Shown: piece after piece, positions 1-64,000 of the stretch
How the letters are laid out: the number at the start of each line of letters is the position of its first letter
Position numbering within the stretch: position 1 is the first letter of the stretch
Assembly: GCF_030684315.1 (NCBI RefSeq)
Contig: NC_081387.1
Coordinates: 10,870,822 to 10,934,821 of the forward strand
From: Stegostoma tigrinum
Taxonomy: Eukaryota
Direction of reading: 5' to 3'
Length of the DNA: 64,000 bases
Program-made: the position numbers and the translations under genes
Notes under the pieces: model-generated
Told to the model about the DNA's origin: nothing
What the model saw: only the letters and a program-made list of their open reading frames with translations
The model's database searches: none

Positions 1-925
1 TCGGTATTGACGAAAATATCCGAGTAGGCAATACAGTTTCTTCATCACTATGTTTATCTTCGATCGGTGAGTTTTTATGTATCATCTTTTCAACTTCAGG
101 ATGTGGCCATTATTATGTATTCATTCGGTACTTCAATTACATATGAGTCATTCCTGGACATTTTTGACACTCATTTCCAATTCTGGTTTCTCCTCTAAAC
201 ATTTGATCTGCTGAAAGTACTTCTGTCCTCATTCTCCCTACATGTAACTTCTACATCATTCTATCCTTGGGATCCAATGCTGAGCAATTTTTCAACCCAG
301 CAATCTTGTTATTTTTGGTTCTGTTGCCACTGAAATTGCGAACGGGACGCCCTGATGACTCTATAAGAGCGGGCCGAGGGACACGAGGTTTGTATCACTG
401 TGCACACAGGACAGCAGACTGGACTCTGTGAATCGGTGTCACCAGTCCTAGTCAGAGAAAATTGATTAATCATTGTTCTCATTATTGATGTCAGGTTGGG
501 GCGGACTGCAGTAGTGGAGTGAGTGGACGCAGACAGGGTCCATGACATGAGACCACATAAGATGCTGAAAAGTCCAATTTAGCAATATTGATGTATCTGA
601 TGGAGAACAGACATACCACATTGAGATTTACACTTGTATCCTGACTGACAATAGATAGACTATACTCTGTCAGTATCACTGGGCCTGAGTGCGAACAGAC
701 GAAGCACCTTGTGTCTATGTCATTGCCTCTGGAGCAGAGCAGGCTACGTTGTTTCTTCTGCATGGAAGAGGTGGGAAAGCGCACCCAATATCTGCATTAT
801 TGAAACTCCAAAATCCTATGGGGTGACAGAGAGTTTGCTGTGAAGAATGACAGTATTTCTTGTACACAATGGTGAAGATATTAAATTAAAATTGATTTCT
901 GATGCCTTGAGTTCATCAATGGCTC

Positions 926-1825
926 TCATCGGAAAATATATTTTGCAATTTGAGAAAAGGGATATTTGACCACACTCTTCAACTGCTCTCTGAATTTAGT
1001 TTGGATTATGGCATAAATGCATGTATTTGTGCAGCAACTCAGTAGCTGAAGCATGTTTCCTAATCTGCCAACAAAATGAGGTGCAGTTGCAGACACACAA
1101 CCTGAAAACCATAAATGAGCCCACACTGAATATACAATATGTATTGCCCACAAAAATATGAAATTTCCTGAAATTGCAAATGGTAAAATAATAGAATTCA
1201 TTCGGTTCTCTATCCTGTGCCTCTGAAGCTCACTGTATTGCTCTGAGCCCGGAGTCTACTGCGTGCTTTATTGGAGACCAAAATGTGCCTGACAGTAAAA
1301 CCATTGAGCAGAAGAATCAGAACAAATGGGAGACATGGAGTTACAGTGCTTTGAAGCAGCTCGATTATTATCCGCTGCCATACATCAAAAACATCAAATG
1401 TTGTTTGACAAAACCAAGGTAAGTTCACAAGTAAATACCGGCCTGTGAATGAAAAGTACCACACCGTGTTTTTTAAAAAGCTCAACACAGTCACAGTTCC
1501 AAGAACCACAGCCACAGTTTCCTCTGTACAATACTTAGTTTTCAGTCTCTGGGAGCAAATTGCCACAAATCGACCAAACGTGAAAGTGACAGTGAACCAC
1601 ACCGAACAGTCTGTGGCTGCATAAATAAAACATGTGTGGATATTGCACACACGGAAGGATTTCAAAAAATTAAAGCGTTTCCAATAAACAATAGGAATCT
1701 GCCTCAAGATCAGGTCAGTGATAAGCACGATTAGATCTGCTGCTGCCATGGCCACCAGATAATGCCTTACACCTTCGGAGAGGCCACATTTCCCCGTGAT
1801 AAGATCCCAATCGTCACTGCGTTAA
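926..1825 (-). pseudogene. GPR139: GPR139/GPR142-like class A GPCR, exon 2, copy 1 (frameshifted)
   Basis: Near-identical to intact copies 2 and 3 but 900 nt versus 902 nt. There are 1-bp deletions near 1789 (cacatttcccc vs cacactttcccc) and near 1214 (tatcctg vs tatctctg), which split it into ORFs 1210-1755 and 926-1201. The acceptor tcttcctttcAG at 1827-1826 is intact. Confidence 0.9.
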
Positions 1826-4764
1826 CTGAAAGGAAGAGAGAAAAGAATAAGTATATTAATCACCTGCTCGATATAATGCTATGAGGTCCTCTGATTAATT
1901 ATAATATCCAAGGATATATATTAATAAATCTGTCATATTGTTAACTGCTGTAAACGGGACCTGAATTAAGTAAATTCTCAATTATATCGAAGTGTTTATT
2001 TCTGGGGATAAAACAAAATGGCTGAAAAGCATATTATAGATTCAATAAAATGATTGCAGTTCTGACAAATGTTTCCCTGTATTTGCAAATTAAAGAATAT
2101 TATTTTCATATATAATATAGTGCAGAAGAGGTAAACTGCAATCTGATGATGTGACATTGAGCTCAATGCTGCCAGCTTAGAGTGGAAGTTAAAATTCATA
2201 AAATTCAGAAAAGACATAAAATTGCATCAAGAGAAAATATTCTCCTTGAAGTCAGATGTCAGAAGAAAATGGACAAATTTCCTGTAGTTCGAAAAGATGC
2301 ATTATTGAATCAGCAAAATCTTTTTCATGCATAAAATGTTCCGTTCGACTTGCACCGGCTCATTGGTGGAGGCAGGAGCAGTGTGCACAGGATTAAGGAG
2401 AAAGCCGACTTTTATCCAAAATGGATGAACATTCTGCAATGCACAGACAGTAAAGGTAATGAGACCAATTTTACTAAATTAACTTATCATAACCTTATGT
2501 AAATAATGTCACTGATTGAAAACAGATTTCAAGTTTATTTTTTCAATGACGTGAGACATCTGAAGTTCTTTTTCCTGTTGACACGCAGCTATTGGGTATG
2601 TACATGAAGGAATGCACACAATAAAATACCGAAAAATTACCTACTTCAACAAAATAACATCTTGTATTTTTTTTTACAAGAAGGAGATAAAGTGAACAGC
2701 AAATTAGTGCTTCCACGATCTTACGGACTCCCTGACCTGTAAAATATTTTGGCGTTATATTACATCAAATCATTGATTGGAAAGGAGTACACGGAAAGTC
2801 GAAAGTAAATACTTTTCAAGGTAAAACACTTCTGTTATGATACCACATTATAGACAGTACGAAAAATCGGTGTGATATCAAGATGCTATCAAATGAGCTG
2901 ACTTCAGAAACATTAGAGTACGGCTCTCGACACACCCTGCACACGCTTGTCTTGATCAGAGAATCAAGTATCTGTTTCTTCAGATGGACATATTAACTGG
3001 TGAAACGTTGAAAATGCAATTCATTCCACTCAAAATATTAAAGCAAGTTCCGCCTGAGAATTATTCGCTAGATGTATTGTTGTAATCTTGCAACAACAGC
3101 AAAAGAATGGAATGCATTATTTAGGAATTCATGTCTGCTTCCAGAAGCTTACCAGCAACACCAATAGTACCAAGGAGAGGACAGTAAATCTTTTCTATTT
3201 CAAAAATGAAGAAAAGTATCTCGTACAACACCCGAGAACTCTTCTTTTATCCTTACACTCTCTGAAAAGCCGTTTGTCATTATTCATGCTGGTCACATTG
3301 AAACATGCTTTATAAATAGAAGTGGAAATCTCTTTGGTGATTGTGATAGAATTCTTGTAGGCTTGCATTAATTTGCGTTCATGTTGTAAAACAACATGAG
3401 ACAATTCAAACAAAATAATCACGATGGATTTATGATGATAAAATTTATTAAAAACACAAAAAAGTCTGAAAACTAAAACCGTTTCAGTTGAGATTCTACG
3501 GAGAGTACGAAGGGAGCACAGACAGGGGTTTGGTGGAAGGACTGACAACGATATTACTTCTTGTCTATTCACAGAATAACTCCTGGGCTGTGGGATATCT
3601 GCAACGACATTCCAATTTCAATGGCTGGCTTACCATCCTGAGAAATCATTCCAGAGGCTGACAGTGTCAAGATCACAACCAAAAATGAACGTCAGCTCAG
3701 ATCTAATGGTTGGTTATACGGTAAGAATATTGTTTACCGAGGATGATGCAATGGAAAGATGTATTTAATTGGCAGTTATGATCATGAGCCCTGTATTGGG
3801 GCAAAAGGAAGGGAACAAAACCTAGAATAATGTCATCCAGCCCAGCCCTATTGAGATGGAACTACTCCATATTCTGTTCCAATTCCATATCTCTCTCCTT
3901 CATATCCAATACGTTGCTGTGGCACATCTCAGTAGAATAGAAAAAACACCCCATCTGAGCCCAGGTGTTTCATTTCTCAAGCATTCTCCATCTGCTAATC
4001 CAGCAATTGCATTGATTGGAATGGGGTGGTGGTATTATCTGGACATTAAATCCTTGTGAAATGCCCTACCAGCAAATAATTGTGCAGTAAATGATGCAAA
4101 GTAGCTACGGGGCACATTTTCTGGTGAACCACTTCTCACCATCGCCCAGACGCAGCAGGATGTCAAAATACAAAACAAAGGTTCCATATTCTAAAATTAA
4201 CTCCCTATCTCAACCACCCAACCCCTCACACGACCAGGAAAATTCCAGAAACAGAATGAGTTCTGTATTGGTGAGTTCCCTTCATTATCCAGCACAAACC
4301 ATCCCCAAACACCCCGCCCAATGTGCATCTCACCAACAACACTACACCCCTTCCCGCACAAAGCACTCACACATGCACACAGCAACATTTGTCGATCCCA
4401 AACTCACTCCTCCAACTGTGCATTAGCATTGTCTGCTTTGGAGAGTCACTGACTAGTTCCAGCTAAGAAATCTGAGCTTCAGTTGATTAACATCCCAGTA
4501 ATGTCAAATGTTTCTTATTTGAATGTGAAAGTCTTCAGAGCCACACTGGGCACTCTCATAACAAGGAGACAACTCTCTGCTGAGTTTTTTCAGGGTCACT
4601 TTCATTGTGAACCCAGGACAGGAAATGAGACCACAATCCTGACAACTCATCCAACCAAACAGCTAACTGAGCTAACCGACACTTAACTGTCCCGTTGGCT
4701 GATCGAAAAAAAGGTTTCCTTGTTCGTTTTCCAAACCTATCATGAGGAAAAGTTGAAAGTATCT

Positions 4765-5895
4765 GATTCACTTTGGGACAGCATGGTATCGACGTGGCTG
4801 TAGACAGCAGACCAAGTAGCATCAGAGGAGCAGGAAATCTGACGTTTTGGGTCATGGCCCTTCTTCAGAAATCGGAGAGGGGAAGGGAATTCTGAAACAA
4901 ATAGGGAGAGAGTGGAAGGTGGATAGAAGATGGATGAAGCAGAAGATTGGTGGAGAGGAGATAGACAGGTCAAAGAGGTTGGGTTGATGTCAGTGAAGGT
5001 GAATGTACTGGGGATTTAGGGAGGGGATAGGTCGGTCCACGGAGGACGGACAGGTCAAGGCGGCAGAATGGCGTTTGTGGGTAGAAGATGGGTATGGGGC
5101 TTGAGGTGGGAGGAATGGCTAGAGAGGCTGGGAGTAACTCAGCTGCTTTTGGGAAGCAGTAGTGGGAGGGGAGATTTTGAAATATGAGATACTGCTCCTG
5201 CAGCTTTCCGGCAGTGTCATTGTGGCACTGAGCATAGCAGTTCCTCCTATCTCTGCAGCAATTTTAATGCCAGTGCAAAGCCTCTTCTAAGGATGCTTGC
5301 AAAATATCTACAGTCAGTTTGCAAGAAATAACTACACCTCCCAGTCGGGAACCATTTCAAATCCCGCTCCCAATCCTTGGACGACATGTCCATCCTGGGC
5401 CTCCTGCATTGGCACAGTGACACTACCCAAAACCTGCAGTTTCAGCATTTCAGATTTTGCTTGAGAAACCAACAGCTTGAGGGTATCAATGTAGAATTCA
5501 CAAGTGTCAAAATCTCCCCGAAACCGACTGTATCCCAAAACAAGCTCGACCCCCGTTTCCTACCTAACTACTCACCTCATCCTGCATTCTTGAACAGTCT
5601 GTACACTCTGGATCAACAGGACCCCTCCCTAACTCCCCACCTACATTTGCTTTCACTGGCTCCAATCCCGCCTCTCTGACCCATCCGTCACCTCTCACCC
5701 TAGCTTCTCCTTCATCCCTCTTCAATCCGTCTCCCCCTCCATACCTCATTATTTCAGAATCCCCTACCCCTCCCACATTTCTGAAGAAGTATCTCAACCC
5801 AAAACATCAATCAGCTTTCCTCCTCTCTGATGTTGCTTGGCCTGCTGCGTACATCCAGCTCGACACCTTGTTATCACAGATTCTCCAGCAGTTCC
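4765..5895. mobile_element. Penelope-like retroelement relic: inverted pair of 3' ends (minus arm ~4765-5230, plus arm ~5310-5895)
   Basis: The plus arm encodes a decayed GIY-YIG C-terminus (DDMSILGLLHWHSD..FCLRNQQLEGINVEF) followed by a pyrimidine-rich UTR and the tail gatgttgcttggcctgctgcgtacatccagc. The minus arm is the reverse complement of the same UTR and tail. Confidence 0.8.
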
Positions 5896-7929
5896 TATTA
5901 TCTCTGCCACTTGTGGATTTGCTGGTGATCTGTCCTCCCTTAGAGATCCAGCTCGAGACCATGCTGCCTCATTTTAGAGAATATCAGACCAAACCTGGCA
6001 GTCAATCAAATAATTGGAAGGGAATTGGTGGAAGTTTTCAGGAAGGAGGGCCTCAGGGAAGTGGGCATGCTGCCAACAGGCATCAAACAAATATATTCGT
6101 TTTGATTTCCACTCAGCAACCTCACAGGGAGGAAGTCACTGCTGCGTGGAAATCAACCATCAGAGGCCCAGATCCTTGTTCCATTCATTGATAGTTCTCA
6201 GCAATGACTGCAGACATTTCATGATGTTAAAGCTGTGGGGAAAGAATGTGGGCAGTCGAGGAAGATTTATCAACAGGAGAAGGGAGATGTCATCTAATAT
6301 TTATTTTTCGCCCCCACCCCTGACAGAAAGTCACTCATCCTGTCACCAAATACCTTTTGAATTGTGAAGCCCAGAGAATAGTACCTGAAGTCACACTGGG
6401 TTCAATTCTTATATTCCCCACGTCGCTATACAAGTATAGATGACTGAGGATTCAAACACCTATCACCCACCCATTAAAAACCTCACGCACACCCACAAAC
6501 CCTGCCGTTTCTGAATACAACATGGAATGAGGTAGATCAATCTGACCAATGCCAATTTCTGGGAATTTACATCCCCACACGCTCTGGATTATGATTCCAG
6601 GATGTGCACTCTATTCATGAGTTCTCAGTTTTGTGTCCCTGATCATTTCTGAGCAGGAGTGTTTGAGCCAGTAGCTTCACAGTCATGTGGGATTTCTCTC
6701 TTTGTTTCGAAGCACAAACAGACGAAACATGTTGATTTCTCTGGTAATGTATTTTACTTGCAACTAACATCAAAGTACGCGATGTTCGAATAACAGTTAT
6801 GTTTCAACTACAAGCCAATATCATCGAAAAGTTTGTATTATCGACATTTATGTTCCTATCTGGATCATAAACATGCGTTTGTTCTGTATTTTTAATACAT
6901 TCTGTATTTTGTTGCTTTGCTCTCTCCACTGTGAAGCTGTCTTACACTTTAGGTGCAGTGGAGCTGTGTTTTGCTAATCTGAATATTATTCGTTCATAAG
7001 CAACTGCTGTGTTCTATGATTCGGGATTCATTTAAATTTTGGTGGGAAATAACTCTGCTATTGACTTAATCAATCAACTAAACACACAGAGAACAAAAAC
7101 AAGGTTGATAGCTGGCACAACACAATGAAATGTCAGGAACATGGACCAGCACTTTGTCACAGTATCCAAGTTTCATTCCAGACCTTCAGGCTCTTTGTGA
7201 CAGTCAGAGCATTTCCAATATTCCACGGGTTCCAACTGCACACATTTTACACAAATATGGTGGATTATTATCAATAAATGAATGCTTAATTCGATGGTCT
7301 TATGTTCTTATTCAAGTGAGGATTATTTTCATGCTAGTGAAGATTAGTAATTCATTTGAGGAGCCAATCAGATGCATTGACATCAGGCTAATCCCACATG
7401 ACTGTGAACAATTAGGAGAGCTCTTCTTTTAATTTCCAAAGTCTCTTTCTGAAATAAGGAATTAGCTATTATCAAAATACCTAAATGACATTTGCTATAA
7501 ACATTCAAAGAGTGTACGATGATGAGAATGTCATGTCATTTACTGATTTGAAGATAGTGTATCTGTTCTGTTGCACTTTAGGAAGGCAGTGATATCTTGT
7601 TAATGTGCACAGTAGCGTCAAATGCAACATTCTCACAGAACAACTTTATGCTGTATTCGATGATGCTTAAATAATGGGTAAGTTTACCATCTCATTCCTT
7701 CAAAAATGTACTCTAATAAGCAGCATCAATTTTACCAACAGGAAGCATATATATATATATCAGTTGTTATGTTTAAAACGTCATTCAGATCTTACATATA
7801 AGTGTCAACTTGAAACATAATCTGGTACAATTAAACTAAAATCCTGCTGTACATTTGAATATAAATGAAGGAAAATCAAGTCAACGATATTTCTGAAAAG
7901 TGCACAAAATTATACTTGTAGCTTTTCTT

Positions 7930-9345
7930 TCATTTTGTTGTACCGATAATTTTGTACTTGCATGAGAGAAGATTCTTGAAGGTTTTCTTGAAGATGGTAT
8001 TGCACAGAGCATAACAGACTGGGTTGATGGTGCTGTTGATGTAACAGAGCCAATATCCAATGGTCCACATTGTGTCAGGGATACAAATTGAGCAGAAAGT
8101 GCTCAACACCATCATGACATAGTACGGTGTTCCAGTAATGATGGATGCAAGGATGATAGCTAGTATGGTTCTGGTTACCTGATGCTCTCGAGATTTAGAA
8201 ACCTTCTTCGATGTAGTCCTTTTTATGTTAACTAAATTATGGCCTGTTCTGATCATTGGGACATTCCTTTTAATCCTGCTGATATTTGGGAGTATTCCTG
8301 CTGTGTTGCCACAGTCCACATCTTTTTCAAATTTACAAATTCCCTTCGTTGAGAAGCAATTGGTGTTGTCAATCCGAAAATAATTTTGTGCCACATAAAC
8401 ACTTGTTTTGCCTTGGATTGCTTCTTCCTGATTCTCATTCGCAGGCAACGCACTGAGATAAGTTGAATCATTAGTGAGCTCATCTTGATGACTTTGGTCA
8501 TAGCCATCAGCTGTCAATTGATCGGGTATTTTGCCACTTTGCGCTCGATCATGCAGAGGCACAACAGGAATTGTTGGAATTCTGTTATTATTTGCTTTTA
8601 CTTTTTTACCTTTCACTGGGCTAGAAGAAACTGTGGAATTACTTGTTTCAGGTGCTGTTTTATACTGTTTAATTCGGCATTTGCTTGCACGAGATATGAA
8701 TGTATACAAAGTCACCATGATTATAGCAGGGAGATAGAAAGAAGCTGTACCGATACTGAGAGTGACAGCTGGATTTGAGAAGAACTGTACATAACACTCA
8801 CCTTCGTTAACTGTCCGCTCCCCTCCGATGTACTGCCAGAAGATAATCGGCGGCACCCACAGGATAAATGGCAATCCCCAAGCAGCTGCAATCATCATCA
8901 AGACCATCTTCAGTCTTTCCTTCAAAGGGTAGTGAACCGGCTTTGTCACGCAGAAGTAGTGATCAAGGCTGATCATAAGGTGGTTCAAGGAAGAGGCATA
9001 GCTGACAACATAATCTACAGCAAGCCATAAATCACATACCATTGGACCCAGAGGGCACTTTCCAACCACAATGTAAACGGTGTATAGGTTCATAGAGAAT
9101 GCACCAATAATGAAATCCGCACAGGCTAAGCTGAAAATAAAGTAGTTATTAATAGTTCGCAAATGTCTGTTGTCTTTGATAGATACTAGGATCAGAAAGT
9201 TTCCAACAATGGTCACCAAACTTAAAGATCCTGCTGCAATAACAATGAAGACCATTCCCACTGTATTACTGGAACTCCCTCCTGCAACATCAAGCAAACC
9301 ATTAGTGCTGCTGTGAGATTCATTTGTCTCCAGAACATTGGTCAT
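7930..9345 (-). CDS. CHRM2: Muscarinic acetylcholine receptor M2-like, copy 1 (471 aa; open frame but several damaging substitutions, possibly non-functional)
   Basis: Colinear with vertebrate M2: GSLSLVTIVGN, NNYFIFSLACAD, DYVVS, GECYVQFFSN, FYLP, long ICL3, WTIGYWLCYINSTINPVCYALCN..FKKTF. True ATG at 9345 (MTNVLETNES), preceded by a splice acceptor ttttatgcatttAG at 9378-9377. The ORF-track extension upstream is intron/UTR. Confidence 0.93.
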   Translation of the reverse strand: MTNVLETNESHSSTNGLLDVAGGSSSNTVGMVFIVIAAGSLSLVTIVGNFLILVSIKDNRHLRTINNYFIFSLACADFIIGAFSMNLYTVYIVVGKCPLGPMVCDLWLAVDYVVSYASSLNHLMISLDHYFCVTKPVHYPLKERLKMVLMMIAAAWGLPFILWVPPIIFWQYIGGERTVNEGECYVQFFSNPAVTLSIGTASFYLPAIIMVTLYTFISRASKCRIKQYKTAPETSNSTVSSSPVKGKKVKANNNRIPTIPVVPLHDRAQSGKIPDQLTADGYDQSHQDELTNDSTYLSALPANENQEEAIQGKTSVYVAQNYFRIDNTNCFSTKGICKFEKDVDCGNTAGILPNISRIKRNVPMIRTGHNLVNIKRTTSKKVSKSREHQVTRTILAIILASIITGTPYYVMMVLSTFCSICIPDTMWTIGYWLCYINSTINPVCYALCNTIFKKTFKNLLSCKYKIIGTTK

Positions 9346-10639
9346 CCTTTTGTCGTGATGCACAGATATCAAATCCCTAAATGCATAAAAGAAAGGAAAG
9401 ATTGAAAGAAATTGTAACTTCACAGTGCTGTGTTTATGGCTGTTCTGAAATTTCTAACATCAAGAGGACCAAAAGTAGTCTCCACATATTAACTTCATTG
9501 TCTTCGCAAAGCGACACACTATTTGGTTTGAAATTGTCTAGGAAATCACTATATTAAAAATTATCTAACACAGTCAAATACTTTTATTGAACTGAGTGAA
9601 GATGTGCTTGGTAACAAAGCAAACGTCTAGCTCAGAACCAGTCTGAAATAACCCCAAGCAGGCTGTGTGCTGTCATCCTGAATTGACATGCACCCAATAC
9701 ATGATGGTGTTCTAGCTCCCTGAGATCCATCTTCTCGGGTGAACAGGACCCCACTCTCCTGTTTATATCCATCATCCAGGACTCCTGCATCCTGCAAGTT
9801 GGTCTCCTGGCCGGGCATGGCGGAGGCTGAGCACCGTGCGGCAGTCTCTCAGCGGCCTTTGGTCCAATGTGGCCTCAGCGTGAACTTCATTCCTCCAGGT
9901 GATCACAGAGGGGTCTCCCGGCGTTGCCAGCCTCCAGATGAATCCCAGCGCATCCTGGAGTCAACGTTCAGTGGGGACTGGAAGGTCAGTGGGAGTTTGG
10001 ACTGGGTTTGAAGGACTCTTTTGCTGAACATTTTTAATTCTCTCTCTTGTTTAAAATTTATTCCTATGATCTCTAATACTGGATTTTTTATTTCATTATT
10101 TTCCTGCCATGCCACCACCCCGGCCCCCGCCAAAACTTGTACTGAACCATCTGTAACTATTTACCTTTGTACGTCAGATGGTCCTATAAGAGGCGATTTG
10201 TAAGCTTTTGCTGGAGACTTTTGAGTGCATGTTGCAACAAAGCTAAATCTAATTCAAGATTAGACCAGTCCCAATCTGGGAACTGACATTCTATGTTATC
10301 AACCTCGTTGACTCCATTAAAATCACGACATCCTTCCCACTCTGACTCCTGGCTTGTGTGATACTTTCATTCCAGTCCCAGATCCTCTGACTCTGCCTCA
10401 GATACGGGCCAATGTGTACCAGACCATGGACTATGCTTTGCGCTGGGAGCACATCAGGAAAATGCATCCATTTTCTCAAGCAGTGATGGTGTTGAAGCTC
10501 CATCACCTGTTGTGTCCCATCTCAGACTCGGAGGTTCCTTATGACGCGAGGTGGAAGGAGGTATCCACGGGCTCTCACAAACTCGCCGGATATTCTGAAA
10601 GGGCAGGGATGTTGCTGCCTCGTTTATGAGGTTGCAGCT

Positions 10640-11330
10640 TTCTTGTGGTCCAAGTTTCAATATCCCAGGAATTGGTCCACCCTCCTCACACCATCTTTTC
10701 ATCCACAGGTTTATCTTACATGTGGTACTGTTTCTACGCTGACCAGCTTGTTGCTCTGGAAGTAGTCCTGACATAACCACCTTTGAGCGCCTGCATTTCA
10801 ACTTTCTTCGTAGGTCTCTATAATCTGCTTTCAGTGCCCATCCTTTCGGGTTAACCGGTGTCATTTGCACCAACATGTACCACAACCAGTAGCTGTTCAC
10901 CCTCCCGACACAGAATGTCCTGCAACCACTTCAAGACATCCAGGACCCGGCAACAGGGAGGGAACACACCATTCTGGACTTCCATTTCACAAAAACTCCC
11001 TTTATAATTGAATCCCCAATTACTATTGATTTCTGTGCTCAAACTCCCTCCCACGACAACAGAGACAAACATACTCCCATGACGTTTGCTGCTACCGTTG
11101 TCCCCTGGATGCCATTCCTCTCAACAGTTTCCGAAATTGTATATCTGTTTCTCAGGGGAATAGCCACAGGAGACCCCTGAACTGCCTGCTTAGCCCTCTT
11201 GTCTAGAGTCACACATAACCCCTCCTGCCAGTGGGGTCTGAGCCTGCAGTGTTACCACCTCTCTATATGTGCCATTCGTAATAATCTCCACCTCAAAAAT
11301 GCCCCACCGTGTCCCCAGGCGCTGGTCCAG
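10640..11330 (-). mobile_element. CR1-type LINE ORF1 relic (SGNH esterase domain)
   Basis: Frameshifted pieces LVVVHVGANDT and DYRDLRRKLK.RRSKVVMSGLLP..KINLWMKRWCEEGG resemble the esterase domain of CR1 ORF1p. Confidence 0.75.
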
Positions 11331-12179
11331 GTACATTTAGCGAAATTACATTTTGGTTCTACAATTATTCAACAGTTGAAGGAAAGGATATTCACTCCTT
11401 TGATTCTTTTATGTTGTTATAACTGTTGCCCGTGACAGAATTGACTTAAAATGGCTACCAGCGATTTTTTCTGTAAAGCCTTGCCCCTTTAAATTAATTA
11501 GTCCTTACAATGTCAAATACATTTAATACTAAATTGTATCTGATGATGCTCTCTGCTCCACTGACAATTTCTTTAAAAGTATCTAAAACTCACCAACATA
11601 GTTTCCAGAGCTGTTTTACGCCACGCTTCTTTGCTGCGGAAGTTCCTCTCAAATTGTTCTCTCTCCTCTCCTCTGAACTTTGCCTCACTTTTGATTTGGT
11701 AATCAGACGAAGGAGGGATAGAAACATTACAGTAACGAAATCTTTGGGGCTGACCGTTCCTCAGCAGCATGTTCTCCCACGATGCCTTTCTGACTGCGAA
11801 ATCCATTCCCAGAATTAAAATACTCAATCGCAAAGCATGCTCTGTTTGGCTGCCAAGATCGTCCTGAAAGCTTCCAAGTATTTCATTCGGACTTTAGACA
11901 GTTCGCCATTTTTCATCAAAAAAGTGTTGAGTCAATCAGCTTGCATCTCTCTAAAGCTATTTCGCCCTTCAGTTTTGGGTGTGAGCCTGTTATTTCAATC
12001 CGTGGTAACTGAACCAATTGCTTCTCACAAGACAGCAGAACTGATGTTATGGTTAGTTAATTACTAATGGTTGGCGTTCCCCAATACAGGTTCTCAGCCT
12101 GGCTGAGGTCCTAAGCAAACTGACGGTTTGGAGTTCAGAGAGAATTTTGGTAATGACTGGTTCCACAGTAACTGATACA

Positions 12180-13390
12180 ATATCAACCTCGATTAGAACC
12201 AGGTGATCATTTAATCAGATATTTATTTTGATTGGTTCTGATTTGGATGTTGTGAAGCAGTTTGCCTGTTCCAAACTAAATACTGGTGCATTTTCCAAGG
12301 CGTGCAGTCTCCTGAATCCTAGCCAATGCATTCTCTTACTAAATTCAGTCCTAGTGGGACTCATTTCTGTCTCAAGTCCACATACAGGTAGCAATTAAAA
12401 TGGCCTGCTGACCTGGATCCTTGAGAAAATGGTAACCATTTGACCGTGGCGTGCCTTTGTTTTGGGGTTTTGCTGTGGGGGTTGACCTCGAGTCACTCTG
12501 ATCAGGATATCTCCTGAGTGAGGCTGTGCAATTGCTCTTACCCAAGTGATGTTTTCACAGGTCCCTCAGCCTGACAAGGATGTCCACATGCGTCAGAGTG
12601 CTTTGTAACTCATAAACATCACTTGCTGCATTTTCTAATGACAAAGCCAGTTGTAGTGGCCATTTGAAACCTAGTTGGGCTTCATCCACATGCGAACACA
12701 TCATAATTCCACAACCAAATGGTCTCTCAGCATCTGACTGAGGGTTAAGCCAAAATCACATGCCTGTGACAGCCATCCTAACCATGGCAAAAATCCTGAC
12801 ATAGATTACACTGGATCTCAAACTGCAATATAAAATCAACAGCATCTCAGAATTAGAGGAGGCTTGGGGTCATATTATTCTTTTACAAAATCTGTCAATT
12901 TTTGAAAGGTTTATGCATCTGGTGCCTCAAGAAACATTAGGATCTTCATACTGAAATAAGCTGCTGGCCCACAAGCTGCATACACAATTACTCAGTCCTT
13001 TTCAACTGCCACAAAGTCATTTGCCTTGAAAAATAAAGCATTCTTTCCACATACTGGGCCCTGACGTCAATGGCAAGATCAAATGTGTCAAGCATCTGAA
13101 ATGGCAATATGACTCCAGAAATGCTAACCTGAACTCAAACACAGCTGTTCCGAATGAATCCCTTCAGGAGGGTGTTTCTCCCACATCACCACTGAAGTAA
13201 CTCGACAGAGGCCAGTATCGCATCACCAAGTCACCGTTTAGTCACACATGCAGTCTGCCTGACACTGATCCAGTTGGCTCAGAGTTGGCTCTCAGAACTC
13301 TTGATACTTCTGTTTATGTTTGATACTTCTGTCAGCCAGGGCTCCTGATTAAATGAGGTTAACAACCCCACTCAGGGAGCTTGACACATA
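12180..13390 (-). mobile_element. Ty3/gypsy LTR retrotransposon relic (LTR remnant ~13195-13390 plus decayed gag)
   Basis: The minus strand gives decayed gag-like text (QYVERML..ACGPAA..PKPPLILR..CDFGLTL..MLRDHLVCGI..EAQL.FK..LQLALSLENA) with many stops. Boundaries are approximate. Confidence 0.6.
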
Positions 13391-14479
13391 AATAAATTGC
13401 TACTTGTTGATTATCAAGTGAGTGGCAGAGAATTGTTTTCGTTGACCACTAGTAGTTGACAAAAGGCAGGTTACACCATTCGAGTATGACATCCACCCCT
13501 CTGACCTCGTTCCAATCTCTGTTCTGTCTTACTTCATTAAGTACATTTAGTGAGATCGGGTTTTAGCTTTGCAAGCTTTCAACCACTTAAGGAAAGATTA
13601 TAGTCACTCCGTTGATCCTTTCCAGCTAATATAACTGTTGCAGATGCCAATGACTAAGTTGGCTTAAATTGACCACCAGCCACATTTTAGCTGGCATAAA
13701 ATGGCCTGAAGGTTGTTGACAATTACGGTTGACAGATATTCACAGTAAGACTTTGGATCTCCATGTACGATCACCGGATAAGATAATGAAAGGTCTAAGT
13801 GAGAGAAAAGAGGAGAGTGCAGTCCGTGAGGCATCCTTAATAGGGGAGGCATAGATGAAAACCTTTAAGCAAACTAATATAAAAGTTCAACTTAACATAC
13901 AGTGGAAGGGAACAATTGACCCACTTACATGAAACATTTTCAGGCAGTTTTAAAATGCATAAAGAAGAGTACACAAATGTATGTTGAACGAAAATAAAGG
14001 CTTTAGTTTTGACATATCAGTATTCAGGGTGTTTAATTTGATTTCTCAACTCCAAGCACACCTGCATTGTCATAAAAAAAGAACTTTGAAGTGGCTAAAC
14101 AGGAGACAGTTATTAACAAGCAATCTGATATCTGTGGTTCAAAGAACGAAAGGAAAAGCATGACGGCACAATAATCTGGAAACTTTGGATAATTGTCATT
14201 ACATAGGAAATATATCCACTTGAGTTGTGCGAAATAAAATATGTGAACTTAAAAACTTCCATAAAGGAATTTTGCTGAGTTCTTATGAGCAGTCTATCAT
14301 GGACACTAGAAGGAGACCTACTGATTCGCGGGAAAGATAGAGCAACAGATGGTGTAAACAGACAACTTGTAAGAGAGCAAAGAGGTTGCAAGACATGGAG
14401 CATGAGCAAATATAACTTCACAGCTCCGCACACAGATGGCTGTGAAAGTGATTGGATTTCATCCTTATCAATCGGACTT

Positions 14480-15420
14480 GTGAAAGGGGACTCTTTTAGA
14501 ATAGCAGCCTGGCTAAAATTTGGCTGAACCTGGGACAAGAACAAAGCTGAAGTTCGAAAGCAGTTAGCCTCAAATTTGGGTATATAAGAGAAACAGTCAA
14601 GTGCCGTGGATTGGAAAAAATTGAATTGCACATTTGACAATTAGAGTTACGGGACAAAGAAAGGGAAAGTTGATTACGAGTAATGGAAAAAGAGAGGGAA
14701 AGAAGGACCCAAGCTGAAGAGAAAGAAAGGAAAGAAGAGAGAGGAAAAAAGGAGAGAATGTTTGAGTTGAAAATTATGAAGTTGGAACTTGAAGGAATAA
14801 GACTGAAAATGACAAAAGTAAAAGTACAAGATAGAGGTGATGTTGAGCAAAATCATCATAGCCAACAGCCTGTTAGGGTAACTGCGAAAAAGCCCAAACG
14901 TTATCAAAATGTGATGAAAAACACATCAAAGCTTTTTTCATTACTTACGAGGAATTAGCTGAACAGATAAACTGGCCAGAGACTATGATGCTGCTTGGCC
15001 TGCTGTGTTCATCCAGCCTCACATTTTGTTGTCTTGGATTCTCCAGCATCTGCAGTTCCCATTATCTCAGAGACTATGTGGGGAATGTTAACTCTGACAA
15101 AGTTGTTAGTCAGGGCTAGTGATGTGTTTGCAGCACTGTCAGAGGAGGTCTGAAGTGAATATGAAGAAATAATACAGACTATTTTGAGTGCTTGTGAATT
15201 GGTACCAGAAATATTTTGACCAAGGCTCAGAAATATAAGAAAAGAACAGTTCAGGCATTTATTGAATTGAAAAGAATTAACAGAACAACATGCATAGATG
15301 GATGAGAGCTTCAAAGATAGAAAGACAAATCAGGATATTAGAGGTATTACTCTGCTTGAGAAGTGTAAAAACTCCTTTCCAGAAAAGATAATAACTCATG
15401 TCGAGGAGCAAAAGTTAAAG
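14480..15420 (+). mobile_element. Gypsy-type gag relic (E/K/R-rich coiled coil plus SCAN-like capsid region)
   Basis: EKERERRTQAEEKERKEER..FELKIMKLELE, followed by disrupted AFF..YEELAEQINWP..W..L....LL.RASDVFAALSEE....YEEI...IL.A.ELVPE, and LLEECKNSFPEKIITQVEEQKVK in the unit-2 paralog. Confidence 0.7.
14977..15078 (+). mobile_element. Short 5'-truncated retroposon tail (Penelope-family 3' end, 80 bp) with 11-bp target-site duplication
   Basis: cagagactatg at 14977-14987 and 15068-15078 flanks atgctgcttggcctgctgtgttcatccagc...cccattatct. Unit 2 has a single cagagactatg (empty site, ~41958). Confidence 0.9.
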
Positions 15421-15424
15421 CTGT

Positions 15425-15930
15425 CTCAGGCTTGCTGCAGTGTCCCAGTGAAGTGCCACATAGGTTGAAAGAACAACACTTCAACTTCCACTTGGGGACC
15501 TTGCAGCCCTCTTGACTCAGTACTGAGTTGAACAATATTGGTGCCTAAACTCTCCCATATCCGAGCCCCCAAACCCATACACCAGGCCTTGTCTACCATT
15601 ACACACTACCTATTGTTAGCCACTAACAGTCTACAGGAACAACTATTCATCCTCCTAGCCAGATCATTATCCATTTCTTTGTCTGTCCAACTGTTGTTCA
15701 CTATCTTTGGGCTCTCTCCACACCAATCAATTCTCCTTTCCCACTCTCCCACCCTACCTGCCTCATATATACCGGCTTTTTCCTGGCTAACATCAGTCCG
15801 AAGGAAAGGTCACCAAACCCAAAATGTTAACTCTGGTTTCTCTTCACAGGTGCTGTCAGATCAGCTGAGATTTTCAGCAACTTCTGCTTTTATTTCTGCT
15901 TTACAGCATCCATGGTTGTTTCGGTTTTTA
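15425..15930 (+). mobile_element. Second Penelope-like 3' relic (paralog ~42315-42815)
   Basis: Reads GLLQCPSEV.HRLKEQHFNFHLG.LQP, then a UTR and the tail cacaggtgctgtcagatcagctgagattttcagc. Confidence 0.65.
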
Positions 15931-15934
15931 TTGA

Positions 15935-16420
15935 CATCTCAAATCCTGTCCGCTGTCTGCAAGGCTCACATCAGTAAAATGATGCAATATTCCCAATTTG
16001 TATGGATGAGTAGAGCTTCAAAAACACTCTGGAACCATCCAGGACAACGCAGCCCCCTTGATTAGCACCACTTCCACAAACAGTCAGTCCTTCTCCCACT
16101 AGTGCTCAATAGCATCAGTGCGTACGATCTGGAAGGTGCAAAGCAGAAATCTCTCAAGCACCTTGGATTGCACCTTCCAAACTAATGACCAGTACCATCT
16201 GTTGCGACAAGGTCAACACAAAAACGAGAACACCATCACCTACAAGTTCATGCTTCCTTCAGTTTCTTTGGGTCAAAGTCCTGAAACACCCTCCCTTCTG
16301 AAATTGTGCATCTAAGTACCGCAAATGTTCTGAAGAATTTCAAGAAAGCAGCTTGCCACCACCGCCTCAACTGCGGGTTCAGCACTAACTGCTGGCCGAG
16401 CCAATGACACTCATATCACA
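15935..16420 (+). mobile_element. Non-LTR retrotransposon 3' end relic (RT C-terminal region plus 3'UTR); related piece at ~19020-19365 and ~45308-45655
   Basis: Decayed KAHISKMMQYSQFVWMS.A..TL...IQDNAA.LI.T, resembling the YKA.VR..MEY...W segment at the end of LINE ORF2. Family not assignable by eye. Confidence 0.5.
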
Positions 16421-17308
16421 GAAGTTAAGATAAAATTATATCTCCTTTCCTGCAGCACAAACAGTATTTTCCTTTTATTTTGTTAATTCTGGCAAATTAT
16501 CCTGACTGTCGGACAAAATGCCCTTTGTTTCAGCAATATCCAATGAGAGATGATTAACGCTTTTTTTTGCAAAAGAATGTTCTTGATTGTACACTTCGAC
16601 ATTTGGCCATCACCACTGAATGAGTAGACCCCTTCAATGATGAGGCAGCAAATTTCTCAAACCATCAAGACAGGAACCCATGATTGTTGAACGGCATTTC
16701 GAGATCTCAGGACGTCTGACTGCTGAAGATGCATGCTATTTGCATTTACAGAAGACAAGCCTAAAGGTGTTTCTGCGCATTACATGCATCATTTGGTCCC
16801 TTTTATCAGATTCAACAAAACTGTAGTTGTGAAAAAGGGTGTGATGTCTCCAACTGTAATCTTAGTTAGGAATATTCCACTGAAAGCGATTCTGGGACCA
16901 ATGAACTTTCTTGAGAGAAACTTCTCAGCAAATAACCAACACGTACATTGTACAATCACCTCCAACTTTTTTTTCTGACAAGCAGCAAACAGGGAACAAT
17001 GCATACTGACCTGCAAACAAAATCATCCTTATTCACAAGTCCAGTATTCGTGGCACTTTGTAATCTGGCGCGAAAAAAGACAATTTTATTTTCAAACAAA
17101 CATATTCAACATGCTTATCAAGCAAATAAGCTTTAACTGACATATCATACTGCATTTCAATGAAGGTGGCCCCAATCCCAGGGGAGTATCTCTTGCAAAG
17201 TGATCACTTCCCAAAAGCTTTGATCGCATGTCATTGCCTAATCTTTCCAACATCAATCAAGCAACGTGAAGATATTAGATGGCCATCCATGCAAAATATC
17301 AGGTCATC

Positions 17309-17596
17309 TTTAGATTTAGATTCCCTGCAGTGTGGAAACAGGTCCCTTGGCCCAGCAAGTCCAACCCGACCTTGAAGTATTCCACCCAGACCCATCCCCC
17401 TACAACCCACACACCCCTGAACACTCTGGGCTATTTTGCATGGCCAATCCACCTAACCTGCCCATTTTTGGACAGTGGGAAGAAACCGGAGCACCTGGAG
17501 GGAACCCACGCAGACACGGGGAGAATATGCAAACTCCACACAGACAGCCGGCCGAGGCAGGAATCGAACCCGGGTCCCTGGCGCTGTGAGGCTGCA
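17309..17596 (-). mobile_element. tRNA-derived SINE, HE1/V-SINE type
   Basis: The minus strand has cctcacagcgccagggacccgGGTTCGATTCC (B box), the V-domain gtggagtttgcatattctccccgtgtctgcgtgggttccctccaggtgctccggtttc, and a CR1-like tail ggacctgtttccacactgcagggaatctaaatctaa. Confidence 0.9.
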
Positions 17597-19516
17597 CAAG
17601 ATCTTGTGAGCAGGATGAGACAAGGCTTCACGAGCTGAAAAGCAGACGCAATTGCGAAACAACATATCACAAAATAAAAGTCGGCAGAGATCATGCTGCA
17701 ATATAGTGGATGAAATATTTTCATCACTGATTCTAATTTCACCTTTCCAAAATCGGCTGTCACCAAGCCAAATGGAACGGATGGTTTCATCTGAAATCAA
17801 CAAATTTCTGAAGCTGCATTTTAATTATGACGGACCAAGAGGAAAATGCCCATCTAAAAGCATGGTGGATATTAACGTGTGACCTTATTGTCTGCTGCTG
17901 AACACAGTGATTGGCAATCAGTTACATACATTGCAAAAATAAAATGAATACGCAGGATGAAGTCACACAGGAGAGAAACCTCTGGTGTGGCAGTTGTGGT
18001 GTTACTCTCACTGAAACAGAATTTATGCACTTTAATCTCACACCAGAATTTTCCCTTTTTTGCCGAGCGTAGGTATATTTCCCACATGAATAACCAAGTC
18101 GGTTTACAGCCTGCTCAAATTCGCAAACGCCAGGCGGCAAGCAATGATTGCAGGAGAATACTCCTGGACAAGCCATGCTGCGTGCACCAGCGTGAAACTT
18201 CTGCAGTACTTTGTCAATGAGTGTGGAATAATCATCTGGGTATCGTGACTGGAACCTCAGAAACGAGAATGGGGGGAAATACAGGCAGACAATATCGCAC
18301 AGCAGTTTGTAAATGATGAAAGAAATTGCGGCGGGAGATCTGACAGTTTCATTCACTTCTCAGCGAAAGTAAATGACTATGTGGCAAGGAATCATGCTGG
18401 AAAGATACGTTTCGGGGAATGAGAAGCAGGTCTGGGAGTAAGGTATTTGTGGAACTCAGTGAGAGATTTCCGAAACTTAAGCAAGCACAGAGAAATTCAA
18501 TTATTTCAAAGGAAAGATTGGAAAACGTTCCTCAGTAACACATCAACTTATGTTTGGGACGCAATTAAAACTTTTGCCAAAAAGTAAATCATTTAGGAAA
18601 CAAAGCAAAATTCCACCGAATCAGATATGGCAGAACATGAGCGAGATGACTGGGGATGAACCCCAAACCAGTAGAATAAAATGTCTCGCAATGTATCTGT
18701 GTTCTATTTATTCACGAATGTCGCTTAAACTTTGCATTATTAACGTTGCCCTAAACCAGAATTGTAATCTGTTTCAGAGACTTGCAGAAATTCTTAATCC
18801 TTAAAAAAGCCGACATTGCTGAAAAGATGTCATGAACGTGGAGATATGTCATTCATTGATCATCGAATTAACAGGTGAAGGTGTAATAAATCACAGATCC
18901 AGATTCGAATGGAAGACCTTTCAGTAGATTGGATGTGAAGAGGTAAAATCTCTCTCGGAACTCAAAAACATCCATGACAAAAATGTTCAATTGATTGGCC
19001 CTCGATCTACGGTCTTAGACAAATCACTCGCTGCGCCACTGGTAACACAGTACCAGCAGTGTGCATCATCGAAAAGATGAACAGCAGCAACACATCAAGG
19101 CTGATTTTTCAAAATCCGGTCCGCCATTACCTCATAAATGCATGGGAACACATTGATCTCAAAAGTTTTCTCCAAGGCTGATCACCCCGATCGCAAAACC
19201 TATCATTGATCATTCACCGTTTCTGGGTCAAACCTTGGAATTCCTTCCTTGAAATCACCATTGACGTGGTACGTCCTTACAAATGCTGAGAATCAAGAAG
19301 ACAATGCGCCACCACCGTCTCTGCAGACACTAGAAATACTCAATAACTGCCCAGAGTGACGACACCTACACTATTTAAGCAAATATTTAGAGAGCAATTA
19401 AATTAAATCCGACTATCCCTCAGAAGGAGTACAGCAGAGTGCTTGGGCGCATTGATCTAAAATAAGACAAAAAGTCGTGAGAATACAGTTTGTGGAAATG
19501 ATCAACGCAGACTTAT

Positions 19517-19652
19517 CAGGAACAGCTATGACAGCGAGGACAGGATAGTAAATCTTTTCCAACTCAGTTATGAAATAATATTTCAGCCACTGGTCCATCT
19601 CTGAGGAATGCCAAGCAAAGTCCTCCCACTGACAATCAGAGACAGCTCGCAT
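19517..19652 (-). pseudogene. GPR139: GPR139-like exon 1, copy 1 (N-terminus/TM1 start) with mutated splice donor
   Basis: Encodes MDQWLKYYFITELEKIYYPVLAVIAVP, the typical N-terminal YYP..L...P segment of this family. The donor reads CCTG|ATAAGT instead of the CCTG|GTAAGT seen in copy 2. Confidence 0.8.
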
Positions 19653-20977
19653 TCAAAGGGATCCAGTACTAATAGTAAATGGAAATCCTCCAGGGACACA
19701 AATTTGTTCGTTTGAGTCTTACGTCAATTACTGAACAAACGAGCCTGGTTAATTGATATACTTGATTAGATTTGGTCACATTCGGTTTTGTCACAATACG
19801 TAGTCCTTAAAGAAATTGACAGCAGTCGCAGGTTGAGCTCTCACAAAACACCACAAATGTCGTCCTTTCATCAAGGTAACAATTGATTCCACTGTTGTTC
19901 GTGACAAGGCAAATCATGGATATTTTTTCCAGCTTGCTTGCAGGTGTCCCAGGAGATGAGGATCCGAAATAGTCCATAACACACTGACAATATATCTGCA
20001 TTGCTGTCTTCGGGAACTTAATTGTCATCATTCCCGTGAATATGGCTCAGCAGCAATTTGCCAGAATGGGCAGAGATTGAGATGGAAAGAAAATGAAGCA
20101 GGAAGAGAAGTGACAGAGGAATGTGGGAGACCGAATCAGTGATGTCACATGTGGACTATAACTTTCTTTGATGTAAGAGGGGTTCCCAAGCCAAAAGTAA
20201 AAAAAAAATGACCTGAAGTAGCCTGAGATGACAATAATGAGTCTCTTTTCGTCGTGTATAAATGCAGCATTTTTGCCAGAGCTCTGCTCTTATCTCAAGG
20301 AGAAATCTGGCCAGGTGTCCAAGGTATTTCGCTTCTGTAATAGCGGCAATCGAGATCCTTAAAACTAAAATAATGTTATTGCAAACATTGTCATTGGGGA
20401 ACTGGTGTTGTCATCAATGTCAGGAATGAACCGCAGACCACATCACTTCTAGAAAGGTCATCAAATATTAACAAATTACTTCGTATGAAATCTTGTTTGC
20501 GCAACTTGCCATGAGTTCTTAAACAATCCATCAGCCAAAAGAGTTGAGATAAACCTCAAAATTCGAATCCAAACATATCTTGTCAAAATGTATGATTCAA
20601 TATTGTTGTTTATTATTCCACACCAGATAGGCTCGGATTCCCCGCATTGCAATCAATAAATCCTTGAGCAAGAAAGTCAACAATTCCTCTTAAATCCAGT
20701 GTAATAAGAAATCACTCCACAATCCGACAGCTGTTTGCCCCCAGTTGAGCTATTCACTGGACAAGTTATATGCAAGGCTGAAAAGTGGGAGATCAGATTT
20801 TGATTTGCTTTGCTTTTAGTGGTAAGCATTACTTTAGTCACTTAGTAGGATGGCTGTTTCTGTTGGACGATGATGCCAACAGCATGGATACAAGTCCCAC
20901 ACGAGCAAGAGGTTTCCATGAATGAATTTCCTTCTCTTCTATCCCCTTGCCTCAGGCGTTACCATTCAATACCAGAG

Positions 20978-21217
20978 CAGCTCTGTAGTTCAAGATAACA
21001 AAGTGTGAAGCTGGATGAACACAGCAGGCCAAACAGCATGTGAGGAGCACAAAAGCTGGCGTTTCAGTCCGACACCCTTCATCAGCGCTCTGGGCCTGAA
21101 ACGTCAGCTTTTGTGCTCTTGAGATGCTGTTTGGCCTGCTGTGTTCATCCAGCTTCACACTTTGTTATCCTGGATTCTCCGTCATCTGCATTTCCCATTA
21201 GCTCAGCACTGTAGTTC
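20978..21217. mobile_element. Palindromic Penelope-derived mini-element (~80-bp inverted arms) with 14-bp target-site duplication
   Basis: gataacaaagtgtgaagctggatgaacacagcaggccaaacagcat... pairs with ...atgctgtttggcctgctgtgttcatccagcttcacactttgttatc. Flanked by cagctctgtagttc (20978-20991) and cagcactgtagttc (21204-21217). Confidence 0.85.
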
Positions 21218-22157
21218 CTTTGAAGTCGTGATCTCTCTCATCAGGAAGTGATGCAGATTTTGCATTACCAATGAAGCAAGTACATTAATTGTCACATTGC
21301 ACTGGGGGAGTACACTGGAAACCAAATGCCACTTTTCATGGAATCTTCATAAATGTTAAGCACTTTATAAAATATTCCAGAGTTCCCCACTTTACCTGGT
21401 GAGACAAGGTTGACTGAAAGTGCAAACCAAGTTTTTGTACTACACAAACATCATTATTCTCTGCAAGGTAGTAGACCTCAGTTACAAATAAACACTTATA
21501 AATGGTATAACACTGTCAATTTTAATTCGAATCCACCTTGCGACTCACCTTTTGCACACTGACACAAACGTTGACAGAACAGTAAGAAACCATCTGCCTT
21601 AGGGACAGGAGGGAATCTGGGAAAGTGCTTCAGCAGTTTCTACATGTAGGATCAATGGAGATAATCATTCTACTGTTCTGAATGCAATTTCGCAGCTTTC
21701 CTCTTCTGTAGGTTCTACCAAGTTACAAAAGCTACTGGGTAATCATCTCAATCATTAGCCAAAAGACGCAGCTTATAGCTCCTGCTGGCAAAGCATCCAA
21801 AAGATTTTTCGATGATTCATGTAACTTTTACTGCAGAGAACAGAGAGATTTGTAGATTTGATGCAGATCTGAAGCCATTTCACTACATTGGTCACAGATC
21901 CAAGCAGCTCAGCTACTTGAGAGCCATTCAATTTTCTGGGTCAGATGGTCTTTTTAATTGATAGCTGGTCAGTAGCCCACAAGGCACATCTCTTCTTGTG
22001 TGAAAATTGTTATAATTTCCCCAATTATAAGTATGCACTTAGAATTCTATCTCTCTGTAATTTCCTGACAAATCTGTTCTCCTGGAAACTTCCTCTTGGT
22101 GGTCCAGAGATGCACTGAGTAATACCAAAGGCTTTCTTTACCCTTCCTTACTTTTCT

Positions 22158-22468
22158 ATCATAGAATCCCTACAGTGTACAAAACAGGCCCTTCTGCCCA
22201 ACAAGTCAACACCGACCTCAGATTATCCCACCCAGACCCAACCCCTATCACCCACCTAATCTATGCATCCCTGAACACGATGGGCAATTTAGCACGGCTC
22301 GTCCTCCCAGCCTGCACATCTTTGGACTGTGGAGGGAAACCGGACAAAAACCCACAAAGACGATGGGAGAAAGTACAAACTCTGCACCGATAGGCACCCG
22401 AGGGTGGAATTGAACCCAGGTTCCTGGCGCTGTGAGGCAGCAGTGCTCACCAACGCGTCGCTGTGCCA
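22158..22468 (-). mobile_element. HE1/V-SINE type SINE (older copy)
   Basis: Head ggcacagcgacgcgttggtgagcactgctgcctcacagcgccaggaacctgggttcaattcc, V-domain, and tail gggcctgttttgtacactgtagggattctatga. Confidence 0.85.
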
Positions 22469-23377
22469 GCCCCCCATAACTGCGGGATGTGAATCTGCAC
22501 AGGGAAAACCCATAAATTTCTCGTCCATTGCTTTAAACACTCGGTCACAACTACAAGGTGTAAAAGAGGGATCTTTGCAGGAAACAAAGGATTTGCAGTG
22601 AGTCTTGTGATTTGCATGGAAAAGGGGAACACTTTATTCAAAAGCAGATCGAAGAATGTGGATATTTCTGAATGAAAACCAAAGTACGTAATCGCTCCAA
22701 ACGAGTCGTTTTTGGCTTGCAAGCCCGGGGACGGAAAAAGTCTCGAGTGAAAAGCAAAATGTCGATGTGCTCCTGCCTGGCAACATTGCTCTGTTTCATC
22801 AATACAATGACTCATTTTCATTTCCTCCCTTCATTCTCTTTGTTGAATCTCTTTTGGCAAGGAGGGCTTAAAGTATGCCTTTCATTGAGCAAAGTCTCAG
22901 TTACAGTTCTGGCATCATGTCTCCATGTCTCCATGTCTCCAGGTCGGCACCAGCAACTCACATATCCTGGTTGCAGCACTATGTGTTCAGACCTATTCAC
23001 TGTAACCATCCCCACTAGCTAACAGCAAGGTCAAAAATTACAGAGTATCGTCCAGCAGGATTATTTGAAAACATTAGCTTTCTCTGCTCTGCTCCTTTCT
23101 CAGCTGTTCCAAAACTAATGTTTTCAACTAAATCTGTTGGACAATAACCAGTATCGTGTGATTTTTGTCTTTGCCCACCTCCAGTCCAACGCTGGCATTT
23201 CCACAACATGGTGACTAACAGCAAGTAAACAGCAGGACAGCACAATTACCGCATTAAATTTTACTGGATGTTAAATTATTTCTTCTGCACAAACACGTAA
23301 GAAATAGAAGCAGGAGAAGGCCATCTGGGATGTCAAGCGTCCTCCTTCATTCATGGCTGATAATCCTTCTTCCTTCA

Positions 23378-23705
23378 GGGTATGAGGGTCGTCACGGGCC
23401 AGGCTGCATTCATTGCCCATCCCTCATTGCCCAGATGGCAGTTAAGCGTCAACCACATTGCCGTGGGTTTGGAGTCACATGTTGGCTGGACCAGGTTAGG
23501 AGGGCAGTTTCCATCCCTGAAGGACATTAGTTTTTCCTGGCATTCAACTCTGCATTCACAATCATCATGAGATTCTTAATTCCAGGTATTTATTGAAATC
23601 AAATTTCACCATCTGCCATGGTGCTATTCAAACCTACGTCCCCAGAACCTTCTCTGGGTCTCAGGATTAACAGCCCAGCAATAATGCCACTAGGCAATTG
23701 CCTCC
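23378..23705 (-). mobile_element. tRNA-derived SINE of a second family (possibly SacSINE1/Deu-SINE-like); paralog ~49658-49985
   Basis: Minus-strand tRNA-like head ggaggcaattgcctagtggcattattgctgggctgttaatcc...gtaggtttgaat, with 3' end gggcaatgagggatgggcaatgaatgcagcctggccc. Confidence 0.65.
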
Positions 23706-23884
23706 ATCGTTTCATGGACTGAGCTCCACTTACCTATCCGCTCACCATATTATTAATTCTTTATGGGTCAAAGATAAACTGTATATTGTTGCCTGAAAAG
23801 CTTTCTATAAGGTAGACTCCGTTTTTTTTTAAAAGAAATCCCTGGAAGAACTGTGGATGCTATAAATCAGAAACAAAAACATCC

Positions 23885-24560
23885 CAGGCCCTAAGATGGC
23901 TTTCCATATTCAGCAGATGTTCACCTGTACATCTGCCATTGCAGTATCCTATTTCCACTGGACCCGGCGTGTCTTCCGCGACATTGGGGAAACTAAGCGG
24001 AGGCTTGGGGACCGCTTGGCAGAGCACCTCCGCTCGGTTTGCAAGAAACAACTGCACCTCCCAATCGCGAACCATTTTAGCTCCCCCTCCCATTCCTCAG
24101 ACGACATGTCCATCATGGACCTCCTTCACTGCCACAATGATGCCACCCGGAGGTTGCAGGAACAGCAACTCATATTCCGCTTGGGAACCCTGCAGCCCAA
24201 AGGTATCAATGTGGACTTCAAAAGCTTCAAAATCTCCCACTCCCCCACTGCATCCCAAAACCAGCCCAGCTCGTCCCCTGCCCCCACTGCATTACAAAAC
24301 CAGGCCAACTCGTCCCCGCCTCCTTAACATGTTCTTCCTCTCACCTTTCCCCTCCTCCCACCTCAAGCCGCGCCTCCATTTCTGCCAACCTCATCCCGCC
24401 TCCTTGACCTGTCCGTCCTCCCTGGACTGACCTATCCCCTCCGCACCTCCCCACCTACACTCTCCTCTCCACCCATCTTCTCTTCTATCCATCTTCGGTC
24501 CGTCTCCCCCTCTCTCCGTATTAGAAAACCCTCTCCTCATCCCTGTCTCTGATGAAGGCT
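23885..24560 (+). mobile_element. Penelope-like element 3' fragment encoding GIY-YIG endonuclease remnant
   Basis: FHIQQMFTCTS..V.Y....R..IGETKRRLGDRLAEHLRSV...HLPIANHFSSPSHS..LQEQQLIFRLGTLQPKGINVDF is the GIY-YIG domain of Penelope elements. A C/T-rich UTR follows and ends at ctctgatgaagg. Confidence 0.9.
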
Positions 24561-26317
24561 TATGTTCTGCTGACTGTCGGGGCGCCCTCACTCGATGGCT
24601 GGTCGAGAGGCTTCGATTTGTTCTCAGCACAGTTCACGATTCCGAGTCGAAGCGAAGACCAGCAGCAACAGCTTTGAACGAAGCTCTCTCTCTTATGCAG
24701 TGTGACAAACAGCCAGCATAAATAAAGCAGATACAGCAAGACAGAACTGCTGCCTGGGACAGACCACACTTGAGGGGGGAAGAAAACGAAAGAACTGCGA
24801 ATGTTGCAGATCGTGAACAGAAACAAAAGTTGCTGGGAAAATGCAGCAGGTCCGGCAGCATCTGCAAAGAAAAAAAATCATTTTGAATTCACTTTTAGTG
24901 TCCGGTGAACCTTCCTCCAAACGGGGTGAGAAAACATGTGCGGATGTTGTCTTTGGCTGGTGCAGGAATATTTGCAGTTATCATTCAGGGTCATGCAGCT
25001 TTTTATGGATTATTCTGAACTTTCCCAGCATATTCCCCCCTCCTATCCAATCCATGTTCTCTTGCAGATGTTGAATATCATCATTCGCGTTTGGCGATTC
25101 GGCCCATCATATGTTCGACATTTGAAGAGGCCGGTGTTCTTAAGTCGAGCACATCAGCCGACAGAATGGTGCAAACATTAGTACTTCTCTCCTTAAGGTC
25201 GGAACGAATATGTTGTTGTGTAATAACTAAAACAACATCACATGAGGGGATTAAAAAATTCAGTGACGAGATGTAAAACTGCATTTCTCTTGGCCACAAT
25301 GGTTGCAGATTGAGTTAGTGCAACATCAATGAATTGGAATTTGTCCTTTTCCTTTTGAGGTTTTAGCGGCTTCAGCACCGGCAGTGGATTGAATGGTCAC
25401 ATTCTGCACCCGGTCAGTGTCAGCGGGGGCCGCTTCAGCGTGATTCCTCTTTGGGGTTGTGGCCTCAGAGACAGCTTTGGTGGCTGTGGAGAGAGATGCA
25501 TCCCGCAGCTTCTCAGGAAATCCAAAAGCAGTGTATGGGGCAAAAAAATGGAAATTTAGACTAAAGTTATATAATTTGTTTACTTTAATATTTTTTGTAA
25601 TTAAAATGATGATTTGCACATATTTTACAGTATTTTCATAAAGACATGTAACAATAATTTACTTTTATTATTATTACCTGACTGAAAACAGTAAGAAAAG
25701 CAGGGCAACATCAGTCATAGAAACAATAGCTGAACATTAAGGCTCAACAGAACACCAACAGCAGCAATGAGAGGATTGTAAATCTTTGCTGAATCGGCAG
25801 TGAAGTGATAAAACATCAACTGATCCATATTGGTGGAATGATTCAATCCATTTAAGAATAGAAAATTTTACTTCATCTTTATCACATTAAGTGACAATGC
25901 AAATGATACAAAATATATCGCTGATACAAGTAAAACCTTCTGCAGATCCAACTCAGTTCTGTGGGTTCTGATATTAATTATAGTCAGTGAATAAAATATG
26001 ACCATAAGGAATTGTTCACTTGAAAGGCCTGAAATATTCCCAAAATAAACATGCCCTGAAACCAAGGTAATCCTGTTTGATTGTATTCCACTCTGTGAGG
26101 TGATGATTTATTCCTTGTGGTTAACTCTGTTTTAGGAATCTCCTGGTTTGACTGACATGACAGTCGCCGGCCCTTCTGAAAAAACTGCGGAATGTAGGTC
26201 ACGTGTAAGGGTACTCAGAGCCGATGGATTAACTGCAGTTGGTGATGAAACAATGGGTCTGTAAGATTGTAGAAAGTCATTTAGTAGACGCCTTGTGTTT
26301 TCATGGAGAGGCTATGT

Positions 26318-26711
26318 AGACTGGGGTTTATTTTCTCGTTGTAGCAATGGAGGCGAAGGCGAAGAGATTTTTGAAATCACGAGGCGCATGGATTGGGTGA
26401 TTAACCAAGGTATTTTTTTCGGAGGGTGGGCAAATCCAAACTGGAGGGTATAGGTTTAAGGCAAGAGGGGAAAGAAGAAAAAGAGATTCTGAGTCGTTAC
26501 TTTGTCACACGGAAGGTATTGCGTGTTTGGAAAGAGCTGCCAAAGGAAATGGTAGAGGCAGGTGCAATTACAACATTCAAAAGGCATCTGGATGGGGATG
26601 TGAAGTGGAAGTGTTCAGAGAGATAAGAGCCAAATGCTGGCAAAAGGGACGACATCAGATTGAGATGCCTGGAGTTAGGCTGAAGGGTCTGTTTCAATAC
26701 TGCATGACTCT
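26318..26711 (+). mobile_element. CR1-type LINE 3' end
   Basis: FVTRKVLRVWKELPKEMVEAGAITTFKRHLD, the CR1 ORF2 C-terminus, followed by the tail ggctgaagggtctgtttcaatactgcatgactct. Confidence 0.85.
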
Positions 26712-27719
26712 TCAACGCTACATGAAATGTTAACACTCAGTCCCCGGACAACATTCAGTCAGTTGGTTCATCCAAGAACATGATCCCAGGATCCCTCTCC
26801 GTGTTGCATAATTCGTTTTGCAGTGTCAATGGGTAATGATTCTTTTAGTTCTGGTTTTCATTACAAATACATGTTCAAAACAAATTCAGTGGAATCCTCT
26901 GCATTATCAGCCTGGAGCTTCACTGGTATCACAAATATTGTTCCTATCCAATTAACATGACGTTGCCTTTCATCTTTCTTGATTATGAGCCAATTTAAGT
27001 TACAGGAAATTAATTCAGTTTGCCCTGACAGAAAAGGAAATGAATTTGACATTCTCATGTGATCTACTTTGGTCAAATCAAGAGCGAACAGAATACTACG
27101 ACAAGATGTGGCAAAACGCATCCAGAATTCTTTATTTGAAATTTCACAATTCTCACTCATTTCAATCTTCAGCCTCATATATCCGACGCCAAACAGGCTT
27201 CCATCATTTTAGAGGACGTTTTGCTTACCTTTGAAAAGTAGAATGAGAAAGTCAAATTCAACATTTTAAAGACTATTGTATTCTCTGTGCTTCACATTCC
27301 AGTTCCTTCGTCTCATACACTGAATTGTTCAAGAGAAGCAAAAATCACCTGGCTCTTCGAACACTCGATTCATTGATTAAAAAATCAAATTAAATAACTT
27401 CATTGTGTTACATATCTAGATTCGTCAGTTTCTTTTTTAAAGCAACGTTTTACACATGCAGTCAATGCACCTGATTTTGGAGGACACGCGGACAGATAAA
27501 GTTGGCTACTGCAAACTGACTTCATGCAATTTGAACACGTTACGACGCGAAGGCAGAGAACACCGAGTTGTTCTATACTTTCAAACACTGCATTGACCTT
27601 CCGGATTGAGCGAATTGAGTTCAATCAATTTGTTTTAAAAGCTGAGATGTAACAGAAAACAGCACAGCACTGTTGAACAAATATGCGGCGACCACTTTTA
27701 GCAAAGGACAAATTCACCT

Positions 27720-27942
27720 AAATAAATACAGAAGTTGCTTGAAAAGTTCAGCAGATCTAGCAGCACCTGTGAAGAGAAATCAATATTAATGTTTCGGGTC
27801 CGATGGCCCATCCTCAAAACCGCACCTGAAGCATTCTTTCTGGTTTCGCTCTACGGATGCTGCCAGGCCTGCTGAGCATTTCCAGCAATTTCTGTCTTTT
27901 TGTTCACAGCATTTGCGGAATTACAGGATCCGCAGTTCCTTC
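27720..27942. mobile_element. Degenerate inverted pair of Penelope-family tails (paralog ~53999-54221); single minus tails also at ~24780-24875 and ~51060-51155
   Basis: acagaagttgcttgaaaagttcagcagatctagcagcacctgt pairs imperfectly with acggatgctgccaggcctgctgagcatttccagcaatttctgt. Confidence 0.6.
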
Positions 27943-28879
27943 AGTATTGACGAAAATCTCCGAGTAGGCAATGCAGTTTCTTCATCACTATGTTTATCTT
28001 CGATCGCAGAGTTTTCATGTTTCATCTTTTCACCTTCAGGATGGGCCCATTATTATGTATTCATTCGGTACTTCAATTACATATGAGTAATTCCTGGACA
28101 TTTTTGACACTCATTTCCAATTCTGGTTTCTCCTCTAAACATCTGATCTGCTGAAAGGACTTCTGTCCACATTCTCCCTACATGTAACTTAAACATCATT
28201 CTATCCTTGGGATCCAATCCTGAGCAATTTTTGAACGCAGCAATCTTGTTTCTTTTGTTCTATTGCCACTGAAAATGCGAACGGGAGGCACTGATGACTC
28301 TGTAAGAGCGGGCCGAGGGACACGAGGCTTGTGTCACTGTGCACACAGGACAGCAGACAGGACTCTGTGAATCGGTGTCACCAGTCCTAGTCAGAGAAAA
28401 TAGATTAATCATTGTTCTCATTATTTATGTCAGGTTGAGGCGGACTGCAGTAGTGGAGTGACTGGACGCAGACAGTGTCCATGACATGAGTCCACATAAG
28501 ATGCTAAAAAGACCAATTTAGCAATATTGATGTATCTGATTTAGAACAGACATACCACATTGAGATTTACACTTCTATCCTGACTGAGAATAGATAGACT
28601 ATACTCTGTCAGTATCACTGGGCCTGAGGGAGAACAGACTTAGCACATTGTGTCTATGTCATTGCCTCTGGAGCAGAGCAGGCTACTTTGTTTCTTCTGC
28701 ATGGAAAAGGGGGGAAAGCGCGCCCAATATCTGCATTATTTAAACTCCAAAATCCTCTGGGGTGACAGAGAGTTTGCTGAGAAGAATGACAGCATTTCTT
28801 AAACACAATGGTTAAGACATTAAATTAAAATTGATTTCTGATGCCTTGAGTTCATCAATGACTCCCATCGGAAAATATA

Positions 28880-29766
28880 TCATGCAATTTGAGAAAAGGG
28901 ATATTTGGCCACACTCTTCAACTGCTCTCTGAATTTAGTTTGGATTATGGCATAAATGCATGTATTTGTGCAGCAACTCAGGAGCTGAAGCATATTTCCT
29001 AATCTGCTAATAAAATGAGGTGCAATTGCAGACACATAACCTGAAAACCATAAATGAGCCCACACTGAATATACAATATGTATTGCCCACAAAAATATGA
29101 AATTTCCTGAAATTGCAAATAGTAAAATTATAGATTTCATTCGGTTCTCTATCTCTGTGTCTCTGTCGCTCACTGTATTGCTTTGAGCCCGGAGTCTACT
29201 GCGTGCTTTACTGGAGACCAAAATGTGCCTGACGGTAAAACCATTCAGCAGAAGGATCAGAACAAATGGGAGACATGGAGTTACAGTGCTTTGAAGCAAC
29301 TCGATTATAATCCGCTGCCATACATCAAAAACATCAAATGTTGTTTGACAAAACCAAGGTAAGTTCACAAGTAAATACCGGCCTGTGAATAAAAAGTACC
29401 ACACCGTGTTTTTTAAAAAGCTCAACACAGTCACAGTTCCAAGAACCACAGCCACAGTTTTCTCTGTACAAGACTTAGTTTTCAGTCTCTGGTTGCAAAT
29501 TGCCACAAATCGACCAAACGTGAAAGTGACAGTGAACCACACCGAACAGTCTGTGGCTGCATAAATAAAACATGTGTGGATATTGCACACACGGAAGGAT
29601 TTCAAAAAATTAAAGCGTTTCCAATAAACAATAGGAATCTGCCTCAAGATCAGGTCAGTGATAAGCACGATTAGATCTGCTGCTGCCATGGCCACCAGAT
29701 AATGACTTACACCTTTCGATAGGCCACACTTTCCCCGTGATAAGATCCCAATCGTCACTGCGTTAA
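28880..29766 (-). CDS. GPR139: GPR139/GPR142-like class A GPCR, exon 2, copy 2 (open frame; DRF->GRF; C-terminus 5 aa short)
   Basis: Polypyrimidine tract plus AG at 29768-29767, then (V)NAVTIGILSRGKCGLS..YLVAMAAADL..DCSVWFTVTFTFGRFVAIC..P..LILLLN..LLFAISGNF..LSCCTNTCIY. This gives a 7TM pattern with GPR139/142-family motifs. Confidence 0.88.
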
Positions 29767-32692
29767 CTGAAAGGAAGAGAAAAAAAAACAGGTATATTAA
29801 TCACCTGCTCGATATAATGCTATAAGCCTCTATGATTAATTATAATATCCATGGATATATATTAATAAATCTGTCATATTGTTAACTGCTGTAAACGGGA
29901 CCTGAATTAAGTAAATTCTCAATTATATCGAAGTGTTTATTTATGGGGATAAAACAAAATGGCTGAAAAACATATTCTCGATTCAATAAAATGATTGCAG
30001 TTCTGACAAATGTTTCCCTGTATTTGCAAAATAAAGAATATCATTTTCATATATAATGTAGTGCAGAAGAGGTAAACTGCAATCTGATGATGCAACATTA
30101 AGCTCAATGCTGCCAGCTTCGAGTGGAAGTTAAAATTCATAAAATTCATAAAAATCATAAAATTGCATCAAGAGAGAATATTCTCCTTGAAGTCAGATGG
30201 AAGAAGAAAATGGACAAATTTCCTGTAGTTCGAAAAGATGCATGATTGAATCAGCAAAATCTTTTTCATGCATCAAGTGTTCCGTTCTACTTGCACCGGC
30301 TCATTGGTGGAGGCAGGAGCAGTGCGAACAGGATTAAGGATAAAGCAGACTTTTATCCAAAATGGATGAATATTCTGCAATGCACAGACAGTAAAGGCAA
30401 TGATACCAGTTTTACTAAATTAGCTCATCATAACCTTATGTAAATAATGTCACGATGGAAAACAGATTTCAAGTCTTTTTTTTCAATGACGTGAGACATC
30501 TAAAGTTCTTCTTCCTGTTGTCACGCAGCTATTGGGTATGTACATGAAGGAATGCACACCATAAAATACCGAAAAATTACCGACTTCAACAAAATACCAT
30601 CTTGTATTTTTTTTCACAATCCGGAGATAATGTGAACTGCAAATTAGTGCTTCCACGATCTTACGGACTCCCTGACCTGTAAAATATTTTGGCGTTATAT
30701 TACATCAAATCATTGATTGGAAAGCAGTACACGGAAAGTCGAAAGTAAATACTTCTCAAGGTAAATCACTTTTGTTATGATAACACATTATAGACAGGAC
30801 GAAAAATCGGTGTGATATCAAGATGCTATCAAATGAGCTGACTTCAGAAACATTAGAGTGCGGCTCTCGACACGCTTGTCTGATCAGAGAATCAAGTATC
30901 TGTTTCTTCAGATGGACATATTAACTGTTGAAACGTTGAAAGTGATGATATGCAATTCATTCCACTCAATATACTAAAGCAAGTTCCTCCTGAGAATTAT
31001 TCGCTAGATGTATTGATGTGACATTGTAACAACAGCAACAGAATGGAATACATTATTTAGGAATTCATGTCTGCTTCCAGAAACTTACCAGCAACACCAA
31101 TAGTACCAGGGAGAGGATAGTAAATCTTTTCTATTTCAAAACTGAAGAAAAATATCTCGTCCATCACACTATAACTCCTTTTTCATCCTTGCACTTTCTG
31201 AAAAGCCGTTGATCATTATTCATGCTGGTGACATTGAAACATGGTTTATAAATAGAAGTGGAAATCCCATTGGTGATTGTGATAAAATCCTTGGAGGCTG
31301 GCATTAATTTGCGTTCATGTTGAAAAACAACATGAAACAATTCAAACAAAATAATCACAATGGATTTATGATGATAAAATTTATTAAAAACACAAAATTT
31401 TCTGAAAACTAAAACCGTTTCATTTGAGAAGCTAAGGACAGTACGAAGGGAGCACAGACAGGGGTTTGGTGGAAGGACAGACAACGATGTTACTTCTTGT
31501 CTATTCACAGAATAACTCCTGGGCTGTGGGATATCTGCAACGACATTCCAATTTCAATGGCTGGCTTACCATCCTGAGAAATCTTTCCAAAGGATGACAC
31601 TGTCAAGATCACCACCAAAAATGAAAGTCAGCTCAGATCTAATGGTTGGTTATACGGTAAGAATATTGTCTCCCAAGGATGATGCAATGGAAAGATGTAT
31701 TTGATTGGCAGTTATGATCATGAGCCCTGTATTGGGGCAAAAGGAGGGGGAAAAAACCTAGAATAATGTCATCCAGCCAAGCCCTATTGAGATGGAACTA
31801 CTCCATATTTTGTTCCAATTCCATATCTCTCTCCTTCACATCCATTACGTTGCTGTGGCACATCTCAGTAGAATAGAAAAAAGACCCCGTCTGAGCCCAG
31901 GTGTTTCAATTCTCAAGCATTCTCCATCTGCTAATCCAGCAATTGCATTGATTGGAATGGGGTGGTGGTATTATCTCGACATTAAATCCTTGTGAAATGC
32001 CCTACCAGCAAATAATTGTTGATTAAATGTTGCAAAATAGCTATTGGGCACATTTTCTGGTGAACCACTTCTCACCATCGCCCAGACACAGCAGGATGTC
32101 AAAATAAAAACAAAGGTTCCATATTCTAAAATTAACTCCCTTTCTCACCCACCCAACCCCTCACAGGACCATGAAAATTCCAGAAACAGAGTGAGTTCTG
32201 TATTGGTGAGTTCCCTTCGTTATACAGCACAAACCATCCCCAAACACCCCGCCCAATGTGCATCTCACCAACAACACTACACCCCTTCCCACACATGCAC
32301 ACAGCAACATTTGTCTACCCCAAACTCACTCCTCCAACTGTGCATTAGCATTGTCGGCTTTGTCGAGTCACTGAATAGTTCCAGCTAAGAAATCTGAGCT
32401 TCAGTTGATTCACATCCCAGTAATGTCAAATGTTTGTTATTTGAATGTGAAAGTCTTCAGAGCCACACTAGGCACTCTCATAACAAGGAGTCAACTCACT
32501 GCTGAGTTTTTTGAGGGTCACTTTCATTGTGAACCCAGGACAGGAAATGAGACCACAATCCTGACAAGTCATTCAACCAAACAGCTAACTGAGCTAACCG
32601 ACACTTAACTCTCCAGTTGGCTGATCCAAAAAAGGTTTCCTTGTTCGTTTTCCAAACCTATCATTAGGAAAAGTTGAAAGTAACTGAAAGTA

Positions 32693-32990
32693 ACTCTCTG
32701 GATCAATAGGACCCCTCCCGAACTCTCAACCTACATTTGCCTTCACTGGCTCCAATCCCGTCTCTTTGACCTGTCTGTCTCCTCTCACCCGAGCTTCTCC
32801 TTCATCCATCTTCAATCCTTCTCCCCCTCTATACCATATTATTTCAAAATTCCCTTCCCCCCCCCACCTTTCTGAAGAAGGATCTTAATCCAAAACATCA
32901 GCTTTCCTCCTCCTCTGATGCTGCTTGGCCTGCTGCATACATCTAGCTCGACACCTTGTTATCTCAGATTCTCCAGCAGTTCCTATTATC
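32693..32990 (+). mobile_element. Residual 3' end of the Penelope-like pair after an internal deletion (unit 2)
   Basis: Matches only the distal ~300 bp of the plus arm in units 1 and 3. Confidence 0.75.
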
Positions 32991-35019
32991 TCTGCCATTT
33001 GTGGATTTGCTGGTGATCTGTTATCCCCTAGAGATCCAGCTCCAGACCATGCTGCCTCATTTTAGAGAATATCAGACCAAACCTGACAGTCAATCAAATA
33101 GGTGGAAAGCAATTGATGGAAAGTTTTCAGGAAGGAGGGCCGCAGGGAAGTGGGCATGCTGCCAACAGGCATCCAACAAATATATTAGTTTTGATTTCCA
33201 CTCAGCAACCTCACAGGGAGGAAGTCACTGCTGCGTGGAAATCAACCATCAGAGGCCCAGATCCTTGTTCCATTCATTGATACTTCTCAGCAATGGCTGC
33301 AGACATTTCATGATGTTAAAGCTGTGGGGAAAGAATGTGGGCAGTCGAGGAAGATTTATCAACAGGAGAAGGGAGGTGTCATATAATATTTATTTTTCGC
33401 CCCCACCCCTGACGGAAAGTCACTCATCCTGTCACCAAATGCCTTTTGAATTGTGAAGCCCAGAGAATAGTACCTGAAGCCACACCGGGTTCAATTCTTA
33501 TATTCCCCACGTCGCTATACAAGTATAGATGACTGAGGATTCAAACACCTATCACCCACCCAATAAAAAACTCACGCACACCCCAAACCCTGCCGTTTCT
33601 GAACTCAACATGGAATGAGGGAGATATATCTGACCACGGCCAATTTCAGGGAATTTACATCCCCACACGCTCTGGATTATGATTCCAGGAGGTGCACTCT
33701 ATTCATGAGTTCTCAGTTTTGTGTCCCTGATCATTTCTGAGCAGGAGTGTTTGAGCCAGTAGCTTCACAGTCATGTGGGATTTCTCTCTTTTGTTTCGAA
33801 GCACAAATAGACAAAACATGTTGATTTCTCAGCTAATGTATTTTACTTGCAACTAACATCAAAGTACACGATGTTCGAATAACAGTTATGTTTCAACTAC
33901 AAGCCAATATCATCGAAAAGTTTGTATTATCGACATTTAAGCTCCTATCTGGATCATAAACGTGTATTTGTTGCCATATTTTTAATACATTCTGCATTTT
34001 GTTGCTTTGCTCTCTCCACTGTGAAGCTGTCTTACACTTTAGGTGTCGTGGAACTGTGTTTTACTAATCTGAATATTATTTGTTCAGAAGGAACTGCTGT
34101 ATTCTATGAATCGGGATTCATTCAAATTTTGGTGGGGAAATATCTCTGCTATTGACTTAATCCATCAACTCAACACACAGGGAACAAAAACAAGGTTGAT
34201 AGCTGGCACAACAAAATGAAATGTCAGGAACATGGACGAGCACTTTGTCACAGTATCCAAGTTTCATTCCAGACCTTCAGGCTCTTTGTGACAATCAGAG
34301 CATTTCCAATATTCCACGGATTCTAACTGCCCCTTTTTACACAAATATGGTGGTGGTGGATTATTATCAATAAATGAATGCTTAATTCGTTGGTTTTATG
34401 TTCTTATTCAAGTGAGGATTATTTTAATGCTAATGAAGATGAGTAATTCATTTGAGGAGCCAAACAGATGCATTGACATCAGGCTAATCCCACATGACTG
34501 TGAACAATTAGGAGAGCTCTTCTTTTAATTTCCAAAGACTCTTTCTGAAATAAGGAATTAGCTATTATCAAAATACCTAAAAGACATTTGCTATAAACAT
34601 TCAAAGAGTGTACGATGATGAGAATGTCATGTCATTTAATGATTTGAAGATAGTGGATCTGTTCTGTGACACTTTAGGAAGTCAGTGATATCTTGTTAAT
34701 GAGCACAATATCATCAAATGAAACATTCTCACAGAACAACTTTATGCTGTATTCGATGATGCGTAAATAATAGGTAAGTTTACCATCTCATTCCTTCAAA
34801 AATGTACTCTAATAAGTAGCATCAATTTTACCAACAGGAAGCATACGAATCAGTTGTTATGTTTAAAACGTCATTCAGATCTTATATATAAGTGTCAACT
34901 TGATACATAATCGGGCACAATTAAACTAAAATCCTGCTGCACATTTGAATATAAATGAAGGAAAATCAAGTCAACAATATTCCTGAAAAGTGCACAAAAT
35001 TATACTCGTAGCTTTTCTT

Positions 35020-36435
35020 TCATTTTGTTGTATCGATAATTTTGTACTTGCATGAGAGAAGATTCTTGAAGGTTTTCTTGAAGATGGCATTGCACAGAGC
35101 ATAACAGACTGGGTTGATGGTGCTGTTGATGTAACAGAGCCAATATCCAATGGTCCACATTGTGTCAGGGATACAAATTGAGCAGAAAGTGCTCAACACC
35201 ATCATGACATTGTATGGGGTTCCACTAATGATGTATGCAAGGATGACAGCTAGTATGGTTCTGGTTACCTGATGCTCTCGAGATTTAGATACTTTCTTCG
35301 ATGTATTCCTGTTTATGTTAACTAAATTATGGCGTGTTCTTATCATTGGGACATTCCTTTTCTTCCTGTTGATATTTGGGAGTATTCCTGCTGGGTTGCC
35401 ACAGTCCACATCTTTTTCAAATTTACAAATTCCCTTCATTGAGAAGCAATTGGAGTTGTCAATCCGAAAATAATTTTGTCCCACATAAACACTTGTTTTC
35501 CCTTGGATTGCTTCTTCCTGATTCTCATTAGCAGGCAATGCACTGAGATAAGTTGAATCATGAGTGAGCTCATCTTGATGACTTTGGTCATAGCCATCAC
35601 CTGTCAATTGATCGGGTATTTTGCCACTTTGCACTTGATCATGCAGAGGCACAACAGGAATTGTTGGAATTCTGTTATTATTTGTTTTTGCTATTTTTTC
35701 TTTCACTGGGCTAGAAGAAACTGTGGAATTACTTGTTTCAGGTGCTGTTTTATCTTGTTTAATTCGGCATTTGCTTGCACGAGATATGAATGTGTACAGA
35801 GTCACCATGATTATAGCAGGGAGATAGAAAGAAGCTGTACCGATACTGAGAGTGACAGCTGGATTTGAGAAGAATTGTACATAACACTCACCTTCGTTAA
35901 CTGTCCGCTCCCCTCCGATGTACTGCCAGAAGATAATGGGCGGCGCCCACAGGATAAATGGCAATCCCCAAGCAGCTGCAATCATCATCAAGACCATCTT
36001 CGGTCTTTCCTTCACAGGGCAGTGAACCGGCTTTGTCACGCAGAAGTAGCGATCAAGGCTGATCATGAGGAGGTTCAAGGAAGAGGCATAGCTGACAACA
36101 TAATCTACAGCAAACCAGAAATCACATGCCACTGGACCCAGAGGCCAGTATCCAACCACAATGTAAACGGTGTATAAGTTCATAGAGAATGCACCAATAA
36201 TGAAATCCGCACAGGCTAAGCTGAAAATAAAGTAGTTATTAATAGTTCGCAAATGTCTGTTGACTTTGATAGATAAGAGCATCAGAATGTTTCCAACAAT
36301 GGTCACCAAACTTAGAGATCCTGCTGCAATAACAATGAAGATCATTCCCACTGTATTACAGGAACTCCCTCCTGCAACATCAAACAATCCATTAGTGCTG
36401 CAGTGAGATTCATTTGTCTCCATTACATTGGTCAT
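35020..36435 (-). CDS. CHRM2: Muscarinic acetylcholine receptor M2-like, copy 2 (471 aa)
   Basis: Same motifs as copy 1, with intact YWPLG, DRY, PYN and NPVCY. ATG at 36435. Confidence 0.95.
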   Translation of the reverse strand: MTNVMETNESHCSTNGLFDVAGGSSCNTVGMIFIVIAAGSLSLVTIVGNILMLLSIKVNRHLRTINNYFIFSLACADFIIGAFSMNLYTVYIVVGYWPLGPVACDFWFAVDYVVSYASSLNLLMISLDRYFCVTKPVHCPVKERPKMVLMMIAAAWGLPFILWAPPIIFWQYIGGERTVNEGECYVQFFSNPAVTLSIGTASFYLPAIIMVTLYTFISRASKCRIKQDKTAPETSNSTVSSSPVKEKIAKTNNNRIPTIPVVPLHDQVQSGKIPDQLTGDGYDQSHQDELTHDSTYLSALPANENQEEAIQGKTSVYVGQNYFRIDNSNCFSMKGICKFEKDVDCGNPAGILPNINRKKRNVPMIRTRHNLVNINRNTSKKVSKSREHQVTRTILAVILAYIISGTPYNVMMVLSTFCSICIPDTMWTIGYWLCYINSTINPVCYALCNAIFKKTFKNLLSCKYKIIDTTK

Positions 36436-37719
36436 CCTTTTGTCGTGATGCACAGATATCAAATCCCTAAATGCATGAAAGAAAGGAAAGATTGCAATAA
36501 ATTGTAACTTCACAGGGCTGTGTTTATGGCTGTTCTGAAATTTCTAACATCAAGAGGACCAAAAGTAGTCTCAACATATTAACTTCATTCTCTTCTCAAA
36601 GCGACACACTATTTGGTTTGAAATTGTCTCGGAAATCACTATTTTAAAAATTATCTAAGACAGTCAATTACTTTTATTTAATAAGTGAAGATGTGCTTGG
36701 TAACATAGCAAACGTATAGCCCAGAACCAGTCTGAAATAACCCCATGCAGGCTGTGTGCTGTCATCCTGAATTGACATGTACCCAATACACGATGGTGTT
36801 CGAGCACACTGAGATCCAGCTTCTCGGGTGAACAGAACCCCACTCTCCTGTTTATATCCGTCATCCAGGACTCCTGCATCCTGCAAGTCGGTCTCCTGGC
36901 CGGGCATGGCGGAGGCTCAGCACCGTGCGGCAGTCTCTCAGTGGCCTTTGGTCCAATGTGGCCTCAGCGTGAACTTCCATCCTCCAGGTGATTACAGAGT
37001 GGTCTCCCGGCCTTGTCAGCCTCCAGGTGAATCCCAGCGCGGTCTGGAGTCAACGCTCAGTGGGGACTGGAAGCTTTTGGGAGCGTGGACTGGGTTTGAA
37101 GGACTCTTTTGCTGAACATTTTTATTTCTCTCTCTTTTAAAAAATTTATTCCTATGATCTCTAATACTGGATTTTTTATTTCTTTATTTCCCTGCCATGC
37201 CACCCCGCCACGAAACTTGAACTGAAGACTCTGTAACTATCTGCATTTTTACCTCAGATGGTCCTATTAGGGGCGATTTGTAAACTTTTTGCTGTACACT
37301 TTTGAGTACATGTTACAACAAAGCTAAATCTAACTCAAGATTAGACCAGTCCAAATCTGGGCACTCACATTCTATGATATCAACCTCTTTGACTCCATTA
37401 AAATCACGACATCCTTCCCACTCTGACTCCTGGGTTGTGTGATACTTTCGTCCCAGTCCCGGATCCTCTGACTCTGCCTCAGTTACGGGCCAGTGTGTAC
37501 CAGACCATGGACTATGCTTTGCGCTGGGAGCACATCAGGAAAATTCATCCTTTTTCTCAAGCGGTGATGGTGTTGAAGCTCCATCACCTGCTGTGTCCCA
37601 TCTAGGACTCGGAGGTTCCTTATGACGCCTGGTGAAAGGAGGTATCCACGGGCTCTCACAAACTCTCCGGATACTTTGACGGGCCAGGGATGTTGCTGCC
37701 CCGTTTATGAGGTTGCAGC

Positions 37720-38410
37720 TTTCTTCTGGTCCAAGTTCCAATATCCCAGGAATTGGTCCACCCCGTCACACCATCTTTTCATCCACAGGTTTATCTTACA
37801 TATGGTACTGTTTCTACGCTGACCAGCTCATTGCACTGGAAGTAGTCCTGACATAACCACCTTTGAGCGCCTGCATTGCAACTTTCTTCGTAGATCTCTA
37901 TAATCTGCTTTCAGTGCCCATCCTTTCGGGTTAACCGATGTCATTTGCACCAATGTGTACCACAACCAGTAGCTGTTCACCCTCCCGACACAGAATGTCA
38001 TGCAACCACTTCAAGACATCCAGGACCCGGAAACAGGGAGGGAACACACCATTCTGGACTTCCATTTCACAAAAACTCCCTTTATAGTTGAATCCCCAAT
38101 TACTGTTGATTTCTGTGCGCAAACTCCCTCCCACGACAGCAGAAACAAACATGCCCCCATGACGTTTGCTGCTGCTGTTGTCCGCTGGATGCTGTTCCTC
38201 TCAACAGTTTACCAAACGGTGTATCTGTTTCTCAGGGGAATAGCCACAGGAGACCCCTGAACTGCCTGCTTAGCCCTCCTGTCTGGTGTCACACATTCCC
38301 CTCCTGCCCGTGGTGTCTGAGTCTACAGTGTTACCACCTCTCTATATGTGCCATTCATAATAATCTCCACCTCACAAATGCCCCACCGTGTCCCCAGGCG
38401 CTGGTCAAGG
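37720..38410 (-). mobile_element. CR1-type LINE ORF1 esterase relic, unit 2 copy
   Basis: Paralog of 10640-11330 (LVVVHIGANDIG). Confidence 0.75.
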
Positions 38411-39164
38411 TACATTTGGCGAAATTACATTTTGGTTCTACAATTAGTCAACAGTTGAAGGAAAGGATATTCACTCCTTTGATTCTTTTATGTTGATATA
38501 ACTGTTGCCCGTGACAGAATTGACTTAAGATGGCCACCAGCGATTTCTCCTGTAAAGCCTTGCCCCTTTAAATTAATTATTCCTTACAATGTCAAATACA
38601 TTTAATACTAGATTGTATCTGATGATGCTCTCTGCTCCACTGACAATTTCATGAAAAGTAACTAACACTCACCAATATAGTTTCCAGAGCTGTTTCACGC
38701 CACGCTTCTTTGCTGCGGAAGTTACTCTCAAATTGTTCTCTCTCCTCTCCTCTGAACTTTGCCCAACTTTTGTTTTGGTAAGCAGAGGAAGGAGGGATAA
38801 AAACATTGCAGTAACGTAATCTTTGGGCTGACCGTTCCTCAGCACCATGTTCTCCCACGATGCCTTTCTGACTGCGAAATCCATTCCCAGAATGAGAACA
38901 CTCGAACTCGCAGCATGCTCAGCTTGCATCTCTCTAAAGCTATTTCGCCCTTCAGTTTTTGGGTGTGAGCCTGTTATTTCAATCAGTGCTAACTGAACCA
39001 ATTGCTTCTCAGAAGACAGCAGAACTGATGTTATGGTTAGTTAATTACTAATGGTTGGCTTTCCCCAATACAGATTCTCAGCCTGGCTGAGGTCCTAAGC
39101 AAACTGACGGTTTGGAGTTCAGAGAGAATTTTGGTAAAGACTGGTTCCACAGTAACTGATACAA

Positions 39165-40360
39165 TATCAACCTCTATTAGAACCAGGTGACCATTTAATC
39201 AAATATTTATTTTGATTGGTTCTGATTTGGATGTTGTGAAGCAGTTTGCCTGTTCCAAACCAAATACTGGTGCATTTTCCAAGGGGTGCAGTCATCTGGA
39301 TACTGGCCTATCCATTCTCTCACTAAATTCAGGTTTGGTGGGACTCATCTCTGTCTCAAGTCCACATACAGGTAGCAATTAAAATGGCCTGCTGACCTGG
39401 ATGCTTGAGAAAATGTTAACCATTTGACCGTGGCGTGCCTTTGTTTTGGGTCTTCGCTGTGGGGGTTGACCTCGAGTCACTCTGTTCAGGATATCTCCTG
39501 AGTGAGGCTGTGCAATTGCTCTTACCCAAGCGATGTTTTCCCAAGTCCCTCAGCCTGGCAAGGATGTCCACTTGCGTCAGAGTGCTTTGTAACTCATGAG
39601 CATCACTTGCATTTTCTAATGACAAAGTCAGTTGTATTGCCTGTTTGAAATCCAGTTGGGCTTCAGCTGTGGGTGAACACATCATAATTCCAAAACCAAA
39701 TGGTCTCTCAGCAACTGACTGAGATTAAACCAAAATCACACGCCTGTGACAGCCATCCTAACCATGGCAAAAATCCTGACATAGATTACACTGGATCTCA
39801 AAGTGCAATGTAAAATCAATAGCATCTCAGAATTAGAGGAGGCTTGGGGTCATGATATTCTTTTACAAAATCTGTCAATTTTTGAAAGGTTTATGCATTT
39901 GGTGCCTCAAGAAACATTAGGTTCTTCATACTGAAATAAGCTGCTGGCCCACAAGCTGCTTACAGAATTACTCAGTCCTTTTCGGCTGCCCCAATGTCAT
40001 TTGCCTTGAAAAATAAAGCATTCGTTCCACATACTGGGCCCTAACGTCAATGGCAGGATCAAATGTGTCAAGCATCTGAAATGGCAATATGACTCCAGAA
40101 ATGCTAACCTGAGCTCAAACACAACTGTTTCGAATGAATCCCTTCAGGAGGGTGTTTCTCCCTCATCACCACTGAAGTAACTCGACAGAGGCCAGTATCG
40201 CATCACCAACTCACCGTTTAGTCACACATGTATTCTGCCTGACACTGATCCAGTTGGCTCAGAGTTGGCTCTCAGAACTCTTGATACTTCTGTTTATGTT
40301 TGATACTTCTGCCAGCCAGGGCTCCTGATTAAATGAGGTTAACAACCCCACTCAGGGAGC
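39165..40360 (-). mobile_element. Ty3/gypsy relic, unit 2 copy
   Basis: Paralog of 12180-13390. ORF 39416-39685 reads AEAQLDFKQAIQLTLSLENA. Confidence 0.6.
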
Positions 40361-41459
40361 TTGACACATAAATAAATTGCTACTTGTTGATTATCAAGTA
40401 AGTGGCAGAGAAATGTTTTAGTTAACCACTAGTAGTTGACAAAAGGCAGGTTACACCATTCGAGTATGACATCCACCCCTCTGACCTCGTTCCAATCTCT
40501 GTTCTGTCTTACTTCATTAAGTACATTTCGTGAGATCGGGTTTTGGCTTTGCAAGCTTTCAACCACTTAAGGAAAGATGATAGTCACTCCTTTGATCCTT
40601 TCCAGCTGATATAACTGTTGCAGATGCCAATGACTAAGTTGGCTTAAATTGACCACCAGCCACATTTTAGCTGGCATAAAATGGCCTGAAGGTTGTTGAC
40701 AATTACGGTTGACAGATATTCACAGTAAGACTTTGGACCTCCATGTACGATTACCGGATAAGATAATGAAAGGTCTCAGTGAGAGAAGAGAGGAGAGTGT
40801 AGTCCGTGAGGCTTCCTTGATAGGGGAGGCATAGATGAAAACCTTTAAGCAAACTAATATAAAAGTTCAACTTAACATACAGTGGAAGGGAACAATTGAC
40901 CCACTTACTTGAAACATTTTCAGGCATTTTTAAAATGCATACACTAGAGTACACATATGTATGTTGAACGAAAATTAAGGCTTTAGTTTTGACATCTCAG
41001 TATTCAGGGTCTTTAATTTGATTTCTCAACTCCAAGCACACCTGCATTGCTCATAAAAAAAGAACTTTGAAATTGCTAAACAGGAGACAGTTATTAACAA
41101 GCAATCGATATCTGTGGTTCAAAGAACGAAAGGAAAAGCATGACGGCACAATAATCTGGAAACTTTGGATAATTGTCATTACATAGGAAATATATCCACT
41201 TGAGTTGTGCGAAATAACATATGTGAACTTAAAAACTTCCATAAAGGAATTTTGTTGAATTCTTATGAGCAGTCAATCATGGACACTAGAAGGAGACCTC
41301 CTGATTAGCGGGAAAGATAGAGCAATAGATGGTGAAAACAGACAACTTGTAAGAGAGCAAAGAGGTTGCAAGACATGGAACATGAGCAAATATAACTTCA
41401 CAGCTCCGCACACAGATGGCTGTGAATATGACTGAATTTCACCCTTCTCAATTGGGCTT

Positions 41460-42310
41460 GCGAAAGGGGACTCTTTTAGAATTAGCAGCCTGGTTAAAAT
41501 TTGGCTGAACTTGGGACAAGAACAAAGCTGAAGTTCGAAAGCAGTTAGCCTCAAATTTGGGTATATAAGAGCAACAGTCAATTACCGTGGATTGGAAAAA
41601 ATTGAATTGCACATTTGACAATTAGAGTTACGGGACAAAGAAAGGGAAAGTTGATTACGAGTCGTGGAAAAAGAGAGGGAAAGAAGGACCCAAGCTGAAG
41701 AGAAAGAAAGTAAAGAAGAGAGAATAAAAAAGGAGAGAATGTTTGAGTTGAAAATTATGAAGTTGGAGCTTGAAGGAATAAGACTGAAAATGACAAAAGT
41801 AAAAATACAAGATAGAGGTGATGATGAGCAAAATCATCATAGCCAACAGCCTGTTAGGGTAACTGCGAAAAAGCCCAAACGTTATCAAAATGTGATGAAA
41901 AACACATCAAAGCTTTTTTCATTACTTACGAGGAATTAGCTGAACAGATAAACTGGCCAGAGACTATGTGGAGAATGTTAACTCAGACAAAGTTGTTAGG
42001 CAGGGCTAGTGATGTGTTTGCAGCACTGTCAGAGGAGGTCTGAAGTGAATATGAAGAAATAATACAGACTATTTTTAGTGCTTGTGAATTCATACCAGAA
42101 ATATTTTGATCAAGGCTCCAAAATATAAGAAAAGAACAGTTCAGGCATTTATTTTATTGAATAGAATTAACAGAACAACATCCATAGATGGTTGAGAGCT
42201 TCAAAGACAGAAAGATAAATCAGGATATTAGAGGTATTACTCTGCTTGAGGAGTGTAAAAACTCCTTTCCAGAAAAGATAATAACTCAAGTTGAGGAGCA
42301 GAAAGTTAAA
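41460..42310 (+). mobile_element. Gypsy-type gag/SCAN-like relic, unit 2 copy
   Basis: Paralog of 14480-15420 without the 91-bp insertion. Confidence 0.7.
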
Positions 42311-43597
42311 GCTGTCTCAGGCTTGCTGCAGTGTCCCAGTGAAGTGCAACATAGGTTGAAAGAACAACACTTCAATTTCCACTTGGGGATCTTGCAGCCC
42401 TCTTGACTCAGTGCTGAGTTGAACAATTTTGGTGCCTAAACTCTCCCATATCCGAGCCCCCATCCCCATACACCAGGCCTTGTCTACCATGACATGTTAC
42501 CTATTGTTAGCCACTCAGTCTACAGGAACAACTATTCATCCTCTGAGCCAGATCAATTCTACATTTCTTTGTCTGTCCAACTGTTGTTCACTATCTGTGG
42601 GCTCTCTCCCCACCAATCAATTCTCCTTTCCCCTTCTCCCACCCTACCTGCCGCATATAAACCGGCATTTTACTGGCTAACATCAGCCTGAAGGAAGGGA
42701 CACCGGGCCCAAAATGTTAACTCTGGTTCCTCTTCACAGGTGCAGTCAGATCTGCTGAGATTTTCAGCTACTTCTGCTTTTGTTTCTGATTTACAGCATC
42801 CATGGTTGTTTCAGTGTTAACGACGTCTCAAATCCAGTCCAGTGTCTACAAGGCTCACATCAGTAAAATTTGCCAAATTCCCAACTCGTATGGATAAGTT
42901 TAAGTTCAAAAACATTCAGGAACTATCCAGGACAAAGCAGCCACCTTGATTAGCACCACTTCCACAAACAGTCAGCCCTTCTCCCACTAGTGCTCAATAG
43001 CATCAGTGTGTCCGATCTGTAAGGTGTAAAGCAGAAGTGTCTACAGCTCAAAGGTGTTTTTGCACGTCACATGCATTATTTACTCCCTATTATCAGATTC
43101 AACAAAACTGTAGTTATGAAATAAGGTGTGATGTCTCCAACTGTAATCTTAGGAAGGAATATTCCACTGAAAATGATTCTGGAACCAATGAACTTTCCTG
43201 AGAGAAACTTGCTCAGCAAATAACCAACACGTACATTGTACATACGCCTGCAACTTTTTTTTCTGACAAGCAGCAAACAGGGAACAATGCATACTGACCT
43301 GCAAACAAAATCATCCTTATTTACAAGTCCAGTATTCGTGGCACTTTGTAATCTGGCGCTAAAAAAGACAATTTTATTTTCAAACAAACATATTCAACAT
43401 GCTTATCAAGCAAATAAGCTTTAACTGACATATCATACAGCATTTCAATGAAGGTGGCCCCAATCCCAGGGGAGTATCTCACGCAAAGTGATCACTTCCC
43501 GAAAGCTTTGACCGTATGTCATTGCCTAATCTTCCCAACATCAATCAAGCAACGTCAAGATATTAAATGGCCATCCATGCAAAATATCAGGTCATCT

Positions 43598-43885
43598 TTA
43601 GATTTCGATTCCCTACAGTGTGGAAACAGGCCCTTTGGGCCAGCAACTCCACACCCGACCTTGAAGTATCCCACCCAGACCCATCCCTCGACAACCCACA
43701 CACCCCTGAACACTACGGGCTATTTTGCATGGTCAATCCATCTAACCTGCTCATTTTTGGACAGTGGGAGGAAACCGGAGCACCTGGAGGGAACCCACGC
43801 AGACACGGGGAGAATATGCAAACTCCATACAGACAGCCGGCCGAGGCGGGAATCGAACCCGTGTCCCTGGCGCTGTGAGGCTGCA
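43598..43885 (-). mobile_element. HE1/V-SINE type SINE, unit 2 copy
   Basis: Paralog of 17309-17596. Confidence 0.9.
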
Positions 43886-45804
43886 TAAGATTTTGGGAAC
43901 AAGATGAGACAAGTCTTCACGAGCTGAAAAGCAGACGCAACTGCGAAACAACATATCACAAAATAAAAGTCAGCAGGGATCATGCTGCAATATAGTGGAT
44001 GAAATATTTTCATCACTGATTCTAATTTCACCTTTCCAAAATCGGCTGTCACCAAGCCAAATGGAACAGATGGTCTCATCTGAAATCAACAAATTTCTGA
44101 AGCTGCATTTTAATTATGACGGACCAAGAGGAAAATGCCCACCTAAAAGCATTGTGGATATTAACGTGTGACCTTATTGTCTGCTGCTGAACACAGTGAT
44201 TGGCAATCAGTTACATACATTGTAAAATTAAAATAAATACGCAGGATGAAGTCACACAGGAGAGAAACCTCTGGTATGGCAGTTGTGGTGTTACTCTCAC
44301 TGAAACGGAATTTATGCACTTTAATCTCACACCAGAATTTTCCCTTTTTTGCCGAGCGTAGGTGTATTTCCCATATGAACAACCAAGTCGGTTTGCAGTC
44401 TCCTCCTATTCGCGAACGCCAGGCGGCAAGCAATGAGTGCAGGAGAATACTCCTGGACAAGCCATGCTGCGTGCACCAGCGTGAAACTTCTGCAGTACTT
44501 TGTCAATGAGTGTGGAATAATCATCTGGGTATCGTGACTCGAACCTCAGAAACCAGAATGGAGGGAAATACAGGCAGACAATATCGCACAGCAGTTTGTA
44601 AATGATGAAAGAAATTGCAGCGGGAGATCTGACAGTTTCATTCACTTCTCAGCGAAAATAAATGACTATGTTGCAAGGAATCATGCTGGAAAGGAACGTT
44701 TCGGGGAATGAGAAGCAGGTCTGGGAGTAACGTATTTATGCAACTTAGTGAGAGATTTCCTAAACTTAAGCAAGCACAGAGAAATTCAATTATTTCAAAG
44801 GACAGATTGGAAAACGTTCCTCAGAAACACATCAACTTATATTTGGGACGCAATTAAAACTTTTGCCAAAAAGTAAATCATTTAGGAAACAAAGCAAAAT
44901 TCCACCGAATCAGATATGGCAGAACATGAGCTAGATGACTGGAGATGAACCCCAAACCATTAGAATAAAATGTCTCGCAATGTATCTGTGTTCTATTTAT
45001 TCACGAATGTTGCTTAAACTTTGCATTATTAACGTTGCCCGAAAACAGAATTGTAATCTGTTTCAGAGACTTGCAGAAATTCTTAATCCGAAAAAAGCCG
45101 ACATTGCTGAAAAGATGTCATGAAAGTGGAGATATGTCATTCATTGATCATCGAATTAACAGGTGAAGGTGTAATAATTCACTGATCCAGATTTGAATGG
45201 AAGACCTTTCAGTAGATTGGATGGGAAGAGGTAAAACCTCTCTCGGAACTCAAAAACATCCATGACAAACAGGCTCAATTGATTGGCCCTCGATCTACGG
45301 TCTTGGACAAATCACTCGGTGCGCCACTGGTAACACAGGACCAACAGTGTGCATCATCGAAAAGATGAACAGCAGCAACACATCAAAGCTGATATTTCAA
45401 AATCCGGTCCGCCATTACCTCATAAATGCATGGGAACACATTGATCTCAAACGTTTTCTCCAAGGCTGATCACCCCGATCGCAAATCCTATCATTGTACA
45501 TTCACGGTTCCTGGATCAAACCTTGGAATTCCTTCCTTGAAATCACCATTGACGTGCGACGTCCTTACAAATGCTGAGAATCAAGAAGACAATGCGCCAC
45601 CACCGTCTCTGCAGACACTAGAAATACTCAATAACTGCCCAGAGTGACGACACCTACACTATTTAAGCAAATATTTAGAGAGCAATTAAATTAAATCCGA
45701 CTATCCCTCAGAAGGAGTCCAGCAGAGTGCTTGGGTGCATTGATCTAAAATAAGACAAAAAGCCGTGAGAATACAGTTTGTGGAAATGATCAACGCAGAC
45801 TTAC

Positions 45805-45940
45805 CAGGAACAGCAATGACAGCGAGGACAGGATAGTAAATCTTTTCCAACTCAGTTATGAAATAATATTTCAGCCACTGGCCCATCTCTGAGGAATGCC
45901 AAGCAAAGTCCTCCCACTGACACTCAGAGACAGCTCGCAT
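45805..45940 (-). CDS. GPR139: GPR139-like exon 1, copy 2 (ATG at 45940 or, more likely, 45886 MGQWLK)
   Basis: Encodes MGQWLKYYFITELEKIYYPVLAVIAVP, then G|GTAAGT, a canonical phase-1 donor at 45804. It joins in frame with exon 2 (G+TT=Val, giving ..IAVPVNAVTIGIL..) for a 322-aa (or 340-aa) protein. Confidence 0.82.
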
Positions 45941-47263
45941 TCAAAGGGATCCAGTACTAATAGTAAATGGAAATCCTCCAGGGACACAAATTTGTTCGTT
46001 TGAGTCTTACGTCAATTACTGAACAAACAAGCCTGGTTAATTGATTTACTTGATTAGATTTGGCCACATTCGGTTTTGTCACAATACGTAGTCCTTAAAG
46101 AAATTGACAGCAGTCCCAGGTTGAGCTCACACAAAACACCACAAATGTCGTCCTTTCATCAAGGTAACAATTGATTCGACTGATGTTCGTGACAAGGCAA
46201 GTCATGGATATTTTTTCCAGCTTGCTTGCAGGTGTCCCAGGAGATGAGGATCCGAAATAGTCCATAACACACTGACAATGTATCCGCATTGCTGTCTTCG
46301 GGAACTTAATTGTCATCATTCCCGTGAATATGGCTGAGCAGCAATTTGCCAGAATGGGCAGAGATTGAGATGAAAAGAAAATGAAGCAGGAAGAGAAGTG
46401 ACAGAGGAATGTGGGAGACCGAATCGGTGATGTCACATGTGGACTATAACTTTCTTTGATGTAAGAGGGGTTCCCAAGCCAAAAGTAAAACAAAATGACC
46501 TGAAGTAGCCTGAGATGACAATAATGAGTCTCTTTTCGTCGTTAATAAATGCAGCATTTTTGCCAGAGCTCTGCTCTTATCTCAAGGAGAAATCTGGCCA
46601 GGTGTCCAAGGTATTTCGCTTCTGTAATAGCGGCAATCGAGATCCTTATAACTAAAATAATGTTATTGCAAACATTGTCATTGGGGAACTGGTGTTGTCA
46701 TCAGTGTCAGGAATGAACCTCAGACCACATCACTTATAGAAAGATCATCAAATATTAACAAATTACTTCGTATGAATCTTGTTTGCGCAACTTGCTATGA
46801 GTTCTTCAACAATCCATCAGCCAAAAGAGTTGAGATAAACCTCAAAATTCGAATCCAAATATATCTTGTCAAAATATATGATTCAATATTGTTGTTTATT
46901 ATCCTACACCAGATAAGCTCGGATTCCCCGCATTGCAATCAATAAATCCTTGAGCAAGAAAATCAACAATTCCTCTTAAATCCAGTGTAATAAGAAATCA
47001 CTCCACAATCCGACAGCTGTTTGCCCCCAGTTGAGCTATTCACTGGACAAGTTATATGCAAGGCTGAAAAGTGAGAGATCAGATTTTGATTTGCTTTGGT
47101 TTTAGTGGTAACCATTACTTTAGTCACTTAGTTGGATGGCTGTTTCTGTTGGACGATGATGCCAACAGCATGGATACAAGTCCCACACGAGCAAGAGGTT
47201 TCCATGAATGAATTTCCTTCTCTTCTATCCCCTTGCCTCAGGCGTTACCATTCAATACCAGAG

Positions 47264-47503
47264 CAGCTCTGTAGTTCAAGATAACAAAGTGTGAAGCTGG
47301 ATGAACACAGCAGGCCAAACAGCATGTGAGGAGCACAAAAGCTGACGTTTCAGTCCTACACCCTTCATCAGCGCTCTGGGCCTGAAACGTCAGCTTTTGT
47401 GCTCTTGAGATGCTGTTTGGCCTGCTGTGTTCATCCAGCTTCACACTTTGTTACCTTGGATTCTCCGTCATCTGCATTTCCCATTAGCTCAGCTCTGTAG
47501 TTC
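47264..47503. mobile_element. Palindromic Penelope-derived mini-element, unit 2 copy, perfect 14-bp TSD
   Basis: cagctctgtagttc at 47264-47277 and 47490-47503. Confidence 0.85.
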
Positions 47504-48443
47504 CTTTGAAGTCGTGATCTTTCTCATCAGGAAGTGATGCAGATTTTGCATTACCAATGAAGCAAGTACATTTATTGTCACATTGCACTGGGGGAGTACA
47601 CTTGAAACCAAATGCCACTTTTCATGGAATCTTCATAAATGTTAAGCACTTTATAAAATATTCCAGAGTTCCCCACTTTACCTGGTGAGACAAGGTTGGC
47701 TGAAAGTGCAAACCAAATTTTCGTACTTCACAAACATCATTATTCTCTGCAAGGTAGTAGACTTCAGTTACAAATAAACACTTATAAATGGTATAAGACT
47801 GTCAATTTTAATTCTAATCCACCTTGTGACTCACCTTTTGCACACTGACACAAACGTTGACAGAACAGTAATAAACCATCTGCCTTAGGGACAGGAGGGA
47901 ATCTGGGAATGTGCTTCAGCAGTTTCTCCATGCAGGATCAATGGAGATAATCATTCTGCTGTTCTGAATGCAATTTCGCAGCTTTCGTCTTCTGCAGGTT
48001 CTACCAAGTTACAAAAGTTACTGGGCAATCATCTAAATCATTAGCCAAAGGTCGCAGCTTATAGCTCCTGCTGGCAAAGCATCCAAAAGATTTTTCGGTG
48101 TTTCATGTAACTTTTACTGCAGAGAACAGAGAGATTTGTAGATTTGATGCAGATCTGAAGCCATTTCACTACATTGGTCACAGATCCAAGCAGCTCAGCT
48201 ACTTGAGAGCCATTCAATTTTCTGTGTCAGATGGTCTTTTTAATTGATAGCTGGTCAGTAGCCCACAAGGCACATCACTTCTTGTGTGAAAATTGTTATA
48301 ATTTCCCCAATTATAAGTATGCACTTAGATTTCTATCTCTCTGTAATTTCCTGACAAATCTGTTCTCCTGGAAACTTCCTCTTGGTGGTCCAGAGATGCA
48401 CTGAGTAATACCAAAGGCTTTCTTTTCCCTTCCTTACTTTTCT

Positions 48444-48757
48444 ATCATAGAATCCCTACAGTGTACAAAACAGGCCCTTCTGCCCAACAAGGCAACACCG
48501 ACCTCAGATTATCCCACCCAGACCCAACCCCTATCACCCACCTAATCTATGCATCCCTGAACACAATGGGCAATTTAGCACGGCTCGTCCTCCCAGCCTG
48601 CACATCTTTGGACTGTGGAGGGAAACCGGACCAAACCCACACAGACATTGGGAGAAACTACAAACTCTGCACCGATAGGCACCCGAGGGTTTTAATTGAA
48701 CCCAGGTTCCTGGCGCTATGAGGCAGCAGTGCTCAGCAACGAGTCGCTGTGCCAGCC
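48444..48757 (-). mobile_element. HE1/V-SINE type SINE, unit 2 copy
   Basis: Paralog of 22158-22468. Confidence 0.85.
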
Positions 48758-50162
48758 CCCCCATAACTGCGGGATGTGAATCTGCACAGGGAAAACCCAT
48801 AAATTTCTCGTCCATTGCTTTAAACACTCGGTCACAACTACAAGGTGTAAAAGAGGGATCTTTGCAGGAAACAAAGGATTTGCAGTGAGTCTTGTGATTT
48901 GCATGGAAAAGGGGAACACTTTATTCAAAAGCAGATCGAAGAATGTGGATATTTCTGAATGAAAACCAAAGTATGTAATAGCTCTAAACGAGTCGTTTTT
49001 GGCTTGCAAGCCCAGGGACGGAAAAAGTCTCGAGTGAAAAGCAAAATGTCGATGTGCTCCTGCTTGGCAACATTGCTCTGTTTCATCAATACAATGACTC
49101 ATTTTCATTTCCTCCCTTCATTCTCTTTGTTGAACCTCTTTTGGCAAGGAGGGCTTAAAGGTTGCCTTTCATCGAGCAAAGTCTCAGTTACAGTTCTGGC
49201 ATCATGTCTCCATGTCTCCAGGTCGGCACCAGCAACTCACATATCCTGGTTGCAGCACTCTGTGTTCAGACCTATTCACTGCAACCATCCCCACTAGCTA
49301 ACAGCTAGGTCAAAAATTACAGGGTATCGTCCAGCAGTTTTATTTGAAAACATTAGGTTTCTCTGCTCTGCTCCTTTCTCAGCTGTTCCAAAACTAATGT
49401 TTTCAACTAAATCTGTTGGACAATAACCAGTATCGTGTGATTTTTGACTTCGCCCACCTCCAGTCCAACGCTGGCATCTCCACAACATGGTGACTAAACA
49501 GAAAGTAAACAGCAGGACAGCACAATTACCGCATTAAATTTTACTGGATGTTAAATTATTTCTTCTACACAAACACATAAGAAATAGGAGCAGGAGAAGG
49601 CCATCTGGGATGTCAAGCGTCCTCCTTCATTCATGGCTGATAATCCTTCTTCCTTCAGGGGATGAGGGTCGTCACGGGCCAGGCTGCATTCATTGCCCAT
49701 CCCTCATTGCCCAGAGGGCAGTTAAGCGTCAACCACATTGCCGTGGGTCTGGAGTCACATGTAGGCTGGACCAGGTTAGGGGGGAAGTTTCCTTCCCTGA
49801 AGGACATTAGTTTTTCCTGGCATTCAACTCTGCATTCACAATCATCATGAGATTCTTAATTCCAGGTATTTATTGAAATCAAATTTCACCATCTGCCATG
49901 GTGCTATTCAAACCTAGGTCCCCAGAACCTTCTCTGGGTCTCAGGATTAACAGCCCAGCAATAATGCCACTAGGCAATTGCCTCCATCGTTTCATGGACT
50001 GAGCTCCACTTACCTATCCGCTCACCATATTATTAATTCTTCAGTGGTGAAAGATAATCTGTATATTGTTGCCTGAAAAGCTTTCTCTCAGGTCGAATCA
50101 TTTTTTTTAAAAAGAAATCCCTGGAAGAACTGTGGATGCTATAAATCAGAAACAAAAACAAC

Positions 50163-50840
50163 CCAGGCCCTAAGATGACTTTCCATATTCAGCAGATGTT
50201 CACCTGTACATCTGCTAATGTAGTATCGTATTTCCACTGGACCCGGTGTGTCTTCCTCGACATTGGGGAAACTAAGCGGAGGCTTGGGGATCGCTTGACA
50301 GAGCACCTTCGCTCGGTTCGCAAGAAACAACTGCACCTCCCAGTCGCAAACCATTTTAGCTCCCCCTCCCATTCCTCAGACGACATGTCCATCATGGACC
50401 TCCTTCACTGCCACAATGATGCCTCCCGAAGGTTGCAGGAACAGCAACTCATATTCCGCTTGGGAACCCTGGAGCCCAAAGGTATCAATGTGGACTTCAA
50501 AAGCTTCAAAATCTCCCACTCCCCCAGTGCATCCCAAAACCAGCCCACCTCGTCCCCTGCCCCCACTGCATCGCAAAACCAGGCCAATTCGTCCCCGCCT
50601 CCTTAACCTGTTCTTCCTCTCACCTGTCCCGTCCTCCCACCTCAAGCCGCGCCTCCATTTCTGCCAACCTCATCCCGCCTCCTTGACCTGTCCGTCCTCC
50701 CTGGACTGACCTATCCCCTCCGCACCTCCCCACCTACACTCTCCTCTCCACCTATCATCTCTTCAATCCATCTTCGGTCCGTCTCCCCATCTCTCCTTAT
50801 TCGAAAACCCTCTCTCCATCCCTGTCTCTGATGAAGGCTT
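50163..50840 (+). mobile_element. Penelope-like GIY-YIG fragment, unit 2 copy
   Basis: ORF 50175-50606 reads CTSANVVSY..IGETKRRLGDRLTEHLRSV. Confidence 0.9.
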
Positions 50841-52597
50841 ATGTTCTGCTGACTGTCGGGGCGCCCTCACTCGATGGCTGGTCGAGAGGCTTCGATTTGT
50901 TCTTAGCACAGTTCACGATTCCGAGCCGAAGCGAAGACCAGCAGCAACAGCTTGGAACGAAACTTTCTCTCTCTTATGCAGTGTGACAAACAGCCAGCAT
51001 AAATAAAGCAGATACAGCAAGACAGAACTGCTGCCTGGGACAGACCACACTTGAGGGGGGAAGAAAACGAAAGAACTGCGAATGTTGCAGATCGTGAACA
51101 GAAACAAAAGTTGCTGGGAAAATGCAGCAGGTCCGGCAGCATCTGCAAAGAAAAAAAAATCATTTTGAATTCACTTTTAGTGTCCGGTGAACCTTCCTCC
51201 AAACGGGGTGAGAAAACATGTGCGGATGTTGTCTTTGGCTGGTGCAAGAATATTTGCAGTTATCATTCAGGGTCATGCAGCTGTTTATGGAGTATTCTGA
51301 ACTTTCCCAGCATATTCCCCCCTCCTGTCCAATCCATGTTCTCATGCAGACGTTGAATATCATCATTCGCGTTTGGCGATTCGGCCCATCATATGTTCGA
51401 CATTTCAAGAGGCCGGTGTTCTTAATTCGAGCACATCAGCCGACAGAATGGTGCAAACATTAGTATTTCTCTCCTTAAGGTCGGAACGAATATGTTGTTG
51501 TGTAATAACTGAAACAACATCACATGAGGGGATTAAAAAATTCAGTGACGAGATGTAAAACTGCATTTCTCTTGGCCACAATGGTTGCAGATTGAGTTAG
51601 TGCAACATCAATGAATTGGAATTTGTCCTTTTCCTTTTGAGGTTTTAGCGGCTTCAGCAGCGGCAGTGATTGAATGGTCACATTCTGCACCCGGTCAGTG
51701 TCAGCGGGGGCCGCTTCAGCGTGATTCCTCTTTGGTGTTTTGGCCTCAGAGACAGCTTTGGTGGCTGTGGAGAGAGATGCATCCCGCAGCTTCTCAGGAA
51801 ATCCAAAAGCAGTGTGTGGGGCAAAAAATGGAAATTTGGCCTAAAGTTATATAATTTGTTTACTTTAAGATTTTTTGTAATAAAAATGGTGATTTGCACA
51901 TATTTTACAGTATTTTCATGAAGACATGTAACAATAATTTACTTTTATTATTATTACCTGACTGAAAACAGTAAGAAAAGCAGGGCATTATCAGTCATAG
52001 AAACAATAGCCGAACATTAAGGCTCAACAGAACACCAACAGCAGCAATGAGAGGATTGTAAATCTTTGCTGAATCGGCAGTGAAGTGATAAAACATCAAC
52101 TGATCCATATTGGTGGAATGATTCAATCCATTTAAGAATAGAAAATTTTACTTCATCTTTATCACATTAAGTGACAATGCAAATGATACAAAATATATCG
52201 CTGATACAAGTAAAACCTTCTGCAGATCCAACTCAGTTCTGTGGGTTCTGATATTAATTATAGTCAGTGAATAAAATATGACCATAAGGAATTGTTCACT
52301 TGAAAGGCCTGAAATATTCCCAAAATAAACATGCCCTGAATCCAAGGTAATCCTGTTTGATTGTATTCCACTCTGTGAGGTGATGATTTATTCCTTGTGG
52401 TTAACTCTGTTTTAGGAATCTCCTGGTTTGACTGACATGACAGTCGCCGGCCCTTCTGAAAAAACTGCGGAATGTAGGTCACGTGTAAGGGTACTCAGAG
52501 CCGATGGATTAACTGCAGTTGGTGATGAAACAATGGGTCTGTAACATTGTAGAAAGTCATTTAGTAGACGCCTTGTGTTTTCATGGAGAGGCTATGT

Positions 52598-52990
52598 AGA
52601 CTGGGGTTTTTAACTCGTTGTAGCAATGGAGACGAGGGCGAAGAGATTTTTGAAATCACGAGGCGCATGGATTGGGTGATTAACCAAGGTATTTTTTTCG
52701 GAGGGTGGGCAAATATAAACTGGAGGGTATAGGTTTAAGGTAAGAGGGGAAAGAAGTAAAAGAGATTCTGAGTCGTTACTTTGTCACACGGAAGGTATTG
52801 CGTGTTTGGAAAGAGCTGCCAAACGAAATGGGAGAAGCAGGTGCAATTACAACATTCAAAAGGCATCTGGATGGGGATGTGAAGAGGAAGGGTTCGGAGA
52901 GATATGAGCCAAATGCTAGCAAAAGGGACGACATCAGATTGACATGCCTGGAGTTAGGCTGAAGGGTCTGTTTCAATACTGTATGACTCT
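52598..52990 (+). mobile_element. CR1-type LINE 3' end, unit 2 copy
   Basis: Paralog of 26318-26711. Confidence 0.85.
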
Positions 52991-55144
52991 TCAACGCTAC
53001 ATGAAATGTTAATACTCAGTCCCCGGACAACATTCAGTCTGTTGGTTCATTCAAGAACATGATCCCAGGATCCCTCTCCTTGTTGCGTAATTCGTTTTGC
53101 AGTGTCAATGGGTAATGATGCTTTTAGTTCTGGTTTTCATTACAAATACATGTTCAACACAAAATCAGTGGAATCCTCTGCATTATCAGCCTGGAGTTTC
53201 ACTGGTATCACAAATATTGTTCCTATCCATTTAACATGACGTTGCCTTTCATCTTTCTTGATTATGAGCCAATTTAAGTTGCAGGAAATTAATTCAGTTT
53301 GCCCTGACAGAAAAGGAAATGAATTTGACATTCTCATGTGATCTACTTTGGTCAAATCAAGAGCGAACAGAATACTACGACAAGATGTGGCAAAACCCAT
53401 CCAGAATTCTTTATTTGAAATTTCACAATTCTCACTCATTTCAATCTTCAGCCTCATATATCCGACGCCAAAGAGGCTTCCATCATTTTCGAGGACGTTT
53501 TGCTTACCTTTGAAAAGTAGAATGAGAAAGTCAAATTCAACATTTTAAAGACAATTGTATTCTGTGTGTTTCACATTCCAGTTCCTTCGTCTCATACACT
53601 GATTTGTTGAAGAGAAGCAAAAATCACCTGGCTCTTCGAACACTCGATCCATTGATTAAAAAATCAAATTAAATAACTTCATTGTGTTACATATCTAGAT
53701 TCATCAGTTTCTTTTTTAAAGCAACGTTTTACACATGCAGTCAATGCACCTGATTATGGAGGACACCCGGACAGATAAAGTGAGCTACTGCAAACTGATT
53801 TCATGCAATTTGAACACGTTACGACGCAACAGCAGAGAACACCGAGTTGTTCTATACTTTCAAATATTGCATTGACCTTCCGGATTGAGAGAATTGAGTT
53901 CAATCGATTTGTTTTAAATGCTGAGGTGTAACAGAAAACAGCACAGCACCGTTGAACAAATATGCGGCGACCACTTTAAGCAAAGGACAAATTCACCTAA
54001 ATAAATACAGAAGTTGCTTGAAAAGTTCAGCAGATCTGGCATCACCTGTGAAGAGAAATCAATATGAATGTTTCGGGTCCGATGGCCCATCCTCAAAACC
54101 ACACCTGAAGCATTCTTTCTGGTTTCGCTCAACAGATGCTGCCAGGCCTGCTGAGCATTTCCAGCAATTTCTGTCTTTTTGTTCACAGCATTCGCGGAAT
54201 TACAGGATCCGCAGTTCCTTCAGTATTGACGAAAATCTCCGAGTAGGCAATGCAGTTTCTTCATCACTATGTTTATCTTCGATCGCAGAGTTTTCATGTT
54301 TCATCTTTTCAACTTCAGGATAGGCCCATTGTTATGTATTCATTCGGTATTTCAATTACATATGAGTAATTCCTGGACATTTTTGACACTCATTTTCAAT
54401 TCTGGTTTCTCCTCTAAACATCTGATCTGCTGAAAGTACTTCTGTCCTCATTCTCCCTACATGTAACTTCTGCATCATTCTATCCTTGGGATCCAATGCC
54501 GAACAATTTTTGAACCCAGCAATCTTGTTATTTTTGGTTCTGTTGCCACTGAAAATGCGAACGGGAGGCACTGATGACTCTGTAAGAGCGGGCCGAAGGA
54601 CACGATGCTTGTGGCACTGTGCACACAGGACAGCAGACAGGACTCTGTGAATCGGTGTCACCAGTCCTAGTCAGAGAAAATTGATTAATCATTGTTCTCA
54701 TTGTTGATGTCAGGTTGAGGCGGACTGCAGTAGTGAAGTGACTGGACGCAGACAGTGTCCATGACATGAGTCCACATAAGATGCTAAAAAGACCAATTTA
54801 GCAATATTGATGTATCTGATGGAGAACAAACATACCACATTGAGATTTACACTTGTATCCTGACTGAGAATAGATAGACTATACTCTGTCTGTATCACTG
54901 GGCCTGAGGGAGAACAGACTAAGCACATTGTGTCTATGTCATTGCCTCTGGAGCAGAGCAGGCTACTTTGTTTCTTCTGCATGGAAGAGGTGGGAAAGCG
55001 CACCCAATATCTGCATTATTGAAACTCCAAAATCCTCTGGGGTGACAGAGAGTTTGCTGAGAAGAATGACAGCATTTCTTGTACACAATTGTTAAGATAT
55101 TAAATTAAAAATGATTTCTGATGCCTTGAGTTCATCAATGGCTC

Positions 55145-56046
55145 TCATCGGAAAATATATCTTGCAATGTGAGAAAAGGGATATTTGGCCACACTCTTCA
55201 ACTGCTCTCTGAATTTAGTTTGGATTATGGCATAAATGCATGTATTTGTGCAGCAACTCAGGAGCTGAAGCATATTTCCTAATCTGCCAACAAAATGAGG
55301 TACAATTGCAGACACACAACCTGAAAACCATAAATGAGCCCAGACTGAATATAAAATATGTATTGCCCACAAAAATATGAAATTTCCTGAAATTGCAAAT
55401 AGTAAAATTATAGATTTCATTCGGTTCTCTATCTCTGTGTCTCTGTCGCTCACTGTATTGCTCTGAGCCCGGAGTCTACTGCGTGCTTTATTGGAGACCA
55501 AAATGTGCCTGACAGTAAAACCATTCAGCAGGAGGATCAGAACAAATGGGAGACATGGAGTTACAGTGCTTTGAAGCAACTCGATTATAATCCGCTGCCA
55601 TACATCAAAAACATCAAATGTTGTTTGACAAAACCAAGGTAAGTTCACAAGTAAATACCGGCCTGTGAATGAAAAGTACCACACCGTGTTTTTTAAAAAG
55701 CTCAACACAGTCACAGTTCCAAGAACCACAGCCACAGTTTTCTCTGTACAATACTTAGTTTTCAGTCTCTGGTTGCAAATTGCCACAAATCGATCAAACG
55801 TGAAAGTGACAGTGAACCACACCGAACAGTCTGTGGCTGCATAAATAAAACATGTGTGGATATTGCACACACGGAAGGATTTCAAAAAATTAAAGCGTTT
55901 CCAATAAACAATAGGAATCTGCCTCAAGATCAGGTCAATGATAAGCACGATTAGATCTGCTGCTGCCATGGCCACCAGATAATGACTTACACCTTTCGAT
56001 AGGCCACACTTTCCCCGTGATAAGATCCCAATCGTCACTGCGTTAA
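55145..56046 (-). CDS. GPR139: GPR139/GPR142-like class A GPCR, exon 2, copy 3 (intact, DRF retained; exon 1 expected beyond window end)
   Basis: ORF 55145-56083 with acceptor AG at 56048-56047. Complete TM1(part)-TM7 with FDRFVAIC and NTCIY. Confidence 0.9.
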
Positions 56047-58884
56047 CTGAAAGGAAGAGAAAAAAAACAGGTATATTAATCACCTGCTCGATATAATGCT
56101 ATAAGCCTCTCTGATTAATTGTAATAAAATGGATATACATTAATAAATCTGTCATATTGTTAACTGCTGTAAACGGGACCTGAATTAAGTAAATTCTCAA
56201 TTATATCGAAGTGATTATTTATGGGGATAAAACAAAATGGCTGAAAAACATATTATAGATTCAAAAAAATGATTGCAGTTCTGACAAATGTTTCCCTGTA
56301 TTTGCAAAATAAAGAATATCATTTTCCTACATAATGTAGTGCAGAAGAGGTAAAGTGCAATCTGATGATGCAACATTAAGCTCAATGCTGCCACCTTAGA
56401 GTCGAAGTTAAAATTCATAAAATTCATAAAAATCATAAAATTGCATCAAGAGAAAATATTCTCCTTGAAGTCAGTTGGAAGAAGAAAATGGACAAATTTC
56501 CTGTAGTTCGAAAAGATGCATTATTGAATCAGCAAAATCTTTTTCATGCATCAAATGTTCCGTTCTACTTGCACCGGCTCATTGGTGGAGGCAGGAGCAG
56601 TGTGCACAGGATTAAGGAGAAAGCAGATTTTTACCAAAAATGGATGAATATTCTGCAATGCACAGACAGGAAAGGGAATGATACCAATTTTACTAAATTA
56701 ACTCATCATAACCTTATGTAAATAATGTCACTGATGGAAAACAAATTTCAAGTCCTTTTTTTCAATGACGTGAGACATCTGAAGTTCTTTTTCCTGTTGT
56801 CACGCAGCTATTGGGTATGTGCATGAAGGAGTGCACACAATAAAATACCGAAAAATTACCTACTTCAACAAAATACCATCTTGTATTTTTTTTTACAATA
56901 CGGAGATAAAGTGAACAGCAAATTAGTGCTTCCACGATCTTACGGACTCCCTGACCTGTAAAATATTTTGGCGTTATATTACATCAAATCATTGATTGGA
57001 AAGGAGTACACGGAAAGTCGAAAGTAAATACTTCTCAAGGTAAATCACTTTTGTTCTGATAACACATTATAGACAGGACGAAAAATCGGTGTGTTATCAA
57101 GATGCTATCAAATGAGCTGACTTCAGAAACATTAGAGTGCGGCTCTCGACACACTCTGCACACGCTTGTCTGATCAGAGAATCAAGTATCTGTTTCTTCA
57201 GATGGACATATTAACTGTTGAAACGTTGAAAGTGATGATATGCAATTCATTCCACTCAATATACTAAAGCAAGTTCCTCCTGAGAATAATTCGCTAGATC
57301 TATTGATGTGACATTGTAACAACAGCAACAGAATGGAATACATTATTTAGGAATTCATGTCTGCTTCCAGAAACTTACCAGCAACACCAATAGTACCAAG
57401 GAGAGGATAGTAAATCTTTTCTATTTCAAAACTGAAGAAAAATATCTCGTCCATCACACTATAACTCCTTTTTCATCCTTGCACTTTCTGAAAAGCCGTT
57501 GATCATTATTCATGCTGGTGACATTGAAACATGGTTTATAAATAGAAGTGGAAATCCCTTTGGTGATTGTGATAAAATCCTTGGAGGCTGGCATTAATTT
57601 GCGTTCATGTTGTAAAACAACATGAGACAATTCAAACAAAATAATCACAATGGATTTATGATGATAAAATTTATTAAAAACACAAAATTTTCTGAAAACT
57701 AAAACCGTTTCATTTGAGAAGCTAAGGACAGTACGAAGGGAGCACAGACAGGGGTTTGGTGGAAGGACTGACAACGATGTTACTTCTTGTCTATTCACAG
57801 AATAACTCCTGGGCTGTGGGATATCTGCAACGACATTCCAATTTCAATGGCTGGCTTACCATCCTGAGAAATCTTTCCAAAGGATGACACTGTCAAGATC
57901 ACCACCAAAAATGAAAGTCAGCTCAGATCTAATGGTTGGTTATACGGTAAGAATATTGTCTACCAAGGATGATGCAATGGAAAGATGTATTTGATTGGCA
58001 GTTATGATCATGAGCCCTGTATTGGGGCAAAAGGAGGGGGAAAAAACCTAGAATAATGTCATCCAGCCAAGCCCTATTGAGATGGAACTACTCCATATTT
58101 TGTTCCAATTCCATATCTCTCTCCTTCACATCCATTACGTTGCTGTGGCACATCTCAGTAGAATAGAAAAAAGACCCCGTCTGAGCCCAGGTGTTTCAAT
58201 TCTCAAGCATTCTCCATCTGCTAATCCAGCAATTGCATTGATTGGAATGGGGTGGTGGTATTATCTCGACATTAAATCCTTGTGAAATTCCCTACCAGCA
58301 AATAATTGTGCATTAAATATTGCAAAATAGCTATGAGGCACATTTTCTGGTGAACCACTTCTCACCATCGCCCAGACACAGCAGGATGTCAAAATAAACA
58401 TAAAGGTTCCATATTCTAAAAATAACTCCCTTTCTCACGCACCCAACCCCTCACAGGACCATGAAAATTCCAGAAACAGAGTGAGTTCTGTATTGGTGAG
58501 TTCCCTTCATTATACAGCACAAACCATCCCCAAACACCCCGCCCAATGTGCATCTCACCAACAACACTACACTCCTTCCCACACATGCACACAGCAACAT
58601 TTGTCTACACCAACTCACTCCTCCAACTGTGCATTAGCATTGTCGGCTTTGGAGAGTCACTGACTAGTTCCAGCTAAGAAATCTGAGCTTCAGTTGATTC
58701 ACATCCCAGTAATGTCAAATGTTTGTGAACCCAGGACAGGAAATGAGACCACAATCCTGACAAGTCATCCTACCAAACAGCTAACTGAGCTAACCGACAC
58801 TTAACTCTCCAGTTGGCTGATCCAAAAAAGGTTTCCTTGTTCGTTTTCCAAACCTACCATTAGGAAAAGTTGAAAGTAACTGAT

Positions 58885-60015
58885 TCACTTTGGGACAACA
58901 TGGTATCGACGTGTCTGTACAGAGCAGACCGAGAAGCATCAGAGGAGCAGGAAATCTGACGTTTTGGGTCTTGGCCCTTCTTCAGAAATTGGAGAAGGGA
59001 AGGGAATTCTGCAACGAATAGGGATAGAGGGGAAGGTGGATAGAAGATGGATGAAGCAGAAGATTGGTGGAGAGGAGATAGACAGGTCAAAGAGGTTGGG
59101 TTGATGCCAGTGAAGGTGAATCTAGTAGGGGATTTAGGGAGGGGATAGGTTGGTCCATGGTGGACGGACAGGTCAAGGAGGCAGAATGACGTTTGTGGGT
59201 AGAAGATGTGGATGGGGCTTGAGGTGGGAGGAATGGCTAGAAAGGCAGGGAGTAGCTCAGCTGCTTTTGGAATGCAGTAGTAGGAGGGGAAATTTTGAAA
59301 TATGAGGTACTGCTCCTGCAGCTTTTCGGCAGTGTCATTGTGGCACTGAGCATAGCAGTTCCTCTTATCTCTGCAGCAATTTTAATGCCAGTGCAAAGCA
59401 TCTTCTAAGGATGATTGCAAAACACCCACAGTCAGTTTGCAATAAACAAATACACCTCCCAGTCGGGAACCATTTCAAATCCCGCTCCCACTCCTTGGAC
59501 GACACGTTCATCCTGGGCATCCTGCATTGGCACAGTGACACTACCCGAAAGCTGCAGTTTCAGCATCTCAGATTTCGCTTGGGAAACCTACAGCTTGATG
59601 TTATCAATGTAGACTTCACAAGTGTCAGTATCTCCCCGAAACCGACTGTATCCCAAAACAAGCTCCAGCCCCGTTTCCTGCCAAACTACTCACCTCATCC
59701 TGCCTTCTTGAACAGTCTGTACTCTCTGGATCAACAGGACCCCTCCCTAACTCCCCACTTACATTTGCCTTCACTGGCTCCAATCCCGTCTCTTTGACCT
59801 GTCTGTCTCCTCTCACCCTAGCTTCTCCTTCATCCATCTTCAATCCGTCTCCCCCTCTATACCTCATTATTTCAAAATTCCCTTCCCCTCCCACCTTTCT
59901 GAAGAAGGATCTCAATCCAAAACATCAGCTTTCCTCCTCCTATGATGCTGCTTGGCCTGCTGCGTACATCCAGCTCGACACCTTGTTATCTCAGATTCTC
60001 CAGCAGTTCCTATTA
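58885..60015. mobile_element. Penelope-like inverted pair, unit 3 copy
   Basis: Paralog of 4765-5895. ORF 59411-59797 has HLPVGNHF..SHSLDD..LRFRLGNLQLDVINVDF. Confidence 0.8.
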
Positions 60016-62033
60016 TCTCTGCCACTTGTGGATTTGCTGGTGATCTGTCCTCCCCTAGAGATCCAGCTCCAGACCATGCTGCCTCATTTTAGAGAATATC
60101 AGACCAAACCTGACAGTCAATCAAATAGGTGGAAGGCAATTGGTGGGAAGTTTTCAGGAAGGAGGGCCTCAGGGAAGTGGGCATGCTGCCAAAAGGCATC
60201 AAACAAATGTATTCGTTTCGATTTCCACTCAGCAACCTCACGGGGAGGAAGTCACTGCTGCGTGGAAATCAACCATCAGAGGCCCAGATCCTTGTTCCAT
60301 TCATTGATACTTCTCAGCAATGGCTGCAGACATTTCATGATGTTAAAGCTGTGGGGAAAGAATGTGGGCAGTCGAGGAAGATTTATCAACAGGAGAAGGG
60401 AGGTGTCATCTCATATTTATTTTTCGCCCCCACCCCTGACCGAAAGTCACTCATCCTGTCACCAAATGCCTTTTGAATTGTGAAGCCCAGAGAATAGTAC
60501 CTGAAGTCACACCGGGTTCAATTCTTATATTCCCCACGTCGCTATACAAGTATAGATGACTGAGGATTCAAACACCTATCACCCACCCAATAAAAACCTC
60601 ACGCACACCCCCAAACCCTGCCGTTTCTGAACACAACATGGAATGAGGGAGATCAATCTGACCAAGGCCAATTTCTGGGAATTTACATCCCCACACGCTC
60701 TGGATTATGATTCCAGGAGGTGCACTCTCTTCATGAGTTCTCAGTTTTGTGTCCCTGATCATTTCTGAGCAGGAGTGTTTGAGCCAGTAGCTTCATAGTC
60801 ATGTGGGATTTCTCTCTTTTGTTTCGAAGCACAAAACATGTTGATTTCTCAGCTAATGTATTTTACTTGCAACTAACATCAAAGTACACGATGTTCGAAT
60901 AACAGTTATGTTTCAACTACAAGCCAATATCATCGAAAAGTTTGTATTATCGACATTTAAGTTCCTATCTGGATCATAAACGTGTATTTGTTGCCATATT
61001 TTCAATACATTCTGCATTTTGTTGCTTTGTTCTCTCCACTGTGAAGCTGTCTTACACTTCAGGTGTAGTGGAGCTGTGTTTTGCTAATCTGAATATTATT
61101 TGTTCAGAAGGAACTGCTGTATTCTATGAATCGGGATTCATTCAAATTTTGGTGGGAAATATCTCTGCTATTGACTTAATCCATCAACTCAACACACAGG
61201 GAACAAAAACAAGCTTGATAGCTGGCACAACACAATAAAATGTTAGGAACATGGACGAGCACTTTGTCACAGTGTCCAAGTTTCATTCCATACCTTCAGG
61301 CTCTTTGTGACAATCAGAGCATTTCCAATATTCCACGGATTCTAGCTGCACACATTTTACACAAATATGGTGGATTATTATCAATAACTGAATGCTTAAT
61401 TCGTTGGTTTTATGTTCTTATTCAAGTGAGGATTATTTTAATGCTAATGAAGATGAGTAATTCATTTGAGGAGCCAAACAGATGCATTGACATCAGGCTA
61501 ATCCCACATGACTGTGAACAATTAGGAGAGCTCTTCTTTTAATTTCCAAAGACTCTTTCTGAAATAAGGAATTAGCTATTATCAAAATACCTAAATGACA
61601 TTTGCTATAAACATTCAAAGAGTGTACGATGATGAGAATGTCATGTCATTTAATGATTTGAAGATAGTGGATCTGTTCTGTGACACTTTAGGAAGGCAGT
61701 GATATCTTGTTAATGAGCACAATATCATCAAATGAAATATTCTCACAGAACAACTTTATGCTGTATTTGATGATGCGTAAATAATAGGTAAGTTTACCAT
61801 CTCATTCCTTCAAAAATCTACTCGAATAAGTAGCATCAATTTTACCAACAGGAAGCATACGAATCAGTTGTTATGTTTAAAACGTCATTCAGATCTTACA
61901 TATAAGTGTCAACTTGACACATAATCGGGCACAATTAAACTAAAATCCTGCTGTACATTTGAATATAAATGAAGGAAAATCAAATCAATTATATTTCTGA
62001 AAAGTGCACAAAATTATACTCGTAGCTTTTCTT

Positions 62034-63446
62034 TCATTTTGTTGTATCGATAATTTTGTACTTGCATGAGAGAAGATTCTTGAAGGTTTTCTTGAAGATG
62101 GCATTGCACAGAGCATAACAGACTGGGTTGATGGTGCTGTTGATGTAACAGAGCCAATATCCAATGGTCCACATTGTGTCAGGGATACAAATTGAGCAGA
62201 AAGTGCTCAACACCATCATGACATTGTATGGGGTTCCACTAATGATGTATGCAAGGATGATAGCTAGTATGGTTCTGGTTACCTGATTCTCTCGAGATTT
62301 AGATACTTTCTTCGATGTATTCCTGTTTATGTTACCTAAATTATGGCCTGTTCTTATCATTGGGACATTCCTTTTCTTCCTGTTGATATTTGGGAGTATT
62401 CCTGCTGGGTTGCCACAGTCCACATCTTTTTCAAATTTACAAATTCCCTTCATTGAGAAGCAATTGGAGTTGTCAATCCGAAAATAATTTTGTCCCACAT
62501 AAACGCTTGTTTTGCCTTGGATTGCTTCTTCCTGATTCTCATTCGCAGGCAATGCATTGAGATAAGTTGAATCATTAGTGAGCTCATCTTGATGACTTTG
62601 GTCATAGCCATCAACTGTCAATTGCCCGGGTATTTTGCCACTTTGCACTTGATCATGCAGAGGCACAACAGGAATTGTTGGAATTCTGTTATTATTTGTT
62701 TTTGCTATTTTTTCTTTCACTGGGCTGGAAGAAACTGTGGAATTACTTGTTTCAGGTGCTGTTTTATCTTGTTTAATTCGGCATTTGCTTGCACGAGATA
62801 TGAATGTGTACAGAGTCACCATGATTATAGCAGGGAGATAGAAAGAAGCTGTACCGATACTGAGAGTGACAGCTGGATTTGAGAAGAATTGTACATTACA
62901 CTCACCTTCGTTAACTGTCCGCTCCCCTACGATGTACTGCCAGAAGATAATGGGCGGCGCCCACAGGATAAATGGCAATCCCCAAGCAGCTGCAATCATC
63001 ATCAAGACCATCTTCGGTCTTTCCTTCACAGGGTAGTGAACCGGCTTTGTCACGCAGAAGTAGCGATCAAGGCTGATCATGAGGAGGTTCAAGGAAGAGG
63101 CATAGCTGACAACATAATCTACAGCAAGCCAGAAATCACATGCCACTGGACCCAGAGGCCAGTATCCAACCACAATGTAAACGGTGTATAAGTTCATAGA
63201 GAATGCACCAATAATGAAATCCGCACAGGCTAAGCTGATAATAAAATAGTTATTAATAGTTCGCAAATGTCTGTTGACTTTGATAGATACTAGGATCAGA
63301 ATGTTTCCAACAATGGTCACCAAACTTAGAGATCCTGCTGCAATAACAATGAAGACCATTCCCACTGTATTACAGGAACTCCCTCCTGCAACATCAAACA
63401 ATCCATTAGTGCTGTGAGATTCATTTGTCTCCATTACATTGGTCAT
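62034..63446 (-). CDS. CHRM2: Muscarinic acetylcholine receptor M2-like, copy 3 (470 aa)
   Basis: Same motifs; one-codon deletion in the N-terminus. ATG at 63446. Confidence 0.95.
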   Translation of the reverse strand: MTNVMETNESHSTNGLFDVAGGSSCNTVGMVFIVIAAGSLSLVTIVGNILILVSIKVNRHLRTINNYFIISLACADFIIGAFSMNLYTVYIVVGYWPLGPVACDFWLAVDYVVSYASSLNLLMISLDRYFCVTKPVHYPVKERPKMVLMMIAAAWGLPFILWAPPIIFWQYIVGERTVNEGECNVQFFSNPAVTLSIGTASFYLPAIIMVTLYTFISRASKCRIKQDKTAPETSNSTVSSSPVKEKIAKTNNNRIPTIPVVPLHDQVQSGKIPGQLTVDGYDQSHQDELTNDSTYLNALPANENQEEAIQGKTSVYVGQNYFRIDNSNCFSMKGICKFEKDVDCGNPAGILPNINRKKRNVPMIRTGHNLGNINRNTSKKVSKSRENQVTRTILAIILAYIISGTPYNVMMVLSTFCSICIPDTMWTIGYWLCYINSTINPVCYALCNAIFKKTFKNLLSCKYKIIDTTK

Positions 63447-64000
63447 CCTTTTGTCGTGATGCACAGATATCAAATCCCTAAATGCATGAAAGAAAGGAAA
63501 GATTGAAATAAATTGTAACTTCACAGGGCTGTGTTTATGGCTGTTCTGAAATTTCTAACATCAAGAGGACCAAAAGTAGTCTCAACACATTAACTTCATT
63601 CTCTTCTCGAAGCGACACACTATTTGGTTTGAAATTGTCTCGGAAATCACTATTTTAAAAATTATCTAAGACAGTCAATTACTTTTATTGAACTAAGTGA
63701 AGATGTGCTTGGTAACATAGCAAACGTATAGCCCAGAACCAGTCTGAAATAACCCCATGCAGGCTGTGTGCTGTCATCCTGAATTGACATGTACCCAATA
63801 CACGATGGTGTTCGAGCACACTGAGATCCAGCTTCTCGGGTGAACAGAACACCACTCTCCTGTTTATATTCGTCATCCAGGACTCCTGCATCCTGCAAGT
63901 CGGTCTCCTGGCTGGGCATGGTGGAGGCTCAGCACCGTGCGGCAGTCTCTCAGCGGCCTTTGGTCCAATGTGGCCTCAGCGTGAACTTCCATCCTCCAGG

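What the first reader, a model, noticed from the sequence alone, without database searches (positions are those of the whole stretch)
28880..45940. GPCR nested in a GPCR: an M2-like muscarinic gene inside the intron of a GPR139-like gene, same strand, amplified as one cassette
Seen: the only GPR139-type first exon I could find (45805-45940, EKIYYPVLAVIAVP, donor G|GTAAGT) lies 16 kb upstream of exon 2 (acceptor at 29767). The two join in phase 1 to rebuild TM1 (IAVP-V-NAVTIG). The complete CHRM2-like CDS (35020-36435) sits between them on the same strand. Unit 1 has the same layout (19517 / 7930-9345 / 1825), and there exon 1 and exon 2 are both inactivated, which supports the pairing. Known: same-strand nesting is uncommon, and CHRM2 is normally a single-copy, stand-alone gene. 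Inference: this is a two-receptor cassette expanded by tandem duplication. I do not know of this architecture being described.
Basis: partly seen in the sequence, partly recalled or inferred. Interest (0 to 1): 0.88.

Follow-up and report, generated by a model that had tools for sequence, protein, structure and literature searches.

The report
Shark muscarinic copies borrow neighbour's exon
The proposed gene-inside-a-gene is not required, because the outer receptor gene has its own first exon close by, but this shark carries 17 open-frame copies of the normally single-copy M2 acetylcholine-receptor gene among orphan-receptor genes, and the copies likely use a neighbour's left-over first exon as their own start.

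Summary
A second GPR139-type first exon (31089-31164; ATG, GTAAGT donor, phase 1) lies 1.3 kb from exon 2, downstream of the M2-like gene, and gives an open 320-aa receptor; all 8 tandem units carry it. So nesting is not required.

The far exon belongs to another, older gene class. In older loci of this contig that class has its own exon 2 (intact in 3, a relic in 6) ahead of the M2-like gene; here that exon 2 is undetectable.

What remains is unusual. The contig holds 19 CHRM2-derived genes (17 open frames, core dN/dS mostly 0.2-0.35), copied as a promoter-less coding exon into a cluster of an orphan GPCR family with over 1,100 motif matches genome-wide. Each open-frame copy lies behind such a first exon, whose GTAAGT donor survives where its own exon 2 died. 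Best reading (0.55, no RNA evidence): first-exon and promoter capture. A 2018 survey reported no local muscarinic duplicate in any vertebrate. Related sharks and stingrays also carry multiple copies. One locus 0.55 Mb away has the true nested layout.

The parts
45805..45940 (-). Far GPR139-type first exon ('class A'). The family-homologous ATG is at 45886; donor G|GTAAGT. Its own exon 2 is undetectable. Likely first exon of the M2-like transcript.
   Evidence: (nhmmer --max finds no exon-2 relic downstream)
36436..36468 (-). Splice acceptor TTTAG| (AG at 36467-36468) and 31-nt leader of the M2-like coding exon. Resembles the acceptor 36 nt before the ATG of native CHRM2. Out of frame with the far exon (stop after 2 codons).
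35020..36435 (-). CHRM2-derived single-exon CDS, 471 aa. D3.32, DRY and NPxxY kept; W6.48G, N3.37Y, T5.42I, A5.43G, A5.46S.
31089..31164 (-). Native partner of exon 2.
29767..31088 (-). 1,322-nt intron of the GPR139-like gene
28880..29766 (-). GPR139-like exon 2 (rest of the 7TM domain). Open frame; DRF>GRF; stop 5 codons earlier than in sister copies.
52028..52108 (-). Decayed class-A first exon ('mid'), donor GT>TT. In longer units this exon precedes an internally deleted M2-like relic.
25748..25828 (-). Second copy of the decayed 'mid' exon
19517..19652 (-). Unit-1 far exon, donor GT>AT
7930..9345 (-). Unit-1 M2-like CDS. Open frame but 7 private changes at conserved sites (including W>C in ECL1, DRY>DHY, N6.52Y); likely decaying.
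3153..3228 (-). Unit-1 near exon, ATG>TTG
944..1825 (-). Unit-1 exon 2, frameshifted
57379..57454 (-). Next unit's near exon, intact
55145..56046 (-). Next unit's exon 2, intact (325-aa receptor with its near exon)
62034..63446 (-). Next unit's M2-like CDS, 470 aa

Best explanation
The window is part of a mixed tandem cluster in which an M2-like gene and a compact two-exon GPR139-like gene lie side by side, and the far exon is the left-over first exon of a third, older orphan-receptor gene that likely now serves as first exon and promoter of the M2-like gene.
Step 1 (shown): exon 2 has its own first exon 1.3 kb away.
Step 2 (shown): the far exon belongs to a gene class whose own exon 2 lies before the M2-like gene in older loci and is missing here.
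Step 3 (shown for the sequence): the M2-like genes share with native CHRM2 only the coding exon, its acceptor, 0.1-0.5 kb upstream and about 1.3 kb downstream. That the native promoter was left behind is inferred from the human gene.
Step 4 (inferred): transcripts start at the class-A promoter and splice from its donor to the M2 acceptor. In this unit the far exon would be an upstream ORF ending 22 nt before the M2 ATG; in several older loci the join would be in frame.
Step 5 (inferred): the copies would be expressed in the cells that use the orphan-receptor cluster. They keep the amine-binding aspartate but have drifted in the pocket, so they would act as amine receptors with altered pharmacology rather than as standard M2.
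For: All 17 open-frame M2-like copies on C44 have a GPR139-type first exon upstream on the same strand, 2.8-16.3 kb away. This is shared descent, not 17 independent events. The exon 2 of that class is intact in 3 loci, a relic in 6 (one beside a broken M2), and undetectable in 2 old loci and all young units. In the 6 relic loci 20-30% of otherwise invariant exon-2 columns have changed, yet all 6 donors read GTAAGT. The chance of that for 5 independent lineages is 0.0001-0.006, or 0.001-0.02 without the locus found by a donor-containing profile. Donors also survive where the exon-1 frame is broken (loci A, D+, E). 'Mid' exons whose M2 partner is internally deleted are more decayed (4-7 of 19 invariant columns against 2-3 for far exons; stop in 3 of 7, donor lost in 2 of 7). 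In unit 1 the far donor is lost and the M2 copy has the most private damaging changes (7, against 1-4 in the other 6 copies). Two NCBI models, 2 of 150 M2-type proteins scanned, join this exon type to an M2-like CDS: XP_048375722.2 and bamboo-shark XP_043533789.1. Native CHRM2 has no such exon in the 50 kb held. Human CHRM2 is driven from promoters at untranslated upstream exons (PMC2198911 passages). Core dN/dS is 0.16-0.33 between old lineages and mostly 0.2-0.65 among young copies.
Against: No RNA junction was seen; the only runs served were DNA-like contigs. The two NCBI models are predictions whose read support I could not see, and the bamboo-shark one enters the M2 N-terminus at a different point. 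For the four youngest copies NCBI uses another upstream exon (36784-36907 in this unit) instead. The decay yardstick is inflated: live genes left out also show 3-16% change, and the pooled exon-1 versus exon-2 contrast is weak (Fisher p 0.04). Locus D- keeps a perfect first exon although its M2 copy is broken. Orphan exons C2 and most 'mid' copies also keep GT donors. The far exon keeps its reading frame in 8 of 8 units and 21 of 27 residues with the bamboo-shark model, which a purely untranslated exon would not need. One independent report of a human CHRM2 promoter in intron 5 is mentioned as unconfirmed. Pocket residues are not more changed than other invariant sites in sharks (p 0.24 and 0.15).
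Confidence: 0.55

Rival explanations
1. Nesting in one isoform: the far exon is an alternative first exon of the downstream GPR139-like gene, so the M2-like gene lies in a 16-kb intron of that isoform.
For: The phase-1 join is open and rebuilds TM1. The far frame is kept in 8 of 8 units. The far exon diverges less than background (19/264 against 11.5%), while the near exon (24/246) and its upstream 300 nt (15%) do not (comparisons not independent). In 19 of 20 paralogues elsewhere no exon 1 was found within about 8.5 kb, so long introns may be normal in the family. At C44:10.30-10.33 Mb an open 302-aa exon 2 has lost its near exon by a 1.57-kb deletion, leaving exactly this layout.
Against: A complete near exon exists in 8 of 8 units at a fixed 1.3 kb. 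The far exon's class has its own exon 2, only 43-47% identical to this one. The splice would have to skip the M2 acceptor, the M2 3' end and the near exon. The far donor is also kept in old loci where no downstream exon 2 was detected in the stretch held (D+, E).
Confidence: 0.25
2. The far exon is a slowly decaying relic with no function. The M2-like copies use a new local promoter, for example near the NCBI-predicted exon at 36784-36907, and both genes are simply neighbours carried along by tandem duplication.
For: NCBI models of four young copies start about 470 nt upstream of the ATG. Exon-1 decay in relic loci (18 of 114 invariant columns) lies within the 0-21% range of live exons left out. 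The far donor is lost or weakened in 3 of 8 units (AT once, T|GT twice).
Against: GTAAGT is kept in 6 of 6 loci with a dead exon 2 and in 3 lineages with none. The NCBI upstream exon has a stop in 3 of 7 copies, and one model shifts its donor to avoid it, which suggests frame-fitting.
Confidence: 0.2

Closest known systems
CHRM2 (muscarinic M2; PDB 6u1n, 3uon)
   Same: Single coding exon with an acceptor shortly before the ATG; D3.32, Y6.51, Y7.43, DRY and NPxxY kept in this copy; 57% identical to the native gene on C22, with shared downstream flanks.
   Different: 19 copies on another contig, long branches, W6.48G and four other pocket changes, and no native upstream region. PMC6298421 reports no non-tetraploidisation duplicate in any vertebrate it examined.
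GPR139/GPR142 clade orphans ('probable GPR139' of NCBI; possibly the GPR210A/B orphans of PMC6504862)
   Same: PF00001; the nearest solved structure is GPR139; two coding exons split in TM1.
   Different: Only E 1.2e-8 to human GPR139. The nearest non-shark relatives looked up are salamander, coelacanth and teleost orphans at E 1e-45 to 1e-21. 1,146 exact motif matches in this genome. The GPR210 link is my inference from a passage, not tested.
Promoter or first-exon capture by a duplicated coding exon (general mechanism, recalled)
   Same: A promoter-less copy with its own acceptor lands downstream of a host gene's first exon.
   Different: Here donor and recipient are two unrelated GPCR families, and the pair was then amplified repeatedly with loss of the host's exon 2. 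The splice itself is not shown.
TAAR family (aminergic receptors that expanded into chemoreceptors; PMC8890504, search listing and start of abstract only)
   Same: Lineage-specific tandem expansion of an aminergic receptor that keeps D3.32.
   Different: Muscarinic origin; no expression or ligand data here; no significant pocket-directed change in sharks.

Membership tests
Same-strand nested gene | The host's only first exon lies upstream of the inner gene | tested here: not met
   Near exon 31089-31164 gives an open 320-aa receptor; present in 8 of 8 units
Same-strand nested gene | A host transcript spans the inner gene | not testable with these tools
   No RNA holder listed; the runs laid were DNA-like contigs
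CHRM2-derived paralogue | Groups with CHRM2 rather than CHRM4 and shares CHRM2 non-coding flanks | tested here: met
   Quick IQ-TREE: 38-row shark clade SH-aLRT 99, sister to own C22 gene at 93. The downstream flank matches C22 and not C20; the upstream flank alone gave no hit at E 1e-3 but lies inside longer alignments.
Canonical muscarinic acetylcholine receptor | Intact amine and main pocket (11 residues listed in PMC10938299) | tested here: not met
   W6.48G, N3.37Y and A5.46S in this copy; 11 of 11 invariant in 13 orthologue rows
Canonical muscarinic acetylcholine receptor | Activation by acetylcholine and Gi/o coupling | not testable with these tools
   Needs a cell assay
GPR139 orthologue | High conservation with vertebrate GPR139 | tested here: not met
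   E 1.2e-8 to the GPR139 chain; GPR139 is described as highly conserved (PMC12208981 abstract passage). I did not locate the genome's own GPR139 orthologue.
Retrocopy | Loss of introns, joined 5' exons, no intronic flank | tested here: not met
   Copies keep the acceptor and up to 0.5 kb of upstream intron of native CHRM2
First-exon/promoter capture | Host donor kept after loss of the host's downstream exon | tested here: met
   GTAAGT in 6 of 6 relic loci; p 0.0001-0.02 depending on baseline and loci counted
First-exon/promoter capture | Spliced transcript from host exon to captured exon | tested here: inconclusive
   Two NCBI predictions only; four other models use a different exon; no reads

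The most novel reading that the evidence does not exclude
Sharks turned a muscarinic receptor into a multigene amine-sensor family. CHRM2's coding exon dropped into a cluster of a >1,100-member orphan GPCR family and took over its first exons, which act as shared starts spliced to alternative last exons: the exon's own exon 2, an M2-derived exon (in frame in 7 of 12 loci tested) or, at one locus, an exon 2 beyond a nested M2 gene. The orphan family and its captured muscarinic copies would be an overlooked chemosensory or methylamine-sensing repertoire in animals thought to have very few odorant receptors.
Probability: 0.25. Interest if true: 0.85.

Novelty: new variant of a known kind. Interest (0 to 1): 0.62.

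Why it matters
A published survey states that no vertebrate it examined has a local duplicate of any muscarinic receptor (PMC6298421). This genome has 17 open-frame CHRM2-derived copies under purifying selection, and the proteins found for other sharks and for stingrays point to separate expansions, with repeated loss of N6.52. If capture is real, it explains how a promoter-less receptor copy is rewired to new cells and then amplified. It also draws attention to a very large orphan GPCR family in sharks that my literature searches did not find described, while their known odorant-receptor families are tiny (PMC11979771 passage). One RNA experiment decides between the three readings.

Tried and rejected
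RNA evidence: no RNA holder listed. Runs X1-X4 covered introns evenly and showed no splice joints among those listed, so they say nothing on splicing, and their depth was not used as copy number.
Search for longer proteins carrying the far exon: no candidate (weak search).
Exact look-up of two exon-2 ORFs: not in the collection. No protein above 67% identity to exon 2 among the 120 of 1,777 hits listed, so annotation does not show which first exon is used.
Exon-2 relic between the far exon and the M2-like gene: none better than E 0.3 in the young array with nhmmer --max.
Fusions of the orphan family to a muscarinic part: 0 of 150 representatives.
Pocket-directed diversification: not significant in this genome's 8 lineages (p 0.24) or 12 other shark rows (p 0.15); p 0.02 in 7 related stingray rows. 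I do not claim positive selection.
Single-sequence AlphaFold model of the M2-like protein: pLDDT 35.5, unusable, no fold search run.
Careful tree did not finish in two runs; the quick tree is used. The broken D- copy was left out and 46 database rows were chosen by hand.
Assembly artefact as the source of the units: rejected, since units differ by about 1-14% and by indels.
Retroposition: rejected.
Earlier scan notes: none.
Literature searches for a description of the cluster or either expansion found none; in-text look-ups in PMC11979771 and PMC8455134 gave 0 hits for GPR139 or muscarinic. Subscription journals and supplements were not seen and could hold such a description.
Full report
1. 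Observation. The far exon (45805-45940), the acceptor (AG 29767-29768) and the phase-1 join give an open receptor, and a complete M2-like CDS lies between them on the same strand. The window is G000:C44:10,870,822-10,934,821 of a 3.2-Gb genome. The closest named proteins are labelled zebra shark, then whale shark and bamboo sharks. The near exon has ATG, G|GTAAGT and phase 1; across a 1,322-nt intron it gives an open 320-aa receptor. In 264 kb around the window there are 8 units, ordered far exon, M2-like gene (7 of 8), near exon, exon 2 and, after 7 of 8, a decayed exon. The near exon is in 8 of 8 units at 1,289-1,332 nt, with an in-frame ATG in 7 of 8; exon 2 is broken in 3 of 8. In unit 1 the near ATG is lost too, so co-inactivation does not favour the far exon.

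2. What the far exon is. Searching the genome with it gave hits beside older M2-like genes on the same contig. I fetched the surroundings of all 12 older M2-like places. Profiles show a first exon upstream of each of the 10 open-frame copies and of the broken copy D-; none was found directly before the other broken copy. These exons share about 240-290 nt of sequence upstream of the donor with each other and with the far exon (locus E less); the near exon shares only the coding 80-90 nt. I call them class A. Class A has its own exon 2 before the M2-like gene: open in B, F1 and F2 (288-297 aa), a relic in A, C, D+, D-, G2 and G3, undetectable in E, G1 and all young units. The open class-A exons 2 are 43-47% identical to the window's exon 2, which is 64% identical to the large family elsewhere. 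So the ancestral repeat was a class-A gene followed by an M2-like gene, and the far exon is what is left of the class-A gene. The 'mid' exon is another class-A exon; in the longer units an internally deleted M2-like relic follows it.

3. The M2-like genes. C44 holds 19 places, 17 with open frames; the native CHRM2 is on C22 (57% identity) and the CHRM4-like gene on C20. Collinear homology to C22 covers the coding exon, 78-500 nt upstream including the acceptor, and up to about 1.3 kb downstream. This is a DNA-level copy, not a retrocopy. No orphan-family exon lies in the 50 kb held around native CHRM2. Human CHRM2 uses promoters at upstream untranslated exons (PMC2198911, passages), so the copies probably arrived without a promoter (inference). 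A quick ML tree puts all C44 copies with basking, smooth-hound, cat, bamboo and whale shark copies in one clade (SH-aLRT 99) beside native CHRM2, and the stingray copies in a separate clade (99). The seven young copies form one clade sister to a single whale-shark protein (four long branches are unsure). Core dN/dS is 0.16-0.33 among old lineages and 0.22-0.77 among young copies, with one pair at 1.46 on 2 synonymous changes. D3.32 is kept in all 17 copies. This unit has W6.48G, N3.37Y, T5.42I, A5.43G and A5.46S; N6.52 is replaced in 9 of 10 old copies and in many other sharks and rays. Numbering is by alignment and partly recalled; the 11-residue pocket list and the importance of W6.48 come from PMC10938299 (passages). 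The pocket is not significantly more changed than other invariant sites in sharks (p 0.24, 0.15; stingrays 0.02), so relaxation explains the data as well as retuning.

4. How it most likely works. A coding exon with its own acceptor, sitting behind a class-A first exon, can be reached by splicing from that exon's donor. Four observations fit. (a) Where class-A exon 2 has decayed by 20-30% at invariant columns, 6 of 6 donors still read GTAAGT. The leave-out control shows that live genes vary by 3-16%, which lowers the significance to p 0.0001-0.02 at the baselines tested. (b) Exons whose M2 partner is deleted are more decayed. (c) Unit 1 has lost the far donor and its M2 copy has the most private damaging changes, a single event. 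(d) Two NCBI models join this exon type to M2-like CDSs, one in this genome's locus F2 and one in the bamboo-shark orthologue of the young units. By a simple pyrimidine count the best acceptor is in frame with the phase-1 donor in 7 of 12 loci tested and out of frame in this unit, where the exon would be an upstream ORF. Against: no RNA; NCBI uses another upstream exon for four young copies; D- keeps a perfect exon beside a broken M2; and the far exon, unlike the near exon, is better conserved than background and keeps its frame, which also fits an alternative first exon for the downstream gene. My odds are capture 0.55, nested isoform 0.25, functionless relic 0.2. The first two can coexist.

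5. A true nest may exist elsewhere. At C44:10,326,276 an open 302-aa exon 2 (dN/dS 0.20-0.35 against relatives) lacks a near first exon: against its 73%-identical paralogue, 1.57 kb containing exon 1 are deleted. The nearest first exon found is 21.7 kb upstream with an M2-like gene between. D- has the same layout with broken genes.

6. The 'GPR139-like' label. The nearest solved structure is GPR139, but at only E 1.2e-8 (none at 1e-8 for this unit). A profile search gave 130 clusters at E<=1e-30; of 10 looked up, the nearest non-shark ones are salamander, coelacanth and teleost orphans carrying the same automatic name (the atlas agrees). These may be the GPR210 orphans of PMC6504862 (passage; not tested). 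An exact 24-nt TM3 motif occurs 1,146 times in this genome against 0 for the reversed control; intact genes were not counted.

7. Comparison and novelty. Tandem duplication, promoter capture and mixed clusters are known kinds (recalled). PMC6298421 (abstract and passages) states that no non-tetraploidisation duplicate of a muscarinic gene was found in any vertebrate; 'shark' occurs once and 'cartilaginous' never in its text, so sharks were apparently not sampled. NCBI already labels many shark and ray proteins 'M2-like' and 'probable GPR139', so the sequences are public. My searches and look-ups in PMC11979771 and PMC8455134 found no description of the cluster, of either expansion or of the shared first exon. 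PMC12208981 was seen as two passages and PMC8890504 as a listing only. No supplements were read, and subscription journals are not covered.

8. Verdict. The headline as written is not supported; the amplified two-receptor unit is real; the more interesting facts are the muscarinic expansion and the likely capture of a neighbour's first exon. New variant of a known kind, interest 0.62.

Noticed in passing
G000 genome-wide (listed places on C9, C10, C12; C13 and many small contigs): 1,146 exact matches to a 24-nt TM3 motif of the 'probable GPR139' family, control 0: a very large orphan GPCR family in megabase clusters, the listed ones near contig ends. No description found in my searches.
   Followed up: partly
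G000:C44:10304494-10327146 (+): Candidate true same-strand nest: class-A exon 1, M2-like gene, then an open exon 2 whose own first exon is deleted.
   Followed up: partly
G000:C44:10229736-10219500 (-): NCBI model XP_048375722.2 splices a class-A exon 1 in frame onto an M2-like CDS, skipping an intact exon 2: possible alternative last exons.
   Followed up: partly
proteins P0133, P0137, P0144, P0164, P0190, P0194, P0202 and their clusters: Stingrays have a separate M2-like expansion (at least 15 Hypanus proteins in two clusters) with N3.37 and N6.52 changes that parallel those in sharks.
   Followed up: partly
window 36784-36907 (-): Exon predicted by NCBI as the first coding exon of four young M2-like copies; it carries a stop in 3 of 7 copies. 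Status unknown.
   Followed up: partly
L008-L009 region (G000:C44 about 10.77-10.78 Mb) and left flank: One unit has lost its M2-like gene entirely, and five M2-like relics share an internal deletion of most of the CDS.
   Followed up: partly
window 28880-29766: Exon 2 diverges less among units at synonymous sites (dS 0.02-0.09) than the non-coding background (0.10-0.13), a hint of gene conversion.
   Followed up: no
window 32758-33351, 42262-42855, 43450-44043; ORFs 23866-24327 and 50145-50606: Very high-copy interspersed repeats (depth) and ORF remnants that look like the endonuclease end of a retroelement (family label from recall, not tested).
   Followed up: no
proteins P0290, P0348: NCBI models in catshark and smooth-hound that fuse this orphan receptor to proteins named integrin alpha-X-like and sodium-channel-like; probably annotation read-through.
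   Followed up: no

Follow-up and report, generated by a model that had tools for sequence, protein, structure and literature searches.

CHRM2-derived receptors with a changed orthosteric pocket in a tandem array of the zebra shark genome, possibly serving a ligand other than acetylcholine

The window analysed here, a stretch of 64,000 nucleotides of the zebra shark (Stegostoma tigrinum) genome, holds three of seven tandem copies (L001-L007) of a CHRM2-derived receptor gene in which the toggle-switch tryptophan W6.48 is replaced by Gly or Ala. These copies sit in tandem units of about 27 kb with 93.6-97% mutual identity. The focal reading frame (35020-36435, minus strand) is open and intron-less and encodes 471 aa. 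The features of the window are as follows.

35020..36435, minus strand: coding sequence of the focal CHRM2-derived receptor (L001), a single coding exon of 471 aa within RefSeq model P0123
36079..36105, minus strand: TM3 pocket face, with D3.32, Y3.33 and S3.36 kept and Y3.37 and S3.40 new
36103-36105, minus strand: D3.32 codon, kept
36088-36090, minus strand: N3.37Y codon (TAT)
35830..35844, minus strand: TM5 pocket face, with I5.42, G5.43 and S5.46
35221..35223, minus strand: codon 6.48, Gly (GGA) replacing the toggle-switch Trp (TGG)
36436..36490, minus strand: 31-nt leader with a pyrimidine tract and acceptor AG (36467-36468), similar to the main acceptor in canonical CHRM2
34889..35019, minus strand: 3' flank, about 130 bp still alignable to the 3' flank of canonical CHRM2
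45805..45886, minus strand: orphan GPR139-type first exon of the focal unit, 27 codons, with intact ATG and phase-1 GT donor
28880..31164, minus strand: GPR139-like gene of the focal unit (exon 1 31089-31164, exon 2 28880-29767), with a stop five codons early
7930..9345, minus strand: second copy (L004), frame open, with R3.50H, ECL1 Trp to Cys and N6.52Y
19517..19598, minus strand: orphan first exon of the L004 unit, GT donor lost
929..3213, minus strand: frameshifted GPR139-like copy, first exon without ATG
62034..63446, minus strand: third copy (L003) of 470 aa, sharing 97% identity with the focal one
55145..57454, minus strand: complete GPR139-like gene of two exons (exon 1 57379-57454, exon 2 55145-56047), duplicated along with each unit
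52031..52108, minus strand: decayed extra GPR139-type first exon, donor lost, with a twin at 25751-25828
16763..58726, no strand: core of the tandem segmental duplication of about 27 kb (16763-32437 versus 43050-58726, 96.5%)

Repeat-derived open reading frames, presumably Penelope/GIY-YIG-like, are found at 23896-24327, 50175-50606, 59411-59797 and 43563-43943, and a short element of very high copy number in the window reaches a depth above 200,000 in public DNA runs. Codon 6.48 was checked against public DNA reads in three runs from one sample, possibly the assembly's own; contigs of runs X2 and X4 span the codon, and no difference is listed there. Runs X1-X4 have even intron coverage and behave as DNA. 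An assembly artefact or haplotype duplication was ruled out as the origin of the copies by the divergence between the tandem units.

The focal protein was compared with a human M2 chain and with the CHRM2 protein of the same genome (L008), to which it is 57% identical, Ballesteros-Weinstein numbering being set by motif anchoring; its best matches among solved structures are human M2 constructs (E 3e-155). Against both references, the residues listed as retained in the original prediction are indeed kept (D3.32, Y3.33, S3.36, W4.57, T5.39, Y6.51, W7.35, Y7.39, C7.42 and Y7.43), as is N6.52. Its substitutions are equally present (N3.37Y, V3.40S, T5.42I, A5.43G, A5.46S, F6.44Y and W6.48G) and are common to all three window copies, with position 6.44 being Ser in the copy at 7930; V6.55M is a further change that had not been listed. 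The cation cage (D3.32, Y3.33, Y6.51, Y7.39 and Y7.43) and the DRY, P5.50, Y5.58 and NPxxY motifs are intact, and the focal copy carries four private changes, including Tyr to Cys in ICL2 and L3.29F. Over a list of 17 orthosteric positions, taken in part from published passages, the focal protein keeps 11, whereas none of the 17 varies among the 34 canonical muscarinic receptors examined, an invariance that excludes a chance origin of the substitutions. A low-confidence AF2 model of the focal protein (mean pLDDT 50.5), too poor for pocket geometry, has a TM-score of 0.83 (by target) to active M2; the 7TM class A fold that it gives and the single coding exon are both in keeping with membership of this receptor group.

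The three changes listed for L004 had been missed in the original prediction, and this copy, with a branch dN/dS of about 2 (2.1), is probably decaying. A pseudogene would show damage to its core motifs and a dN/dS close to 1; this profile is found in L004 but not in the clade of W6.48G receptors as a whole.

The window belongs to a CHRM2-like cluster on contig C44 (9.38-10.96 Mb), and canonical CHRM2 lies elsewhere (L008, on C22). The search of the zebra shark genome scored 90 of 416 candidates, so that gene counts are lower bounds: at least 18 CHRM2-like genes with long frames, together with five broken ones, lie within the 813 kb examined of a 1.7-Mb region, and at least five canonical muscarinic receptors, each with 17/17 pocket positions unchanged, lie on five other contigs. 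Two of the 18 are doubtful, L015 being frameshifted after its native ATG and L020 lacking most of ICL3. The locus translations are exact matches to RefSeq S. tigrinum proteins named 'M2-like'. Members L009-L020 (G000:C44 9.38-10.37 Mb) keep W6.48 and have swapped other pocket residues, namely N6.52 (to F, H, D, V, S or I), Y3.33 (to H), S3.36 (to G, N or T) and Y7.39 (to N or Q). Several of these pocket sets have counterparts in whale or bamboo shark, with one-to-one sharing for L016/P0166, L018/P0171, L011/P0175 and L013/P0170. Of the expanded amine-sensing repertoire that the original prediction held to be plausible, the expansion itself and the diversity of pockets are real, and it is larger than could be seen from that vantage (at least 18 intact genes), with tandem lineage-specific expansion, pseudogenes and pocket diversification all present in the cluster.

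Some single loci were also noted. L020 (G000:C44 9596776-9597717) has lost nearly all of ICL3 in frame, with its 7TM frame open, and carries P5.50L and Y7.39Q. One repeat unit (G000:C44 10769946-10779767) has kept the orphan first exon and the GPR139-like gene and lost the CHRM2-like exon, and L023 (G000:C54 3459728-3460705) is CHRM1-like, with a short ICL3, a canonical pocket and a long branch.

A tree of 87 proteins was built with the pocket columns and position 6.44 masked and with 40 redundant or outgroup rows omitted. A single clade (98/98) unites 48 M2-like rows from sharks; its sister group is CHRM2 of the carpet, mackerel and ground sharks (97/86), and horn shark CHRM2 falls outside that grouping (98/93); the M2-like family has a single origin, in galeomorph sharks. 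The focal gene descends from CHRM2 and not from CHRM4 or CHRM1/3/5, and is separate from shark CHRM2, of which L008 is the orthologue, grouping with M2a of other sharks. Canonical shark CHRM2 is highly conserved (18 proteins fall in one 90% cluster), and the objection that it might itself carry the new residues does not hold, L008 being unchanged at 17/17 pocket positions. A lost third M2/M4 ohnologue was excluded by the tree; in a synteny look-up, a PTN/MK domain was found beside CHRM4 only.

The W6.48G clade (100/100) comprises receptors of the zebra shark, whale shark, two bamboo sharks and the epaulette shark, and its sisters, L015 and L012 (group 96/95), already have S3.40 and I5.42. Of the seven zebra shark copies five entered the tree, and because one W6.48G protein was retrieved per other species, the seven look like a recent amplification. 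Y3.37, I/V5.42, G5.43, S5.46, G/A6.48 and M6.55 are fixed across the clade (11/11 members, five carpet-shark species), as are D3.32 and the tyrosine cage (11/11), and N6.52 is kept in 10/11; positions 3.40 (S/F/C) and 6.44 (Y/S/F) are variable. The changes were thought to predate the duplications; they do, and are older still, being common to the whale, two bamboo and epaulette sharks. The bamboo and epaulette shark models of the W6.48G orthologue (P0005, P0125 and P0126) lack the native N-terminus and may take their start codon from an exon further upstream.

DNA homology to canonical CHRM2 passes the acceptor into the intron, in some members as far as 122 bp 5' of the ATG, and extends downstream for 130-210 bp in several. 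Because it thus covers part of the intron and of the 3' flank, the founder was a DNA copy; a retrocopy is excluded by homology running past the acceptor into the CHRM2 intron. As to whether the promoter of CHRM2 itself stayed behind, no collinear homology was found over approximately 41 kb upstream, an absence that carries little weight at such divergence.

Selection on 279 core codons was estimated with our own GY94 implementation. The dN/dS ratio is 0.018 on canonical branches (the CHRM4 branch being saturated), 0.30 on other cluster branches, 0.32 on the stem of the W6.48G clade (a value of 1 rejected, 2dlnL 25.4) and 0.48 within the clade (1 rejected, 2dlnL 15.7, p=7e-5), falling to 0.40 when L004 is left out (2dlnL 20.9 versus 1); for L001-L003 jointly it is 0.49. 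The ratio is higher inside the zebra shark array (0.48) than elsewhere in the cluster (0.30), and the youngest pairs range from 0.3 to 1.6 with few changes; dS to canonical CHRM2 is 0.6-0.76. The W6.48G clade is under purifying selection, and a dN/dS near 1, which would have pointed to simple decay, is not what was found for it.

Interspersed among the members of the cluster are GPR139-like genes, which are class A GPCR genes of two exons resembling GPR139 (E 7.5e-5 to the human protein); in a structural comparison, a bamboo-shark homologue has as its nearest neighbours entries named 'probable GPCR 139'. This family is very large, with 4159 first-look candidates on many contigs and 141/141 scored matches at E <1e-103, most with intact second exons of about 312 aa, and it may be the larger story; among titles in the literature on shark GPR139, nothing relevant was found.

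A lone GPR139-type first exon lies 8.9-12 kb upstream of 7/7 W6.48G copies, on the same strand and with no second exon between (7/7). For the focal copy it lies 9.4 kb upstream of the coding sequence, again without an intervening GPR139-like second exon. These seven orphan exons have an ATG and an open frame in 7/7 cases and a GT donor in 6/7, and such an exon is also found upstream of L016, L018, L019 and L020. Over the 18 intact genes, the upstream neighbour is an orphan exon in 11, a GPR139-like gene or pseudogene in five and neither, within 21-28 kb, in two. Between distant members essentially only the orphan exon itself aligns (74-81%), the neighbouring class of extra first exons is decayed (stop in 3/7, donor lost in 2/7), and a search of about 40 kb upstream of canonical CHRM2 gave no match to a GPR139-type first exon. 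The arrangement suggests promoter capture via a GPR139-type first exon, at which transcription would start.

Splicing of this exon to the receptor would differ between members. L016, L018, L019 and L020 have an upstream acceptor whose frame matches that of the phase-1 donor; canonical CHRM2 has this acceptor as well, which makes it ancestral. RefSeq models P0115, P0165 and P0005 join a GPR139-type exon to a CHRM2-like exon; these joins may be ab initio, and a search for further chimeric models with residues 1-70 of P0115 returned only P0115. In 7/7 W6.48G copies, the focal gene among them, the orphan exon and the -31 acceptor do not share a reading frame, and joining them would create an upstream ORF of 29 codons that stops 23 nt short of the receptor ATG; in this clade the captured exon would act as an upstream ORF, with low output. 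Alternatively, the orphan exon could splice to a downstream GPR139-like exon.

At roughly even odds (a probability of about 0.5), sequence comparison points to the focal gene being a CHRM2-derived receptor under purifying selection, likely working and Gi/o-coupled, with a likely preference for something other than acetylcholine, the best candidate being a short amine resembling choline. The CHRM2 coding exon was copied as DNA, together with the end of its intron and its 3' flank, into the GPR139-like cluster on another chromosome, where it has radiated; Gi/o coupling would be inherited by descent. In acetylcholine-bound M2 and M4, the trimethylammonium group rests on D3.32 and the tyrosines at 3.33, 6.51, 7.39 and 7.43, and a water molecule bridges to N6.52 (passages of PMC9870890 and PMC10229135). 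In the focal receptor this head group would still be held by the cation cage; residues at the floor of the pocket and around its acyl end were replaced and then fixed, and the replaced positions (3.37, 3.40, 5.42, 5.43, 5.46, 6.44, 6.48 and 6.55) are at its deeper end.

Without W6.48, acetylcholine would be a weak or null agonist. At M4, W6.48A abolishes acetylcholine efficacy in one study (passages of PMC6115637) and strongly impairs it in a separate one (PMC10229135, in part); in M3 it raises the acetylcholine EC50 only from 0.5 to 4.0 uM, or 8-fold (PMC6115637), and rotation of W6.48 is reported as unnecessary for activation of M2 by acetylcholine (a passage of PMC9870890). Gly at 6.48 is compatible with signalling in MRGPRX1, where it packs with Y3.36/F3.37 and allows an inward tilt of TM6 and a shallow pocket (passages of PMC10435460), and G6.48 of the focal receptor might permit a similar tilt, giving a shallower site. 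In mTAAR7f, Y3.37 limits ligand size or packing between TM3 and TM5 (a passage of PMC11364543); here Y3.37 might occupy the TM3-TM5 space vacated by G5.43, and S5.46 could give a hydrogen bond to a hydroxyl. With the acyl subsite closed or reshaped, a short choline-like ligand would fit best. The net change in side-chain volume ranges from -202 to +36 cubic angstroms across clade members, and because the members disagree, pocket size is unpredictable.

It is rather unlikely that the focal protein is still a receptor for acetylcholine or choline, of low affinity or efficacy and used, for example, at high local peripheral concentrations. The 11/17 retained pocket residues include the whole cation cage and, in 10/11 members, N6.52, which are acetylcholine contacts in the M2/M4 structures (PMC9870890 and PMC10229135, in part), and the loss of W6.48 costs M3 little. 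Set against this are the fixation of six pocket changes together and the silencing or crippling effect of W6.48A on M4, which is the Gi-coupled sister subtype (passages of PMC6115637 and PMC10229135), as well as the replacement of N6.52, Y3.33 or Y7.39 in other cluster members, which argues for several ligands.

Codon classes were compared across the 18 cluster genes. The dN/dS ratio is 0.43 (0.33-0.55) for the 17 pocket codons, 0.17 (0.15-0.19) for 89 other canonically invariant codons, 0.044 for 18 signalling-motif codons and 0.42 for the remaining 155 (LRT p=9e-8, permutation p=0.002). Changes shared by all 11 clade members affect 6/17 pocket positions versus 8/107 other invariant sites (Fisher p=0.004, or p=0.019 when 3.40 is excluded from the pocket). 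Positive selection at individual sites is unsupported (M1a/M2a p=1.0, M7/M8 p=0.75) in our own implementation of the site models, with fixed topology, branch lengths scaled from M0 and gene conversion outside the model. Pocket-focused change with a held signalling core fits altered specificity, and also fits relaxed constraint on the pocket, because the pocket value of 0.43 is no more than that of variable sites (0.42).

The second of these options would suit a ligand-free protein, either a constitutive Gi/o receptor or a non-signalling partner or sink, with its pocket released from constraint. Strong motif constraint beside a pocket that evolves like variable sites, the undetected positive selection and the variation of 3.40 and 6.44 in the clade all agree with it, and the raised acetylcholine potency of V3.40A at M4 (in a table of PMC6115637) hints that small residues ease activation. 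It is nevertheless improbable, since D3.32 and the tyrosine cage persist in 11/11 members and the fixation of six new residues in five species is hard to understand without a ligand.

Also improbable is that the copies simply ride along with the GPR139-like array, in a slow process of birth-and-death decay, their frames kept by slow shark mutation and gene conversion: this agrees with the five broken copies, the unit without a CHRM2-like exon, the state of L004 (DRY and donor lost), the spread of dN/dS in the youngest pairs and the GPR139-like gene that travels with every W6.48G copy, but is disfavoured for the clade by dN/dS well below 1 on the stem and in the clade at such dS from canonical CHRM2, by intact orthologues with identical new residues in four other species and by the motif constraint of 0.044, although individual young copies, the focal gene among them, may still be decaying.

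In textbooks the orthosteric site of muscarinic receptors stands as an example of invariance. A study across vertebrates (PMC6298421) derives all muscarinic receptor duplications from genome doublings and finds the acetylcholine-binding residues conserved in every sequence that it examined; the word 'cartilaginous' is absent from it, and sharks and rays contradict both statements. No literature on the shark M2-like expansion or its pocket changes was found in a search whose coverage largely leaves out subscription journals, and the main text of a shark genome preprint (10.1101/2022.10.17.512540) mentions neither 'muscarinic' nor 'GPCR'. The genes are already in RefSeq as 'M2-like', and the expansion is real, conserved and apparently undescribed. 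If functional, these receptors would be a natural library of signalling-competent M2 pocket variants, an aid to understanding activation without W6.48 and to orthogonal receptor design; they also offer a directly testable case of neurotransmitter receptors turning into sensors.

Stingrays and skates have expansions of their own, annotated in RefSeq as 'M2-like' and, like the shark family, consisting of multi-copy CHRM2 derivatives (P0044, P0070, P0074 and P0146-P0161; P0079 and P0188-P0194). The stingray expansion is nested in batoid CHRM2 and is independent of the shark clade in the tree; a single origin with the stingray Y3.37 receptors was rejected, the log-likelihood of a joint clade being 92.9 lower. 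Stingray members share Y3.37, G5.43 and often S5.46 with the focal clade but keep W6.48 and have Ser at 6.52 and Cys at 6.44; one skate member has L6.48 and H6.52. Single paralogues of basking shark, catshark and bamboo shark likewise have another residue at 6.48 (F, L and A). Y3.37 occurs in 29 of 114 rows counted, with about three independent origins, and is accompanied by G5.43 in 28/29 and by W6.48 in 18/29. The idea that Tyr3.37 compensates for the lost Trp6.48 is weakened by the 18 sequences that keep W6.48, and Y3.37 pairs better with TM5; MRGPRX1 provides a partial precedent for it. Because stingrays gained Y3.37 and G5.43 and kept W6.48, there is a hint that 3.37 co-varies with TM5 and is not simply a replacement for the tryptophan.

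A wider and distinctly more tentative proposal is that galeomorph sharks possess a new family of amine sensors made from M2, in which an exon captured by GPR139-like first exons and promoters radiated to different quaternary amines. This would be a second TAAR-like origin, with stingrays partly converging and the carpet-shark branch signalling without the toggle tryptophan.

By descent the focal receptor is a CHRM2 paralogue and, judged by the invariance of the pocket, a non-canonical muscarinic receptor. CHRM2 is its direct ancestor, the focal gene being nested in shark CHRM2 and sharing with it the single coding exon, a related acceptor and 3' flank, the cation cage and the TM6 VT..IL stretch, which has a role in Gi/o choice. 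Unlike CHRM2, it lies on another chromosome in a tandem array, with 6/17 invariant pocket residues replaced, W6.48 among them, and a dN/dS of 0.3-0.5 in its lineage versus 0.018 on canonical branches (with the CHRM4 branch saturated). The muscarinic DREADDs are engineered receptors with the mutations Y3.33C and A5.46G. The link drawn to them in the original prediction survives only in that 5.46 is altered, as the focal receptor is natural, keeps Y3.33, has Ser and not Gly at 5.46 and carries many more changes. TAAR/TARL olfactory amine receptors arose from a serotonin-receptor-like ancestor and are comparable in that a brain aminergic receptor gave rise to tandem single-exon genes that keep D3.32 and differ in their pockets, with pseudogenes among them (passages of PMC8890504), and Y3.37 is also found in mTAAR7f; in contrast, the focal family derives from CHRM2 and not by TAAR/TARL descent, and the TAARs of mouse and human have W6.48 without exception (PMC11364543, in part). 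The MRGPRX itch receptors also have a natural G6.48 and aromatic TM3 residues that pack on TM6 (passages of PMC10435460), but they are kin to the focal receptor only as class A receptors and the analogy is structural only, MRGPRX1 having Y3.36/F3.37 and G6.52 where the focal receptor has S3.36/Y3.37, N6.52 and an aminergic cage.
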